Shown here one piece after another: positions 1 to 64,000 of a DNA stretch of 64,000 bases. How positions within the stretch are numbered: position 1 is the first letter of the stretch; the number at the start of each line of letters is the position of its first letter. The notes beneath the pieces are model-generated. The model saw only the letters and a list, made by a program, of their open reading frames with translations. It had not been told where the DNA came from and did no database searches. The position numbers and the translations under genes are program-made. Location: sequence record ON922919, one strand, 5' to 3'. The stretch is from Escherichia phage vB_EcoM_PD205.

Positions 1-1074
1 CTGACGACGCAGGTCATTACCGTAGTTAGGATGGCAACGGAAGCAGTCATGTACAGTCATTACAGGGAAAGGTTTCTTAGGCATAGTATTGAGCATAGCC
101 AGGATTACATCTGTATCTACCAATGCAATGGTTTCTGAATCCAGATAATCAAAGATACGGGTAGACAGGAATCCAGACTTCTCATAACTAGTCCATAATG
201 TATTAACCATTTCATAGTTATCATCAGAACCAACCATGTAGTCACCAGTTCCTTCACAGATGGACTTAACATAGTTCACCTGGTTCATGTCGAAGTTACA
301 ACGACGTAGCATCTCACGTACCACCATTCCATCAATAGAGTGGGTGATGTTAGCAGAGAGCATACGGGTCTTCTCTTCAGTACCCTGAACCATACGAGTG
401 ATGTCGAATGGCTTACCTAAGAAGTTAACAGTCTGTACTTCAGGAACCATGACCTTAATGACAGCATGGAAGTTGTCAGGGAGTACCCATATGTAACGGT
501 TAGCATCTGGGTTACCACATTGCAGTAAGAACTTGTTAAGTGCCCAAGGACCACTAGCAACAGTTTCCATTACATTCTCAAAAGTCTTGAGACGAATACC
601 TTCACCGAATACTTCTTTAGGCTTGGCTTCTGAACCGTAGAATGCAGTCATAACAGCCTGTTTAGTGTCACTACGTTTAATACGTGATGCTTCACCAAGG
701 ATGTCCAGCATCTTGTGATAGATGACTGTATAAGCATCACGGCGTAATGGTTTACCATTCTCGCCCATGTAGTTAACTACGTTACACAGTTCAGCAGCAG
801 AGCGGTCACCAGTCAGGCAAGCCAGTAACTGCAAGCCTGATGATGTAGCATCCAGAGCTACGGCATAACCGATAGGCTTACCAGCTTTCATATCTTTCCA
901 TGCATTTATGCCTGCAAAGAACAGAGCAGAATCTTCAGCTTCATCTACCAGATTAAGCAGGTTAGCTTCGTTCTCATCGAACCAGGCAATACGTTCATCC
1001 CATGTCTTCTTGTCTAAGCCATAGTTATTAGCGATATCTACTTTCAGGTATTCACGAGCGGTTAACAGTTGCAT
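1..1074 (-). CDS. T7-like single-subunit RNA polymerase catalytic fragment (N4 RNAP II large-subunit-like); gene runs off the window start, only N-terminal ~358 codons present
   Basis: Own translation of minus strand from ATG 1074..1072 (AAGGAA 6 nt upstream): MQLLTAREYLKVDIANNYGLDKKTWDERIAWFDENEANLLNLVDEAEDSALFFAGINAWKDMKAGKPIGYAVALDATSSGLQLLACLTGDRSAAELCN... (verified codon by codon to this point); DATSSGLQ resembles T7 RNAP motif A (DGSCSGIQ). Less carefully checked continuation shows motif B-like MTAFYGSEAKPK and motif C-like VHDCF. Not in ORF track because it is open at the window edge. Confidence 0.8.
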   Translation of the reverse strand, partial: MQLLTAREYLKVDIANNYGLDKKTWDERIAWFDENEANLLNLVDEAEDSALFFAGINAWKDMKAGKPIGYAVALDATSSGLQLLACLTGDRSAAELCNVVNYMGENGKPLRRDAYTVIYHKMLDILGEASRIKRSDTKQAVMTAFYGSEAKPKEVFGEGIRLKTFENVMETVASGPWALNKFLLQCGNPDANRYIWVLPDNFHAVIKVMVPEVQTVNFLGKPFDITRMVQGTEEKTRMLSANITHSIDGMVVREMLRRCNFDMNQVNYVKSICEGTGDYMVGSDDNYEMVNTLWTSYEKSGFLSTRIFDYLDSETIALVDTDVILAMLNTMPKKPFPVMTVHDCFRCHPNYGNDLRRQ

Positions 1075-1118
1075 TTTATGTTCCTTAGCGTCTTGAGCCA
1101 CTCGGCTCGCATAGTGGA

Positions 1119-1625
1119 TTAATAGTTATTAAGTTCTTTGTTTGTTTTGGCGAACTCACCAAAGTATTTAATTGCGGCATCATCATATGCTTTAGCAGCC
1201 TCCACTGGGTCAGTGAATGAACCTAATGCTATTTTGGTGCCTTTAACTTGAATTTGGGCTAGGTATTTACCATTACGAATACGCACACCTTTAAATCCAG
1301 AAGTGTTATTCTTGTTCATAGTTCTATTGCACATGTTCTGTGCATGAGTTGCCTCACGTAGGTTACACCAACGGTTATTGGCCCGGTTTGTATCATTATG
1401 ATCTACCTGTTCGGGCCATGAACCAGTCATGATACACCAGGCTATGTGGTGAGCCTTGTATTCCTGTTTATTAATGACAATCTTTCGATGTCCTCTGGAG
1501 CCTGATAAGCCAGTCTCCTTACCCCTTACGTTGATGTACACCAAAGGACTATGAGTCCAATGAAATGTTCCATTCACTGGGTCATAGTCGATTAGTTCCA
1601 TCAACTCTGCTTGAGTTGGTTTCAT
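1119..1625 (-). CDS. HNH homing endonuclease with C-terminal AP2-like DNA-binding domain
   Basis: 168 aa ORF; HNH-type core (GHRKIVINKQEYKAHHIAWCIMTGSWPEQVDHNDTNRANNRWCNLREATHAQNMCN) and AP2-like tail (GFKGVRIRNGKYLAQIQVKGTKIALGSFTDPVEAAKAYDDAAIKYFG); start overlaps upstream stop (TAATG). Confidence 0.75.
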   Translation of the reverse strand: MKPTQAELMELIDYDPVNGTFHWTHSPLVYINVRGKETGLSGSRGHRKIVINKQEYKAHHIAWCIMTGSWPEQVDHNDTNRANNRWCNLREATHAQNMCNRTMNKNNTSGFKGVRIRNGKYLAQIQVKGTKIALGSFTDPVEAAKAYDDAAIKYFGEFAKTNKELNNY

Positions 1626-2440
1626 TAGTCCTCTACTGGTTCTTTGTCTGCAAATTCAATAACAGCTTTGTTATAGGAAGTGCCTTGGTAGGATATATGG
1701 TATCCGGAACAGTAAGTACGTCCTCTCTTATCGTAACGGTGAGCCAGTGAGAAGTTATTACCTTCTTTGGTCACTAACTCCATTACTTCCTTAGCTGTAC
1801 GGCTGTACTTCTCAAAGGCTTTAACACGTTTCTCGTAGTCCTGACGGGTTTCACCTTCTTTGGGTTTATCCATATTAGGACGAGAGTCTTTTACATAGTT
1901 AGCAACGTCCCAGTTAATGCAGAGACGTTGATTGTTCATACGGTTGATGTGGTCAAGACAGACATCCATCTCATGATGGTTCTTCTTGAGGATGATGCTA
2001 CCTCTGCTTTCGTAGTAACCAGTATCACGGTTACACAGAACAGGCTTAGGAGCACTTACGATAGGCAATGGATACTGGAATGCTTCCAGTTCCATCTGAA
2101 CATCTTCACTAATCTCATAAATAACACCGAACTTGTCGATGGTAGGGTCATAGTTGAAGCAGTCATTCTCTGCCATCTTATACAGACAGTCAGCAATGTA
2201 CTGAGCATCATCTGAGTGACTCATGAGTGAGCCAATCATAGTTTGGATGTCAGCACGTTTATGTAGGGCAATCTGCACCATTGCATCAATGAGCAGCTTA
2301 TAATCAATTTCTAAATAGGCAGCGAATGCCTTAAAGTCAATTTCTTCGGAGTCCTCGAATTCCTTCCTCATGCGAGGGAGTAATTGATTTTTGTTGAAAA
2401 GGATTTCAAGTTGCTTCTGATGTTCAATAGATGAGTACAT
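1625..2440 (-). CDS. T7-like RNA polymerase N-terminal catalytic-domain fragment (N4 RNAP II small-subunit-like)
   Basis: 271 aa; AHRYDKRGRTYCSGYHISYQG resembles T7 RNAP DxRGR motif region (MDWRGRVYAV); AGGAG RBS 9 nt upstream of ATG 2440; directly upstream of the large-subunit fragment. Confidence 0.65.
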   Translation of the reverse strand: MYSSIEHQKQLEILFNKNQLLPRMRKEFEDSEEIDFKAFAAYLEIDYKLLIDAMVQIALHKRADIQTMIGSLMSHSDDAQYIADCLYKMAENDCFNYDPTIDKFGVIYEISEDVQMELEAFQYPLPIVSAPKPVLCNRDTGYYESRGSIILKKNHHEMDVCLDHINRMNNQRLCINWDVANYVKDSRPNMDKPKEGETRQDYEKRVKAFEKYSRTAKEVMELVTKEGNNFSLAHRYDKRGRTYCSGYHISYQGTSYNKAVIEFADKEPVED

Positions 2441-2473
2441 CGCTTATTCTCCTAAATGTGATTAATAACCAAA

Positions 2474-2488
2474 AGCTGCGGAGCAGCT
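2474..2488 (-). promoter_or_regulatory. N4 vRNAP-type hairpin promoter (AGCTGC-GGA-GCAGCT, 6 bp stem, 3 nt loop); predicted +1 near 2470, transcription leftward
   Basis: Perfect inverted repeat with GGA loop on plus (template) strand, core GCGGAGC; 35 nt upstream of RNAP II gene start (2440); -11 G at loop centre and -8 G in stem; predicted +1 template base is C. Confidence 0.55.
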
Positions 2489-2493
2489 ATTAC

Positions 2494-2754
2494 CTAACGC
2501 TTAGTCCAAAAGGTAATACGAATACTATTTTCATTACCAATGTAGTCGATACGTACATGCAGACCATTACCATTAAACTCATTACTTTTCTTCTGATAAG
2601 GCCAGACTAGGCTAGTCATAGGTATTTTAACTAAGCCGGATATGTGACCCAGCTTAGTACGACTCTTTAATTCGTTCTGTAATGCACAATAGATGTCATG
2701 TCGTGTAAGTGCTCTAGCTCTGACTTGGGCAGACCACAGTTCTTCATAAGTCAT
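2494..2754 (-). CDS. hypothetical early protein
   Basis: ORF track 2494..2766 begins at TTG; in-frame ATG 2754..2752 preceded by TTGGAG (part of conserved CAACTATTGGAG motif) chosen as start. Confidence 0.4.
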   Translation of the reverse strand: MTYEELWSAQVRARALTRHDIYCALQNELKSRTKLGHISGLVKIPMTSLVWPYQKKSNEFNGNGLHVRIDYIGNENSIRITFWTKR

Positions 2755-2756
2755 TA

Positions 2757-3107
2757 TTAACTCCAATAGTTGTAAGCATTACCTAAGTATTTACACCATG
2801 CTTCTGGCAATAGCACATTGCCAGTGACATTATTGAACGGGTATGGGTCCAGAAAGTCATCTCCCATTACTTTGAAATCCCATTGAGGATTAACAGATGC
2901 ATAGGCAATAAAGCCTTCAACGAAGCCATAGATAGCACCCTCTTTAATTCGGTTACCATTGCCATCTCTTACTGGAATGGCAAAGCTATTACCATAATGT
3001 CCATAGGCCATACCCCAGCGAGCACCATGCTTCTTATAAGCTAATTTGGCAGCAGCATTAGTATGTTGTCCAAGTGTATTGGTAGTGAATACTAAGATCT
3101 CTTTCAT
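2757..3107 (-). CDS. hypothetical protein (Rossmann-like small protein, family not assigned)
   Basis: 116 aa ORF, ATG start, tightly packed in same-strand operon; Gly-rich motifs (GARWGMAYGHYGNSFAIP). Confidence 0.4.
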   Translation of the reverse strand: MKEILVFTTNTLGQHTNAAAKLAYKKHGARWGMAYGHYGNSFAIPVRDGNGNRIKEGAIYGFVEGFIAYASVNPQWDFKVMGDDFLDPYPFNNVTGNVLLPEAWCKYLGNAYNYWS

Positions 3108-3298
3108 TTGTATAACTTCCTTAAGCCCATATAGGCTTCTTTTTCAGTCATATTAAATTCAGGTCGACCTGCAATATAGAGATCTAGCTCTTTTAATGCT
3201 AACTCATGGTCACGTTGTTCTTTCTTGGTTCGGCAATGTCCACATTTACCATCCCATTGGGATACATAGCCTTTACCACATTTACATTGTTGGTTCAT
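3104..3298 (-). CDS. hypothetical zinc-ribbon protein
   Basis: 64 aa; CxC...CxxC arrangement (CKCGKG...CGHC); ATGA-type overlap with neighbours. Confidence 0.35.
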   Translation of the reverse strand: MNQQCKCGKGYVSQWDGKCGHCRTKKEQRDHELALKELDLYIAGRPEFNMTEKEAYMGLRKLYK

Positions 3299-3543
3299 TT
3301 AAAAGTACTCCATGGTATGGATTCCAAGTAATTAATTTTGTAAATAATCTTACTTCTTATTTCTCCACCAACATCTTGTACATGGATTAGGTTTAACCTT
3401 TGTGCTTGAGTTATTGTAGCTGCAAGGGTTCTTCCTATAATATTTGATATTTCTATAAAAGATTTATTAGATTCTACTAATATCCTTAAATTAGTATTAT
3501 CTAAATTACTCCACTCTTTGGAGTGGTTTGCTGGCTTATCCAT
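3295..3543 (-). CDS. hypothetical small protein, possible HTH DNA-binding, in AT-rich islet
   Basis: ORF track start 3558 is TTG; in-frame ATG 3543 with GGAG 9 nt upstream; body lies in conspicuously AT-rich stretch 3300..3530. Confidence 0.35.
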   Translation of the reverse strand: MDKPANHSKEWSNLDNTNLRILVESNKSFIEISNIIGRTLAATITQAQRLNLIHVQDVGGEIRSKIIYKINYLESIPWSTFK

Positions 3544-3916
3544 TAGGATTCTCCACAAAGTATTTGTACATAGCTTTTACTAGCTTCTCTTTAATAACCT
3601 CACCATGACATGGTTTTGGATAACAGAAGCATTGTAAAGCTAATCCTTTTTCATCAATGGCTTTATTACCAAGACGATTTAATTCATCCAGTACAATTGG
3701 ATTCTTTCTCATTATTTGCTCATTAAGCCATACTCGATACTTGGCTATAACTTGTTCTCTCGAACCGTCTTTACCAATAACGAATGGATTACCTAATGGT
3801 GAGCCACGTCCAATATACTCACCTGATTTACCATGATGTTTATTAACAATGATGATTGGACGTGCAGATACACCAAGCAAAGCATTGGTGTCATCACCTA
3901 AAGAGATATTCTTCAT
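3536..3916 (-). CDS. DUF4326-like protein
   Basis: 126 aa; motifs GRGSPLGNPF ... YRVWL ... CFCYPKPCHG recalled as characteristic of DUF4326; family name from memory, not searched. Confidence 0.45.
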   Translation of the reverse strand: MKNISLGDDTNALLGVSARPIIIVNKHHGKSGEYIGRGSPLGNPFVIGKDGSREQVIAKYRVWLNEQIMRKNPIVLDELNRLGNKAIDEKGLALQCFCYPKPCHGEVIKEKLVKAMYKYFVENPNG

Positions 3917-4227
3917 GGTTTAAGTACCTGGAATGCGAACACGGGACGTTTACTACGCCATTGGTTCATAGCTAGTTCACTAGTTTCAGAACCATCATGT
4001 AAGTCATAGATAAATGAGATTACATAGTCTGGTTCTTCCGGGAAGTTCTCTGTAGAGAAGGGTAGCCCTGATTCCTTAAGAATAGGAACCAGTGGAGATT
4101 CAGCATTACAGTACAGAGTAAACTCTTCATTGAATGCTTGGCTTGTCTGAGATACATAATCAATATTACGCATCATCTTATCTACATCAGTAAACGTAGA
4201 ATCATGGATTACTAGAATAGTTTTCAT
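3913..4227 (-). CDS. hypothetical protein
   Basis: 104 aa ORF, ATG, 4 nt overlaps with both neighbours. Confidence 0.4.
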   Translation of the reverse strand: MKTILVIHDSTFTDVDKMMRNIDYVSQTSQAFNEEFTLYCNAESPLVPILKESGLPFSTENFPEEPDYVISFIYDLHDGSETSELAMNQWRSKRPVFAFQVLKP

Positions 4228-4415
4228 ACTGGCTCCTTGCCTGTAAATGCTACTACTTTTCCTGACATATTCCGTAGGGTTACCTGTGCTGAGTTAACAT
4301 CAGCAAATTGCTCTGCAACCCAGTTAAGCATCTCAGGGTCATTATTTAATTGTTTGTTAATCACAGTTTTACTGTCTGCTGTTACTAAAGTGATTTCATA
4401 ATTTTCAATATTCAT
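4224..4415 (-). CDS. hypothetical protein
   Basis: 63 aa ORF, ATG, overlapping-stop operon arrangement. Confidence 0.3.
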   Translation of the reverse strand: MNIENYEITLVTADSKTVINKQLNNDPEMLNWVAEQFADVNSAQVTLRNMSGKVVAFTGKEPV

Positions 4416-4669
4416 GCTACTTTCTCCAGCGTTAGGTAAACGTTATTATTGACAATACTCAAATCACAGAAACCAATCTCTTCTTGTCTCCCAGAGGATA
4501 CCCAAATATTGTTTTTTGTTAGCTTAGGCTTCTTAGAGAAACCTATTAGTGAGGTATTAGCGCTCTTATATTGACGAGTATATAGAGCTATATACTTAAC
4601 CCAGTGAGGCACTTGAATAGTATGCTTCATATATTCCACAGTCTTACCTGTAGGATATGTAATAATCAT
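4412..4669 (-). CDS. hypothetical protein
   Basis: 85 aa ORF, ATG, overlapping-stop operon arrangement. Confidence 0.35.
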   Translation of the reverse strand: MIITYPTGKTVEYMKHTIQVPHWVKYIALYTRQYKSANTSLIGFSKKPKLTKNNIWVSSGRQEEIGFCDLSIVNNNVYLTLEKVA

Positions 4670-4887
4670 TTCTGATAACCTTCTATGAAGTTAGTACGAC
4701 GAATGAGCTGAGTGGATGCTTTAACAGCCGTCTTCTTGAACTCATCTTTGTGTTGGTTTTCCAATATCTTATCCCATTCTTTCTGGTTCCGTCGTTTCTG
4801 TAGGATACGACTACACTTTTTATGATTAGCAACTCCTTTACGTTTGTTACATACAGGGCAAATACCATAATTAGTGCTGTACATCAT
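4666..4887 (-). CDS. hypothetical protein with CxxC...C motif
   Basis: 73 aa; CPVCNKRKGVANHKKC; GGAGG upstream. Confidence 0.35.
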   Translation of the reverse strand: MMYSTNYGICPVCNKRKGVANHKKCSRILQKRRNQKEWDKILENQHKDEFKKTAVKASTQLIRRTNFIEGYQK

Positions 4888-5192
4888 TGGCTTAAAGCCT
4901 CCATTAATATTTTACGAATAACATTTACATCAGATTCAGTACCAATTAAGCCAACAGGCTTACCTGTACTATCTGTTACAAAGGTTGCAATCCTTTCCAT
5001 CTCTGCTGTAATTAATTTGTCCCCACTAATAAGACGATTACGAAGGTAAGCTTCATAAGCTACCTCTACATCTTCTACTGTGGTTCTTTCATTACGAGTG
5101 AATGGATTACTTAATGGGAATGGTAAGTGGATACGTATATTCCGGTCAGCTATCTTAGCTGATTGAGGAAGTATACAAACAATTTCATTCAA
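4884..5192 (-). CDS. hypothetical protein (weak DUF4326-like PLSNPF motif, lacks Cys/His tail)
   Basis: 102 aa; TTG start at 5192 with AGGAG 9 nt upstream (no in-frame ATG near); HLPFPLSNPF...AYEAYL resembles the GNPF...Y.WL core of the 3536..3916 protein. Confidence 0.35.
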   Translation of the reverse strand: MNEIVCILPQSAKIADRNIRIHLPFPLSNPFTRNERTTVEDVEVAYEAYLRNRLISGDKLITAEMERIATFVTDSTGKPVGLIGTESDVNVIRKILMEALSQ

Positions 5193-5270
5193 GATAATTT
5201 CTCCTATTTAAATACATATCTAACTATTCAAGAATAAAAAATAGAAGCCCCCCTAATGGAGCACTCCTTG

Positions 5271-5447
5271 TTATTTGATACATGGATGATTGAAGGTTAC
5301 GATACGAGCTTTACTTTGTTTAAGTCCTGCATCAATGAACTCTTTCAGCTGTTCATTGGTCATGCTGAGTGCCCGTTTACTTGCTACATTACGATTACGC
5401 ATACGAGTAACGTCTTCTTTGGTTCCCATGATTAATGACTTACGCAT
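5271..5447 (-). CDS. hypothetical protein
   Basis: ORF track 5271..5462 starts at GTG; first in-frame ATG at 5447; no clear RBS; low confidence. Confidence 0.25.
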   Translation of the reverse strand: MRKSLIMGTKEDVTRMRNRNVASKRALSMTNEQLKEFIDAGLKQSKARIVTFNHPCIK

Positions 5448-5610
5448 GATTTGGTTGTCCACATAAAGTTAAAAGGTTTATTGTTACGTACAATTCTTAC
5501 AACCATTTGATAGCCATTGAGTTGCACAACACCATAGTGTCGTTTCTGTACACCAGTGTGATACCTACGAAAGATACATTCTTCAATGGCATCATCTATG
5601 TTAGTGAATA

Positions 5611-5799
5611 TCACTGGTTCCTCTTTGCAAACTCTTCTGCTTGTTGCTTGTAGTACTGAGTCATTGCTTTCTTGTGTTTAACACTAGCAATGAGACACTC
5701 GATAGTAACGAATGGCAGCTTAGCAATAAGCAACCATTTATGACGTAATTTCCAACCCAGAAAGTAGAAGATTACACAGAAAGCGATGAAGTCTAACAT
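5611..5799 (-). CDS. hypothetical small membrane protein
   Basis: 62 aa; hydrophobic N-terminus (MLDFIAFCVIFYFLGW); GAGGA RBS. Confidence 0.3.
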   Translation of the reverse strand: MLDFIAFCVIFYFLGWKLRHKWLLIAKLPFVTIECLIASVKHKKAMTQYYKQQAEEFAKRNQ

Positions 5800-5900
5800 G
5801 GTTAATTCCTCTTCTAATATAAATCTATATCTATCTGGTTACTGTTTCAGTACCCTTCGTCTAAAGATACTCAAAAAGTAGAAATAGCTTATCGTCTAGT

Positions 5901-5930
5901 TAAAAATAAAAGACTCCCCGAAGGGAGTCT
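5901..5930 (-). terminator. rho-independent terminator (AGACTCCC-CGAA-GGGAGTCT; RNA loop UUCG) with U-tract
   Basis: 8 bp perfect stem 5911..5930; on minus strand followed by UUUAUUUUUA (5901..5910); 10 nt after stop of gene 5940..6320. Confidence 0.7.
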
Positions 5931-5939
5931 AGTAGTTGA

Positions 5940-6320
5940 TTAGAAAGTCAGTTTACGAGCATATTTATTCTCGTCTGCTGGGATGTCAGCAGCCTCTGCT
6001 TTCACACGACGAAGTTGAACTTGCAGGTTAATGATACCCTCTTCGCCTGGTTCCAGGTTCTGAGCATATTCAATTAACTGTTCCAGCAAGTCGTTCTGTG
6101 CACAACGCATTGCACGGAAGTCTTCGTTAGAGGAATTGGTTGGCAGATGCTCCTGAGTATCCAGTGGAATACCAGTAGGCAGAGAGATGAAACGTTCATC
6201 TTCAGTGCCTTCATTAGCAACATAACCAATGTTCAGCCAGAACTGAGCTTTAGGTTTATCAGCTTTAGCAGTGGTAGCAGCAGCGTTAGATTGACCGAAA
6301 GTGAATTTTTGAATAGACAT
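5940..6320 (-). CDS. hypothetical early protein (compact promoter-gene-terminator unit)
   Basis: ORF track 5940..6413; internal ATG 6320 with GGAGAG RBS chosen; hairpin promoter 6425..6439 upstream and terminator 5911..5930 downstream. Confidence 0.45.
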
Positions 6321-6424
6321 TTTGTACTCTCCAGATTTATGTGATTTACGGGTGAACTCGTCGGTGAGAACACCCAAACAAAAGGATAAAAGTTCAATGA
6401 TTAGTGGATGCATTTACATCCTTT

Positions 6425-6439
6425 AGACGCGGAGCGTCT
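6425..6439 (-). promoter_or_regulatory. N4 vRNAP-type hairpin promoter (AGACGC-GGA-GCGTCT); predicted +1 near 6421
   Basis: Perfect 6 bp stem with GGA loop, core GCGGAGC; intergenic between stop of 6446..6724 and gene 5940..6320; predicted +1 template base C. Confidence 0.55.
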
Positions 6440-6445
6440 TGATAA

Positions 6446-6724
6446 TTACTTGAAGAAATGTGGGTAGTCTTCTATGAATTGAGCTAAGTCATGTACATGC
6501 TCAATGACAGCTTTACGCTTGCACTGGCGTACTTGTTTAGCCGTAGGCTTAGATGTGAAAGCATACTGATGTACAGATGCAGTCATAGGGTTATCATCAA
6601 CTGATATCTCTACATCTACGGCCCATTGTGCAGGATTAGAAGTGTACATCATTCGAGATTTAGTAAATGTAGTTGAATGATTAAATGGTGATACATAGTG
6701 GATTGAGGTGTGAATAGTACGCAT
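6446..6724 (-). CDS. hypothetical early protein
   Basis: 92 aa ORF; ATG 6724 preceded by conserved CAACTATTGGAG motif; hairpin promoter 35 nt upstream. Confidence 0.4.
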   Translation of the reverse strand: MRTIHTSIHYVSPFNHSTTFTKSRMMYTSNPAQWAVDVEISVDDNPMTASVHQYAFTSKPTAKQVRQCKRKAVIEHVHDLAQFIEDYPHFFK

Positions 6725-6757
6725 AGCTTAATCTCCAATAGTTGAATGATATCCTAT

Positions 6758-6772
6758 AGATGCGGAGCATCT
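6758..6772 (-). promoter_or_regulatory. N4 vRNAP-type hairpin promoter (AGATGC-GGA-GCATCT); predicted +1 near 6754
   Basis: Perfect 6 bp stem with GGA loop; intergenic; predicted +1 template base C. Confidence 0.55.
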
Positions 6773-6777
6773 GGTTT

Positions 6778-7137
6778 TTAAGACAAGCGTTTAAGTAACT
6801 CTGCTTTAGCAGATTCATACTTTTCAGTAGCTTTAGAGTGGTCAATATCTGACTCACCGTATTCAAGGATGTCCCTTTCATACGTTGCAAGAACATCTAC
6901 TGCATCTTCAAAGCGTTCCAGTAGTTCATCCTTGTCTAGTTCTCCTTCACAGGATTCCCATTGCCATACATAACCTATTAACGGAATTGTTTCTTCTTTC
7001 TTAAAGTAAGGATTATTGCCACCATCTTTGACAGTAGAATCTTTAGTAAGACAGATACGTTCTCCTTCCAATTTTCCTACGATAATTGTTCCAACAGGAA
7101 CAGCAGCAGAACCTTTGATACAACGGAATTTAGTCAT
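6778..7137 (-). CDS. hypothetical protein with acidic C-terminus
   Basis: 119 aa ORF; AGGA RBS; C-terminal LERFEDAV motif shared with the small ORF 7150..7329. Confidence 0.4.
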   Translation of the reverse strand: MTKFRCIKGSAAVPVGTIIVGKLEGERICLTKDSTVKDGGNNPYFKKEETIPLIGYVWQWESCEGELDKDELLERFEDAVDVLATYERDILEYGESDIDHSKATEKYESAKAELLKRLS

Positions 7138-7149
7138 GATTTCCTATCC

Positions 7150-7329
7150 TTATGGTATGTAAGACATCCAGGTTAACATTTCAGCTTTGGCTTCTTGGTA
7201 TTCAGCTTCAACTACTTGAGGGTCAAATTGATTTCTATCATTTTGTAAACCCTCATGTGTTCTTACAGCTTCTTCGAATCTTTCCAGAGCTTCTTGTGGT
7301 GATTTAGCTTTGCAATCTGTCAGGGACAT
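7150..7329 (-). CDS. hypothetical small protein (59 aa, below ORF-track cutoff)
   Basis: Own translation: MSLTDCKAKSPQEALERFEEAVRTHEGLQNDRNQFDPQVVEAEYQEAKAEMLTWMSYIP; GGAG RBS; fills gap between annotated ORFs. Confidence 0.3.
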   Translation of the reverse strand: MSLTDCKAKSPQEALERFEEAVRTHEGLQNDRNQFDPQVVEAEYQEAKAEMLTWMSYIP

Positions 7330-7380
7330 TTTACTTCTCCTAAAGTAGATAACTATCTACTTAGTTGAACTATCTAATCT

Positions 7381-7408
7381 TTATAAAAGGAGACTCCGAA
7401 GAGTCTCC
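7381..7408 (-). terminator. rho-independent terminator (GGAGACTC-CGAA-GAGTCTCC; RNA loop UUCG) with U-tract
   Basis: 8 bp perfect stem 7389..7408 followed on minus strand by UUUUAUAA; 9 nt after stop of gene 7417..7740. Confidence 0.65.
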
Positions 7409-7416
7409 TATGTGGT

Positions 7417-7740
7417 TTAGTCTTTAGTCAGGATGTCAATTACTTTGGAATATTCTGCGTTATAGATACGAGCGTTCTCTGAATCCTTGCAGAATTCCTC
7501 GATACTTTTCTTACGCAGAGTCTCAGTCATAGCTGTTTCCTCTGCCAGTTTATTAACAAAGGTATGCATTTCTAATTTAGTACGAATGGCTTGTTTCTCT
7601 GCCATTGTACTTACATATGAATTAAGCATACCTACTGCTTTAGTTGCAGTGCTGAATGTATCTGCAACAGTAGTAGCAGCTGAGTTAACAGTACCAAGTA
7701 AAGTTCCTGCGGTCATACGTACAGTAGCTTGAGTAGTCAT
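7417..7740 (-). CDS. hypothetical early protein
   Basis: ORF track 7417..7818; internal ATG 7740 chosen because it is preceded by CAACTATTGGAG motif (GGAG RBS) and the upstream part overlaps a promoter-like hairpin. Confidence 0.4.
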   Translation of the reverse strand: MTTQATVRMTAGTLLGTVNSAATTVADTFSTATKAVGMLNSYVSTMAEKQAIRTKLEMHTFVNKLAEETAMTETLRKKSIEEFCKDSENARIYNAEYSKVIDILTKD

Positions 7741-7784
7741 GATGATAGCTCCAATAGTTGATGATAGGACGACATGTCCATAAC

Positions 7785-7795
7785 ATGCGGAGCAT
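7785..7795 (-). promoter_or_regulatory. degenerate N4 vRNAP-type hairpin promoter (ATGC-GGA-GCAT, 4 bp stem); predicted +1 near 7779
   Basis: Shares 11 nt core ATGCGGAGCAT with hairpin 6758..6772 but outer stem pairs are lost; 45 nt upstream of ATG 7740; predicted +1 template base C. Confidence 0.35.
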
Positions 7796-7851
7796 CGCTG
7801 ACGAACGAAGTGAGTCAAGCATGTGTAACGTGTAAGGTGGGGTAGGGTAGT

Positions 7852-7922
7852 GGCTACACCGTCAACATACCGGGGGGGCTAGTTGAGTGTAAGGGTGTAG
7901 CCCCAGCCACACCACTGTAGCC
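7852..7922. repeat. intergenic repeat cluster: GGCTACACC (7852..7860) inverted to GGTGTAGCC (7894..7902), plus second direct copy TGTAGCC (7916..7922)
   Basis: Read directly; 9 bp inverted repeat with 33 nt spacer, alternative 7 bp pairing partner 20 nt further on; flanked by GGGTAGGGTAG and a G7 run. Confidence 0.5.
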
Positions 7923-7967
7923 ATACATAACTATGCTACTTTTCATACGCAAAATATGATAGCTATC

Positions 7968-8294
7968 TTACTTATAAGCAGTTAAATAGGAGGAAGGAAT
8001 CTGGGAGAGGATGTAGTCATAGTAATAGCAATATGCTTCACTATAGGTAGAGTTTATAGGCATACCTATGTAGTCAAACACCCATAAACAGAAATGATTG
8101 AGTTCGTGGATGAGTGTATGTAAAGGTTCCTTGAAGATACCAATCAATACACGATTACCAGAGTAAGTAGTATACCCTTTACAACCTTCCAAGTCTGGCT
8201 CATACCCTTTGAGCTTCTTGTATTTCTTAATGAAGGTATCCTGGTCGAATACTACTTCTAACTGTACCGGGTAGGGTGCTGTGTTTAGTTTCAT
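7968..8294 (-). CDS. hypothetical protein with HExxH motif (possible minimal zinc metallopeptidase-like protein)
   Basis: 108 aa; LIHELNHFCLWVFDY contains HELNH; ATG start. Confidence 0.35.
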   Translation of the reverse strand: MKLNTAPYPVQLEVVFDQDTFIKKYKKLKGYEPDLEGCKGYTTYSGNRVLIGIFKEPLHTLIHELNHFCLWVFDYIGMPINSTYSEAYCYYYDYILSQIPSSYLTAYK

Positions 8295-8575
8295 TGTCTT
8301 TCCTTATAGATTGGGGTGTTATCCTCGAAGGATAGGATGTACTTGTCTGTATTAAGATGCCAAGGACTAAAGCTACCCTGCCAGGACATAGGTGTTCCTG
8401 GCTCAAGTAGATATACTTCTGCCTTCTTATTGTATAGGAAGAGTAATCCTTGTAATTCATGCAGAGACTGCTCATCTGGAACCAAGATAAGTACATCTGC
8501 GTCTAGATTAGCTATATCTTTATGACGGTAGTAGTCATCCTCAAGTACTGCTGAATAAATTTTACTGATAACCAT
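8291..8575 (-). CDS. hypothetical protein, member of tandem paralog family
   Basis: 94 aa; shared motif DADVLILVPDEQSLHELQGLLFL...VYLLEP. Confidence 0.4.
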   Translation of the reverse strand: MVISKIYSAVLEDDYYRHKDIANLDADVLILVPDEQSLHELQGLLFLYNKKAEVYLLEPGTPMSWQGSFSPWHLNTDKYILSFEDNTPIYKERQ

Positions 8576-8892
8576 TAGAGACTCTCGTCGCTAGTTAAAT
8601 ATGAGGTAGAAGGATACAGGGTAATAAGTCTACCAGTTAAGGTAGTAACTACCTTAGGTTCACTGGAGGAATAGATATACACAACTACATTCTCTGGAAC
8701 TTCAATGGAGGTATCTATTTTAATAAAGGTAATAGGTACACCCAACATGAGGCAGGTTCCGATGAACTCATCTGCTTTTTCGCATTGTTCGTAGTACATG
8801 GTCATAGGCGTGCTTATTCTAATCCAGTGAGATTTACCTACCCCCAGATTAAGGGGACTGGTACTACGATAACTCAAACCATAGAAGCGCAT
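8575..8892 (-). CDS. hypothetical protein, possible diverged member of tandem paralog family
   Basis: 105 aa; similar size and position; TAATG overlap with downstream gene. Confidence 0.35.
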   Translation of the reverse strand: MRFYGLSYRSTSPLNLGVGKSHWIRISTPMTMYYEQCEKADEFIGTCLMLGVPITFIKIDTSIEVPENVVVYIYSSSEPKVVTTLTGRLITLYPSTSYLTSDESL

Positions 8893-8895
8893 ACC

Positions 8896-9210
8896 TTACT
8901 TCCTTACATAGTAGTAACGGGATTCACCATCCTCATAGCGACAATCCCATTGGTAATCATCAGACACCATCATGTATGGGATAGGTTCCCCGGAGTTAAA
9001 GTTGGTATAGACAGATGGAGGAACAATACATACAACCTTACGGTCATTACCTGCTAAGAAGAGTTGACCCCTTACTTCATGGTAGTCCTCTAAAGTAGGA
9101 ACCAGGATTACTTGCTGGGGGTTGCTGTCCATGACTTCTTCTAAAGTGAAGTCTCCTGCATACATAGCCCCCCTTCCAGTAAAACTAGGGATGGTCATTA
9201 TGAATTTCAT
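8896..9210 (-). CDS. hypothetical protein, member of tandem paralog family
   Basis: 104 aa; PQQVILVPTLEDYHEVRGQLFL...VVCIVPPS; AAGGAGGGAG RBS upstream of ATG 9210. Confidence 0.4.
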   Translation of the reverse strand: MKFIMTIPSFTGRGAMYAGDFTLEEVMDSNPQQVILVPTLEDYHEVRGQLFLAGNDRKVVCIVPPSVYTNFNSGEPIPYMMVSDDYQWDCRYEDGESRYYYVRK

Positions 9211-9574
9211 GATTGGTTCTCCCTCCTTTAGGGATAGGTCTGAAGTAAATGGAAAGTGTTTTATTAAAGACGTTATGGTCTGCTATCATTTCCCAACCAG
9301 CTATCTTATAGAAATGTACACCAGGGAAAAATGTTTCGAAGTTTGCATACTCGGTAAGGTCATACACCTTTGGTTCAGTAAGTATCTCAGCATTAAGTTG
9401 CAGGTTGGTTAAGAAAAAAGAACCAATAATCTCGTGGGATTCGTCGCAATCAGGAAAGAATACTGATTGTCTTGGTGATAATATCTTACTTACTACCTCA
9501 GGTTCCTCAAGATAATACGGTTCTTGTTTACGGAGTACTCCAGTAATATCAATATCAAAAGCGTAGATGCTCAT
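9185..9574 (-). CDS. hypothetical protein, member of tandem paralog family
   Basis: 129 aa; ...DCDESHEIIGSFFL...AEILTEP; GGAGG RBS; preceded by terminator hairpin. Confidence 0.4.
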   Translation of the reverse strand: MSIYAFDIDITGVLRKQEPYYLEEPEVVSKILSPRQSVFFPDCDESHEIIGSFFLTNLQLNAEILTEPKVYDLTEYANFETFFPGVHFYKIAGWEMIADHNVFNKTLSIYFRPIPKGGRTNHEIHNDHP

Positions 9575-9589
9575 ATTTGCATACCTCCT

Positions 9590-9626
9590 GAAAAAGAAAT
9601 GGGGTAGAGCCTCTCGACTCTACCCC
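9590..9626 (-). terminator. rho-independent terminator (GGGGTAGAG / CTCTACCCC, 9 bp stem) with U-tract
   Basis: Hairpin 9601..9626; on minus strand followed by AUUUCUUUUU (9590..9600). Confidence 0.6.
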
Positions 9627-9774
9627 TTACCGTTTTCTATCACGGGTCAGTTCATCACCCTAGATACATGTGTATCGTTAGCCTACTAGGTAGGAAAGGA
9701 GCCGGGCAACCCTGACTGTAGAAGTTATTAACTCTTTACGAGTACCGCCACTGTCTACTAGGCGGCATGACTAA

Positions 9775-10065
9775 TCACATCATCACCGTCATCCGAACAC
9801 TGTCTTTGCTTCGCCTGACGGAGACACTATGAGGTAATTTTGTGAAGAACACAAGAGAGGAGGGGCGTTTTTCTAAAGAGTAAGTTTCTCTTGGTTCTAA
9901 GATTTTAATGCCGGGTCGATTCTCTAAAAGCATCATCCCAGCTAATTCATGGTAGGTATTTTCATCATGTGTGATGATAATGTCATCTGAAAGAATACCA
10001 GCCTTAGTGTGGTCTAGTTCTTTGTATTCATCTTTAGAGTCATGGACTCTCATATAGATTCTCAA
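9775..10065 (-). CDS. hypothetical protein, member of tandem paralog family
   Basis: 96 aa; ...SDDIIITHDENTYHELAGMMLL...IKILEP; start codon at 10065 is TTG with AAGGAG 7 nt upstream. Confidence 0.35.
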   Translation of the reverse strand: MRIYMRVHDSKDEYKELDHTKAGILSDDIIITHDENTYHELAGMMLLENRPGIKILEPRETYSLEKRPSSLVFFTKLPHSVSVRRSKDSVRMTVMM

Positions 10066-10236
10066 AGGTTACTCCTTTTGGGAATAGGGTCATCGGAACA
10101 TTACATACTATTTAGTATCATGAACTTTTTCTATATCATGACTAAAGTGTAACTGTATGGTATCGTTTCTTCAAGGGGTATATCACCCCAAGAAAAGAAT
10201 CTTCTTTAATAGACATAACTTTGTAGCGAGATAAGT

Positions 10237-10926
10237 ATGAGTGAACTAACTAAGCAGCAGATTATTAATGCCTTACCTGCTAACTTCAAAAACAGTGTGA
10301 CCCAAGAGTTAGTAGACACAATTAACAACATAACCCAAGACCAACTGGTTGCTGAGTCCTTCCGTGAAAACTTCATCTCCTACTCTGGTGTTATGAAGGA
10401 AGGTAAGTTTAAGACCCAGGACTACATGAATGCAGTTCAGTATGTGACTTACAAACATATGGGCTACTCAAATAAGGAAGCCTACTTCAAGACATTCCCT
10501 AACCGACAAGCAGAACTTGTTGCACGAGGAACCAGTGAGAAAGATATTAGTGCCTACGTATCTGCTTACCACAGGGGTAAGTTAGTTAACCTCATCATGG
10601 AACAAAGTTTGGTTCCAGTGTGGATTGTGAACCAGGACAATTATCAGAAGGCAATCAACGTTCAGGTTGAACTGATGACTACAGCAGCAAGTGAGAAAGT
10701 AAGATGTGATGCAGCTAACTCTATCCTTACTCACTTAGCTAAACCGAAAGACCAGGTAACTAATATCAACCTGGACTTGAGAGAGAACTCCGGATTGACC
10801 GACCTCAGGGCAACACTTGCTGCATTAGCTGAACAGCAGATTAATGCAATCAACAGTGGTGTACCCACCAAAGAGGTTGCTGGTTCTAAACTAGTACGTG
10901 CAGATGAGGACATTACAGATGTCTGA
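10237..10926 (+). CDS. hypothetical protein; position immediately upstream of and overlapping terminase large subunit suggests terminase small subunit
   Basis: 229 aa ORF, first gene of plus-strand late module; function inferred from synteny only. Confidence 0.4.
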   Translation: MSELTKQQIINALPANFKNSVTQELVDTINNITQDQLVAESFRENFISYSGVMKEGKFKTQDYMNAVQYVTYKHMGYSNKEAYFKTFPNRQAELVARGTSEKDISAYVSAYHRGKLVNLIMEQSLVPVWIVNQDNYQKAINVQVELMTTAASEKVRCDAANSILTHLAKPKDQVTNINLDLRENSGLTDLRATLAALAEQQINAINSGVPTKEVAGSKLVRADEDITDV

Positions 10927-12508
10927 GTTAATTAAGCAGGAACTGGATGAATGGCTAGACCAGGTGGATTACTCCCACCTTAATTCATCTAACTATGTTC
11001 CTAGTCAGTTTGCTCTTACCTTTGCCAACTTTATTAAGTTGGTTAACGGCAAAGAGGGTGAGTCCAACAAAACACCTCCAGTTCACTTGAAGATGCTGGA
11101 TAAGATGATTAGTCCGAACCAGTATGTAGTTAACCTGTGCTTCCGTGGTGCAGGTAAGACTGCTGTGTTCATGGAATACTTTACTTTGTTCCTGGCAGTG
11201 TTTGGTCACTTACCAAGTTTGGGTAAGGTAGAGGGAATGATTTACGTATCTGACTCAATGGATAACGGTGCTAAGTCTGCACGTAAGAACATCGAGTTCC
11301 GTTACAAGAATAGTGAGTTTCTTCAGCAATGGATACCTGAAGCTACTTTTACAGATAACCTGTTAGAGTTTCGTAATGTAGAAGGGCATCGACTAGGTGT
11401 TAAGCTGTTTGGTGCTAAGACAGGTCTTCGTGGTACGAAGATATATGGTAAACGTCCAACACTCTGCGTACTGGATGACTTGATTAGTGATGGTGATGCT
11501 AACTCCAAGACGAGCATGGAAGCTATTAAAGACACCGTTTATAAAGGTGTGAACCATGCTCTTGACCCTACTCGTCGTAAAGTAATCTTCAACGGTACTC
11601 CCTTTAATAAGGAAGACATTATCATTGAAGCTGTTGAGTCTGGTGCATGGGATGTCAACGTATGGCCTGTATGTGAGAAGTTCCCTTGCAGTAGAGAAGA
11701 ATTTCAGGGTGCATGGGATGACCGTTTCTCTTACGACTACATTAAAGCCCAATATGACATGGCAGTTAAGACTGGTAAGCTGGCAGGTTTCTATCAGGAA
11801 CTTATGCTCCGTATCAGTTCTGAAGATGAGAGACTGGTTCAGGATAGTGAAATTAGATGGTATAGCAGACAGCAACTATTAAGGATGAAGTCTTGCTATA
11901 ACTATTACATCACAACCGACTTTGCTACATCGGAGAAACAGACCAGTGACTACAGTGTCATATCAGTTTGGGCTTATAGTTCTAATGGAGATTGGTTCTG
12001 GGTTGATGGTGTGGCTAATCGTCAGCTTATGGATAAAAACTTTGATGACCTGTTCCGTCTGGTTCAAGAATACCAACCACAAAACGTTGGGGTCGAAATC
12101 ACAGGGCAGCAAGGTGGATTCATTTCACTCCTTCAGAAGGAAATGATTAACCGTAATGTCTTCTTTAACTTTGCATCTTCTGAGGGTGGTAAGCCAGGCA
12201 TCCGTCCTGTAACTTCTAAGCTGTCACGCTTTAACCTGGTAGTTCCATGGTTCAAAGCTGGTAAGATGTATTTCCCGGAAGAGTTGAGAGACTCAACTAT
12301 TATGGGTCTGTTCATGGGTCAGATTAAACTAGCTACCATTAATGGAATCAAAGGCAAGGATGACTGTATTGATACTATCTCCATGCTGGGTTATCTCAAT
12401 CCTTGGAAGCCGCAAGCAGGTATGACTATGGTGGATAATAAGGGTGACCCAATGTGGGATGACGAAGAAGAAGATAGTGTTAACCCACTACGTTCATACA
12501 TTGTGTGA
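10919..12508 (+). CDS. terminase large subunit
   Basis: ORF track 10898..12508; ATG 10919 preferred (GAGGA RBS, ATG overlaps upstream stop); Walker A-like LCFRGAGKTAV, Walker B-like LCVLDDLISDGD, C-terminal nuclease-like region. Confidence 0.8.
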   Translation: MSELIKQELDEWLDQVDYSHLNSSNYVPSQFALTFANFIKLVNGKEGESNKTPPVHLKMLDKMISPNQYVVNLCFRGAGKTAVFMEYFTLFLAVFGHLPSLGKVEGMIYVSDSMDNGAKSARKNIEFRYKNSEFLQQWIPEATFTDNLLEFRNVEGHRLGVKLFGAKTGLRGTKIYGKRPTLCVLDDLISDGDANSKTSMEAIKDTVYKGVNHALDPTRRKVIFNGTPFNKEDIIIEAVESGAWDVNVWPVCEKFPCSREEFQGAWDDRFSYDYIKAQYDMAVKTGKLAGFYQELMLRISSEDERLVQDSEIRWYSRQQLLRMKSCYNYYITTDFATSEKQTSDYSVISVWAYSSNGDWFWVDGVANRQLMDKNFDDLFRLVQEYQPQNVGVEITGQQGGFISLLQKEMINRNVFFNFASSEGGKPGIRPVTSKLSRFNLVVPWFKAGKMYFPEELRDSTIMGLFMGQIKLATINGIKGKDDCIDTISMLGYLNPWKPQAGMTMVDNKGDPMWDDEEEDSVNPLRSYIV

Positions 12509-12514
12509 GGAACC

Positions 12515-13225
12515 ATGCAAAAATTATCGGAAGTATATCGTGGCCTGGCACTAAGTACCTTGAAAGGTACTGGTGCAGTCACTGATGACAGATTAGATAT
12601 TGAACCAGATAGTAAGCCTGAGATATTAGCTGCTATTAATGAGGGACTGGTACGACTGCATAGTCGTTTCCCTCTTAGAACTAATAGCTGCATTGTGGAG
12701 ATGAAGGAAGGTCGCACTGATTATCCCCTTCAATCTAAGTATGCTTACTCCAGATTTACTAAGCCTACTCTTGAGATTCAATACCCGTATATCATGGATG
12801 GGTTCATGAAACCTTTCCAGGATGACGTTATTAAAATCTTAAATGTGTTTGATAACTCAGGGAATCGACGTAGACTGAACGACGATTCAGACCCCCATGC
12901 AATCTTCACCCCAAGACCGGATACTATTCAGTGTATGCGACCTCGACACTTCGAGGCACTTAACGTAACTTATCAAGCTAAGCACCCTGTACTTACGGGT
13001 GATGAAGAACAGGAAGTTGACTTAGCAGACACGCTAATGACAGCACTTCATAACTGGGTGGGTTATCGTTACCACACTGGTTTAAATACTCCGGAAGCTA
13101 ATGCTAAGGCAGCAGAGTATCTGCAAACGTATGAAAGCATCTGTGGTGAGGTTGTTGATTATGACCTGGCTAATGGAAGTATTTCAATTACCGAAACTAA
13201 ATTTGAACAACGAGGATGGCGATGA
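12515..13225 (+). CDS. hypothetical virion protein
   Basis: 236 aa; GAGGAA RBS; between terminase and tail fibre genes. Confidence 0.4.
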   Translation: MQKLSEVYRGLALSTLKGTGAVTDDRLDIEPDSKPEILAAINEGLVRLHSRFPLRTNSCIVEMKEGRTDYPLQSKYAYSRFTKPTLEIQYPYIMDGFMKPFQDDVIKILNVFDNSGNRRRLNDDSDPHAIFTPRPDTIQCMRPRHFEALNVTYQAKHPVLTGDEEQEVDLADTLMTALHNWVGYRYHTGLNTPEANAKAAEYLQTYESICGEVVDYDLANGSISITETKFEQRGWR

Positions 13226-15930
13226 ACGCACATACCCCCTTTGATGCAAATCAGGATTGGACCAATCCTTACTGCCAGAATAGTTCCAACGACCCAATGG
13301 TAGATGCACTACTTGGTAATGCTTACCATGTGGTTCGTACTGTGTACTGCAACCTAGGTAACCTTAAACTCATTTATGATTTCTTGAATAAATATGGAAT
13401 GGTGTTAGGTGTTCAATCAGAAACTGAACTGAAGGCCATGCCTACCAGTGCATCCTATGTACGACTGTATGGTTTTGATAATACCAATAAGAGAGTTGTT
13501 ACAGACTATCTGTATGTAGATGGGGATCGTACAGGTGTAATTCCGGATGACCCTTCCGCTACTGGTTCCTGGATTTTGGTTGCTACTTCTAATTCAGATA
13601 GTGGTGGAGATGATGGTGAAGGTAAAGCATCACCACCATACATTCCATACTCATATAATAATGGTTCTGCTATCGGGGGAGAAACCACTATTGCAGTACC
13701 TGTTGGTACGGTTGGCGTGCCAATGATTGTAATTGATGGCTATACCAACTTGGTTGGTTATGGTTTTACTTATGATGCATCTACACTAACTGTTACCCTG
13801 GCTCAACCATTGGAACCAGGTGATGAAGTACATCTGTTCTTGACAGGTACTCCAGCAGTTCCTGATAACCCTAATGTAACTGACTGGGTTCAGATTAACT
13901 GGTTATACAATGGTGGTTATGCTTCTGGCGGTGAACAGGTAATTCAGATTCCATACACCTTCCAATCTGTGCCTGCTATTTATAAGAATGGTGCTCGTTA
14001 TTATGCTGGTCTGGTAGAGAACTCATATACTGCTGATGCTGATAACCAACGTATTCTGTTAACTGAGCCACTGGCAACTAATGACCGTCTTATCGTTACT
14101 ATCGGCGGTGAGTCTGAGACATTGATTATGACTGACCGTACCATTCAGGAAGTGGCACGTTCAGCTAATGTTAAAGATACTGAAATTATTCTGAGTACTA
14201 ATACTACCCAGTACCTCAATGGTATGAAGGTTGTCTATGACGTAGTTGCTCAAAAGATTTATGGTCTGCCGACGTTACCGACCAATGTCTATATTAATTC
14301 TGTATCTAATGGTCAGTTAACTTACTCACCAGGAAGTATTACCGTAAACCTGTTACCTGTTCCAGGCTCCATGGAAGAATTTGAAAATAAACTAGCTTTG
14401 GATGTAGGAGCTTCTACTATTGGAACTGAGTCCGGTAAGACTGTCCAAGAAGAGTTGGATACTTTAGAAGAAACATCAACGATTCTTGCGAATAGTATCT
14501 ATAAGCCCATACCTGTTAAATATTCCCCAAATTATTCTCAGGTAATGGTGGCATCAGTTAATCCGCAAGGTCTAGCCCAGGATGCTACTTATTGGTACAT
14601 TACAGAAGATACCTCTTCTGGTGGTGCTTACACTTGTACCCTAAGTCGTATTAATAAGGTTACCAATACCAAAGAATCATTCCCAGGTACGTTTGGTACA
14701 CATGGGCAAGGCATCGGTATTCTCCCCTCTGGCGAAGTATTCATTGGAGGGGCTACTAACAGTTTTATCACAGTAATTAACTTCGCAGCAGGTACTTCTT
14801 ACCAGGTAGCCTGTACTGGTTTTATGAAAGATTTTCCTTTCTGCTATGACAGTAAAACTGATTTGATTTACCAGTTACAGGATGCTGATGGTACATCAGC
14901 TAATATTACTCGTATTGCTGTACTTAGCCGTACCGCTGGTTTTATCTCTGATAACTCTATTGACCGTAAGTTAGTCAAGCCAGGGTATCCACAAGGTATT
15001 ACTACAGATGGAAGTTTTCTGTATGTTACCTGTGGTAATTCTTGGTCTGCTGCTTCTACTGGTACATGGAATGATTACTGGGCTTGCTTTAAAGTTTCCT
15101 TGACAGGACAAGTTATAGAGCGAGCAATGTTCCGTAGAACCTCTATGGGTGTTTTGGCAGGTGGTATTACAGTTACTTCTCACGAACCACAAGCAGTATC
15201 TTGGTTTGAGGGTAAGCTGTCTTTCCTACAGTGTATTGGAAGTTCTTCAGCAACTAATGCTGTAATTTTTACTGAAGATGCTGAAGGTAGTGCAATACGT
15301 GCTGTACCAAAAAACCTTTGGGTAAGCTACTACTCCCTGGATGAACTTGGTATTAATGCTGCATCCTTAGTTGCTGGTTCTGCTCTGTCCACAATTGCAG
15401 CAGCAATGCCTGATAACTCTGATGTAACCTTCTCCCTAAGTAATGAAGCAGCATTACTTGCTGATACAGGTATTGGGTATGGTGTATGTAAGATTACTCG
15501 CGTAAATGCTAACCGAATTAATGCAGTAACTACAGAAGCCAGTTCCGGTTTAACTTCGTCGCAGGTATGTGCTGTATCATACGTTGGTATCTACGGGTCT
15601 GTGCAAAGTGCTCCTAAGCTTTTACGTGGTGTTAAACCAGTAGCACTTGCTTATGAGGGGACTACTGTTGCAACAGCACCCTCTACAATAACAGTTTCCG
15701 GTATTGCAAACTGTAATGAGTTGGTAATCCATATCACTCATACCAGTGGGACTAATCCAGTAACCCCACATAAATTCACAAGAGATGAGATTAGTTATTA
15801 CGTTACAAATGCTACAACTCTCTATCTTGGTGATGGTACTGGGTTTATGTCTTGCCAGTTTACATCTACCGGGTTATCCATTACAGGTGTCACTGGTTCT
15901 CCGATTGTTAGACGTGTTCTAACTATTTAA
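13216..15930 (+). CDS. tail fibre / appendage-like structural protein
   Basis: 904 aa; Gly/Ser/Thr-rich repetitive sequence typical of fibre proteins; alternative start ATG 13222 (GAGG RBS). Confidence 0.45.
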   Translation: MAMNAHTPFDANQDWTNPYCQNSSNDPMVDALLGNAYHVVRTVYCNLGNLKLIYDFLNKYGMVLGVQSETELKAMPTSASYVRLYGFDNTNKRVVTDYLYVDGDRTGVIPDDPSATGSWILVATSNSDSGGDDGEGKASPPYIPYSYNNGSAIGGETTIAVPVGTVGVPMIVIDGYTNLVGYGFTYDASTLTVTLAQPLEPGDEVHLFLTGTPAVPDNPNVTDWVQINWLYNGGYASGGEQVIQIPYTFQSVPAIYKNGARYYAGLVENSYTADADNQRILLTEPLATNDRLIVTIGGESETLIMTDRTIQEVARSANVKDTEIILSTNTTQYLNGMKVVYDVVAQKIYGLPTLPTNVYINSVSNGQLTYSPGSITVNLLPVPGSMEEFENKLALDVGASTIGTESGKTVQEELDTLEETSTILANSIYKPIPVKYSPNYSQVMVASVNPQGLAQDATYWYITEDTSSGGAYTCTLSRINKVTNTKESFPGTFGTHGQGIGILPSGEVFIGGATNSFITVINFAAGTSYQVACTGFMKDFPFCYDSKTDLIYQLQDADGTSANITRIAVLSRTAGFISDNSIDRKLVKPGYPQGITTDGSFLYVTCGNSWSAASTGTWNDYWACFKVSLTGQVIERAMFRRTSMGVLAGGITVTSHEPQAVSWFEGKLSFLQCIGSSSATNAVIFTEDAEGSAIRAVPKNLWVSYYSLDELGINAASLVAGSALSTIAAAMPDNSDVTFSLSNEAALLADTGIGYGVCKITRVNANRINAVTTEASSGLTSSQVCAVSYVGIYGSVQSAPKLLRGVKPVALAYEGTTVATAPSTITVSGIANCNELVIHITHTSGTNPVTPHKFTRDEISYYVTNATTLYLGDGTGFMSCQFTSTGLSITGVTGSPIVRRVLTI

Positions 15931-15938
15931 TATCAATT

Positions 15939-15954
15939 CCCCTCTTCGGAGGGG
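15939..15954 (+). terminator. terminator-like hairpin (CCCCTC-UUCG-GAGGGG) after tail fibre gene
   Basis: 6 bp stem with UUCG tetraloop 9 nt after stop; followed by AUUCUU. Confidence 0.45.
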
Positions 15955-15980
15955 GATTCTTAGAATAAAACGAGGCATAT

Positions 15981-18314
15981 ATGAAAGACATGTTCGCTCA
16001 AGGTGGTTCTGGTTCTGCTGGAATCAAAACCAACAAACAAGCTATAGCTAGACACTTTGGTGTTAAGCAATCTGATGTTGTTTATTTCTCTCCCGGTGTT
16101 CCTCTTACCGGATACAAAGTTATTTACGACAAAGAGTCGCAGCGTGCTTACTCATTACCTACTGACATTGGTTCTAGGGTTACTGCTGTAAGTCTTAGTA
16201 CTGCTGGGGTATTGGTTCACTCTGCTGGTAATGTGGACTTGGGTGAATTGGCTGTTACTCGTGGGGAGTATGTGACCTTACCTGGTTCATTCGATACAGG
16301 TGTAACTGTTAATACTAAGAATGAATTGGTTGTCTTTGCTGATGGTAAGTATCGCTGGGACGGGGAGCTTCCCAAAGTAGTGCCTGCTGATTCAACTCCA
16401 GACAGCACTGGTGAGGTTAAATTAGGAGCGTGGGTTGGTGTTGGTGATGCTGCTTTGAGAGGTGATATAGCAAAATTTGATTATAAAGATAAATCATTTG
16501 AAGACTCACTATTAAAAAGACCTTACATTTTTGAGTCAGTATCGGAAATGATTGCTGCTGATTTCACTGGCGTCAAAGATGGCGCTGTAGTTAAAACTTT
16601 AAAAAATGAATTTGGTTTAACATGTGAATCAACATGGCGAATAGCATCTTCTCAATTAGAAACCACCTATAACGTTAGCGTTTCAGGAGGCAGATACGCA
16701 CAACTAGTCATTGAACCTGAAATGTCTTTTGCATCTTTCGGATTTGGTGGCAACGACATACAAAATGCGGCTGCCGTTACAGAGGGCAACCGAGTAGCTA
16801 GGGCGAACCCTATTATGCACACACTGCGATTCCCTGCTGGTGCATTTAATATTGGAGCGTTCACTCTTGATGTGGACCGTCGTGGATTTACTTGGGACGG
16901 GGCTGGATGGGATGGTACATACCTAACTTCTACGTCAAACGGTATATCCATGCATCATATTCTTATCGACCCTAGAAACCGTGCTAGAGACCGAGACCAT
17001 TATTACCAAACAGTTAAAGGTTTTACTATTGACGGCAATATCTCCGGCGTGGGGTCAGCCGCCGCTCAACGAACTGTGTGTTCAGCGCACTACTCTAATA
17101 TTGCGTACAAATCCGTAGGCCATATTTTGTCTAACGTTGACCTTTGTGGATTAGTAATTAATTGGAGGGGACTCACTGGAGGCAGAACTGTCGGCGCCAC
17201 TAGAACCAGTAGGAGTGTGCGCGCAAGGTATAACTCCATAAAGATTGATGGATATATCGGAGGTTCCACTGATAATGCGGTGGCTCTTGAGATAAACGGC
17301 CCGATCACCACTTTGGCTGCTGCCGCAAATATCGGCGATACTACGATAACGGTGTCCTCCGCGGTTGGATTTAGCGTCCACGACATCATCGAGATTGCTG
17401 GCGGAACACTTGACGCCAAAATAATCATCGGGATTTCCGGCAACACACTTACACTTGATAGTGGACTGAATAACGCCCACACTAACGCGGCAACTGTGAG
17501 AGTCCCTGTATTCGGCACATCGGTTACCGGAACCATAGAGGTAGGGCAGATTCAGATAGGTAACTCAAACGGCACTGAATTACGGGGCGCTTACGCAGAA
17601 CAGAGTAAAATCTACATTTACGGATGGCCGAGCGCACTGGAAATCCACGGTAACACACTTGGCCAAGCTGCGCCGCAGATTCAAATTGACCAAGTTAATC
17701 GCCTGTCAACCATCAGGATTGTTTGTAACGATACAGCGTTTCCTATAGCCGTTAACGTTGCGGAGAGAGCCACTGGTGCGGTTAATGCTAACTTAGACCT
17801 TTATAACTTCCCTGAACTTGATATTAGTCAGAACACTCGCGCTCAAAGCAGTATCCTGGTAAATGGAATTTATCCGTTTAAATCACTGCGTACTGAGCGA
17901 TTCTATGATTCGTCAATAAATGACCGCGCTTTCACTAGTTTTAAATTCACTGGGTTTTCGGCAACACAAAACCCGGCGACATCGACGGAGATATTACGAT
18001 TCGCACAAGACGCTGCCCTACGTGGATATGACGGTCACTCATATAGTATCAGTGCCACAATTAGACGTAACACAGGTCTTTCTGGGCTTATAGAGCGTAA
18101 AGGACAAACATCCAATATAGGTGGCGTTATCTCAGATACGACCACAGAAGCATCAAGGACGCTCAGTAGCTATGCGTTCTTCGACCCCACTAATGGCATG
18201 GATATTTTAATCGGCAGTAACACAGGTAGGATGGGAATTGTGCTTAAAGGGGAGCCTTCCAGTGGGCAAGCAATTAAGGCCATGATTAGTGGTGAAATTG
18301 TGAGTGTCATTTAA
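15981..18314 (+). CDS. tailspike / receptor-binding protein with probable right-handed beta-helix C-terminal domain
   Basis: 777 aa; repetitive Gly/Asn/Thr-rich segments (GFTIDGNISGVG, IKIDGYIGGSTDNAV, IEIAGGTLDAKIIIGISGNTLTLDSG) typical of beta-helix spikes; C-terminal two thirds looks GC-richer by eye. Confidence 0.5.
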   Translation: MKDMFAQGGSGSAGIKTNKQAIARHFGVKQSDVVYFSPGVPLTGYKVIYDKESQRAYSLPTDIGSRVTAVSLSTAGVLVHSAGNVDLGELAVTRGEYVTLPGSFDTGVTVNTKNELVVFADGKYRWDGELPKVVPADSTPDSTGEVKLGAWVGVGDAALRGDIAKFDYKDKSFEDSLLKRPYIFESVSEMIAADFTGVKDGAVVKTLKNEFGLTCESTWRIASSQLETTYNVSVSGGRYAQLVIEPEMSFASFGFGGNDIQNAAAVTEGNRVARANPIMHTLRFPAGAFNIGAFTLDVDRRGFTWDGAGWDGTYLTSTSNGISMHHILIDPRNRARDRDHYYQTVKGFTIDGNISGVGSAAAQRTVCSAHYSNIAYKSVGHILSNVDLCGLVINWRGLTGGRTVGATRTSRSVRARYNSIKIDGYIGGSTDNAVALEINGPITTLAAAANIGDTTITVSSAVGFSVHDIIEIAGGTLDAKIIIGISGNTLTLDSGLNNAHTNAATVRVPVFGTSVTGTIEVGQIQIGNSNGTELRGAYAEQSKIYIYGWPSALEIHGNTLGQAAPQIQIDQVNRLSTIRIVCNDTAFPIAVNVAERATGAVNANLDLYNFPELDISQNTRAQSSILVNGIYPFKSLRTERFYDSSINDRAFTSFKFTGFSATQNPATSTEILRFAQDAALRGYDGHSYSISATIRRNTGLSGLIERKGQTSNIGGVISDTTTEASRTLSSYAFFDPTNGMDILIGSNTGRMGIVLKGEPSSGQAIKAMISGEIVSVI

Positions 18315-18327
18315 CTAGATAAAACTA

Positions 18328-18352
18328 AGGCCCCAAATGGGGCCTTTTCTTA
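18328..18352 (+). terminator. rho-independent terminator (AGGCCCC-AAAU-GGGGCCU + UUUUCUU)
   Basis: 7 bp GC-rich stem 18328..18345 followed by T-tract; 14 nt after tailspike stop. Confidence 0.65.
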
Positions 18353-18565
18353 TATAGAGTTTACTGTTTGCATTACCCTAACCGATACTGCTGTTAGGAT
18401 GATTACTTGCCCAAATATGTTAAACATGCCCAATTGAATACCATCTACCACGGATTGATACCAGACACTATGTCTGGATGTACCTCATCATACTAAGTAT
18501 TATCTAAGAGTCATCTTATGATATGACCCTATTGGGGATTCTAACTACACAACTACGGTAATATT

Positions 18566-18895
18566 ATGAATGAATCTGGTGAGCTGCTCCTAGTCAGACT
18601 GGAGGAACGATTGAAGACTCTGTTTGAGAACCAGACGAGAGACAGGCAGGACCGAGAGAAACTGGAGGAAACTCTGGTAGAACTACGGGATTCAATCAAC
18701 GACATAGGCAATAGACTAAAAAATGTGGAGGATAGTTTAGCTAAGAACGAACCTACTATTGAAGAGTTCATCACCATTAAGCATAAAGTTGTTGGTGCAG
18801 GAATTTTTGGTAAGTGGGTGTGGGCTGGGGCAGGTGCAATTATTGGTGTATTAGCTGCTGCAAGACGGGAGATATTCGCATGGTTCGCAGGCTGA
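18566..18895 (+). CDS. hypothetical membrane protein (N-terminal coiled-coil, C-terminal TM helix); possible lysis-associated protein
   Basis: 109 aa; C-terminal VGAGIFGKWVWAGAGAIIGVLAAA hydrophobic segment; first gene of lysis cluster. Confidence 0.35.
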   Translation: MNESGELLLVRLEERLKTLFENQTRDRQDREKLEETLVELRDSINDIGNRLKNVEDSLAKNEPTIEEFITIKHKVVGAGIFGKWVWAGAGAIIGVLAAARREIFAWFAG

Positions 18896-19140
18896 AAAGA
18901 AAGGTAGAGTTAGTACCTAACTGGAAAAGATGCTGGAAGTGGGCATCCATTCAGATTAGTACGCTTGGGTTAATTATGTTTTCTGCCATAGATATCATTC
19001 AACCAATGCTGACAGGATTACCTCGTCACATCCTGGAAGATATTCCCCATGGTTCCAATATTGCAATCGCACTGTTTGCCCTAAATATTGTAGGCAGATT
19101 AATACGATTCCGACCAAAGGAAGATTCACATGAAAGCTAA
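18880..19140 (+). CDS. putative holin (two predicted TM helices)
   Basis: In-frame ATG 18880 within ORF-track ORF 18814..19140 (GGGAG RBS; overlaps upstream stop); hydrophobic stretches WKWASIQISTLGLIMFSAIDIIQP and IAIALFALNIVGRLIRF; immediately upstream of endolysin. Confidence 0.4.
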   Translation: MVRRLKRKVELVPNWKRCWKWASIQISTLGLIMFSAIDIIQPMLTGLPRHILEDIPHGSNIAIALFALNIVGRLIRFRPKEDSHES

Positions 19141-19765
19141 ACAGAAACTTGCTGCGAAAGGTGGTGCAGTGGGAGGAGTTGTCGCTGCTATCCTGGGGGC
19201 AGTGTTTTATATGGAAGGGGGATACGTAAACAACCCTCGTGACCCAGGTGGAGAAACTAATCATGGCATTACCCAATCGGTAGCTAAGACTCATAAAGAA
19301 GTTCTGGCTACTGAGTATGGTTGGGATGGTTCTATGAAAGGTTTATCTAAAGAGATGGCTGCTGAGATATACATTGATGACTACGTACTTAAGCCTAATT
19401 TCGTAGCCTTCGCTGATATATCTCCTGCTGTAACACACAAGCTGGTAGATGCTGGTGTTAACACTGGTGTAACCCGTCCTGCTAAGTGGTTGCAGCAATC
19501 TCTTAATGAAATGTCCCGTGATGGCAAAGACTACCCTAAAATACAGGTTGATGGTAAAGTCGGTACAAGTACTGTTAATGCATATAAAGCATTACAGAAA
19601 AAACGAGGCAAAGTTGCAGCATGTCAGGTAATGATTAAGTTACTCGATGCCAAACAACTGAACCACTACACCTCATTAAACATGTCAGACTTTACGTATG
19701 GTTGGGTAGCTAACCGAATAGGCAATGTGCCACTGGAGGCATGTAATGAAGATGCTAATCTCTAA
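19130..19765 (+). CDS. SAR endolysin, GH108-type N-acetylmuramidase
   Basis: 211 aa; N-terminal Gly/Ala-rich weakly hydrophobic segment (KLAAKGGAVGGVVAAILGAVFY) typical of signal-anchor-release domains; EGGYVNNPRDPGGETNHGIT matches recalled GH108 motif; AAGGAAG RBS. Confidence 0.7.
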   Translation: MKAKQKLAAKGGAVGGVVAAILGAVFYMEGGYVNNPRDPGGETNHGITQSVAKTHKEVLATEYGWDGSMKGLSKEMAAEIYIDDYVLKPNFVAFADISPAVTHKLVDAGVNTGVTRPAKWLQQSLNEMSRDGKDYPKIQVDGKVGTSTVNAYKALQKKRGKVAACQVMIKLLDAKQLNHYTSLNMSDFTYGWVANRIGNVPLEACNEDANL

Positions 19766-20252
19766 AGGTTGGCCTTATCTTCTGGTGGTGGTCCTAGGGG
19801 CCACCATTTACTTTTGGGGTAACTCCAATGGACAGTCCACTGTTCAAAAGAAGTGGGATGACCAAAAGGTTGAAGATCAAAAGGCACTACAAAAATTACA
19901 GGACAAATACAATGCTCTCCAAAGAAACCATAGTTATGAAGTCGGGTTACTCACTTCCCGGTTGCAGACGGCTGAGAGTAATTATGCAAGCGAGCTTGCT
20001 CGCGTTAGCAGTGATTACGACAGCCGGATGCAACAGTCTGAAAGACGAGCATCGGTATATAAACGTCAAGCCGAAGCCGGAACCTTTGAGTGCAGAAGTC
20101 TTGCAAGCCATGCAGCCAGACTCGACAACAGTCTTGAAGAAGGCAGACGTTTGGTTGAAGAACTCAGGGCAACTGTTAGACTCCGTGACAGCCAACTAAT
20201 TGAGTTGGGTAAACAGATTCAGGCTGACCGTAAACTTTTTGAACAGGAATAA
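19746..20252 (+). CDS. i-spanin (Rz-like)
   Basis: ORF track 19725..20252; ATG 19746 with GGAGG RBS; N-terminal TM ([25 protein letters not shown]) followed by coiled-coil-like charged region. Confidence 0.55.
19936..20199 (+). CDS. o-spanin (Rz1-like lipoprotein) embedded in +1 frame of i-spanin
   Basis: Within ORF 19828..20199; lipoprotein signal with lipobox ([12 protein letters not shown]); alternative start ATG 19984; GC-rich local composition. Confidence 0.5.
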   Translation: MKSGYSLPGCRRLRVIMQASLLALAVITTAGCNSLKDEHRYINVKPKPEPLSAEVLQAMQPDSTTVLKKADVWLKNSGQLLDSVTAN

Positions 20253-20254
20253 CT

Positions 20255-22525
20255 ATGGAACACCAAGACACTTTTAAGCCTTTACCAGACCCGGCTCAAT
20301 CAGAGAAGTTAACGGACTGGAAGAAGGAACCAAGTATCCAATTACTGAAAGGTGATTTGGAATCAGCTAAACCTGCTCACGATGCAATCATGGCACAGAT
20401 TCGTGAATGGAATGACTTGATGGAAGTTAAGGGTAAGGCTAAACCCCCAAAGGTTAAGGGTCGCTCACAAGTCCAACCTAGACTGGTTCGCCGTCAGGCA
20501 GAATGGCGTTATGCACCATTGTCTGAACCATTCCTCTCATCTAATAAACTCTTTAAGGTAACTCCTGTTACTTTTGAGGATGAGTTGGCTGCTCGTCAGA
20601 ATGAATTAGTTCTTAACTACCAATTCCGTACCCAGCTTAATAAAGTAAAACTGGTGGATGATTACGTACATAGTGTCGTAGATGACGGTACTGGTATTGC
20701 TCGTATTGGTTGGGAACGTAAGACTGTTAAGATTAAAACAGAAACCCCAGTATTCCAGCTGTATCCAATTGAGAACCAGGAACAAGCAGATATTCTTCAG
20801 CAGGCTTTACAGCTTCAGGCAGAGAATCCCCGTGAGTATGATGAAACAATGCCGGAAGATATTAAGGAAGCTGTTAATTACTTCAATGAAACTGGAGAAG
20901 CTACTTATGCAATCCAGACTGGAGTTACTGAGGTAGAAGTAGAGAAGGCACTGGTTAACAGACCTACTGTTGAAATGCTTAATCCTAATAACGTAGTTAT
21001 TGACCCGAGTTGTAATGGGGATTTGGATAAGGCTCTATATGCAGTTATCTCATTTGAGACATGCAAAGCAGACCTCATGAAGAACAAAGATCGTTACCAT
21101 AACCTGGATAAGATTGACTGGGAAAGTTCTAGTCCTATGACTGACCCAGACCATGAAAGTAAAACACCAAGTGACTTCCAATTTAAAGATGCACTTCGTA
21201 AGAAAGTAGTTGCTTATGAGTACTGGGGATTCTACGACATTAACGATGATGGTTCACTGGAACCGATTGTTGCTACCTGGATTGGTTCTACTCTTATTCG
21301 TATGGAGAAGAACCCATTCCCGGATGGTAAGTTGCCTTTGGTAGTTGTTCCTTATATGCCACGTAAACGTGAACTCTTTGGTGAAGCTGATGCTGAACTA
21401 CTAGGAGATAACCAAGCAATTCTTGGTGCAACCATGCGTGGGATGATTGACCTGTTAGGTCGAAGTGCAAATGGACAGCGTGGTTATCCTAAGGGGATGT
21501 TAGATACCCTAAACCGTCGTCGATATGATGATGGACAAGACTATGAATACAACCCAATGCAGGGCAATCCTAGTCAGGCCATTATAGAACATAAGTTCCC
21601 TGAGTTACCTCAGTCGGCAATAGTAATGACTCAGATGCAGAACCAGGAAGCAGAAGCACTAACTGGTGTTAAAGCATTCTCAGGTGGTGTAACTGGTGCA
21701 GCTTACGGAGATGTAGCTGCTGGTATTCGTGGTGCACTCGATGCAGCATCCAAACGTGAGATGGCAATCCTTCGTCGATTAGCTAAGGGTATGGCAGACA
21801 TTGGTACTAAGATTTGTGCAATGAATGCTGTGTTCTTATCTGAGAAGGAAGTAGTACGTATTACTAATGAACAGTATGTAGAAATTAACCGAGAAGACCT
21901 TAAAGGTAACTTCGATATTGAAGTTGATATTAATACTGCTGAAATTGATAACCAGAAGTCACAGGACTTGAGCTTCATGGTTCAAACATTAGGTAATACA
22001 GTTGACCAGTCTATTACGTTATCTCTTGTAGCTAAGATTGCAGAACTCAAACGTATGCCTGACCTTGCTCATGAATTACGTACCTGGCGACCACAACCAG
22101 ACCCTATGGAAGAACAGCTTAAGCAGTTGGCAATTCAGAAAGCCCAGCTTGAGAATGAAGAGTTGAAAAGTAAAATTGCACTTAATAATGCTAAGGCTAA
22201 AGAAGCTATTTCTAGTGGTGACCTTAAAGACCTGGATTATCTTGAACAGGAATCTGGTACTAAACATGCTCGTGATATGGAGAAACAAAAAGCACAATCA
22301 CAAGGAAACCAGAACCTTCAAATAACTAAGGCGTTGACAACACCTACTAAAGAAGGTGAAACTACCCCCAACATATCTGCTGCTGTCGGATATAACGCTT
22401 TGACTAACGGGAACTCTTTACAGGAACGTGACTTAGCTGCACAGCAAGACCCGACTTATTCACTTAGTTCCCAACATTATGACCCTAGCCAAGACCCAGC
22501 ATCGGCTCTTGGTATGAACTTATAA
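20255..22525 (+). CDS. portal protein
   Basis: 756 aa; AGGAA RBS; size and position (between lysis genes and scaffold/capsid) fit N4-like portal; assignment by synteny and size, no search run. Confidence 0.7.
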
Positions 22526-22538
22526 GGCAGACCTTCAC

Positions 22539-22883
22539 ATGAGTAAAGAATCAACAATCGCAGGACTGGAACATCGACTGGAAGCTGCTAAAGGTGCAGT
22601 TGCACACGCAGAGGATGTACGTAAACTTCTGGAGAATCCACTGTTCCGTAAAGTAATCCTTCGCCAGTTCTGTGTAGAAGATTGTGCACGTTACGTGCAG
22701 GAGTCTGGTGACCCACTGCTTGAACCTAATAACCGTGCAGATGCACTGAATATGGCCCAAGCTGCTGGTCACTTACGTCGTTGGCTCGACCTCGCCATTC
22801 GTATGGGTGAGAATGAGGCTGACGTTATTCTACAGGTAGAAGAAGAACTCGACGCAGTTCGTGCTGAACCTGAAGACGAATAA
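22539..22883 (+). CDS. hypothetical protein
   Basis: 114 aa ORF between portal and scaffold. Confidence 0.4.
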   Translation: MSKESTIAGLEHRLEAAKGAVAHAEDVRKLLENPLFRKVILRQFCVEDCARYVQESGDPLLEPNNRADALNMAQAAGHLRRWLDLAIRMGENEADVILQVEEELDAVRAEPEDE

Positions 22884-22902
22884 TTAACCGGAGATATTTC
22901 CT

Positions 22903-24123
22903 ATGACTACGGAAGCTGCAACCACAGCTTCCGACATTCTCGCAATGTCGGATGATGAGATTCTGAATATGGAAGCCCCAGCTATTATTGCTGAGGAAGA
23001 TACTTCCACTCAGAACAACCCAGAAACCAACGGCGTACAGACTCCTGATGAAGAAGTTGACCCCTCTGCTGTTGAAGACCTACCAACCGAAGAAACCTCC
23101 ACTGAAACTGAACCAGTTGAAGATGATTCAGCAAATTCTTTAACTTCTGATAAAGTTGATGATAAAGTTGTTGACACAGAAGTTGATAGTAACGGTAAGC
23201 CGATTACTAAAGCTGAACCTTCTACTGCTGAACCAGGCCAGGAACAGAAAGAAGAAGGCAAACAGTCTGAAGGTCTGCCTGCTGACTTCAACTATAAGGA
23301 AGGTTATGAGAAGTTGATGGCTCCTTTTAAAGCTAACGGCAAAATGATTACTCCCCGTTCACCGGAGGAGGCCATTAGCCTGATGCAGATGGGTGCTAAC
23401 TATACTCGTAAGATGCAAGAACTTCAGCCGTACCGTAAGGTAATGCTGATGTTACAGAACAACGGTTTAATGGATGAGGAAAAACTTTCTTTCCTGATTG
23501 ACCTGGATAAGAAGAATCCTGAAGCCATTAAAAAGTTGTTGAAAGACTCTGGTACAGATCCTCTGGACTTTAATCCAGAAGAGGAAATTAACTACCAGGG
23601 TGGCAAACACCGTGTTACAGACACCGAAGCAGATTTTGCAACCGAAATTGACGACTTAAAGTCTACTCAAGAAGGACAAGCTACATTAGGTGTTATTAGT
23701 TCGACATGGGATGCTGCCAGTAAAGATGCTCTTTATCAGAATCGTGGCTTACTCCACACCATTCACGAACAGCGTGAGAATGGTATTTATGACACCATTG
23801 CTAATGAAGTGAATCGTCTTCAGGTGTTAGGTCAGATTCCGGTAGGTACTCCGTTTATTCAGGCTTATAACTATGTTGGTAACCTCCTTGCACAGCAAGG
23901 AGCATTTAACCAAGTAGCTAAGCCTGAACCGGTACAAGCAGTTAAACCAGCAGTTCAGCCGGTAGTGCGTGTAGCACAACCTAAGCAGACTCTGGCTAAC
24001 AGTGAGCAAGCTAAAGCAGCTTCCCTTAATCGGGCTGCTACACGTAAAGCAACACCTATTGTAAACCCACTCGCTATGAGTGATGAAGATTTCGCTAAAC
24101 TCCCAGTACCGGGTAGTCTTTAA
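22903..24123 (+). CDS. putative scaffolding protein
   Basis: 406 aa, highly acidic N-terminal half, immediately upstream of major capsid gene; GGAGA RBS. Confidence 0.45.
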   Translation: MTTEAATTASDILAMSDDEILNMEAPAIIAEEDTSTQNNPETNGVQTPDEEVDPSAVEDLPTEETSTETEPVEDDSANSLTSDKVDDKVVDTEVDSNGKPITKAEPSTAEPGQEQKEEGKQSEGLPADFNYKEGYEKLMAPFKANGKMITPRSPEEAISLMQMGANYTRKMQELQPYRKVMLMLQNNGLMDEEKLSFLIDLDKKNPEAIKKLLKDSGTDPLDFNPEEEINYQGGKHRVTDTEADFATEIDDLKSTQEGQATLGVISSTWDAASKDALYQNRGLLHTIHEQRENGIYDTIANEVNRLQVLGQIPVGTPFIQAYNYVGNLLAQQGAFNQVAKPEPVQAVKPAVQPVVRVAQPKQTLANSEQAKAASLNRAATRKATPIVNPLAMSDEDFAKLPVPGSL

Positions 24124-24139
24124 ACAGGAATGAGATGAT

Positions 24140-25342
24140 ATGTTAAACTATAACGCTCCAATTGACGGTCAGAAATCTAGCATTGATGGTGCTGGCTCCG
24201 ACCAGATGAATACCTATTACTGGCTGAAGAAAGCTATTATTCAGTCCCGTAAAGACCAGTATTTCATGCCTCTGGCTAACACCGTTAACATGCCGAAGAA
24301 CTACGGTAAGACTGTTAAGGTGTATGAGTACGTTCCTCTGCTCGACGATAAGAACATTAATGACCAGGGTATTGATGCTAATGGTGCTACCATCGTTAAC
24401 GGTAACCTGTACGGTTCTTCCAAAGACGTTGGTAACATCACTTCTAAACTGCCCCTGCTGTCAGAGAACGGTGGTCGTGTTAACCGTGTAGGCTTTACTC
24501 GTCTGGCTCGTGAAGGTTCTATTCACAAGTTCGGCTTCTTCTACGAATTTACCCAAGAGTCTCTGGACTTTGATTCTGATGACCAACTGAAAGAACACCT
24601 GTCCCGTGAACTGATGAACGGTGCCGTACAGTTGACTGAAGCTGTTCTCCAGAAAGATCTGCTGGCTGCTGCTGGTACTGTACTGTATGCAGGTGCTGCT
24701 GTCTCTGATGCTACCATCACCGGTGAAGGTTCTACCCCGTCTGTAGTTTCTTATAAGAACCTGATGCGTCTTGACCAGATTCTTACTGAGAACCGTACCC
24801 CGACCCAGACTACTATCATCACTGGTTCTAAACTGACAGATACCAAAGTACTTGGTGGTACTCGTGTAATGTACGTAGGTTCTGAACTGGTTCCAGAACT
24901 GAAAGCGATGAAAGACTTGTTCGGTAACAAAGCATTCATCGAAGTTCAGCACTATGCTGATGCTGGTACTCTGATGAATGGTGAAATCGGTTGTATTGAT
25001 AAGTTCCGTATTATCCAGGTTCCAGAGATGCTGCATTGGGCAGGTGCTGGTGCACAGGTTACTACTAACCCGGGTTACCGTACTTCTATGGTATCTGGTC
25101 AGGAGCACTATGACGTGTTCCCGATGCTGGTAGTTGGTGATGACTCCTTCTCTACCATTGGCTTCCAGACTGATGGTAAGTCTGTTAAGTTCACCATCAT
25201 GACTAAGATGCCGGGTAAAGAAACTGCTGACCGTAATGACCCGTATGGTGAAACTGGCTTCAGTTCTATCAAGTGGTACTATGGTATTCTGGTTAAACGT
25301 CCAGAACGTCTGGCTCTGATTAAGACTGTTGCTCCTCTGTAA
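24140..25342 (+). CDS. major capsid protein
   Basis: 400 aa; AGGAA RBS; strongly biased codon usage (long open antisense frame is a by-product); followed by hairpin; position after scaffold. Confidence 0.75.
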
Positions 25343-25360
25343 TAGTCCGAAATAAAACAA

Positions 25361-25378
25361 GGGGGACATAAGTCCCCC
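25361..25378 (+). terminator. terminator-like hairpin (GGGGGAC-AUAA-GUCCCCC) after capsid gene
   Basis: 7 bp stem 19 nt after stop; weak U-tract. Confidence 0.4.
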
Positions 25379-25409
25379 TCTTAATAAAACTAAATGAACC
25401 ACAGGAAAT

Positions 25410-26051
25410 ATGAACATGAGCATTAACGATAAACCGACCACTGACGTAGAAGTAAACGTACAGGGCAACGAAGATACCGTTAACGATATTGCAATGCCTA
25501 GCGAACTTGAAGTTCTTAAGCAACGTGCAACGTTGATGAATATCAAGTTCTCTAACAACATTTCCGTTGAGAAGCTTCGTGAGAAGATTGAAGCTGCACA
25601 AGTAAAAGATGAACCAGTAGTAGAAGAAGCTGCTGTTAACCCACTGGGTGCTAATCAAGAAGCCGGTGTTAAGAAGATGACACTAGGTCAGAAGATTCGT
25701 GCAGAACAGACTCGACTGATTCGTGTACGTATTCAGAACCTTGACCCTAAGAAGAAAGACCTGCCGGGTGAGATTATCACCGTAGCTAACGAATATATGG
25801 GTACTGTACGTAAGTTTGTTCCATTCGGTGAAGTGACCGACAATGGTTATCATATTCCGTACTGTATCTACGAGTTCCTTAAAGAACGTAAGTTCATCAA
25901 CATTACGACTCGTAAAGGTAAGAATGGCTTACCGGATATCCGTGCAACAGAAGCGCGTGAGTTCTCCATTGAAGTGCTGCCTCCGTTGACTGAAGCAGAA
26001 CTGGCTCAACTGGCTCAAGCACAGATTGCTGCTGGTAGCCTTAACGATTAA
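25410..26051 (+). CDS. hypothetical virion protein
   Basis: 213 aa; AGGAAA RBS. Confidence 0.4.
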   Translation: MNMSINDKPTTDVEVNVQGNEDTVNDIAMPSELEVLKQRATLMNIKFSNNISVEKLREKIEAAQVKDEPVVEEAAVNPLGANQEAGVKKMTLGQKIRAEQTRLIRVRIQNLDPKKKDLPGEIITVANEYMGTVRKFVPFGEVTDNGYHIPYCIYEFLKERKFINITTRKGKNGLPDIRATEAREFSIEVLPPLTEAELAQLAQAQIAAGSLND

Positions 26052-26072
26052 CGTATAAGCTACAGTTCAACA

Positions 26073-26109
26073 CGGCTCACTGGGGTAACTCCGTGGGCCG
26101 TTTCTTTTT
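26073..26109 (+). terminator. terminator-like hairpin (8 bp stem with one G-U pair) plus UUUCUUUUU
   Basis: CGGCTCAC ... GTGGGCCG followed by T-tract 26101..26109. Confidence 0.5.
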
Positions 26110-26127
26110 GAACCAAGAGGAATAACT

Positions 26128-26964
26128 ATGTCTTGTTCTGCTGAGGTAGAAGCTAACCGACTCCTAGAAGAGTTAACTAAGGGTGATGACTTTACCCTTC
26201 CTGATATTGATATGTCCGGCCCTGAATGGGATATCCCTGGTGGTGATGGTTCCCCAATCTTTGGTGCTATTGATAAAATATCTAATGAATCCCTTACTAC
26301 CCGTGAAGTAGGTGGTAGTGGTACGTTTGATGCATTAATGGAATCTGCACACAATCACCTTAAAGCTGAGTTTAAAGCTAACCGTATTACAGGTGGTGAA
26401 TATACCAAAGCATATATTGCTATGATGGAATCATGCATGAGCAATGCTGTACAGTTCTTACTTGGTCGTGACCAGGCATACTGGGCTGCTGCACTAGCAC
26501 AGATTCAGGCAGTTACTGCTCGTGTTACATTGGCAACCTCTAAGGCTCAGTTTGTACTAGCTAAGATTCAGACACTGTCTGCTAAGAGTGAATATGCTCT
26601 TACTAAGATGAAGATTGCTACTGAGTCTGAAACATACTGTGCTGCATTGTTTAACGCCAGTCAGATGTTACCTCAACAGCTTAAGCTGGTTACTGAGCAG
26701 ACCGAAGCACAACGTGCACAGACACTGGATACCCGTAGTGATGGAACCACTGTTACTGGTTCTGTAGGTAAACAGAAAGAGTTGTACTCCCAACAGATTA
26801 CTTCTTATCAACGGGATGCAGAAGTTAAAGCATCTAAGCTGTTTACTGATGCATGGATTACTCAGAAGACTATTGATGAAGGCTTGAATCCTCCTAATGG
26901 TTTCACTAACGCAAGTATTGATACCATTCTGACCAAGCTGAAGTCTAACAACGGGCTGAACTAA
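26128..26964 (+). CDS. hypothetical virion structural protein
   Basis: 278 aa; GAGGAA RBS. Confidence 0.4.
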
Positions 26965-26965
26965 T

Positions 26966-29620
26966 ATGGGCTTATTCAGTGGGAAGACCAAAGTATACGT
27001 AGCATCCTCTGTCTATAACATGGCAGGGGATATACACAAACGTCCTAACTATATGAAGACTGTAGTCATTGGTAACATTGTTTCCAATACAGGATTCACT
27101 ATGGCAGACACTATCTCAGATAGTTATATGAATGGACCTGGTATTCGTATGCGACTGTTCTCCAGCTGGAGTAAGAACCACTATGATTCAGTAGTTGGTA
27201 TGGCTGGTTCTTCATTAGGTGTACTGGCTAAGATTGACCCTACTGTTATAGAGGGTCAAATTACACCCCCTGCTGGAGAATCTGTTTATGTTCAGGCAGC
27301 AGAGATTGGTTTTGCTGACTTTGAACAGTGGTGTGACCAGTATCTTTATGAGAATGCTCCAAGTCGAATCATGGAACGATTCGACATAGACATTGATGAA
27401 GATACCAATGAAATTACTATGACCTCCTTGGATGGAGGTTCTACTATTAAATTCACACCTACTAACTTTGAACCAGGTGCTTTGTATCTCTATGCTGATT
27501 ACTCTTTCTATAAATCCCCATCTACCAATCCACCAGTAGTAGGACCAACTACTGTCTATGATAATGAGGATGACTTACCATCCACTTTGTTATGGACTAC
27601 CGTCTCAAGTGATACGACGGCTAACACAACCAATCTTACCAAGACGATACATACTCATTCTGTTTACTCTGATGGTAGACCGGATGAAGATAGTACTGTC
27701 ACGGAACCAAGTGTGGATAACTGGAACTCTTACGTTAAGGTTTATCGTAGAGGGTTCACAGAGAAACCTAATGATGTAACTGTGGTTGTATCTGACAGGG
27801 TAATGACTCATAAAAAGTTTGGTGAGGTTCAATCCAGTACTACTGTAACTACCAATGTAGTTGATATAGGTGGGGGTGTTACTCGTACTGACACAATCAC
27901 TACAACCACAGAGATACTGGTTCGTAAGTATTCATCCCAGACCACCCGTACTGATACTGAGATGACTGCTGTTGGTACACCCAAGATGCTTATCTATAAG
28001 CAGAACTCTGGTAACGTTGTACTGGATTCACTGTTTGAAACTGAGGCTACTGATAACCGATTCTATCCATTCATCCCAATCAGGAATGATAAACAATGGG
28101 TAGAGAATGACCCAATCTACCCTCACTGTAAGAAGGCTCTTTATAAAGCTACTGGTGGGAAAATTGATAAGGTAGTGACAGAGCTTAAGAAGAATGATGA
28201 CATAGGTGATATTCAGTACATTTATGGCACATTCGGTGTATCTCTTAACACTCCTGAAGATACTGCTAAGGAATACATCTACCGTTTCTTTCAGATGGCT
28301 ACTGAAGCATTTCCACCTGACCCAACCTACCCGACTTTGGAAGCAGTTATTGCAGGTTATCAGGCAGCTAATGATGCAGTTGATGCATATGTAGAATGGT
28401 GGAACAGGCAAGAAGGACAGATTGTTGGAACACCTCCCCCACTGCCGGAATACCCTGTAATACCTAAGCGAGAGTTTAGGGTGCATAGTAATAAGCAGTA
28501 CAAGTACGACATGACTATTGGATGGAACTATGTATTTGAAACTACCCACTCAGGGCAAGCATGGTCTGGTGCTAAGCAAGGGCAACTCCGAGCCAGATAT
28601 GCAGGAGATATAACCCTTACTCGTAAGAATATAAGGACAGCCTCTAATTCCGGTTCTGCTAAGAAACTTGAGGTAACGTACACATTCTATTCAATGCAGG
28701 AGTATGAGTTACTTTGGCAGGATGGTAATGACACTTACCGTAAACTCAGAGTACTGGGCCTAAACCACAATAACAGGGTATATAAGAATAAGTCAGTACA
28801 CATTGATGTTGCTGAGGCAATGGGTGATGCAGAGGAGAGTGGATTCATTATCCCACTACACACCAACATCTACCGTTCAATGTCACTGGTTCGAAGTACC
28901 CAATTGTCTACTGCTTGTTCCTACTTAGTGATGAACTCATATAAGAAGGTTAAGCAGAAGTGGTATCAAACATCTGCCTTTAAGATTGTGGTGGTTGTAG
29001 TTGCAGTCGTTGTATCCGTATTCACTATGGGTACTGGTGGTGCAGGTATACTTGGAGCATATGGTGCAGTTGGTGCATCCTTGGGCTTTGTTGGATTAGC
29101 TGCCGTGATAGTTGGTGCTGTAGCAAATGCCATTGCTGGAATGATTCTGGTATCTATTATCACTAAAGTATCTGCCGCACTGTTCGGGGACAAGCTGGGC
29201 TTTATCATTGCTGCTATTGCTTCAATGGTAGCTATGAATGTTGGTACTGCTATGTCTACAGGTACATCCCTGTCTACTCTAGCTGGTGAAATGATGAATG
29301 CTCAAAACATCATGCAGCTTACCAGTTCGGTTGGTAATGGTATTAGTCAGTATATTAATGCATCCACGGCTGCTACTATTCAGAAAGCAGAGAGCGTAAT
29401 GCAGCAGTACAATACTGATATGATGGCAATCAATAAGCAGTATGAAGAGATGTTTGGTACTGCTGGACAGGGTGTAATTGACCCAATGCAATTCGTGTCA
29501 ATGGAGTCAATGGATTCATTCCTGTCACGTACTCTTATGACTGGTTCAGATATAGCTGACTTGTCTCTAGATATGATTGGCAACTACTCTGACATGACCC
29601 TTAACACAGACCTTGTTTAA
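26966..29620 (+). CDS. large virion protein with multi-helix hydrophobic C-terminal region (candidate ejection/channel protein)
   Basis: 884 aa; C-terminal approx 150 aa contains several consecutive hydrophobic Gly/Ala-rich segments (IVVVVVAVVVSVFTMGTGGAGILGAYGAVGASLGFVGLAAVIVGAVANAIAGMILVSII...). Confidence 0.45.
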   Translation: MGLFSGKTKVYVASSVYNMAGDIHKRPNYMKTVVIGNIVSNTGFTMADTISDSYMNGPGIRMRLFSSWSKNHYDSVVGMAGSSLGVLAKIDPTVIEGQITPPAGESVYVQAAEIGFADFEQWCDQYLYENAPSRIMERFDIDIDEDTNEITMTSLDGGSTIKFTPTNFEPGALYLYADYSFYKSPSTNPPVVGPTTVYDNEDDLPSTLLWTTVSSDTTANTTNLTKTIHTHSVYSDGRPDEDSTVTEPSVDNWNSYVKVYRRGFTEKPNDVTVVVSDRVMTHKKFGEVQSSTTVTTNVVDIGGGVTRTDTITTTTEILVRKYSSQTTRTDTEMTAVGTPKMLIYKQNSGNVVLDSLFETEATDNRFYPFIPIRNDKQWVENDPIYPHCKKALYKATGGKIDKVVTELKKNDDIGDIQYIYGTFGVSLNTPEDTAKEYIYRFFQMATEAFPPDPTYPTLEAVIAGYQAANDAVDAYVEWWNRQEGQIVGTPPPLPEYPVIPKREFRVHSNKQYKYDMTIGWNYVFETTHSGQAWSGAKQGQLRARYAGDITLTRKNIRTASNSGSAKKLEVTYTFYSMQEYELLWQDGNDTYRKLRVLGLNHNNRVYKNKSVHIDVAEAMGDAEESGFIIPLHTNIYRSMSLVRSTQLSTACSYLVMNSYKKVKQKWYQTSAFKIVVVVVAVVVSVFTMGTGGAGILGAYGAVGASLGFVGLAAVIVGAVANAIAGMILVSIITKVSAALFGDKLGFIIAAIASMVAMNVGTAMSTGTSLSTLAGEMMNAQNIMQLTSSVGNGISQYINASTAATIQKAESVMQQYNTDMMAINKQYEEMFGTAGQGVIDPMQFVSMESMDSFLSRTLMTGSDIADLSLDMIGNYSDMTLNTDLV

Positions 29621-29633
29621 CAGGAGAATCCCT

Positions 29634-30077
29634 ATGGATTTGTCATTCTTAACAGGCAACCAAACCCCACAGCCAGCTGCTATGTCTTGGATGTCTAATA
29701 ACAATCAGAACTTTAATACCCCGGCTATGAACTATAATCCTGGTGCAGCTATTGGTATGGGTACTAATTTGGGAGCATCTACCCCTACTTCTTTCATGTC
29801 TGGTTCAGCTAATCAGTTGGGCATGAATGTACCCACCTTCCAGTTAGGACTAGGTGCACTTGGTTCATTAGCTAATATCTATAGTGGTTTCCAGGCTAAT
29901 AAGTTAGCTAAAGACCAGTTGAACTTTGCTAAGAGTGTTACTAACACTAACCTGAATAACCAGATTAAGTCTTATAACACTGCACTAGAAGACCGTGCTC
30001 GCAGTCGTGCTGTTGCAGAAAACCGTGACCAGTCTTCAGCTGATGCTTACATTGCAGCTAATAAATTAACCCGTTAA
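29634..30077 (+). CDS. hypothetical virion protein
   Basis: ORF track start 29613 is TTG; ATG 29634 with AGGAGAA RBS chosen. Confidence 0.4.
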   Translation: MDLSFLTGNQTPQPAAMSWMSNNNQNFNTPAMNYNPGAAIGMGTNLGASTPTSFMSGSANQLGMNVPTFQLGLGALGSLANIYSGFQANKLAKDQLNFAKSVTNTNLNNQIKSYNTALEDRARSRAVAENRDQSSADAYIAANKLTR

Positions 30078-30089
30078 TAGGAAACCATC

Positions 30090-32045
30090 ATGAGTCAGAT
30101 AACATGGCGAAATGTTGATGCACCTAACTTCTCTGGAGTTGGTGACAGCATTCGCACATTTGGAAGCATGATTGGTAACGCCACCTCCGGCTTAAGTGAC
30201 GCACTGGGTAACTTCCAGAACGCTGCCAAGCAGGAGGCTGGCAATGCCGTCATGATGAATGCTATGCAATATCAAGACCCTACTGAGTATCGTAATGCTC
30301 TGGCATCCGGTGCATTGTTCCAGGGGGTTGACCCTTCACTCGTAAACCAACATACCCTGCAGAATCTGGATGAGCGAGCAGGTACTCTGTTGACCCAACA
30401 AGGTCAGCAGGGAATTAATGACTACAATGCTTATCGTTTTGGTCGTTTACAGAATACTGACTCTGCATTAGATAATGCTTCCCCAGCTATTCGTTTACTG
30501 TCTGAGGCTTATCAGTCTGGTGACCAGAACCGTATTAATGCTGCATTGAGTCAGACTCGTGAGGCACTGTCTGCACTCCCTGCTGACCAACAACTGGATA
30601 TGCTGAGTCGTCTACAAGGTCAGGGTGGTCAGGCTATTAACCAAGCCCAAAACCGTTTTGACTTGGGTGTTGCTCAACGTAATGATGCTGATAGTCAGGC
30701 AGCTATGGGTGTAATGTCACAGATTACCCGTGGTGCTGAGAACCCCAACGATGCCCGTCTGTTGGCAGAAGCATATAGTAAGAATCTGTCTCCGGTTGCA
30801 CAGGCACGTTTACAGGAAATGCTTGCACGAGCATACCCGGGTGTTTACGGTAACAATGTTGGTGCTACGTCTGCTCCAGGTACTGCCGGTACTCGTCAGG
30901 GTTCCCCTTATGATGTTACTTATCAGTTTGCTGGTACATCTACCCCTATTACTCAAATGAGTATTGGTGATGTAATTAAACACCAGGATAGTATGAAGAC
31001 GAACCAGGGTGCTTCACCTGTTGGTGCATTCCAGATTAACCAAGCTACTCTGAAAGACTTCGCTCCTAAAGTTCTTGGTTCAGATTGGCAAAGCCAGCCT
31101 CTTTCTCCCGAGAACCAGGATAAGATTGGTAAGGCTATCTTCGAGGCTCGCAAGAATGGTAACCTTAAAGATACCTGGGCTGCTTTACCTAACTCTACCC
31201 CAGGTGCTTATAAGGATATGACTTGGGAACAGATTAAGCCTGTTATTGCTCAAGCTGAGGTAGGGGCTGACCCACTAGCTATGGTTCAGAATAATCAAGG
31301 TAATCAGGCAGTATCTACTCTGGCTACCGGTATGATTGGTACTCGTTCTATGGAGGACAATGCTGGAAGTATTGCTCCTGATTATTTACCTGCCTTAAAT
31401 GACACCTCTACTGTTGGGGAAGTTGCTAATAGATTACTGGAGGGTGATTTTAAGGGGGCAGATAAAAAATGGGTTGTGGCTCGTATTAGTAATATCGCTC
31501 AACGTGCTAATGTATCCCCTGCTATGGCAGGTGTTGTTGTTCAACGTGCAATGACTAATGCACCAGAAAGTAATACAGGTCGTCTTATTGATTATCTAAC
31601 CATAGGAAAAACCCCAGAAGCCGGTAATGGCTTGCGCCTTAATGATGCTGCTGTAGACCAAATGGTTGAGGGGTTAAAACGTGGTGAACCCCTTGAAGCA
31701 AGTGTTCGTAACCTTGGACGTGCTCAGGCTATGCAGAACATTCAGGCAGCACAGACTGCATATGATGCTGCTGTAGCTGCACTGACAAATACCCAGAATA
31801 AGATTGCTACTGGGCAGACAGCACTCACTGCGTTACTTCCGTCACGACAGGAACAAGTGCGTAGAGCTGCTGAAATGCTTAAAAATGCACAAGGCCAAGT
31901 TCAGGCTGACCCACAAAACCTGGCTCCACGTAACTTTCGATCACAGGCTTCCGTAGATCGAGAGGCTGAGAAAGAAAACCAGGAGCGTGCTATACGGTAT
32001 CTACGCCAAGCCCAGGGCATACCTGGGTATGTGAAAATGCCTTAA
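30090..32045 (+). CDS. hypothetical internal virion protein
   Basis: 651 aa; AGGAAA RBS; immediately upstream of vRNAP. Confidence 0.4.
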   Translation: MSQITWRNVDAPNFSGVGDSIRTFGSMIGNATSGLSDALGNFQNAAKQEAGNAVMMNAMQYQDPTEYRNALASGALFQGVDPSLVNQHTLQNLDERAGTLLTQQGQQGINDYNAYRFGRLQNTDSALDNASPAIRLLSEAYQSGDQNRINAALSQTREALSALPADQQLDMLSRLQGQGGQAINQAQNRFDLGVAQRNDADSQAAMGVMSQITRGAENPNDARLLAEAYSKNLSPVAQARLQEMLARAYPGVYGNNVGATSAPGTAGTRQGSPYDVTYQFAGTSTPITQMSIGDVIKHQDSMKTNQGASPVGAFQINQATLKDFAPKVLGSDWQSQPLSPENQDKIGKAIFEARKNGNLKDTWAALPNSTPGAYKDMTWEQIKPVIAQAEVGADPLAMVQNNQGNQAVSTLATGMIGTRSMEDNAGSIAPDYLPALNDTSTVGEVANRLLEGDFKGADKKWVVARISNIAQRANVSPAMAGVVVQRAMTNAPESNTGRLIDYLTIGKTPEAGNGLRLNDAAVDQMVEGLKRGEPLEASVRNLGRAQAMQNIQAAQTAYDAAVAALTNTQNKIATGQTALTALLPSRQEQVRRAAEMLKNAQGQVQADPQNLAPRNFRSQASVDREAEKENQERAIRYLRQAQGIPGYVKMP

Positions 32046-32063
32046 AATACTTCATACTAATAA

Positions 32064-32088
32064 AAGCCCTACGGGGCTTTTTTCTTTA
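32064..32088 (+). terminator. rho-independent terminator (AGCCC-UACG-GGGCU + UUUUUUCUUU)
   Basis: Hairpin 32065..32078 followed by T-tract. Confidence 0.65.
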
Positions 32089-32148
32089 ACTGGCTTACTG
32101 TAGAGTAAGTTACCTATATACGATATAAGTTTGAATAGGAAACATGCT

Positions 32149-35100
32149 ATGTCAACATTTGACCGTCTGGCAGGTTTCGCAGACAGCATCACTAATGCTA
32201 AGCAAGTCGATGTCTCTACTGCAACCTCCCGGAAGCAAGCTGCACAGGGGCAAAGCCCTTTCCAATTAACCCCAGATAATGCTTACAATCTCCAGACTGG
32301 ACGAGTAGGTAATCTTGGAATCGGTGCATACGAACCAGGTTCACTTCAGGCAGATTTCACTCAAGCCTCCCCCTTAGAAATCATTAATAAGTATGGTAAT
32401 GAGCAAGGTCTACAGATTCTTAATAGTCGAGCTAATGCTGCTGATGCTGTACGTCAGGACTTATCTAAACAACGTACTAACGCAGAAGCATTTGGCGATA
32501 TTCTTTCTGGTGTTGGTCTTGGTGTTGCTAATACCCTTGGGGGCATTGCTGCTCTTGGCACAGGCTTGGTCAATGATAATGCCGGGGCATCCATTGCTTC
32601 CGGGCTTGACTGGTTGAATAAAGGTGTACACAACCTACAGTCTGATGCATTGAATGCTCGTCGTAATGTAGTACAGAACCAGAACGTAATATCTGCACAG
32701 GAGAATGATAAACTCTATAAGCAGGATATTGCTAAAGGAGAAAGTGAACTCGTTGCTTCCCTGTCTCGAATTGGTCGTGATGCTTATGATTCTGTCACTA
32801 ATACACTTGATAATGGCATGGCTGCTACAGATGGCCTGGCTGAGGGCGTTGGTTCTCTGTTTACTGGTGGTCCACTAATTCGTGGTGTATCTGCACTCGG
32901 TAAGGTAATGGTAGGTGGTGATAAAGCTGTTAAGGGCATTACCTTAGCTGCTGAGTTAGGTTCACGTCCTGCACGGATTGCACAGTCTGCTGGGCGTATT
33001 GCTGCGCCTGCTATAGCAATTGGTGGTATGGAAGCTGGTGGTGCATACCAACAAACTGCCAATGAAATTATGGAAATGCCATTCAGTGAACTGGCTGCTA
33101 AATCTCCTGTATACCAACAGCATATTAAAGACGGTCTGTCTCCTGAAGAAGCACGACGTCAGACTGCATCTGAAACAGGTATCACTGCTGCTGGCTTAAC
33201 TGCTCCAGTTGCTGCTCTTACTGCTCCACTGGTATCCAAGTTTGAACTTAACCCACTCAAGGTAGGTTCACTGGCTGGTGCTGGTTCTAACATGCTGCGT
33301 GAGACTGTAGAAGAAGGTATCCAGTCTGGTACTAGCCAGCTTGCACAGAACAAGGCAATTCAGGGTAATGTAGATGCTAAGCGTGATTTGCTTAAAGGCG
33401 TGGGTGAACAAACCGGTCTTGGTGCATTGTATGGCTTCGGTTCTGCTGGAGTTGCTCAAGCTCCTGGTACAACTGTTAAGGCTGCTGGTGCTGCCGTTGG
33501 TCCTGCTGTACGTACTACCCTGGCTGGTGCTTCTCTGGCTGGTAAGGCACTAGCAAAAGTAGCTTCCCCTATTACTACCATCCTGGTTCAACGTGGTGAA
33601 GAAGTTGCTAAGCGTAATGAACAAGCATCCCCTGTATCAGACGCTACAGTTAACGCTGCTGCACAGGAAGCCACTGCTCAGGCAGAACAAGCACAAGCAA
33701 CTGTTCAGGAAGCAGTAGATGCAATGGATATTTCTCCTGAAGAGAAAACTGCTGCTACTCAGTATGCTGCTGATTTAACTCAGGCAATGAAGTTTGACCC
33801 TGTAGAACTGGAGCAAGCTAGTCCGACAATCCGTGAAGCTGTTTCTGGTTCTACTAACCGTGTTGAAGCTATTCAGAAGATGGCTGACCTGGTTAATACT
33901 GCTGAAGACCCTAACGTTCAAATGGAAGCTGCAATCCAGATGTATGACAACATCATGTCTATGGATAGCTTCATTAACCGTGACCCAGGTGCATTAGCTA
34001 ATCTAGAACAAGGTTCTCCTGCTGCTGCAATCGTAGACCAGTTCTCCGGACTGATGGCTAACGTTCAGAATACACCGAAGGTACTCCGTGCATTCCGTGC
34101 TATCCATTCCATGATTCAGGAACAGGCAGAAGCAGGTAAACTGAAAGCCACTGAAGAAGCTAATCAAGCCCAGGCAAACAACATTGCTATGGCTGCTGAT
34201 ATGTCTCCAGAAGTACTGGATGCAGATTCAGTTAACATGGTTCTGAAACACGCAAGTGAAGGTAAGATTACACTTGGGAATCGTCAGCGTGCTGCCCTGC
34301 AATCTGCTGCTGCTTTATTGCAAGGAGCACGAGAATTTGACGCTAAAGCAGAAGAACTAGGCTTACGTCCTCAAGACATTGTTAGTAAACAGATTAAAAC
34401 CGACGAATCTCGTTCTAATGAAGGTCAGTACTCTGCGTTGCAACACGCTAAACGCATTCGTTCTGCGTACAACTCTGGTAACTTCGATTTGGCTTCCGCT
34501 TATCTCGACGACTTTATGAAGTTCGCCCAGCACATGCAGAATAAGGTCGGAGCGTTGAATGAGCATCTGATTTCTGGGAATGCGGATAAGAATAAGTCTG
34601 TCCATTATCAGGCTCTTACTCCCTCGCGTGAATGGGTACGTAGTCGTACTGGCCTCGGTGTCAATCCGTATGATACCAAGTCTGTTAAGTTTGCCCAGCA
34701 AGTAGGACTGGAAGCCAAGACCGTAGCTGATATTGCTAACGCACTTGCTACGGCTTACCCGGAGCTTAATGTTTCTCATGTGAAGGTTACCCCATTGGAT
34801 TCACGTCTGGACAAGCCTGCTGCCCAGGTAGTTAAAGAGTTCCGTCAGGGCAATCTTGATGCTGCTCAATCCCAACAGACCAATGAACCAGTGAATCAGG
34901 TTGATGAAACTCCTGTTACGAAACAGGAACCAGTTACCCCTACTGTACAGACTAAACCCTCTGTTAGTGAAGCTGTTAAAACAGAACCTACTAATAAAGA
35001 GTCTAATCCACAGACTGCAAAAGAACCTGAGAACCAGTCTGAAAAACAGGATACCATCAAGCAGTCTACTGAATCTGAAAGGGATGCTTATGTAAAAGAG

Positions 35101-38100
35101 AATACTATTTCCCAGGATACTCTTAATAAGTACGGTGACCGTAGGGAGAGTCCGTGGCTCTTTGCAGATGGTACTGTTGTTGGTTCTAATGGTGACCATA
35201 TCAGCCTGTCTGATGTATTTGGTCATGATGGTTATCGTGATATGTCATTAGATACTGGTGCTATTCGCTCCACTTTCTACAAAGGAAGTGAGCAACCATT
35301 TGTATCATTACAACTGTTTGATAATCAAAAGCTGACTCCTGAACAATTTAATACTGTTCAATCATTCGTAGAAGCAAACAATGCACTGATTCAGGTTGGT
35401 GTAGATACGTCTGGGCGTAATACCAATAACGTTAAGAAGGAAGAAGTATCACTGGCTCAACTGAAAGCAGACTATACCGTTGGTGGTAAACCTCTATCGG
35501 AAATGGAAACAGTGTTCCCTGTCTATAACAATGACAAGACACCGAACCAGTTCCTGAAAGCATTTACCCTTCCGGAAGAACCTAAGTCTCGTACCATTGG
35601 TTCTGAATCTCCTTTGACCGATGTTAAGAAAGCACTATCCTCTGTTGCTCGCTTTGAGGCATTCACTCAAAAAGAAAATAACGCTCTCACAAGTGATGTG
35701 ATTAAGCGTTACCAGGACTTGTTTGATTTTGGTGAAACTCTGAAGACTACCTTGTCTGACCGTCTTGCTAAGTTCCTTGCTAATAAGAATGTTGGTAAAC
35801 GCTTTGCAGAAGGTACTGAGGCTAATCGTTGGGTAGGTGGCAAACTGCTTAACATCGTAGAGAAAGATGGAGACACCTTTAAGTTCAATGACCAGTTGTT
35901 AGAGACTGCTGTACTTGCTGGTCTGCAATGGCGACTGACTGCTACACAGAATGCTGCCATTAAAGACATGAAAGACGTAGCTGCTATTACTGGTGTAGAA
36001 GCATCCCTGTTACCTGAAGGTATTCTGGCTGACTTCGAGAATGCTCAGACTCTGGTGGAAGCCACTAACTCTCTGGCTCAAAAGATTGAATCTTATTGGG
36101 GTTTGAATCGTAATCCTAATGCACCCCTGGGTTATACCAAGGGTATCCCAATGGCAATGGCTACAGAGATTCTGTCTTCTCTCATTGAGATGGGTGAAGT
36201 TAAAGAGTCTATGCTGGATGTGTCTGAGATTGACCCAGAATCCAATAAGACTGTTGGTCTGTATACCATTGAGAAGCTGGATGATAACGATGCCATTAAC
36301 AAATTCCCTACTGCTATTGAGGAAGCTGTCCTCGTAGAACCAGTAGAGAAACTGTACCTGGGTGATGATATTCCTTCCGTGGCTCAAACTCAGTTACGTA
36401 ACCCGGCTGTCAAGAATACCCCGGAACAGAAAGCTGCTCTTAAAGCAGAACAGGCTACTGAGTTCCGTGTACATATGCCGATGGTTAACTTCTACGAAGC
36501 ATTGGGTCGTGACAACATTCTGGAACTAATGGGTGCTGGTGCTCTTACCCCAGAATTGCTGAATGTGAATACTGCTAAATCTCTGGAAGGTAAAAACCTA
36601 TCCGTGTCTATGGCATATGATTCCTTGTTTGGTGTAATCAATCAGATTAAGGAACAAGAGAATGGACTGGATACACCTATCCACTATGGCTACAACATGA
36701 CCCGTGTAGGTCGTATGCAGATGCTTGGTAAGAACAACCCACAATCCAGCAAGCTGGTACGTGAAGCAATCCTACCAACTTTCTCTACCATCGACTTGAG
36801 TAATGAAAACAGCCAAACGTTCTCTGACTTCCAGCTTGGACTGGCTCAGGCATTGGGTATCAAAGTTCATAAAATGTCCCGTGAAGTTATGTCGGATGAG
36901 CTGACTAAAGCTCTGGAAGGTAAATTGAAACCTGCCGTTGATATGATGGTTGAGTTTGATAAGTCTGGGCACTTACCTACTGATGCTGTGGATATTCTGA
37001 AGACCTCTTTGGGTAATGATAAATCATTTGTAGCTCTCATGGCTCTGATGGAGTATGCCCGTTACTTGAACAGTGATGACCGAGCCAACTTTAATACTCC
37101 ACTGTACGTTGAAGCTGATGGTGTAACCAACGGGCCAATCAACGCAATGGTATTAATGACTGGTGGTAAGTTCACTTCAGACTGGATTAAGAATACTGCT
37201 AAGGGTGGTTTGTTCTTCGGTAAAGCAGGTAAGACCATGAACGAGCATCATTCGCATGAGGACAGTGTTGACCTGTATGAAGCATCCACTAATAGTCTAC
37301 AACAGGCACTGAATGAATTACGTAGTACTTATCGTAACAACGTTCCTGTTACGAACCAGATGAAGCATCTTCAGAAGTTAATGGACCTGTTCATTAAAGA
37401 CTTCAATCTTAATGAAGATGGTACTCTGGACCTGAAACGTGGTATCGCTAAAAACCCACTGACTATTACCATCTATGGCTCAGGTGCTCGTGGTATTGCA
37501 GGCAAGATGGTTAGTGCAATTACTGACACCATCTACGAACGCTTCAGTGACGTTCTACAAGCCCGTGCTGCTGACCCTAGCATTTCCCCAGCTATGGCTA
37601 TGTTTGGTAAGGAGGCTGCGTCTGAGGCCGATGCTCAGGCTATGCTGGATACTTTCCTTACTTCTATGGAAGCACTGACTGGTAATGTTCCAGTTATGCG
37701 TAAAGGTGAACTGTCTATTCAACAAGCAGAGGGTGCTCTGTCTGGTAAGTTAGACCCCCAGAAGTTTACCGTATCTGGCAATGCTCTGAAGAACCTGCAA
37801 GAGAATATGCTTCACCTGTTCGTTGAACCAATGCGTACTGGTATCCGAAATACCGTTGGCGAAGGTCTGATGCACTCTACTGAGAACTTGCAGAAGGCTA
37901 CTCAGATTCAATCTCTGGTATTGCAGGATATGTTCCAACAAGCAGTACAGGCTAAGCTGACAGAAAAAGAAAAAGACCCAACATGGAAGAAAGGTGATTT
38001 CTTAACACAGAAAGAACTAAATGAAATCCAGGCTTCATTATCTCCACTGGCTCCAATGATTGAGACTGGTTCTCAGACTTTCTACATTGCTGGTAGTGAG

Positions 38101-41100
38101 AATACTGATGTTGCTAACCAAGTATTGGCTACTAACTTAGATGACCGTATGCGTGTGCCAATGAGCATTTATGCTCCTTCACAGGCAGGTGTTGCAGGTA
38201 TTCCATTTATGACCATCGGTACTGGTGATGGCATGATGATGCAGACCCTTTCTACTATGAAAGGTGCTCCGAAGAATACCCTGAAAATCTTTGATGGTAT
38301 GAACATTGGCATTAATGACATCACTGATGCAAGCCGTAAAGCTAATGAGGCTGTATATACTTCCTGGCAGGGCAATCCTATCAAGAATGTTTATGATTCC
38401 TTTGCTAAGTTCATGAAGAATGTAGACTTCAGCAAACTGTCTGATGAAACCAAACAAGCTATCGCTAAGTCTGCTCTGGAGTATGACCAGCGTGAGGGTG
38501 CTACTGATGACCTGTTACGTGTTGGTGCTGAACAGATTGAACGTAACCTGCGTAACATTGCTTTAGGTGTAGATATTCGTCACAAGGTAATGGACCAGGT
38601 ACAAGTCACTGTTGACCAGATGGCTGCTGTAGGTGCTCCTTATGTGAACAACGGTAAAATCTCTTTGGAAGGTCTGACTGTAGACCAGCAAGTAGCTAAG
38701 CTGAACGAACTGTTTGATGCTGAATTAAACAAGCGTCGTGATGCAGTACGTGCTGCTAAAGCAGAACCAGTGAAAGAAGTACCAGCTATGGAACAGGTTG
38801 GTCGTGTACTGAAGTCTGGTGTACGTCTGCTGTCTAATACTGCTATCGCTAAACTGGCTAAAGAGATGTCTCCTGAACAACAAGCAGTATTAAAAGAAAT
38901 ACAGAAATCCCTTGCTGCCAAAGACTATAAGGTTGTTTACGGTACACCTTCTCAACTGGATGCTTATGCTATTGAGAAGAACATTACTCGCCCAGCACCG
39001 GAAGATATTGAAGCTGCTGAAGCAGGTAATGCATATGGCTGGACTAACTTTGAAGATAAGACCATCTACTTAGTTACCCCTTCCTTAGAGACTCTGGTTC
39101 ATGAATTGGTACATGCTTCTACTTTTGAATCTGTACTGGCTCACTATGAGGGTACTCCTAATGAAGCAGTCCAGAACATTGAAGACCTGATGAATCAGTT
39201 CCTTACTCTGGATGTTAAGGATGAATCCCCGGCAGTACGTGAAGCATATGCTGATGCACTGAATACCATTAATGGACACCTGTCTAATGGCTTCATTGAA
39301 CCAGCGATGGCTAAAGCTGCTGCGTTGAATGAGTACATGGCATGGGGCTTAACCAACCGTGAACTGATTGGTAAGCAGAAGAAAACTACTGCACTGAAAA
39401 CTATGGTTCAGGCTGTATATGAAGCAATCAAACGTCTGGTATTCGGACGTAAGAAAGCTCCAGCTAATGCAGATGATATGTTCTCTGGCTTACTGTTTAA
39501 CTCTGCTGTAGTAATGCGTGGACAAGCTCCTACTGCTGCTGTAGCCAAAGACACTACCCTGTTCCATAACAAAGCGTATGGTGAAAATACTCGTCTGGAA
39601 GGGCTAGGGAAAACCTTTGATAAGTTGATTACTGACTACATTGGTTCAGAACCAGTACAGCAAGTAATTCGTAAAGGTAAGTTCTCTGATGCAGTAGTGA
39701 ATGCAACTAAAGTAACTCGTGATGTTCAGGCACATGGCTTCACCATGAATATGCAGGAACAGCGTCTATTTACTAACATTGTTGCTGCACTAGCTACCGA
39801 GGCTGCTATTAACCCTGCTGCTTTGGCTCGTGCACAGGAATACTACACACATGTTACTAAGAACCTGACCGTTGAAGCATTCATGGCTGACCCGGATAGT
39901 ACTAACCCTGCTGACCGTTACTATGCACAGCAGAAGTTCGATACCATCATGGGTGCTAACAACATTGAGTTTGATGCACAAGGTCGTTCTTCCTTACTGC
40001 CTACCTTTGTTGGACTGGCAATGGTAAGTGAAGAGGTACGTAAAGTACTGGCTGATATTCCTGTTATGAAAGTAGATAAGAAATCAGGCAATACCGTTGA
40101 TGCAATGCTGACTAACATCGGTACTGCTGCAATGGCTAGTCTGAATGCTCGTGTAGCAGGCGATACTAAAGCTACTAACGTACAGGAAGGTATGGATGCA
40201 CTGGCTCAGACAATCATGCAGACCAGCCTTAATGCAGAATCCTTCTATGATTCCGTTGCTACTCCTACTGGTAATGCTATTGACCGTGCTAACCAGTATC
40301 TGGTGGACTCTATTGATGTACTGTCTACCCGTGCTTTGGAAGGTGCTCGTGAAGTTGCAGCTAATACCAAGAATCCATTGGTTAAAGGTGCTGCTCATGC
40401 TGCACAACTGATAGCTGCTATCGCTACAGAGAAGAATGGTTCAATCGTAGCTGAAGGTGTTATGGCTGCAATGAACCAAGGTAAAGTATGGCAACCTTTC
40501 CATGACCTGGTTAATGACTTAACTGGTCGTACTAAGAGCAATGCTTCTGTTTATGATTTGATTAAAGCAGTACGTGCACAGGTACAGGCTGACCGTCAGC
40601 AATTCCGTGAGCATTTACCTACCACTATCGCATCTAAGTTCAGTCGTAAACTGACTAATGATGAGTGGAGAGCAATGCATACTGGTATGGGTAAGACTGA
40701 CTTAGCTGTTCTGCGTGACACTATGTCTCTGGATGAAATCCGTGACCTGCTGACTGACCAGAAGATTGTTGACCGTGAGGTTAATAAACTGGAAGCAGAT
40801 TTGCAGAAACAAGCCGGACGTAACTGGCCTCTGATTAACCGTAAATCTAAGCAACTAGCTCAGTATATGATTAACGGTACGGTTGGTAATAACCTGCTGC
40901 GTAATGCTACTGCAATTTCTCGCTTGCTGGGGGAACGTAAGACTACACGTTCTGTTGTAGATGTAGCTCAACTGGATAAATTGATTACCCTGTATGCACT
41001 GGAAGCAATGAGTAAGACTGACCGTGAGATGTTATCTTCACTGGCTCAGACAGAAATTGAAGGTATGGATTTTGCTACTTCTTATCTGGTTGGTCAGCGT

Positions 41101-42903
41101 AAAGATGAAATGGCTAAAGCTAAGTCTGATAGTCGTGCAACCTTGAACCAGTACAAAGGGTATATCCCTAGCGAGAACAAACAGGGAGTTAACCTGATTG
41201 TTGCTGAAGATAGTCAGTTCTCTGATTTGATTGAGAAATCCTATGTACGTCTGGGTACTTATCAGGGTAGTTCTGCTAACCGTGGTGCAGCACGTAGTTA
41301 CTACTTTGCACCGGTACAGGCACAGGCTCCATTCTCACAGGGTATCCTACAGAACGTTCGCAATACTGCTGGTGGTGTAGACCTTGGTACAGGCTTTACG
41401 ATGGGAACCATGGTAGCTGGTCGTATCACTGACAAACCTTCCGTAGACCGTATTACTAAAGCACTGGCTCGTGGTGAACGTGGTAATGAACCACTGCTGC
41501 CTGTATATGATGCCAATGGTAATGTGATTGCTTACGAGCAATCTATTGACCCTAATATGCTGAAGCACATTGAAGGTGAGAACCATCTTGCTCGTGCAAT
41601 TGGTGTATGGCGTGGTCGTCAAGTAGAAGAAGCTAAGGCCCAGCGTTTCAACGATATTCTGATTGAGAATCTGCACAGCATGTATGAGAACGACATTAAG
41701 ATGTCTGCTTCTAATAAGTCCCAGTACGTTAACCTTCTTGGTTCTAAACTGGACCCAGTAACTGCCGATGCTCTTAAACTGATGAACAGTGAAACTCGTC
41801 AGAAAGCAGAAAGTCTGTTTGGTCCGGGTGAGTTGTGGGTACGTCGTGACATGCTTAATGATGCTTTAGGTTATCGTGCAGCTTCTGTGGGTGATGCCTG
41901 GTCTGGTAATTCTCGTTGGTCCCCAGAAACACTGGATACCTTCAAGAAAGCTATGCTTGGTGTCTTCGGTAACCGTGCCTATAAGTATGTAATGGGTGGT
42001 GAGAATCTGGTTCAAAACTTAGTTAAAGAAGCTAAGACTCTGATTGTAGTTAAATCAGTAGTCGTACCTGCTGTTAACTTCCTGGCTAACCTTTACCAGA
42101 TGGTTGCTCGTGGTGTACCTGTTAAGAATATTGCTAAGAGCATTCCACAGAAGACTGCTGAGATTAACCAGTATCTGAAATCTCGTCTGCGTCAGGTAGA
42201 TGCAGAAGCAGAGTTACGTGCAGCTACTAACCCGAACCAGATTCGTAAGCTGAAGGCCGAGATTCAGTCCATCACGGATAGCCATAAGCGTTTAAGTATC
42301 TGGCCTCTGCTGGAAGCTGGCGAGTTCTCCTCAATTGCAGATGCTGGTATTGGACGTGATGACATCCTGATTACTGAAGGTAAACTTCACGAGTACATGG
42401 ATAAGCTGGCTGATAAGCTGCCTAAGTCTGTACGTAACGCAGGACGATATGCACTTATTACTAAGGATACTGCTCTGTTTCAGGGTATCCAGAAGACGGT
42501 TGAATACTCTGACTTTATCGCTAAGGCAATCATCTATGATGAACTGACTCAGCGTAAAGGTAAGACTCGTGAAGAAGCACTTGGACGTGTAACGGAAGAG
42601 TTCATTAACTATGACCGTTTGCCAGGTCGCTTCCGTGGGTATATGGAAAGTGTTGGTCTGATGTGGTTCTACAACTTTAAGATTCGTTCTGCAAAAGTTG
42701 CAGTGTCCATGATTCGTAACAACCCAGTCCATGCTGCTATGGCTATGTTGGCCCCAACTCCTACCATGTTTGGTAATGTTGGTCTGCCTATTCAGGATAA
42801 CATCTTTAGCATTGCTGCACAGGGTAACCTTGGTTACTCCTTCGGTTTCGGTCAAGGTTTACGTGCCCATAACCTTAACCCTTGGCTCAACCTTACTAAC
42901 TAA
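32149..42903 (+). CDS. virion-encapsidated RNA polymerase (N4 vRNAP-like giant protein, about 3584 aa)
   Basis: ORF track 32131..42903 begins at TTG; ATG 32149 with AGGA RBS chosen; 10.8 kb single ORF; central region carries T7-like motifs (KRGIAKNPLTITIYGSG motif B-like, MTIGTGDGMMMQT motif C-like). Confidence 0.85.
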   Translation: MSTFDRLAGFADSITNAKQVDVSTATSRKQAAQGQSPFQLTPDNAYNLQTGRVGNLGIGAYEPGSLQADFTQASPLEIINKYGNEQGLQILNSRANAADAVRQDLSKQRTNAEAFGDILSGVGLGVANTLGGIAALGTGLVNDNAGASIASGLDWLNKGVHNLQSDALNARRNVVQNQNVISAQENDKLYKQDIAKGESELVASLSRIGRDAYDSVTNTLDNGMAATDGLAEGVGSLFTGGPLIRGVSALGKVMVGGDKAVKGITLAAELGSRPARIAQSAGRIAAPAIAIGGMEAGGAYQQTANEIMEMPFSELAAKSPVYQQHIKDGLSPEEARRQTASETGITAAGLTAPVAALTAPLVSKFELNPLKVGSLAGAGSNMLRETVEEGIQSGTSQLAQNKAIQGNVDAKRDLLKGVGEQTGLGALYGFGSAGVAQAPGTTVKAAGAAVGPAVRTTLAGASLAGKALAKVASPITTILVQRGEEVAKRNEQASPVSDATVNAAAQEATAQAEQAQATVQEAVDAMDISPEEKTAATQYAADLTQAMKFDPVELEQASPTIREAVSGSTNRVEAIQKMADLVNTAEDPNVQMEAAIQMYDNIMSMDSFINRDPGALANLEQGSPAAAIVDQFSGLMANVQNTPKVLRAFRAIHSMIQEQAEAGKLKATEEANQAQANNIAMAADMSPEVLDADSVNMVLKHASEGKITLGNRQRAALQSAAALLQGAREFDAKAEELGLRPQDIVSKQIKTDESRSNEGQYSALQHAKRIRSAYNSGNFDLASAYLDDFMKFAQHMQNKVGALNEHLISGNADKNKSVHYQALTPSREWVRSRTGLGVNPYDTKSVKFAQQVGLEAKTVADIANALATAYPELNVSHVKVTPLDSRLDKPAAQVVKEFRQGNLDAAQSQQTNEPVNQVDETPVTKQEPVTPTVQTKPSVSEAVKTEPTNKESNPQTAKEPENQSEKQDTIKQSTESERDAYVKENTISQDTLNKYGDRRESPWLFADGTVVGSNGDHISLSDVFGHDGYRDMSLDTGAIRSTFYKGSEQPFVSLQLFDNQKLTPEQFNTVQSFVEANNALIQVGVDTSGRNTNNVKKEEVSLAQLKADYTVGGKPLSEMETVFPVYNNDKTPNQFLKAFTLPEEPKSRTIGSESPLTDVKKALSSVARFEAFTQKENNALTSDVIKRYQDLFDFGETLKTTLSDRLAKFLANKNVGKRFAEGTEANRWVGGKLLNIVEKDGDTFKFNDQLLETAVLAGLQWRLTATQNAAIKDMKDVAAITGVEASLLPEGILADFENAQTLVEATNSLAQKIESYWGLNRNPNAPLGYTKGIPMAMATEILSSLIEMGEVKESMLDVSEIDPESNKTVGLYTIEKLDDNDAINKFPTAIEEAVLVEPVEKLYLGDDIPSVAQTQLRNPAVKNTPEQKAALKAEQATEFRVHMPMVNFYEALGRDNILELMGAGALTPELLNVNTAKSLEGKNLSVSMAYDSLFGVINQIKEQENGLDTPIHYGYNMTRVGRMQMLGKNNPQSSKLVREAILPTFSTIDLSNENSQTFSDFQLGLAQALGIKVHKMSREVMSDELTKALEGKLKPAVDMMVEFDKSGHLPTDAVDILKTSLGNDKSFVALMALMEYARYLNSDDRANFNTPLYVEADGVTNGPINAMVLMTGGKFTSDWIKNTAKGGLFFGKAGKTMNEHHSHEDSVDLYEASTNSLQQALNELRSTYRNNVPVTNQMKHLQKLMDLFIKDFNLNEDGTLDLKRGIAKNPLTITIYGSGARGIAGKMVSAITDTIYERFSDVLQARAADPSISPAMAMFGKEAASEADAQAMLDTFLTSMEALTGNVPVMRKGELSIQQAEGALSGKLDPQKFTVSGNALKNLQENMLHLFVEPMRTGIRNTVGEGLMHSTENLQKATQIQSLVLQDMFQQAVQAKLTEKEKDPTWKKGDFLTQKELNEIQASLSPLAPMIETGSQTFYIAGSENTDVANQVLATNLDDRMRVPMSIYAPSQAGVAGIPFMTIGTGDGMMMQTLSTMKGAPKNTLKIFDGMNIGINDITDASRKANEAVYTSWQGNPIKNVYDSFAKFMKNVDFSKLSDETKQAIAKSALEYDQREGATDDLLRVGAEQIERNLRNIALGVDIRHKVMDQVQVTVDQMAAVGAPYVNNGKISLEGLTVDQQVAKLNELFDAELNKRRDAVRAAKAEPVKEVPAMEQVGRVLKSGVRLLSNTAIAKLAKEMSPEQQAVLKEIQKSLAAKDYKVVYGTPSQLDAYAIEKNITRPAPEDIEAAEAGNAYGWTNFEDKTIYLVTPSLETLVHELVHASTFESVLAHYEGTPNEAVQNIEDLMNQFLTLDVKDESPAVREAYADALNTINGHLSNGFIEPAMAKAAALNEYMAWGLTNRELIGKQKKTTALKTMVQAVYEAIKRLVFGRKKAPANADDMFSGLLFNSAVVMRGQAPTAAVAKDTTLFHNKAYGENTRLEGLGKTFDKLITDYIGSEPVQQVIRKGKFSDAVVNATKVTRDVQAHGFTMNMQEQRLFTNIVAALATEAAINPAALARAQEYYTHVTKNLTVEAFMADPDSTNPADRYYAQQKFDTIMGANNIEFDAQGRSSLLPTFVGLAMVSEEVRKVLADIPVMKVDKKSGNTVDAMLTNIGTAAMASLNARVAGDTKATNVQEGMDALAQTIMQTSLNAESFYDSVATPTGNAIDRANQYLVDSIDVLSTRALEGAREVAANTKNPLVKGAAHAAQLIAAIATEKNGSIVAEGVMAAMNQGKVWQPFHDLVNDLTGRTKSNASVYDLIKAVRAQVQADRQQFREHLPTTIASKFSRKLTNDEWRAMHTGMGKTDLAVLRDTMSLDEIRDLLTDQKIVDREVNKLEADLQKQAGRNWPLINRKSKQLAQYMINGTVGNNLLRNATAISRLLGERKTTRSVVDVAQLDKLITLYALEAMSKTDREMLSSLAQTEIEGMDFATSYLVGQRKDEMAKAKSDSRATLNQYKGYIPSENKQGVNLIVAEDSQFSDLIEKSYVRLGTYQGSSANRGAARSYYFAPVQAQAPFSQGILQNVRNTAGGVDLGTGFTMGTMVAGRITDKPSVDRITKALARGERGNEPLLPVYDANGNVIAYEQSIDPNMLKHIEGENHLARAIGVWRGRQVEEAKAQRFNDILIENLHSMYENDIKMSASNKSQYVNLLGSKLDPVTADALKLMNSETRQKAESLFGPGELWVRRDMLNDALGYRAASVGDAWSGNSRWSPETLDTFKKAMLGVFGNRAYKYVMGGENLVQNLVKEAKTLIVVKSVVVPAVNFLANLYQMVARGVPVKNIAKSIPQKTAEINQYLKSRLRQVDAEAELRAATNPNQIRKLKAEIQSITDSHKRLSIWPLLEAGEFSSIADAGIGRDDILITEGKLHEYMDKLADKLPKSVRNAGRYALITKDTALFQGIQKTVEYSDFIAKAIIYDELTQRKGKTREEALGRVTEEFINYDRLPGRFRGYMESVGLMWFYNFKIRSAKVAVSMIRNNPVHAAMAMLAPTPTMFGNVGLPIQDNIFSIAAQGNLGYSFGFGQGLRAHNLNPWLNLTN

Positions 42904-42931
42904 ATGAAAAAGCCCCCCTAATGAGGGGCTT
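42901..42931. terminator. hairpin at convergent junction (AAGCCCC / GGGGCTT, 7 bp stem); U-tract only on minus strand
   Basis: Stem 42910..42916 / 42925..42931; overlaps vRNAP stop; on minus strand followed by UUUCAUUUA, so likely terminates the 42967..43200 transcript. Confidence 0.5.
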
Positions 42932-42966
42932 CTACTAATACTCATACTAGATGTGCTGTAAATGAT

Positions 42967-43200
42967 TTATTTACATTTTCCCCACATCTTAGGTTTACGC
43001 CCCTCGCTTGGAAATTTACCAGTCTCTTTAATCTTCCGTAATGTTTCCTCTGATGGGAACCACAGGAATGAGAAGTAAAGTTTCTTGGCTACGTAACGAG
43101 TTACTCCCAGTTTCTCTGAGATTTCATCGAATGAATATGTACGAACAGTATTGTTGAGAATGGCCTCACGAACAACAGTGGTAATAGATACTTGTGTCAT
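42967..43200 (-). CDS. hypothetical small protein, possible HTH DNA-binding
   Basis: 77 aa; FDEISEKLGVTRYVAKK HTH-like; AGGAAA RBS. Confidence 0.35.
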   Translation of the reverse strand: MTQVSITTVVREAILNNTVRTYSFDEISEKLGVTRYVAKKLYFSFLWFPSEETLRKIKETGKFPSEGRKPKMWGKCK

Positions 43201-43212
43201 GTGTATTTCCTA

Positions 43213-43254
43213 TAAATGAGAAAGCCCTCACTAGGAGGGCTTGTTTTGTTTTGG
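43213..43254. terminator. terminator-like hairpin (AGCCCTC-ACUAG-GAGGGCU) with U-rich tail on plus strand
   Basis: 7 to 8 bp stem 43222..43242 followed on plus strand by UGUUUUGUUUUGG; lies between two minus-strand genes, so strand of action is ambiguous. Confidence 0.4.
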
Positions 43255-43323
43255 CTTATAGAGCCTTACTACTTTGTCGGGTAGTTCAGTACCTTTCGGT
43301 AAAAACTACCTTACACCTTTGAA

Positions 43324-43704
43324 TCAGATTGTACAACCACCACCATCACAGGTATTGTTTTCTGCAAAGGAAGCCAGAGCTTTAGCAGTCTCTTCTTTCT
43401 CATGCAGTGCCTGACGTAGCAGGTAACCCTCTAATTCCCAAATCTTATTGAATGCATTTTCATATGCATACTGACGACCTTTTTGCTCATCATAGATAGT
43501 CGGGTCTACACAAGCAGATACGCCTTCAACTTTGAATCCATTTTCCAGGATGATAATGCAATGGGTTACCAGACCCAGGTTAGCCAAATCATCTGCTGGG
43601 ATTGCTGAAGGGTCAACGAATGCAGACTTCACTGCGTCAGCACCATTAAAATAGTAGACGCTCTTAATCTTAGCTTCGATTGCTTCTTTACTTACTGTTG
43701 CCAT
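43324..43704 (-). CDS. hypothetical protein (possibly N4 gp49-like, by position next to vRNAP)
   Basis: ORF track 43324..43716; ATG 43704 with GAGG RBS preferred; family assignment from memory and position only. Confidence 0.4.
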   Translation of the reverse strand: MATVSKEAIEAKIKSVYYFNGADAVKSAFVDPSAIPADDLANLGLVTHCIIILENGFKVEGVSACVDPTIYDEQKGRQYAYENAFNKIWELEGYLLRQALHEKEETAKALASFAENNTCDGGGCTI

Positions 43705-43760
43705 TATTAGCCTCATAGAGTGGTTTGAGTTTGTACTTAAACATGATTGTGCTTACTAAT

Positions 43761-43791
43761 ACTCAAATAAAAAAGTCCCTCCGAAGAGGGA
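43761..43791 (-). terminator. rho-independent terminator (AGTCCCTC-CGAA-GAGGGACT; RNA loop UUCG) with U6 tract
   Basis: 8 bp perfect stem 43772..43791; minus strand continues UUUUUUAUUUGA; would terminate minus-strand transcripts coming from the tRNA-like island. Confidence 0.65.
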
Positions 43792-44587
43792 CTTAGTAGC
43801 TTTAACGCAGCTAACGAGGCTTGTATGAGTGCTGGGATTTGCAACTCCCAGCATATCCCCACCGTTTTAGCTGACGGCAAACAGAGATTGATAGTCTCAG
43901 AGGATACTTTACTCAGGCTAGGATTTAAGGAGTTCCTATTCTCCAGCGAAATTCCCGTCGAGGGGAATAACAATACAATAGCAGCCACTGGACTGTCTTA
44001 CCAGTGTTGTCTTTAGAGTGCAATGCAATCAGGACTATGTTACTGCTAAATAGGTTGAGTCATGCCAGACTTTAACTGGCTCCTTCTTCGCAATCCTTAC
44101 ATACCCCTACATAATTATTGCGTTAAGCTTTTTTGTTTAAGTTTAAGTGAAGGCGTTCTTGCTGACTCATAATAGGGTGGGCGTTTGACGAATGACTAGT
44201 TCGTTACTACCCGTTTGCCATAAGTACCTGGCGACTTTGGTTTGAGGTGGGAGTCCGATTCCTGTACAGCCTTACCGTTCACACATTGGCAGCGTATCTA
44301 GAATAGCACTTCCAGCAACTGGATTTAACTGTTACACCTCAAATCTGGTAGGGGCGTCCAGAAGTCTCATCTGGTACTTACGCTGTCGTATGGTTACGAC
44401 TTACCCCCATAGTTAGTTGCTCGGATCACCCCCTTGACTAAAGTGACCTTTGAGGGGCTACGCTACACTATGTGTTTCATCCCATTACAGAGAATCATCA
44501 GGCGTATTAGTTGGTCACCCCGGATACCTACTTGCCGAGCATTGGTATCGTATGGCTCGTCCAATTAGAAGTAGCACTGTTGCAGTC

Positions 44588-44668
44588 GTCACTGCTCATA
44601 GGTAAGGATTCGAACCTTACAATACCATTGGTTTGCAACGTCGCTGTACCATTTCGCGTTCTATGCAA
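44588..44668 (-). tRNA. tRNA-like element (canonical T-arm, imperfect acceptor stem; anticodon not determined)
   Basis: Minus-strand TAAGG-TTCGAAT-CCTTA T-arm (plus 44597..44613); putative acceptor halves pair only over 5 central bp; cloverleaf not confirmed by eye. Confidence 0.25.
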
Positions 44669-44681
44669 TGCTACTTTGAAT

Positions 44682-44760
44682 TGGTTACCAGTGAGGGATT
44701 CGAACCCCCGGTTGGAGTCTATAGCTTACCGCAGCAGCCCTCCAATCTAGCGGTGTCACA
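44682..44760 (-). tRNA. tRNA-like element with encoded 3' CCA (anticodon not determined)
   Basis: Minus-strand GGGGG-TTCGAAT-CCCTC T-arm (plus 44693..44709) followed by ACTGGTA-A-CCA; matching 5' acceptor strand TACCAGT is found only 121 nt upstream, so the structure is non-canonical or interrupted. Confidence 0.3.
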
Positions 44761-44807
44761 CTTAGTCCAAACTTGAACATGTCAAGCCATCTCGTGCAAC
44801 TGGTAAT

Positions 44808-44880
44808 TGGTTCCGGCGTCTGGACTCGAACCAGAACACTCATGCCGTGCACGACACTAGTACCTACACCGGAATAAATT
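44808..44880 (-). tRNA. tRNA-like element with encoded 3' CCA (anticodon not determined)
   Basis: Minus-strand TCTGG-TTCGAGT-CCAGA T-arm (plus 44819..44835) followed by CGCCGGA-A-CCA; nearest complementary 5' acceptor (TCCGGTG) gives only about 63 nt; partial duplicate of the 3' region (CGTCTGGAC) at 44929..44937. Confidence 0.3.
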
Positions 44881-44992
44881 GCCAGGGATTCCACCTGGCT
44901 CCATCTGTTTTTATAGTCACTCAGATATCGTCTGGACTTGCTGTGGAGTGACGCACCATCTCACTCTTGAATGTTAACCCATTCCCAGCCCC

Positions 44993-45040
44993 ACAACACA
45001 CTCTACGGTTAAGATTATCGCGTGTGTTGTATGGTCTTGC
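44993..45040. repeat. inverted repeat, 9 bp stem (ACAACACAC ... GTGTGTTGT) with 30 nt loop
   Basis: Read directly; stem 44993..45001 pairs with 45032..45040. Confidence 0.5.
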
Positions 45041-45046
45041 TGGTCA

Positions 45047-45127
45047 CAACAGGTAAGAGCATTTAACAGAAGATAGGTCTGATTGCCTCGGATAATTTCT
45101 CAGTAGCCTAAATGCTCTTACCTGTTG
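45047..45127. repeat. 19 bp perfect inverted repeat (CAACAGGTAAGAGCATTTA ... TAAATGCTCTTACCTGTTG) with 43 nt spacer
   Basis: Verified base by base: 45047..45065 is the reverse complement of 45109..45127. Confidence 0.75.
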
Positions 45128-45412
45128 GTTCCCCGTTTCTAATACACGGACGGGGACACTCCATGGTCGTTTGATAATCAGGACGACTCACTCCTGACTG
45201 ACGCTTGGCTTATTAGGCTGCCATCAGAACAACATCATCGTTTGCATTTATGTTATTGGTTCGTTTCTAAAAAACCGCATAATCGCTTACGAAAACTATC
45301 AAAGAGTACACTAGCACAGGTAGCTACCCTGCCGTCTTCTCTATTTACACCGGCTACAGTGTAAACCTCCGCACGTTAGCCTAATGTACTCATTGATAGG
45401 ATGTCAGTAGGT

Positions 45413-45482
45413 CGGGGGCTGGATTCGAACCAGCGAGAGAAGTAGCGACCATCTGCACATGCCTACGTGCTACCCCGACCAT
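45413..45482 (-). tRNA. probable tRNA gene (about 70 nt; anticodon uncertain, candidates GCU or CGC depending on loop register)
   Basis: Minus strand: 7 bp perfect acceptor stem (GTCGGGG / CCCCGAC), 4 bp D-stem (GCAC / GTGC) with GG-containing D-loop, perfect T-arm GCTGG-TTCGAAT-CCAGC; anticodon stem imperfect and variable loop short, so needs tRNAscan-SE or ARAGORN confirmation. Confidence 0.45.
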
Positions 45483-45657
45483 TATAATAGGAGGGAGGGG
45501 ACGAGTCCTCCCTTTATACCCTATATTGCATGTAAGACCTAACAATTCGATGCTGTAGGTAGCTATGCTATCCGACATTTAACCCAGCCCATATAGGGGC
45601 TTATGTGATTAAAATGCTCAACATTGAGCGGTTAGTTTGATAAGGGATCTGAAGCCT

Positions 45658-45727
45658 TATCCCAAAGATACTAACCTTTGGGATATAGCCTATCATTCAG
45701 AAATGGCCCCTATAGGGAGAGGCCATT
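45658..45727. repeat. two adjacent strong hairpins (10 bp stem 45658..45685; 7 bp stem 45702..45727 whose loop reads CCTATAGGGAGA)
   Basis: TATCCCAAAG-ATACTAAC-CTTTGGGATA and AATGGCC-CCTATAGGGAGA-GGCCATT read directly; loop of second hairpin matches the T7 promoter initiation core CTATAGGGAGA. Confidence 0.5.
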
Positions 45728-46299
45728 GATTAACCCGAATGTTGCTTTACATTTGCTGTGATAACCTATTCTTAAAATAGTCTACCTGACGGATGGGCAT
45801 AAACCCTAGCGTCAGTGCCATACGGCAAAGATTAAGTTAAGAAAGGTTATGATAGGAGTTCCTATCTCAAAGGATTCTGACAGAACCCTTCACGATATTA
45901 ACTACTCTTTTTCAATGCTTCAACTTCACCCTCTTTATACCAAGCATACGGTATTAAGATTTTGCAGCCTTATGAATCAATGTGGAATGCTTTGTTTCCT
46001 TCAGCAGGTTCTCCACCCATGAAAGAACTAACCTTTCCATTGAGCCAGTGAATAGTAAATTTGTTCATATTAACCCCGGTTGAACCAATGGACTTCGGAG
46101 AGTATTAAAGCCCACTGGTTCGGTTGTTGTTATTCTGGCGGCTTGTCACCACCGTGTTTACCACTGCATTTCCACAGGATAATGACAGTGATGATAAAAG
46201 CTATGTATGGAGCCGACACGTCTATAATCCTGACCAGTAGTAGCATCAGGACTATAAACACTACCACACCTAGCAGCAGCTTCTGAGCCACCTACCAGA

Positions 46300-46779
46300 T
46301 TAACTACGTTTCAGGCCAGCGAACAGTGAAGGCTTCGCAGCAGGTTTCTCTGCTGGTTCTTCAGCCTTAACTTCCTCCTGCACAACTTCTTCTTGTGCTT
46401 CTGGTTCAGCTACTGCTTCTTCAGGTTCCGGCGTAGAACTCTCGTTCTGACCACCAACTGAGGTCGGGGCATCTACTTTCGGTCCCAGAGGTGCTCCCTC
46501 CTTTACTGATTCAGTAACAACTTGCTCACCAACCTCAGGTTCTGAGGTTGAGTCAACAGGACGATGTTTGGCTTCTTGTGGATTCTTACGAGGACGGCGG
46601 GTCTTCTTCTCTACCAAGGGTGGAGTGTCATCACTATGACCGACCTCTTCATTGATACCAATAGTGGCAGTACCATCTGCATTCACCAGGATATTAATGT
46701 CCCCGGCAAGATTAACTTGTTCATTTACATAAGCTTCAATAGCAGCTTCTACTTCAGACTGGTTCAGAACGATTTGCAT
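46300..46779 (-). CDS. hypothetical protein with highly acidic Pro/Glu-rich C-terminal half
   Basis: 159 aa ORF; first gene after the non-coding island on minus strand. Confidence 0.4.
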   Translation of the reverse strand: MQIVLNQSEVEAAIEAYVNEQVNLAGDINILVNADGTATIGINEEVGHSDDTPPLVEKKTRRPRKNPQEAKHRPVDSTSEPEVGEQVVTESVKEGAPLGPKVDAPTSVGGQNESSTPEPEEAVAEPEAQEEVVQEEVKAEEPAEKPAAKPSLFAGLKRS

Positions 46780-46780
46780 A

Positions 46781-47335
46781 TTATGCCTTTATTAATTTAA
46801 TGAGATTCTGGAAAGCTGGTAGATTTACCCCAGCGTGGATTGCACCGATTGCATCAGCTAAGTGCTCATTCTTATTCAGAAGTTTACCTTTCTTATCCGT
46901 GAGCCAGTTGGCTTCAGGATAGATAGCATGAGCAGCACGAATCATCGTGTCTTTGGATGCAGTTTTATCACCGACCAGTGCAAGTTTGTTTTCAATTGGG
47001 GATACTTCAAAGATTGGGCAACCCAATGCACGGAATGCACCGATTAATCCTACGCATACACCATAGGACTTCATACCATTAGCAGACTGAGAGCCTACTG
47101 GTACTTCTACGAATACTGCTTTAGCAGACCGTAACCATTCCTCACAACCAAGAAACAAATCATGGGCAGCTTGTATATCTTTGGAGTTGGTTCGAACTTG
47201 TTTGTTGTGGTCAACTTCAGTTTGAATCAGTTTAAGTTCGACCTGCTCGAAGACACCGGATTCAATGTCCAGCATCCCACGAGCTAATCCCCAATTGCGG
47301 AGGCTAATGTCTGCACCGACAATTGGGATTTTCAT
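46781..47335 (-). CDS. RuvC-like Holliday junction resolvase
   Basis: 184 aa; IVGADISLRNWG (N-terminal catalytic Asp), FVEVPVGSQ, EHLADAIGAIHAG resembling RuvC acidic motifs. Confidence 0.5.
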   Translation of the reverse strand: MKIPIVGADISLRNWGLARGMLDIESGVFEQVELKLIQTEVDHNKQVRTNSKDIQAAHDLFLGCEEWLRSAKAVFVEVPVGSQSANGMKSYGVCVGLIGAFRALGCPIFEVSPIENKLALVGDKTASKDTMIRAAHAIYPEANWLTDKKGKLLNKNEHLADAIGAIHAGVNLPAFQNLIKLIKA

Positions 47336-48138
47336 TAACGCTTACCGAACAGTGATTTACCACCAGCTGGAGTAGTACCTGTGCCAGCACCTGCACCTGG
47401 TTTAGGAGGCAAACCACCTTTACTATTACCACCAGTAGAACCCTTGGTCTTATCACGGGTTTTGCCTTTGTTCTTCTCTAACCATGCTGCGTAGAATACA
47501 GCTAGTTCTGGGGTCAGTTCTTTCTCAGCCTTCTCTGCTTCCTGAGCCTCGACGACTGTGACCAACAGCTCCGGATGAAACACTTTCTGAATCTCGTTTA
47601 CTTCACGAGTTTCACCGGAGTCAACATAACCGTTGTCACCCTTAACCTGCTTGGATTCCAGAACCTTTTCCAGAGCGAAGGTAACAGTCTGTCCTACCAG
47701 GTCAACTGGAACCATGACGGATTTATTAACTTCTGCTTTAGCATCGAAGTCATAGACTTTGACAATCTTCTCTTCGAAGTCTGCTTCAGGCAGTTCAGTA
47801 CCAGTAGCCATCAGCATCATGTCGTTAATGACAGTGTAGCCAGGCAGGAAGTATTCTTTACCGTTCTTCTCGTAAGTCGGCTTGTTGCCTTTAGCATTAC
47901 CAGAAGTGAAGTACACCTGAGCACGGAACTCACCGGCAGGTACGCCGTCAGAGTTTTTCAGGTCTTCAATAATTAACTGCATCCAGTCTGCACCAGAATC
48001 AGCTTTGCCTACATAGGCTACTTTTACAGTACCGGTGTAGATATCGGATTCTTTTGCACCGAATCCACCACCACCAAGGGAGTCTTTAACAGCTTCAACG
48101 TTTTTGGTTTTTTCTTTCAGATTACTGAACAATGACAT
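47335..48138 (-). CDS. putative single-stranded DNA-binding protein (N4 SSB-like by size/position) with Gly-rich C-terminal tail
   Basis: 267 aa; AGGAAAA RBS; C-terminal GGNSKGGLPPKPGAGAGTGTTPAGGKSLFGKR; identity inferred from size and synteny only. Confidence 0.35.
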   Translation of the reverse strand: MSLFSNLKEKTKNVEAVKDSLGGGGFGAKESDIYTGTVKVAYVGKADSGADWMQLIIEDLKNSDGVPAGEFRAQVYFTSGNAKGNKPTYEKNGKEYFLPGYTVINDMMLMATGTELPEADFEEKIVKVYDFDAKAEVNKSVMVPVDLVGQTVTFALEKVLESKQVKGDNGYVDSGETREVNEIQKVFHPELLVTVVEAQEAEKAEKELTPELAVFYAAWLEKNKGKTRDKTKGSTGGNSKGGLPPKPGAGAGTGTTPAGGKSLFGKR

Positions 48139-48177
48139 ATGATTTTCCTAATAAGTGATTAACAACCAGGCAAACGC

Positions 48178-48930
48178 TTAAGCGTAGTATTCAGCCAGGT
48201 GGTCTAAGAGTTTCTGGGCATCGTTATCAATGTAAGTCTCGGACTTATCGAACATACCCATTGGGGAACGAAGTCGTTTACCAACAGACTTCTTGGTTGG
48301 ACGGGTCTGGAATACGTGCTTATACCCTAAGTCACGTTCTTCTTCCGTAATTTCTAACATCTTGTTCCCATACTTCTCCAGTTCTTTAATATCTACGCGT
48401 TCTGCATAAACTACTGTAGAGAAGTAGGCTTCAAGCCCATTATTCTTCAGAGAGCCTTTCACTGGGATGAATGTTTTCATCACACCAGCAGCTTCATCCA
48501 GTTCGTCTTTAGCATGAGCAGTAATGATTACTGGCTTACCAAACTTAACGACTTTTTGTTGCAGCAGTATTTTAAAGAACTGTGCAAAGTCACCCCATGC
48601 TTTCTGCGTATTTGCAGAAGGCAGAACATACTGGGATTCCAGCATATCCATCATGAAGGTTGCTGAGTCAATGATGATACCATCAACATCGTCTGCCATT
48701 TCTCCACCAGGAGATGCAACATCAAATGCTTCCCAAATCTGGTATGGGTCTTCAATGTTGTAGGTATTGAATTTGTTACGGAAAGGCAGACGTTTACCTG
48801 CTTCAGTATTCAGATAGAGCCAGCGTTCCTGGTTCCGGATGTTACGCAGTGATGCTGATTTACCACTCGCTGAGAATCCTGCAATCAGGATTAGCTGAGT
48901 GTTCATATCATTGGGAATTACTTCGGACAT
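48178..48930 (-). CDS. P-loop NTPase (possible nucleotide kinase or recombination ATPase)
   Basis: 250 aa; Walker A LIAGFSASGKSA, Walker B-like GIIIDSATF; GAGGAA RBS. Confidence 0.45.
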   Translation of the reverse strand: MSEVIPNDMNTQLILIAGFSASGKSASLRNIRNQERWLYLNTEAGKRLPFRNKFNTYNIEDPYQIWEAFDVASPGGEMADDVDGIIIDSATFMMDMLESQYVLPSANTQKAWGDFAQFFKILLQQKVVKFGKPVIITAHAKDELDEAAGVMKTFIPVKGSLKNNGLEAYFSTVVYAERVDIKELEKYGNKMLEITEEERDLGYKHVFQTRPTKKSVGKRLRSPMGMFDKSETYIDNDAQKLLDHLAEYYA

Positions 48931-48986
48931 TATTTTTCCTCATTTAATTTAGGAGTCCTTCAAACCAAAGAAAGACTCCTGTTTGC

Positions 48987-51140
48987 TTACTTGCCAGCGA
49001 AGCGTTTAGCCACGGTGACCATTACGGTTGCATTCAATTCATCATCTGGTAATGGATTAGTCAGTTTCTTATTGAATGAGTGGACGGCTTGCTGTACTTG
49101 GGCAAAGTCCCAACCACTGTCAACCAATGCCAGTGCGTACTTAATCATTTGATTATTACGATTACCGGTAGCAATACGACTAGCGAACCAACGCTCCAGA
49201 TTATCCAACGACTGTACTTCCTTCATCTGGTTCCGGAACTGCTCGTTCTTACTAGTACGAGGAATAAAATCACGCACGTCCAACAGATTTGCTTCAAGAT
49301 TGTAATGATAGGAACCAGTCTCGCAGGACATCCACTTCTTGGCTCGTTGGTTAGCAGATTCATCTGTTTCGAACGGTAGCCAAGACATGACGTTATTCAT
49401 GAACTCTTTGTATTCCTCAGTGTCGAGGTGTAATTCATAGTTCATTGGAATAATCAGTCGGAATCGGTTCTCTTCATCAGAATGGCGTTTAGTGGTATAG
49501 GTCATGAACTTATATTCCTTCATCAGTTCATGGCACGTATGCAGAGGTACTCCACCATCACAGTCAATAACAATCATGTTAAATCCTGGAATAACGTTCT
49601 CTTCAGAACGATGCCCATTCTTCATGTGATGGTTTACCCAATGCATACCTGGAGCTTGGGTTAATACATGCAACTGGTCGAACGGTACACGTTCACCAAT
49701 GTAGTCATAAGCAAAGCTATCACTATATGCCACTATCATCTCATTGATGTCAGTCTCTTTCAGAGTCTCACCACGGAAGAACTCAATACCTTCGTTGAAG
49801 GTTTTCTTAATGATGATATGCTGTTTGTAGCCCCATGCTGTAGCAAGAGTCATCATCTCATTACGAGCTGCATTGCCACTCTTATAGAACGGTAACGACT
49901 CCACCAAGTCAGCATGAGTTACTTCTTTACCTACAGAAGCAATGTACTTAGCCAGCTTCACATAAGCCTTCTCGCGATTGAGGATTGTCTGAAATGCTGC
50001 CCCAGATTCCTCTACGAGCAGGATTGCTTGTTTAAGGTGAGACATTTCAATGAATGAACTCTGGTCAACAAACGCCAGTGCTCCAGCCAGCTTAAGAGCT
50101 TTGAAGTAACGGTGGGAAATTTCGGCCTTACGAATTTCTTCGTGGTCAGCCATAGCTTCTGCTTGTTTCTCACAATCAATCTTGTAAGTAATCAGAGCAA
50201 TACCCACAGCATCTTCCACAACCATCTTAAAGCCAAACAGGTTTGGGTCAGCCAAACTATGGAAGTGGTTGGCCCACTTGCCAAGAGACTGTACGTTATC
50301 CTGCTTAATCAGGTTACGGTAGATTTCTTCTGGAGACATTGTTGCATGTGCTCGCTTGTCTAAATGCCCAATCGCAAACAGACATCGACGTGCATACCCT
50401 GTATCCAGAAAGTCATAGAACTGATCTTCGGTCTGACCACCATCCAGTAACTTACTTGGCGTACCAAATAACAACAGGTTAGCTGGAGTCTTACCATCCA
50501 GTTCTTCACCACGAACACTTTCAGCAGTGTTCTTGGTTAACTTCTGCTTAACCTTACCCTGGTCATATAATTCCAGGAACAGGGTTAATACATCTGTGTT
50601 AGCCAACAGGTTTGAACCAATTTCATCAATCTGAAGGTTGATTGAACCACACCCAGCCATTAACAGTTTATGCCGTAGTTGTTTAACTGCTGGTGGAGTA
50701 CCTGAGTCAAACGTAAACGGATATGCCCCAGCACGCTTATACTCTGCTTCAACTTTATCAAACTCATCATTCTGGTCTGTACCTTGTCGAGCAGCACGTT
50801 CGTTAGCAATCTTCCATAAACGGTCATTTGCAATGACGGGCATGGTGTCTTCCATAAAACGTTTACGGAAGCCAGTCATAAACCCGTCTTCAATAATATT
50901 TACCGAGTGACCTTTACCGAAGCCAGACGTTGCTAATGCCATAGCGTAAATGTTGACTGGTAAGTCACCACGGTCTTTAGTGACAATGGTTGCACCCATG
51001 CAGGATGCCATTTTAGCCAGGAAGTAGGCTACTTCGACACGGAAGAATCCTCTGTCGTTGTTTTGTGTCTTGTTACACAGCACGTCTACAATTTCTTCAA
51101 TTGCAGGGTGGTGAGTGACTCCGGTCAGGTCAATACTCAT
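48987..51140 (-). CDS. putative DNA primase / replication initiation protein
   Basis: ORF track 48987..51197; ATG 51140 (MSIDLTGV...) overlapping upstream stop preferred; C-terminal region primase-C-terminal-like; assignment tentative. Confidence 0.4.
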   Translation of the reverse strand: MSIDLTGVTHHPAIEEIVDVLCNKTQNNDRGFFRVEVAYFLAKMASCMGATIVTKDRGDLPVNIYAMALATSGFGKGHSVNIIEDGFMTGFRKRFMEDTMPVIANDRLWKIANERAARQGTDQNDEFDKVEAEYKRAGAYPFTFDSGTPPAVKQLRHKLLMAGCGSINLQIDEIGSNLLANTDVLTLFLELYDQGKVKQKLTKNTAESVRGEELDGKTPANLLLFGTPSKLLDGGQTEDQFYDFLDTGYARRCLFAIGHLDKRAHATMSPEEIYRNLIKQDNVQSLGKWANHFHSLADPNLFGFKMVVEDAVGIALITYKIDCEKQAEAMADHEEIRKAEISHRYFKALKLAGALAFVDQSSFIEMSHLKQAILLVEESGAAFQTILNREKAYVKLAKYIASVGKEVTHADLVESLPFYKSGNAARNEMMTLATAWGYKQHIIIKKTFNEGIEFFRGETLKETDINEMIVAYSDSFAYDYIGERVPFDQLHVLTQAPGMHWVNHHMKNGHRSEENVIPGFNMIVIDCDGGVPLHTCHELMKEYKFMTYTTKRHSDEENRFRLIIPMNYELHLDTEEYKEFMNNVMSWLPFETDESANQRAKKWMSCETGSYHYNLEANLLDVRDFIPRTSKNEQFRNQMKEVQSLDNLERWFASRIATGNRNNQMIKYALALVDSGWDFAQVQQAVHSFNKKLTNPLPDDELNATVMVTVAKRFAGK

Positions 51141-52117
51141 GATGGAAAATATCTCTCTCTTTGTTTGCAAATGGTTGCGACAGGGCAGTATAGACAACGC
51201 TTAACCTGTCCCTCCACGACCTTGATAGCACCCTTGCCACCTTTTTCAGCCATGAAGATACGAGCAGATGCCATATCGTCAAAGTTTTTGGTACTTCTGG
51301 CTCCAGGTACATCTACCTTAGAAGCATCAGAGAAGTATTTGAATTGTGGCTCTGTTCGCCACAACTCCTCGTCAGTACATTCAGGAATTTCCTCTTCAGG
51401 AGCATTCCAGTACTTTTCAATGAGGTGAATCTTCTCTTCTACCCAACGTTCAGTCTTATCGACAGATAGCAACGGAATATCCTTATGCATAATACGATTA
51501 GCAGGATAGTTCGGATTGCTATTAGCCATGTGCTTCATGAAGTCAGTGAAGATGTAGTTAATACGAATTACATCCTCAGTAATGATGTCGTTGTGAATCC
51601 AACGATACAAGCTGCCTTGCATCTTGTGTTCATCATCACGGGAACCAGCAACCCAGGAATAGGTTGAGGTAGACTTAAAGTCCTGCAACAGACCTTCTGT
51701 TACGATGTCAAACTTACCACCGATAGTCCAACCCTTAACTACCCTGGTTCCACGTTGTTCAATGTAGATTGGGATAAGGTCAGGGTTAGCATCAAAGTCT
51801 GCTTTGGTTGGGTTAATGACTACTGCATCAATTACTCGCTGAGGATAACCTAGCTTCTTCAATGCAGTCTTGTGGCCCAGCTTCCAGGCTTTCTCGATAG
51901 AATCATGTAAACCAGTACCCATTGATGTGGAGACGAAATCCATAACATCAATTGACTGGTCACTTAAATCTACACGATGTTTCATGACGATTTGCTTAAT
52001 GGGCTTAAGCAATGTAGTAACAGACAGATACTTAGGATTGTCTACGTAATCATACTCATCATGTAATAGCCATACAGCCAGAGCCAGTGAGACATCATGA
52101 TTGTTGGTTATCTTCAT
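51137..52117 (-). CDS. PD-(D/E)XK family nuclease (RecB/Cas4-like exonuclease) with C-terminal Cys cluster
   Basis: 326 aa; FDIVTEGLLQDFK (D...D.K) and C-terminal CLYCPVATIC suggestive of Fe-S-containing Cas4/RecB-like nuclease. Confidence 0.45.
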   Translation of the reverse strand: MKITNNHDVSLALAVWLLHDEYDYVDNPKYLSVTTLLKPIKQIVMKHRVDLSDQSIDVMDFVSTSMGTGLHDSIEKAWKLGHKTALKKLGYPQRVIDAVVINPTKADFDANPDLIPIYIEQRGTRVVKGWTIGGKFDIVTEGLLQDFKSTSTYSWVAGSRDDEHKMQGSLYRWIHNDIITEDVIRINYIFTDFMKHMANSNPNYPANRIMHKDIPLLSVDKTERWVEEKIHLIEKYWNAPEEEIPECTDEELWRTEPQFKYFSDASKVDVPGARSTKNFDDMASARIFMAEKGGKGAIKVVEGQVKRCLYCPVATICKQRERYFPS

Positions 52118-52379
52118 TATAAGCCTTTTTCAATATGCGATTGGCATAGTGCACAATCTTCTCTGAGTCGTACACCGAAGAATTACCAGGTTTACCATTA
52201 CCCATACGGGCAGCAGCATTTCGCCATAGAGCTTTAAAGGCACAACCTTCATCGAAGGTCATGCCCAGTGCTTGGATAATATCCTCACACTCTGCTTGGT
52301 ATGGTTCTTGCTCTTTCCGCTGAGGGTGCTTAACTGACACTACATACCAGTTATTCAATCCACCGGAGAGCTTAGTCAT
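52095..52379 (-). CDS. hypothetical protein
   Basis: 94 aa ORF, ATG, overlapping neighbours. Confidence 0.35.
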   Translation of the reverse strand: MTKLSGGLNNWYVVSVKHPQRKEQEPYQAECEDIIQALGMTFDEGCAFKALWRNAAARMGNGKPGNSSVYDSEKIVHYANRILKKAYNEDNQQS

Positions 52380-52684
52380 TATTCCCCCTTGGGGATCATG
52401 TTTGCCTGGAACTCTGGTTCAGACATCAGACCCAGGTTGCTGAGAGACAGATAAACAATGTCTTTCAAATCAACCGAAGTGTCGAAACGTTGGTCCAGAC
52501 TAATCTTCAGGGAATGATTGGCACGAGCCAAATCTTTGTAGGTCACATAAGGTTCATCAGTGAGCAACATTGTGTTCATGGTAAGCAGGGAACCATCATC
52601 CACTTTAGGAAGTTGGAATACTACCTGTGCTGCTACCATCCAATGATATTTTTTGACTACAGTTTCTTTAGTACTTTTGGTCAT
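52379..52684 (-). CDS. hypothetical protein
   Basis: 101 aa ORF, TAATG/ATGA overlaps. Confidence 0.35.
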   Translation of the reverse strand: MTKSTKETVVKKYHWMVAAQVVFQLPKVDDGSLLTMNTMLLTDEPYVTYKDLARANHSLKISLDQRFDTSVDLKDIVYLSLSNLGLMSEPEFQANMIPKGE

Positions 52685-53511
52685 GCGAATGCCTTTTGAA
52701 TTATTTGATGAACTTCTTCTGGGGTAGCGTGATTTGGAATTTCAATCTCGTTAGCCCACGTTGGGTAGAACAAGGATAGTTCCCCACCCAAGCCAACTTC
52801 TGGATGAGCAATATCGGGATGGTCTTGCCAGTTAACGGCCTCAACCAAGTGCTTGTTCGTGAACTGCAAGGTATCCATGTTGTCACGAATCATGAAGTAC
52901 TGAGCATCGTGAATGTGAATACTAGGACGTATATCTAACCTGAACTCACTGGCTCTGACTTTACGCATAAATTCTGAACCAGCACGATTATTTAGTAGAC
53001 ACCAGCTTTGCCCTAAAGCATTACCAGCAGTTCTGCCTTCTGCTTCTGCTTCATACGGAGTCTTACATGTCCCACGTAATACTTGAGCCAGTAAAGGAGT
53101 ACGCACTCTCAAACCGAATGCGGCAGTAACATAACCAGTTTTGGCAGCTTCGTCTAGTTTAGCCTGAACCCACATGTCGCTAACTACATAGAGGTCGTGA
53201 TAACGTTTCTCTGTAGTCTTAGCCTTCTCTTCAGAGAAGCCACAGTTTTTCATTAAGCCCATATATGTACCACCATAAGTAAGCAAGAAGGTTGGAGCCT
53301 TCGAGTCACTACGTAATGATTTGTACTTATGCTGGATGGAGTTAATGGATTCTACCGTGTCTTCTATGTCTGGCATCTGCTCACCAAAGTAAGCATATGC
53401 ACGGAGACTGTGTCCATCATAGCCCGTTGAACTACCTACCTTTTTTACAGATTGAATCTTTTTGCCAGTGAAATCATGAGTTGATTTTGGCAAGTTGTCG
53501 AATTGCGACAT
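52681..53511 (-). CDS. family A DNA polymerase, C-terminal fragment (motifs B and C)
   Basis: 276 aa; GYDGHSLRAYAYFG, KAPTFLLTYGGTYMGL (motif B-like K...YG) and SIHIHDAQYF (motif C-like HD); separate ORF downstream of HNH gene. Confidence 0.7.
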   Translation of the reverse strand: MSQFDNLPKSTHDFTGKKIQSVKKVGSSTGYDGHSLRAYAYFGEQMPDIEDTVESINSIQHKYKSLRSDSKAPTFLLTYGGTYMGLMKNCGFSEEKAKTTEKRYHDLYVVSDMWVQAKLDEAAKTGYVTAAFGLRVRTPLLAQVLRGTCKTPYEAEAEGRTAGNALGQSWCLLNNRAGSEFMRKVRASEFRLDIRPSIHIHDAQYFMIRDNMDTLQFTNKHLVEAVNWQDHPDIAHPEVGLGGELSLFYPTWANEIEIPNHATPEEVHQIIQKAFA

Positions 53512-54016
53512 CTCTGCGGTTCCTCCTCATAACCTCATCCCACTTATGACGGATACCGAGTCTGTCAGCAGTGGTTCTGAGCATTTTATGCAGTGTTTCT
53601 GCACGTCTGCCTATTTCTTGGGCGAGTTCACCTACTTGCTTACCTTCCAGTACTTCAAATAGGTACTTCTCCTTGTCATTTGCAGACATATATCCAGGAC
53701 GTAATCCTGTTCGCAGGGCGTGTTCTGAATTTTGGGATGCTGTACACCATTCCAGATTATCCTTATGGGGATTCTGTTTATTCCCATCCAGATGATTTAC
53801 ATACTTGTATCCATATGGATTGGGAATAAAGTGTTTAGCTACCAGAATATGAACCAATTCCTGTTGGTGCGTACCATCCCCTTTCGCTAAACCAACCTTA
53901 AGATACCCATTAGGATTTACTGTTGGTTTAAGCGGGGAATTGTTAGCAAGATTGGTGATGGAACCATCCTCTGAAATTAGATAACGGTTCTCAAAGTAGG
54001 CTATTGGTATAGGCAT
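53474..54016 (-). CDS. HNH homing endonuclease inserted between DNA polymerase fragments
   Basis: ORF track 53474..54115; ATG 54016 with GGAGAGGA RBS; IAYFENRYLISEDGSITN (NUMOD4-like) and HNH-type region YVNHLDGNKQNPHKDNLEWCTASQNSEH; overlaps end of polymerase N fragment and start of C fragment. Confidence 0.7.
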   Translation of the reverse strand: MPIPIAYFENRYLISEDGSITNLANNSPLKPTVNPNGYLKVGLAKGDGTHQQELVHILVAKHFIPNPYGYKYVNHLDGNKQNPHKDNLEWCTASQNSEHALRTGLRPGYMSANDKEKYLFEVLEGKQVGELAQEIGRRAETLHKMLRTTADRLGIRHKWDEVMRRNRRDVAIRQLAKINS

Positions 54017-55955
54017 TATAAAATTCCTCTCCGGTAAATGTTTTCCCATCATAAACAATTGTATCATCATCTCGGATATGATGGTCAACTCCATCGATAG
54101 TAACGCTATACACAATTACCCCCATGTACACTTTGAGCTTCTGTGGGTCTTTAGTAGTTAGTGCAGAGATTCTGTCTTCCAGCGAGGCGAAATCCAAGCC
54201 GCAAAATATCCAGCCTGGAGGAGCTTCGAAGCATTTCTTAATCTTCTTGGCATATTTAGAGCCGGATGGAATTGTTTGTAGATTTGGCTCTGAAGCCGAT
54301 AGCCTACCGGAGACTGTGCCTCCCAGATTGAGGTTACCGAACAGGTAGTGCCAGCCATCCGGTCCCGGTTGGGCATTCCGGAAAGCTGGTATAAAGCTAG
54401 TGATAATCTTATCCACGAGCTTATAGTCGATAAGTGCATTGAGCAGTTCCTTAACATCTTCACTTTGCGTATGTGTACGCAGTGCTTTAATAGTGTCACC
54501 GTCAGTAGCAGGTTGCTTGCTCTTAGTAAGACCAAGAACTGGTAAGCCAATATAATCAAATAACAGCTTCTGTAGCTGCGGTCCGGAGTTAGGGTTAAAC
54601 TCGATGTCACAATCAGCAAGTGTTACTTGTTTCTTCTTGAGCTTAGCATTCTTATCGTCTACCCATTCCTGACGAAGCATCAGGGTGAAGTTCTTCATGA
54701 GCTTAGACTCACGAATAGTTTTCAGAGCCTGGTTCCTGTCAGTTTCCATCTCTTTAGCTACTTGGTTAACGGTATCCATATTCATGGGCATACCGGTTAA
54801 CTGCATCTGGATAATATCTTCACAAGCTGGCTTAAAGATGTTGTTGTAAACATCCAATTGGTCATCAGCAACGAGAGTATCCCAGTGCTTCTCATAAGTG
54901 TACCACGTACATAAACCATCAATGAGGTTGTAACGTAACAGTTGCTCATTAGGAATAAGACGAATGTCTTTAATATCATCCTGAGCATAGTTACCAGCAT
55001 ACTCCTGAGCCTGGTCTTTCAGACTAAGGTGATTACCAGCACAACTGTTAGTAGCCAGGTAGGTGATTAACTTAGTGCAATCCCAGTTACGCAGCATGAT
55101 TTCCATGCCATGTAGTAAACCTTCTGTATCAATCAGGTTATCCATGAATAACTGATAGATAAGCACATACACGTCATAGCTAATGTTGTGATACATCTGC
55201 CGTTGGGTGTACTTAATGAAGAACTCACGTAGAAGATTTCGAACAATATCATTTCTGTTGATACGCCCATAAGGTGCTTCAGTAGCTCCAGGTATCGGCT
55301 CGTAGTCCACATTAAAGGCTATGCCTTGTGTCTTACTCCAACAGAATGTAATTGTTCCTATACCGGCGTTATAGTGCTTTAAACCGAATGCTTCAATGTC
55401 TATAGCCAGTGGCTTATTCATCTCAAGCAACTGGTCTAGCCAGGCTTTAATCTTTTCTGGGGTATCCGGGTAGGCTTCAAACTCAATGATTCCTTGACCT
55501 GGTTCAGCATACTGCCCACGTATGTGGTTAAGTAATGCATCCATACCCTGAGCAATCTTGGATTTCACTACAGGAGGATCATAAAAGACCTGCCTGTAGC
55601 TAGGTGCATAGATAACTTTCTGCTTACCCCATACTGAGTCACAAACATAGCCGAGGTTAGCCTCTGCTTTTGCTTCTTTAGTCAGTATTTTAAAGTAATC
55701 AGAATCGGTACAGATTATGTATTGAGTTTCTGCATCATCCAGTACTTGTTGCAGTTCCTGCTGTATGAACTCCTTAATCTCCCTTGCAGGAGTCTTCTTC
55801 TTGCCGGGGGCAGAATGAAGTTCAATGAAGATGAAATCTTCCATGCTTAGGTCATTGGGCAGCAGGTAGGTTTTAATCATCTCCTCCCTTCGGATTTGAT
55901 GACCGAGGATAGCAATGGGGTACTTACCCGTATCTTGAGAGGTGATGTAACGCAT
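53991..55955 (-). CDS. family A DNA polymerase, N-terminal fragment (3'-5' exonuclease domain through polymerase motif A)
   Basis: 654 aa; exo motifs (LAIDIEAFG, YHNISYDVYVL, YNLIDGLCTWYTY), GRLSASEPNLQTIP and motif A FCGLDFASLEDR; ends before motif B. Confidence 0.75.
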   Translation of the reverse strand: MRYITSQDTGKYPIAILGHQIRREEMIKTYLLPNDLSMEDFIFIELHSAPGKKKTPAREIKEFIQQELQQVLDDAETQYIICTDSDYFKILTKEAKAEANLGYVCDSVWGKQKVIYAPSYRQVFYDPPVVKSKIAQGMDALLNHIRGQYAEPGQGIIEFEAYPDTPEKIKAWLDQLLEMNKPLAIDIEAFGLKHYNAGIGTITFCWSKTQGIAFNVDYEPIPGATEAPYGRINRNDIVRNLLREFFIKYTQRQMYHNISYDVYVLIYQLFMDNLIDTEGLLHGMEIMLRNWDCTKLITYLATNSCAGNHLSLKDQAQEYAGNYAQDDIKDIRLIPNEQLLRYNLIDGLCTWYTYEKHWDTLVADDQLDVYNNIFKPACEDIIQMQLTGMPMNMDTVNQVAKEMETDRNQALKTIRESKLMKNFTLMLRQEWVDDKNAKLKKKQVTLADCDIEFNPNSGPQLQKLLFDYIGLPVLGLTKSKQPATDGDTIKALRTHTQSEDVKELLNALIDYKLVDKIITSFIPAFRNAQPGPDGWHYLFGNLNLGGTVSGRLSASEPNLQTIPSGSKYAKKIKKCFEAPPGWIFCGLDFASLEDRISALTTKDPQKLKVYMGVIVYSVTIDGVDHHIRDDDTIVYDGKTFTGEEFYNAYTNSLL

Positions 55956-55964
55956 AGCTTTACC

Positions 55965-56495
55965 TTAGAAAATCAGATGGGAAGCTGCATAATACTCAAT
56001 AGAAGGCAGAATCTTCTCATACTGTTTTATTGCCATGGGATCACCAGCAAGTGTCCAGGCTGCTTCACGAGTACGTGGCAGTTCCTTGTACTTACCAGTT
56101 TGGTCTTGGGCTACCAGGCATTCAGGTAAAGCATCACGTACATCCTGATAGGACATACAACCACGAACCAGGCGATATACAGTCTGGTTCACAAGGTGTA
56201 CTTCCATAATCAGGCGACTGGAGGCTTTCAGATACTTGTCCATTGCAGGCCAAAGTTCTGGATTAAGTGTTAATCGTTCACCGTAGGTTGGAGGTCTGGC
56301 AGCATTAGAACGCTGATAGAACTCCCCTTGATAAAGAAATCCAGCCGATATATCAATACCATTGATACGGTCGTTCTTATCAATGATACCGTTTAACACA
56401 CTATCAAGACGAACCAGTTCTGCTAAGAACAGGTGTTTGACTATCTCACTGCTATTGGCAACCTGACCAATAGTCGCTGAACCAATCTGAGGCAT
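55965..56495 (-). CDS. hypothetical protein
   Basis: 176 aa; AAGGGAGGA RBS. Confidence 0.4.
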   Translation of the reverse strand: MPQIGSATIGQVANSSEIVKHLFLAELVRLDSVLNGIIDKNDRINGIDISAGFLYQGEFYQRSNAARPPTYGERLTLNPELWPAMDKYLKASSRLIMEVHLVNQTVYRLVRGCMSYQDVRDALPECLVAQDQTGKYKELPRTREAAWTLAGDPMAIKQYEKILPSIEYYAASHLIF

Positions 56496-56505
56496 ATATC
56501 CTCCC

Positions 56506-57816
56506 TTAGAAAGTTAGACCACCATACTTACTGGCAAGATTGCCATAAAACACTACTCGCTTACGGGCACGAGACACAGCGACGTAAAGCAGACGAGCAA
56601 CCATATCCGGTTGGCGACAGCTTGAGAGGTCATCTGCATCAATGAAGATTGTGTCGTAAGTAGAGCCTTGTGATTTATGGACAGTACATGCATGAGTAGC
56701 ACGTAGGTCTGGAATGGTTTCTTTAAGACGGAAGTAAGGTTCCCAGTTCTTCTCCTTACCTAGCCACTTAACCAAACGGTTGAAGTATTCTGGGTCGGTA
56801 GGTACTGGGACTTCACTTACAATACCACCATAGCCAAGGTCCAGAGTACTATCACGGACTTCCAGTTCCAGGTCACCTGTAACCTGAATCATGCGAGTAC
56901 TGCTATCCTGGTCGATGAGTTTTACGTCTTGCTCGATAGACAGACGGTCTTCCACACCTAAGCGAACAGCAGAGTTAGAAACTAACTGTTCACCGATGGA
57001 GTACTCACCCACGTAACCATTGGCTTCACGAATGTAGTTATTGTAATTAATAACCTGGTCATTTGTGTAAGCAACAATACGGCTGTTGGTGGGTTGAGTG
57101 AAGTGACTGAGAACCAGTTTCTCCATCTCTTCCCCCTGTACCCAGTCAATAATGCCTGGGATACACTTAATAGGCAGGAAACCTGTCTTACCTTCCACCG
57201 TATCACGTAATTGTTGGTTCAATGCTTTGAGTTCAGGTACATCGGTACGCATCTGTTCAGTCAGATAGTGTGTTGGGATATTACCTGCATATACCGGAGA
57301 CTTATTCTCTTTAACAGGCAGAAGCTGAGAAGCATCACCTACGAATACCAGCTTACACTGGTGAGTACCTTCACGAGCATACTTAAGTAACTGACGGTCA
57401 ATCATGGATGCTTCATCTACGAAGATGATTTTGTTCTTCTTAATATTGAATGATTTGGACGGTACGACATTAGCCTCACCAGTCTTAAAGTCATTCTTAA
57501 CAATCAATCCCTGGAAGGAATGATAGGTAGACGTTGGACGTCCAGTAGCCTGAGCCAGAACTTCAGCAGCTTTGTTCGTGGTCGCAGTCATAACAACTTC
57601 GTTATACAGGGGCTTGGTTCCCATAAGGGAGCAAGTTTCCATATATGCAGGCATTGTGTCGTCAATGAGGTGCGACATCAGGAATGTCTTGCCAGTTCCC
57701 CCAGGGCCACTAATATTGAATTCGGTAGCATTAGGGTTGAGCAGGAAGTCGAAGAACTCCTTCGCAACCGCTTCTTGCCCCTTGTTCAGTGGGGCTTTGG
57801 TAGGTTTGGAAAACAT
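56506..57816 (-). CDS. Dda/RecD-like superfamily 1 DNA helicase
   Basis: 436 aa; Walker A GPGGTGKTF, Walker B IIFVDEASMI, ATHACTVHKSQGSTYDTIFI and YVAVSRARKRVVFY helicase motifs. Confidence 0.75.
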   Translation of the reverse strand: MFSKPTKAPLNKGQEAVAKEFFDFLLNPNATEFNISGPGGTGKTFLMSHLIDDTMPAYMETCSLMGTKPLYNEVVMTATTNKAAEVLAQATGRPTSTYHSFQGLIVKNDFKTGEANVVPSKSFNIKKNKIIFVDEASMIDRQLLKYAREGTHQCKLVFVGDASQLLPVKENKSPVYAGNIPTHYLTEQMRTDVPELKALNQQLRDTVEGKTGFLPIKCIPGIIDWVQGEEMEKLVLSHFTQPTNSRIVAYTNDQVINYNNYIREANGYVGEYSIGEQLVSNSAVRLGVEDRLSIEQDVKLIDQDSSTRMIQVTGDLELEVRDSTLDLGYGGIVSEVPVPTDPEYFNRLVKWLGKEKNWEPYFRLKETIPDLRATHACTVHKSQGSTYDTIFIDADDLSSCRQPDMVARLLYVAVSRARKRVVFYGNLASKYGGLTF

Positions 57817-57849
57817 TAAAATCTCCAGTAAAAAACTCTCCGTAGAGGG

Positions 57850-58311
57850 TTAGATGTAAGGGGTTAAATCCGGGGGAGTGTAGTCTTTCCCTTTCATAAC
57901 TTTCATATTCTCATTGAAGACAGGTTCCCCATCTTCAAACTTAGAATAGTTTGAGCGATTAACTTCAGCCAATGCTCCAGGGACATTCATCCCAAGGAAA
58001 GTACCGACGCCAGTTGCTGTAACAATCTGGTCTGCCAGTGAATCCAGCAAAGCCAAGCGATTGCTATTTGCTGGGAAGATGGCCATGTGGTCTGCTTTCA
58101 TCAGCAGAGATAATTTACCCAAAGCAGCCTGTGCATCGGCTAACACTTGCATACTATCCTCGCAGGATGGGGTCAACTCATCTAACATTTCACATACTTC
58201 TTCCAGATGACAACCAATCTGGGTACTAATGTTCTTACTTGTTGGATTTGCTACTGCTTTCCGGAACCAGGCTTCCGTATTTGCCAGCGTACAAACGGAT
58301 GAACTTGTCAT
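57850..58311 (-). CDS. hypothetical protein (weak resemblance to all-alpha NTP pyrophosphohydrolase, EExxE-type)
   Basis: ORF track start 58317 is GTG; ATG 58311; HLEEVCEMLDEL motif; overlaps 3' end of upstream gene. Confidence 0.25.
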   Translation of the reverse strand: MTSSSVCTLANTEAWFRKAVANPTSKNISTQIGCHLEEVCEMLDELTPSCEDSMQVLADAQAALGKLSLLMKADHMAIFPANSNRLALLDSLADQIVTATGVGTFLGMNVPGALAEVNRSNYSKFEDGEPVFNENMKVMKGKDYTPPDLTPYI

Positions 58312-58630
58312 GCTCACTCTCTTGGTTAAGGTGGCGATTATTATATGCCTCCAGAATCAAGTCTCTTACATATGAGCGAATCTCATAAGCAGGACCAACT
58401 TGTTCTGACAGCCAATCAGCCACATGGGTTGGTAAAGGTCGTAATACGTTTTCCATGAACGTCCGACGTGTGTCGGCTGGTTCAATGTTTAGAGAACGCA
58501 ATCGCAAAGTGACTGTGGTTGGGTGAACCCCCAACGTCTTAGCGATAGTTGCGAGGGACAGACCAACAGCATTCATACGAATGATGTCTTCATCAGTTGC
58601 TTTGCGATTACTTCTGAATACTTTAGACAT
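58235..58630 (-). CDS. hypothetical HTH DNA-binding protein
   Basis: 131 aa; LSLATIAKTLGVHPTTVTLRLRSL helix-turn-helix-like. Confidence 0.4.
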   Translation of the reverse strand: MSKVFRSNRKATDEDIIRMNAVGLSLATIAKTLGVHPTTVTLRLRSLNIEPADTRRTFMENVLRPLPTHVADWLSEQVGPAYEIRSYVRDLILEAYNNRHLNQESEHDKFIRLYAGKYGSLVPESSSKSNK

Positions 58631-58692
58631 AGCTTATTTCCTCTTCAAAGATAGCCTCACTTTATTATAAGTGAGGCTATTTGAACAGGCTA

Positions 58693-60741
58693 TTACTTAA
58701 GGTGGTGCTTCAGCTTATCAATAGCTTTACACTCTTCTTCAGTAAGACCCATAGCAGCATATGACTTCTTAGCTGCACGTTTCAGGTCATGAATGGAGTG
58801 GGCTTTCTGATAATCGGACATACCACTATCTGCTAGGTAACCTCTGATGATGTTGGCATTAGTGCTATTAATAGCTGGCTTAGATTTAGTAGGTTTAACT
58901 GTCTTATCCTGCTTAACAGCTTTAGGTTTACCAATAGGCTTAGCTGTATAGGTTGCACGTACATCAGCAATCTTAGCTACTACATCATTACCCACATCGA
59001 ATAAAGCCCAAGGCTTACGAGCTTTACCACGCAGTTCTACCAGAAGGTCAGCAGCAGCTAATTTATCTTCTGGTGTTGTTGCATTAAGGAACTCTTTTAC
59101 TAGTTCCTGGATTTGTTCTTTCACAGTAGGAGCCTTCTTAATAACAGGTTTAAGGTCAGTAGCCTTCACTGGTTCAGCAGCTACAGCTTCATTCAGTGAC
59201 TCTTCCATATTCAGTGCTTCTTTACTAGCAACTGTACGAAATTGTTCTACGGAACCAGACGTGAGATTAGTGTATTTGAGGTTAGTACCATAATGACCAC
59301 CAACCATAATAAGTGTGGTAGGTGAACTATGATTCCCAACGATGGCATCATTAAGTAACTTCTTACCTACTTCTGTCTTAGACAGGTAGATACCGTTGTT
59401 AACGTTATTACGTTCCTCTTCTGGTAGTTCAGCAATAATATGATATGCAGATACACGCATCTTATCGGTGCTGTACTCAGGAACAGCAAATACATCTTCT
59501 GGTGCTACTTTACCAAGGATAGTTACATCACCACCGAAGCTACGGATATAGCTCATAGATGCTACATGTAGACCATTAGAGCAGTCCTGACGACGGTCAG
59601 GGTCTACCAGGTCTTCACGCACCTGCACTTTACAGCCTACCCATTGACGAATGTTACCTGAGTGACAGTCAACGAATACACGCTTACCACCATTTACCTC
59701 TTTATAGTTCAGACGTTTCAGGAACAGGATTGAACCATCATCAGCAATAGGTAGCTCAGCAGTCTCCATGAATTTCATCAGGTCTTCTACTGAGTGCAGA
59801 CGGTCTTTAATAACCGGAGCCAGACGCTCAAGGAACTTAGTAAAGCCCTTGTAGTCTTTCAGCTGGGCAGACTGACGTAAGTGACGATGCAGGTTTTCAA
59901 CTCCCGGGATAACCCCATTGTTGGTAACAGCAACAACCACTTCATCTTCTTTCACATCAGTGTGGAAATTAGCATCATCAGTACTGATAGCCCCCAATGC
60001 AGCCAGCTTCTCGGAAGCAGCAGCCAGCTTATCCTGGTTCGTAGTTTTAGCTACTTCCACATAGGGTAGTGGCGTTTCATCACGACTGGTAAATACAATG
60101 TGTACTCCTTTGATGTGTTTAGCTTGCTTAGCAAACTCACCCATTTCATCATCGGATACTGCACGAATTGCAATGGGCCATTCTTGTGCAAGAGTACGGT
60201 TGGTATGATCATAACCACAACGTAGCACGTCATTGATAAAACGAACCAGTGCAGGATGGTTATGGTCTTTGTCCCAACCAGTAACCCACATCAGGTTGTC
60301 ACGTTTGTCATAACAACCGTCTGCTACCGTTACTTCTGGTTCATTAGCCTGTACAGCCAGGAAGGTATCCATAGCTTTAGATACTAATGTCTTAGTAGGA
60401 TTGCCTAGCTTAATATCTGAGACGATTTGGGCAGGTTGAACACCTGTACCATCCTGGAAGAACTCTTTGAGTTTCGCTTTAGTTACCTTGAAGAAACGTA
60501 CGAATCCGTTAGTGTTCTTCTCTGCTTCCAGATATTCAGTACGCAGGCTTACTTCTGGTGCAATGTTTACTTCTATCCGGTCTTTGGTAGTTCCCAGACC
60601 TTTGGTTTGTGCTTCGGATACAATACGAGCAACTCGTGGGTCGCTCTGTGGATATACAATTGTGGAGCCATCAGGCTTCCACAGTGTAAGGTTACGACTG
60701 TCAACTGCCAGTGCGATGATAGAAATCAGTTCGATTTTCAT
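58693..60741 (-). CDS. rIIB: rIIB-like protein
   Basis: 682 aa ORF immediately downstream of rIIA-like gene (4 nt spacing); assignment by synteny and size, no motif search. Confidence 0.45.
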   Translation of the reverse strand: MKIELISIIALAVDSRNLTLWKPDGSTIVYPQSDPRVARIVSEAQTKGLGTTKDRIEVNIAPEVSLRTEYLEAEKNTNGFVRFFKVTKAKLKEFFQDGTGVQPAQIVSDIKLGNPTKTLVSKAMDTFLAVQANEPEVTVADGCYDKRDNLMWVTGWDKDHNHPALVRFINDVLRCGYDHTNRTLAQEWPIAIRAVSDDEMGEFAKQAKHIKGVHIVFTSRDETPLPYVEVAKTTNQDKLAAASEKLAALGAISTDDANFHTDVKEDEVVVAVTNNGVIPGVENLHRHLRQSAQLKDYKGFTKFLERLAPVIKDRLHSVEDLMKFMETAELPIADDGSILFLKRLNYKEVNGGKRVFVDCHSGNIRQWVGCKVQVREDLVDPDRRQDCSNGLHVASMSYIRSFGGDVTILGKVAPEDVFAVPEYSTDKMRVSAYHIIAELPEEERNNVNNGIYLSKTEVGKKLLNDAIVGNHSSPTTLIMVGGHYGTNLKYTNLTSGSVEQFRTVASKEALNMEESLNEAVAAEPVKATDLKPVIKKAPTVKEQIQELVKEFLNATTPEDKLAAADLLVELRGKARKPWALFDVGNDVVAKIADVRATYTAKPIGKPKAVKQDKTVKPTKSKPAINSTNANIIRGYLADSGMSDYQKAHSIHDLKRAAKKSYAAMGLTEEECKAIDKLKHHLK

Positions 60742-60745
60742 CAGA

Positions 60746-63310
60746 TTAGTTACCTTTCAGTTTATTTAGACGATTACGGTAGAGGGACTTAAACCCAGGA
60801 ATATCCTCTGGATTCTTCTTGAGGTGTTTGACTAAACTGCCTAAGTCCAGCGTCTGTAGGATGTCATTTTTATTCCAGCTATAACTGAATAATTCTTTGT
60901 AATCATTAAATACTTTAAAGTACTTATGGTTACGGGGATTAACCAGTTTTACATATGGCTCTAAGTCATCAACTGACTTAATACAACCCATTTCAACAAG
61001 TTTTTCTTTGTTGTCGTGTGGTCGATTTCGTAAAAAGTCATATGCCCATTCATACTCTGGTTTGAAAATCAGATTCTGTAAGGGTTTGAAGGTTAGACCC
61101 AGTATGTCGAGGATTTCCCAATACTCTCTGTCATCCAGTCCTACGTATTCCAGAATACCAATACGGTGTTCAGTAACATATTTCTTGAAGCCTTTGCTGG
61201 TAATAACAGGCATCAATTCGTTAAAGCGAACATCATCAATGTGGATAGCACCACGACGCTTAGCCTTGTTAGCTTCGATTTGATTACGGCAGACAACAGT
61301 CTCTGCTTTCATCTCATCAGATAACTCATACCATTTCCACATGGTTCCAATACTGGCAGTTACTGGGCTACCTGAACCAACCTGATTGGCTAGTACGTAG
61401 TACTTAGGTTGCTCTACTTCAATGAAACCATACTTTTCATGGCGACTTGGGTCAGCAAATTCCTTCTGAATATACGGCTTGGGTTCCCAATCTCCATTTT
61501 CATTCCGTACCTGGGTAGCACCAAGAACTGCATTCAATGAAATCAGAGCATTAGTTTTACCCCCTGCTTTGGTTTTATTGGTAGCTATCGTTTTAGCCCG
61601 TTTCTCAGCAGCTATCTTAGCCTGCTCTCTACGGAAGTTAGTTGGTTTGTCCCACTCATTGTATTGAGTAAGGTCAATTACCCGATAACCCATAGCAGTG
61701 AACTTAGCTACAGCTTCTTCTGCTGCACCCTTCTTAGGACCAACGACGTGAACAAAAGCTGTACGCTCCAGGTCACCTCGGTTGTATTCAGGGAAGTATG
61801 AGAAAGAGTCTGCACAATCAGATAAACGTCGGGTAACTACAACGTTCTTGGTAGTAAATATGCCAATACTCTGATGGGAGTTAAGATACGTCTTAAAGTA
61901 GTAAGTAAGATTACTCTTTACCAGATCTACAGTGTTACCTTGATTCATTATGTAACCAGACCACCTAACACCAGAAGCTTTTAAAGCAGCAAGCTGGGGT
62001 AAATGTAGATGACGGTATACTAAATCCTGAAATAATAATGCACTGTCTGTACGAGTATGCTTAAGAGCACGCATAGCCTTACCATACAGTTTCTTAAGAC
62101 CTGCATACTCAGGGCGAGCTAATAACGCCTTATTGGATAGGTTACGCCAGTGTTTGATGTGATGCTTACGTTGCTTAGCCCATAAACTGGAGGACATATA
62201 ACGTTGAACAATTGGGTCTGTAACAGCACTTAGGAATGATGGATATTCCCAAAAGCGAGTAGAGGATTTGGAGGCGTATTCTTCAGCTTGCTTAATAGCT
62301 TCAGGAATCTTAGCCTTAATCTCTTTCTCCATACGGTCTACTAAATCTACGCATAGAGTAGTAATACCATCGTCGGTTAACTTCTGGTTAGACAGTGTTT
62401 CACGACTAGGAGCAATAGCTAGAGTATCCGGTGCAGCCTGAACTACTAAATTAGATGCTCCAATAATATTCATGAAGTTGAGGATAAGACCTACAGCTTC
62501 TTCACTAGCTGGACTGGATACTATTGGGTACATTACGTTACCATAACGAACGAATATGTTACTGTTACCCATATAACCCTGATACCAGCTATCAGACATA
62601 TCATATGAACCGGGTTCAAATGACATACCTAGCGTATTCAGTAGAGTGTAGTCACCTTGCTGAATACTATTTCCTGCTTCTGTTTTAACTAGTTTAGGAA
62701 TGCTAAGTTCAGCTTTAATCTCACCGTTAAATACGATTGATGTGATGTAATGCACGAAGGTATTTACGTCATGCTTACCTAACTGGAATTTAACTTCCAG
62801 ACCAGATTCCTCAGTAGGAATATTGGTAACAATAGGAACAATGCCAGGCTTACCATCATTCTCAATCGCAGCCTTAGCTACGTTATATACTGACATCTTT
62901 CCTTGGTTCCATGAAGTAACCTGAAAGCTATCTGTATAAGCGAATGGAGATTTACACCCCAGACCAAAGCCACCAGTAACACTACTGTTGGACTTCTTAG
63001 TAGATGCACCATAGACACCATAAATGGAACCAATGAGTTCATCCGGGATTCCATTACCATAGTCACGGAAGGTAATAAAGTTGTCTGTATCAATGGTGAT
63101 ACGAATAGGAGTATCAGTCTTACCTGCTTCAATATGAGCATCCCAACTATTACAGATAGTTTCACGAACTACTGCCAAAGTGGGATTGTTATACAGGGAA
63201 GTACTTAATACATGAAAGAATGCCGGGTCATCAGAGATGCCAAAGGCAATTGTTTCTTTGCCACCCAGTGTCGCTGAGGTAGCTATTTCGTTGGTATCTG
63301 CAACTAACAT
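60746..63310 (-). CDS. rIIA: rIIA-like protein with N-terminal GHKL (histidine-kinase-like) ATPase domain
   Basis: 854 aa; N-box ETICNSWDA, G1-box RDYGNGIP, G2-box GGFGLGCKS. Confidence 0.65.
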   Translation of the reverse strand: MLVADTNEIATSATLGGKETIAFGISDDPAFFHVLSTSLYNNPTLAVVRETICNSWDAHIEAGKTDTPIRITIDTDNFITFRDYGNGIPDELIGSIYGVYGASTKKSNSSVTGGFGLGCKSPFAYTDSFQVTSWNQGKMSVYNVAKAAIENDGKPGIVPIVTNIPTEESGLEVKFQLGKHDVNTFVHYITSIVFNGEIKAELSIPKLVKTEAGNSIQQGDYTLLNTLGMSFEPGSYDMSDSWYQGYMGNSNIFVRYGNVMYPIVSSPASEEAVGLILNFMNIIGASNLVVQAAPDTLAIAPSRETLSNQKLTDDGITTLCVDLVDRMEKEIKAKIPEAIKQAEEYASKSSTRFWEYPSFLSAVTDPIVQRYMSSSLWAKQRKHHIKHWRNLSNKALLARPEYAGLKKLYGKAMRALKHTRTDSALLFQDLVYRHLHLPQLAALKASGVRWSGYIMNQGNTVDLVKSNLTYYFKTYLNSHQSIGIFTTKNVVVTRRLSDCADSFSYFPEYNRGDLERTAFVHVVGPKKGAAEEAVAKFTAMGYRVIDLTQYNEWDKPTNFRREQAKIAAEKRAKTIATNKTKAGGKTNALISLNAVLGATQVRNENGDWEPKPYIQKEFADPSRHEKYGFIEVEQPKYYVLANQVGSGSPVTASIGTMWKWYELSDEMKAETVVCRNQIEANKAKRRGAIHIDDVRFNELMPVITSKGFKKYVTEHRIGILEYVGLDDREYWEILDILGLTFKPLQNLIFKPEYEWAYDFLRNRPHDNKEKLVEMGCIKSVDDLEPYVKLVNPRNHKYFKVFNDYKELFSYSWNKNDILQTLDLGSLVKHLKKNPEDIPGFKSLYRNRLNKLKGN

Positions 63311-63353
63311 TTATTTACTCTCCAGATTAAATGTTGCTTCTTGGTTATGACTA

Positions 63354-63548
63354 TTAAGAATCTAATGCTGATTTACAGGATTCAAAGATTACTTTACGTA
63401 ATTCCCGTTCTTTTTCTGGTTCCTCATGAGGACTGTAACCAAAAGGACTGTTTTGCATAAAACTAGCCAGAATTAGTAAATCTTCTTCAGATAGACCATC
63501 AATAGTGATGGAGTATTGGTTTTTGCTTTTTACTGTAGCGTTAGCCAT
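63354..63548 (-). CDS. hypothetical small protein
   Basis: ORF track 63354..63605; ATG 63548 (8 nt overlap with upstream stop) preferred over 63605. Confidence 0.3.
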   Translation of the reverse strand: MANATVKSKNQYSITIDGLSEEDLLILASFMQNSPFGYSPHEEPEKERELRKVIFESCKSALDS

Positions 63549-63867
63549 TTCGTTTCCCCGCCATTGCTTGTAATACAAACACAGCCATATCTGATGCCAT
63601 GTCATCTGTTATATCGTTGACCGTCCCATAAGGAAGTGGGCCGTTCTCTTCCCAGTTATCTAATGTGTTTTGTACTTCAGCTAAACCAGCCTGAATCATT
63701 TCCTTACTTGGCTCCAGCCATAACTTGCGTTCCTCTGCCAGTGCAGCGATGCACATACATAGAGAGGCAATGTTTGCTGGACAAGCAGCAATATCACCGG
63801 TTACTGCAATCTCACTAAGTGGAACAGCCTTACCGGTTTTACTATGAATTACTTCAGGATTAATCAT
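63541..63867 (-). CDS. hypothetical protein
   Basis: ORF track 63541..63915 starts at GTG; ATG 63867 with GGAG RBS chosen. Confidence 0.3.
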   Translation of the reverse strand: MINPEVIHSKTGKAVPLSEIAVTGDIAACPANIASLCMCIAALAEERKLWLEPSKEMIQAGLAEVQNTLDNWEENGPLPYGTVNDITDDMASDMAVFVLQAMAGKRNG

Positions 63868-64000
63868 GGATTTGCTCCAGGTTATGGGCAGGGATAGGGA
63901 AGCATGGATAGTCACCTGTAGGGTCCAGTGTTACTGATACATGCAATGTATTTGTCATTTGGGTTAGCATCTGAGCAGCATTGAAATCATCCTGAATACA

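Follow-up and report, generated by a model that had tools for sequence, protein, structure and literature searches.

An HNH endonuclease cassette divides the family A DNA polymerase gene of Escherichia phage vB_EcoM_PD205

Anatomy of the interrupted polymerase gene

We analysed an interrupted DNA polymerase gene in a 64,000-nucleotide stretch of Escherichia phage vB_EcoM_PD205 (ON922919), referred to here as the window. The initial annotation had described this gene as a family A polymerase split into two ORFs by an HNH endonuclease gene, and all three ORFs are present on the minus strand at the coordinates then given. The features of the locus, in the order of transcription, are:

53991..55955, minus strand: polymerase N-fragment ORF, 654 aa plus a TGA stop (ORF list, Pfam, collinearity with intact gp39, AlphaFold2)
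54126..55955, minus strand: native gp39 part of the N fragment, with the N-terminal/exonuclease region, thumb and motif A; it ends ...KLKVY and the cassette-encoded tail comes next
53431..54125, minus strand: mobile cassette of 695 nt, made up of the tail coding segment, the HNH gene and the head coding segment; absent from St11Ph5, G7C, Bp4 and N4
53994..54125, minus strand: N-fragment tail MGVIVYSVTIDGVDHHIRDDDTIVYDGKTFTGEEFYNAYTNSLL, 44 aa, first half of a split insertion domain (dN/dS, invariant residues, AlphaFold2, homology to P0179)
54025..54032, minus strand: Shine-Dalgarno-like GGAGAGGA, 8 nt upstream of the HNH ATG (54016) and within the tail coding sequence (read from the sequence)
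53474..54016, minus strand: HNH homing-endonuclease gene, 180 aa, NUMOD4 plus HNH_3, I-HmuI-like (Pfam, PHROG, PDB profile)
53521..53528, minus strand: Shine-Dalgarno GAGGAGGA, 9 nt upstream of the C-fragment ATG at 53511 (read from the sequence)
52681..53511, minus strand: polymerase C-fragment ORF, 276 aa plus a stop (ORF list, Pfam, PHROG, collinearity with intact gp39)
53431..53511, minus strand: C-fragment head MSQFDNLPKSTHDFTGKKIQSVKKVGS, 27 aa, second half of the split insertion domain (cassette alignment, homology to P0179)
53425..53430, minus strand: drifted native T-D codons TCA ACG, directly after the head
From 53424, minus strand: native part of the C fragment, beginning GYDGHSLRAY, with the DIH-type motif, motif B and motif C

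The N fragment matches positions 11-179 of the Pfam DNA_pol_A profile (E 1.9e-23) and the C fragment positions 200-303 (E 3.3e-9). PHROG 2573 and PHROG 17 are both matched by the C fragment, and PHROG 17 covers the N and then the C fragment, in order. Polymerase motifs A (FCGLDFASLEDR), B (KAPTFLLTYGGTYMGL) and C (HIHDAQYF) follow one another where they had been placed before. No exonuclease domain was matched in the window protein by Pfam at E<=0.01; DNA_pol_A_exo1 is present among the precomputed domain matches of homologues. The AlphaFold2 model of the N fragment has a mean pLDDT of 95.1, and the model of a homologue, P0179, shows a Pol I fold, with Foldseek matches to G20c Pol I, Klenow and Bst polymerase (E 1e-28 to 1e-31).

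Intact gp39 is a single 859-aa ORF in G7C, St11Ph5 and N4 (2580 nt in St11Ph5 and G7C). Aligned with these three, the N and C ORFs are collinear with the intact protein, and the drifted T-D codons are all that is missing from the native sequence. At the sequence level this confirms the two ORFs as collinear halves of an N4 gp39-type family A polymerase; the fragments are contiguous in the intact gene, with a net insertion of 695 nt between them. The proposed break between motifs A and B, made by an HNH gene that overlaps both fragments, is likewise borne out by the ORFs and the alignment. An assembly error is excluded as the cause, since the insert is 99.6% identical in SP5M and recurs with the same ORF layout in six more independent genomes or contigs.

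The insertion point separates the Y codon from the T codon in native KVY/TDGYDGH, just upstream of GYDGHSLRAY, in the loop separating motif A from the DIH-type helix of the fingers. The cassette contains no non-coding bases, and the whole insert falls within ORFs. The HNH ORF shares 26 nt with the end of the N fragment and 38 nt with the start of the C fragment; the 109 nt of cassette before the HNH ATG and the 43 nt beyond the HNH stop are all under protein-level constraint. Among seven copies measured, the cassette is 695 nt long, or 689 nt in two of them. The single length difference among five aligned copies is an in-frame deletion of 6 nt, and variable columns number 11, 12 and 27 at the three codon positions. 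The Shine-Dalgarno of the C fragment falls within the HNH gene, at its conserved MRRNRR codons, and the other cassette copies have an equivalent purine-rich run. The layout is that of "genes in pieces": an endonuclease ORF between collinear halves, each of which has a start, a ribosome-binding site and a stop of its own, in a gene that is uninterrupted in relatives.

The endonuclease and the mobility of the cassette

The HNH ORF matches Pfam HNH_3 (E 4.3e-7) and NUMOD4 (E 7.9e-5) and is assigned to PHROG HNH families. Its closest solved relative is I-HmuI (PDB 1U3E, E 8.6e-11), with which the catalytic H and N are aligned; the NH...N positions of I-HmuI are kept in the window protein. The dN/dS of the gene is about 0.1.

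Cassettes at the same site, of the same length (695 or 689 nt) and with the same three overlapping ORFs, are found in SP5M (MT682708), N4-species strains (VEc25, PMBT57, AlfredRasser, Jura and others), Pollock, Klebsiella phage Pylas and metagenomic contigs, with HNH identities of 69-99%. Between the window and SP5M, the cassette is 99.6% identical and the flanks 92-96%; between Pollock and VEc25, the values are 90.6% and 67-69%, and between Pylas and contig L010, 98.3% and 65-66%. The cassette is mobile, since its similarity between hosts is incongruent with that of the polymerase flanks. The flanks of the window resemble St11Ph5 and those of SP5M resemble G7C; the window differs from SP5M in its St11Ph5-like polymerase background, and its cassette is a separate acquisition or a recombinant rather than a copy of that in SP5M. 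All of the best-scoring 120 database polymerases listed are intact (120/120, 859 aa), indicating that the distribution of the cassette is sporadic. Sporadic distribution and incongruence with the host gene are together what is expected of an HNH homing endonuclease.

The split has been annotated before in SP5M, VEc25, PMBT57, Pollock and Pylas, related records giving the DNA polymerase as two CDS plus an HNH homing endonuclease, and it is mentioned in print (PMC4319500, PMC3670811). The Pollock announcement calls the insert an intron (PMC4319500) and the polymerase CDS of Pylas is annotated as a join, in both cases without evidence. SP5M, Pollock, Pylas, VEc25, PMBT57 and AlfredRasser have all been isolated and propagated as phages. 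Since carriers propagate, the interrupted gene presumably gives a working polymerase.

An insertion domain divided between tail and head

The initial annotation had regarded the end of the N fragment (DGVDHHIRDDD) and the beginning of the C fragment (GYDGHSLRAYAYFG) as resembling one and the same polymerase segment. This view is not supported: GYDGHSLRAY is complete, native and located wholly within the C fragment, and the tail is not polymerase sequence. Tail and head are instead the two halves of a cassette-borne, beta-rich insertion domain of ~77 aa, which one intact polymerase carries undivided.

Between lineages, the tail has a pS of 0.43-0.81 against a pN of 0.02-0.20 (dN/dS 0.03-0.12). 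These values point to strong purifying selection, with a constraint equal to that on the HNH gene and the polymerase. HHIR(D/E)D, DG, TG and FY are invariant in the tail across clusters below 50% identity, and in the AlphaFold2 model of the N fragment the window tail forms four beta strands and a helix (pLDDT 83-95). The head has equal length and frame in five aligned cassette copies (window, SP5M, Pollock, VEc25 and Pylas), and L009, L010, L016, L017 and L018 have a homologous in-frame head that ends at GYDGH; in L009, T-D is retained after it. The head is conserved less than the tail, with a dN/dS of up to about 0.6 against Pylas.

P0179 is an intact polymerase of 947 aa in which tail-like and head-like segments are contiguous at the cassette site. 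The tail is homologous to its residues 616-659 and the head to its residues ~665-693. In the AlphaFold2 model of P0179 (pLDDT 93.4), four strands and a helix are followed by a disordered linker and then by a short helix and strand, and the linker coincides exactly with the stop/HNH/start position of the split alleles. Contiguous-domain versions lack the HH of the invariant HHIRDD motif, so the tail may serve something other than docking. Two further arrangements occur. In contig L017, the split, tail and head are all kept and a 17-nt spacer replaces the HNH gene; in L015, a homologous tail/HNH/head module occupies a second polymerase site about 25 aa downstream.

A polymerase probably made in two parts

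We propose, with a probability of roughly three in four, that a cassette with a free-standing HNH gene splits gp39 and that the outcome is two proteins rather than RNA splicing. A free-standing I-HmuI-like HNH gene would have invaded gp39 of a G7C-like (Gamaleyavirus) phage as part of the three-part cassette. One transcript would carry the three overlapping ORFs, each translated separately, giving the 180-aa endonuclease and two polymerase fragments, an N fragment of 654 aa with a folded tail of 44 aa and a C fragment of 276 aa with its head of 27 aa. Tail and head may then re-associate non-covalently and hold the polymerase halves together as an active two-subunit enzyme. That the split polymerase assembles into an active enzyme is suggested by the viability of carriers, the purifying selection on both halves and the split allele that lacks the HNH gene. 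There is experimental precedent for endonuclease-split genes whose products reassemble, in NrdA of Aeh1 and in gp43A/43B of Aeromonas phage 25 (PMC2988022). The cassette would spread when N4-like phages infect a cell together: close to the insertion site, the uninterrupted allele is presumably nicked or cut by the HNH enzyme, and repair from the cassette-bearing allele through the conserved ...KLKVY and GYDGH... flanks would copy the whole interval. The putative cleavage target is presumably the insert-less gp39 of G7C or St11Ph5, AAGGT(A/G)TATACCGATGGCTATGATGG.

Cooperation of the fragments could also be accompanied by a passive tail and head, that is, by exon sequence that hitch-hiked by co-conversion from an ancestral donor with the insertion domain and is needless for assembly. 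An intact polymerase with the contiguous domain does exist (P0179), and gene conversion between shared flanks necessarily carries all sequence between them. We nevertheless regard hitch-hiking as unlikely, given that the constraint on the tail matches that on the catalytic parts, with invariant residues across clusters of low identity, that the tail was kept after HNH loss in L017, and that the homologous module recurs at the second site in L015.

Group I introns with HNH ORFs are known from the family A polymerase genes of SPO1 and SP82 (I-HmuI and I-HmuII) and of T7-like phages. The insert could accordingly be read as a self-splicing group I intron that carries the HNH ORF, splicing of which would restore one mRNA and a single polypeptide, as the Pollock and Pylas annotators assumed. 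In the family A polymerase genes of phages, HNH genes of the I-HmuI type often reside in introns (I-HmuI in SPO1; predicted in L009 and Vibrio phage JA-1), and the introns of SPO1/SP82, L009 and JA-1 share with the window the endonuclease family, the host gene and neighbouring conserved target motifs. The initial annotation had named both two polypeptides and an intron as options and had proposed a covariance-model search for an intron core; when Rfam was scanned narrowly at E<=10, Intron_gpI was not matched at the cassette site in the window, Pylas or L009. Divergent introns can escape the group I models of Rfam: the L009 intron was picked up by a narrow scan after a broad scan of 35 kb at E<=1 had not detected it. 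Still, no core appears in three divergent copies, while controls from the same gene family scored E about 1e-5: RF00028 was detected in other N4-like polymerase inserts, in L009 at 4740-4938 (E 9.5e-5) and in JA-1 (E 2e-5). These control introns have non-coding flanks of about 120-180 nt, and the predicted exon junction in L009 restores PNLQNMP. The window insert has neither ribozyme flanks detectable with RF00028 nor an exon junction that restores the native sequence; every base of it is coding, with protein-level constraint, and a Shine-Dalgarno precedes both downstream ORFs. The 5' 150 nt of the insert give an RNAalifold z-score of -3.9, but the predicted hairpin is without covariation and is broken in L016 and L017 although the amino acids are kept. 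In addition, L017 is still split, with its 17-nt spacer in place of the HNH gene, the tail is under purifying selection and modelled as folded, and P0179 translates tail and head as one domain. Together these observations favour two polypeptides and speak against a self-splicing intron, which we consider improbable.

It is more improbable still that the insertion inactivates the polymerase and that the phage relies on another polymerase or on a single fragment. Both fragments are under strong purifying selection in lineages saturated at synonymous sites, cultured lytic phages of at least four genera maintain the arrangement, as do many metagenomic lineages, and annotation of the stretches on either side of the split gene shows no second polymerase in the related phages examined. 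Least probable of all, to the point of being negligible, is that tail and head form a split intein whose protein trans-splicing joins the halves covalently and removes both extensions: the layout (N part, free-standing endonuclease gene, extended C part) is that of the "fractured genes" found in phage replication genes (Dassa et al. 2009, PMC2677866), and a genuine C half occurs at another site in the polymerase family, where P0017 starts with MGVRRVYDLEVEADHCYIANGVYVHN followed by SNPNLQ, but the extensions of the window are too short (together about 71-77 aa, roughly half of a Hint domain, where ~130 aa or more is expected) and lack every intein hallmark, the tail beginning with M, V or L and never Cys or Ser, the head having no terminal Asn followed by Cys/Ser/Thr (junctions ST/G, SS/G, TP/G and TD/G), and neither giving a Hint or intein match in Pfam (E<=10) or PDB profiles, so that any rejoining would be non-covalent.

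Two separately made polymerase subunits, our preferred reading, place the locus among homing-endonuclease "genes in pieces", a known kind of element. As in the window, mobE is a free-standing endonuclease gene within an essential replication gene, nrdA of Aeromonas phage Aeh1 (Friedrich et al. 2007, PMC1851037), and mobA in T4 gene 60 and seg43 in gene 43 of Aeromonas phage 25 are likewise genes in pieces (PMC2988022). In all of these, two separately translated polypeptides need reassembly and relatives are uninterrupted; how split polypeptides assemble in the T4-type cases was left open by a review (PMC2988022). Unlike the Aeh1, T4 and phage 25 cases, the host gene here encodes a family A polymerase, the endonuclease is an I-HmuI-like HNH enzyme rather than Mob or Seg, and the element adds two conserved peptide extensions that compose one small domain. 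This cassette-borne split domain is the only fresh point. Tentatively, and with somewhat less than even odds, the cassette brings its own "clasp" in two halves, a non-covalent analogue of a split intein that lets an endonuclease colonise essential coding sequence without an intron or intein; L015, L017 and P0179 (re-fused or ancestral) would then be stages of its life cycle.

For annotation, an interrupted polymerase of this type is best described as two subunits plus a free-standing endonuclease, and a spliced join (Pylas) or an "intron-encoded" label (Pollock) is inadvisable. For engineering, the site would mark a place at which a family A polymerase tolerates being split, and tail and head could serve as a natural pair of association tags. 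Phages of this kind offer a natural series at one site, with no insert, a contiguous insertion domain, a split with the HNH gene and a split without it. Combined with the confidently modelled tail fold, this series provides a concrete, testable candidate for the interface through which the two halves of the polymerase may assemble.

Anatomy of the insert in the polymerase gene

The window belongs to a G7C-like N4-like phage (genus Gamaleyavirus, family Schitoviridae). The orthologous gp39, an N4-type family A DNA polymerase, is encoded by one 2580-nt ORF in St11Ph5, G7C and N4, and all 120 of the best-scoring database clusters listed for the fused query are intact 859-aa proteins. In the window, the three overlapping minus-strand ORFs described in the initial annotation were recovered at identical coordinates. 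Together, the ORFs, their Pfam matches and the alignment to uninterrupted alleles show that its observation of a polymerase gene split by an HNH gene was correct and that the feature is real.

Features of the interrupted polymerase gene
53991..55955, minus strand: polymerase N fragment, 654 aa; Pfam DNA_pol_A profile positions 11-179
53993-53991, minus strand: stop codon of the tail, the 44 codons that prolong the N fragment
53474..54016, minus strand: HNH ORF, 180 aa counted from ATG; Pfam HNH_3 and NUMOD4
54016, minus strand: HNH ORF start, preceded by GGAGAGGA
52681..53511, minus strand: polymerase C fragment, 276 aa; Pfam DNA_pol_A profile positions 200-303
53511, minus strand: C-fragment start, preceded by GAGGAGGA; 27 extra codons (the head), then native sequence

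Aligned with uninterrupted alleles, the window has a net insert of 695 nt. Alignment to intact N4-family polymerases had been proposed as a check on the insertion point, and, with ten alleles compared, that point lies between the Y codon and the T codon of the native KLKVY/TDGYDGHSLRAY; the insert is at 54125..53431 of the window. The two codons 3' of the insert, TCA ACG, are drifted T-D codons; T-D is still read at the corresponding position in the metagenomic contig L009. Coding sequence covers every base of the insert, including the stretch TFTGEEFYNAYTNSLL within the tail and STHDFTGK and KIQSVKKV (a predicted strand) within the head. GYDGHSLRAY is therefore unbroken native polymerase sequence, and the proposal that a single polymerase segment is echoed in both tail and head did not hold.

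MAFFT placed the native TATACCGAT (Y-T-D) on TATACCAAT at 54011-54003, which would divide the insertion into an in-frame part of 117 nt and another of 578 nt. We rejected this placement: that sequence is missing there in other cassette lineages, and L009 has T-D at the head end. The match at 54011-54003 is coincidental, and the insert is a single 695-nt block. A TTG start for the HNH ORF at 54115 (213 aa, with an open upstream extension) was also rejected, because the extension lacks protein-level conservation between lineages, and the ATG at 54016 was taken instead. Across 52500-56200, a sigma-70 scan found 4 promoter-like sites versus a shuffled mean of 8.1. Terminator-like sites numbered 5, slightly more than in shuffles (2.3 +/- 1.2), with no coding-strand site between the ORFs or at the cassette boundaries.

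Three observations concern the surrounding sequence and related records. A 153-aa alternative-frame ORF lies within the N fragment (54158-54619, minus strand); it is open in SP5M, St11Ph5 and G7C too and probably results from conservation of the polymerase frame. The phage in the window is a mosaic (30000-56100) matched by no record in the phage collection: its polymerase flanks are 96-100% St11Ph5-like, while 30000-50000 reaches no more than 93% identity, with PD38 and Bp4. In phage Bp4 (KJ135004.2, 682-3148), the polymerase carries two partial CDS annotations even though the gene lacks an HNH insert and can be aligned with intact gp39 over its whole length; frameshifts or sequencing errors probably explain this, rather than a biological split.

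Distribution and mobility of the cassette

The same HNH gene, at 69-99% amino-acid identity, splits gp39 at this site in SP5M, Pollock and Klebsiella phage Pylas, in a dozen N4-species strains (VEc25, PMBT57 and AlfredRasser among them) and in metagenomic contigs L009, L010, L016 and L018. The cassette, comprising tail segment, HNH gene and head segment, is 695 or 689 nt long in 7/7 copies measured (window, SP5M, Pollock, VEc25, Pylas, L009 and L010). Its similarity between phages is incongruent with that of the host gene.

Identity of cassettes and of their polymerase flanks
Window vs SP5M: cassette 99.6%, flanks 92-96%
Pollock vs VEc25: cassette 90.6%, flanks 67-69%
Pylas vs L010: cassette 98.3%, flanks 65-66%
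Pollock vs Pylas: cassette 69%, flanks 80-81%

Mismatches that distinguish the window from SP5M end within ~25 nt of the insert on its upstream side and 2 nt on its downstream side. The flanks are St11Ph5-like in the window and G7C-like in SP5M. The cassette, tail and head included, is thus a discrete unit that has recently moved laterally. The HNH protein resembles the nicking enzyme I-HmuI (PDB 1U3E, E 8.6e-11) and retains its catalytic positions. In the metagenomic contig L015 (ENA ERZ27239235 k119_136019, 4045-4641), a homologous tail/HNH/head module occupies a second polymerase site, after ...YFRDEMPDI and ~25 aa downstream of the window's site; its HNH ORF (32% identical, E 1e-24) was overlooked by the gene caller. 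This second site suggests that the module travels whole.

Other splits occur in the same polymerase family. In L010 (Logan ERR12350041_260878, 4364-5020), a 218-aa Cys-rich ORF with no Pfam match splits the polymerase just upstream of motif A (KAPP/GW). The piece upstream is extended by a 25-aa tail (SCYLPNRAKLGTLIQSLKNTISGAK) and a middle piece of 116 aa by a 44-aa head (MQDLLNKLVS...EE), which is also present in the database proteins P0001, P0007, P0009 and P0014. This locus may be another split-with-extensions cassette, yielding a three-piece polymerase. P0017 (124 aa, ENA; contig about 1.5 kb) is a polymerase middle piece with the window's tail at its end and, at its start, the C half of a canonical split intein, MGVRRVYDLEVEADHCYIANGVYVHN/SNPNLQTIP; some N4-like polymerases therefore have both an NLQ-motif split intein and the HNH cassette.

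Intron or two polypeptides

The initial annotation had left open whether the polymerase is made as two polypeptides or restored by a self-splicing group I intron. A broad Rfam scan of five loci (E<=1) gave no match and missed even the intron in L009, so we used narrow scans with laxer filters, run alongside positive controls. The narrow covariance-model scans (E<=10) gave no group I intron at the cassette site in three divergent copies, and the same procedure detected RF00028 in two other N4-like polymerase inserts. Both control inserts have non-coding flanks of ~120-180 nt, whereas the window's insert has none.

The first control, a predicted group I intron, is a second, upstream insert in the L009 polymerase gene (ENA ERZ27265955 contig k141_76125, 4155-4994), which carries a NUMOD4/HNH_3/AP2 endonuclease ORF, interrupts the PNLQ motif and matches RF00028 at 4740-4938 (E 9.5e-5). 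The predicted exon junction, GATCCT/...G/AATTTACAA, would restore P-NLQNMP, so what the gene finder called a 94-aa "middle piece" is probably exon 2, not a protein of its own. The second is an HNH ORF insert inside motif A of Vibrio phage JA-1 (KC438282, 3357-4152; GLDFNSL/.../EDNVNILLTRDPNKLK), at a site that differs from the window's. Non-coding flanks of 119-145 nt and a match to RF00028 (E 2e-5) mark it as a likely genuine group I intron.

The tail evolves as coding sequence. Between lineages, it has pS 0.43-0.81, pN 0.02-0.20 and dN/dS 0.03-0.12, a level of constraint shared by the HNH gene and the polymerase. Variable columns are distributed 11/12/27 over codon positions, and five aligned copies differ in length only by an in-frame deletion of 6 nt. 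A 9-bp hairpin predicted within the coding region of the tail (CCAUCAUAU/AUAUGAUGG, alifold z -3.9) was rejected: covariation is absent, and synonymous changes disrupt the pairing in contigs L016 and L017 while HH and YDG stay. We read the conservation here as protein-level.

Contig L017 (JGI 3300002242, KVWGV2_10026296, 4424-4446) has a split polymerase with tail and head and no endonuclease gene, in the order N fragment with tail, TGA, a 17-nt spacer (TAGGAAAAATAAAAGAA), ATG and C fragment with head. Such an arrangement cannot be an intron and demonstrates that the split form persists alone. Overall, an intron at the window's site is highly improbable, and we put at about three in four the probability that a mobile HNH cassette has created a two-subunit polymerase.

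A domain divided between tail and head

A first word-indexed protein search with tail and head returned short proteins only, several of them gene-caller fragments produced by further upstream inserts. In an exhaustive profile search, ~45-50 clusters (50% identity) carry the tail and nearly all terminate with it; VY.G..VY, HHIR(D/E)D, DG, TG and FY are invariant or almost so. The exceptions are two proteins, P0179 (947 aa, intact, on a 63-kb N4-like contig) and P0178 (truncated), in which tail-like and head-like segments are contiguous at the same site. They depart from the split forms only in having a linker 5 aa longer, at the position that the stop, the HNH gene and the start take up in those forms.

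The AlphaFold2 model of P0179 (pLDDT 93.4, pTM 0.90) has a Pol I fold as a whole. In the insertion, residues 619-654 form four strands and a helix (pLDDT about 80-85); a linker with pLDDT below 50 (655-667) is disordered, and the insertion closes with a short helix and a last strand (684-690). The tail adopts the same four strands and helix (pLDDT 83-95) in the AlphaFold2 model of the window's N fragment (pLDDT 95.1). Tail and head are thus halves of a single small domain that is cut within its linker. The first and last elements of an inserted domain must adjoin; tail and head would re-associate and clamp the polymerase halves together. Searches of Pfam (E<=10), PHROGs and PDB profiles with tail and head gave nothing significant, the best match being a beta-gamma-crystallin-like Y/F-x-G motif (E 0.27), and the domain has no intein hallmarks.

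Annotations of this arrangement exist already for related phages: in Pollock it was termed "intron-encoded" (PMC4319500), and the Pylas record annotates the polymerase as a joined CDS. Fouts et al. described a polymerase gene split by HNH genes in N4-like vibriophages (PMC3670811); literature searches found annotation-level remarks and no experimental work on this cassette. In its layout, the gene parallels the "fractured genes" described by Dassa et al. (PMC2677866), but it has no intein. The split is a case of "genes-in-pieces", as in mobE/nrdA of phage Aeh1, mobA/gene 60 of T4 and seg43/gene 43 of Aeromonas phage 25; for these, assembly of the divided subunits into a working enzyme was shown, with the manner of assembly left open (PMC2988022). 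The main interest of the present case is its cassette-borne split domain together with a natural allele series, which makes the question of assembly testable.
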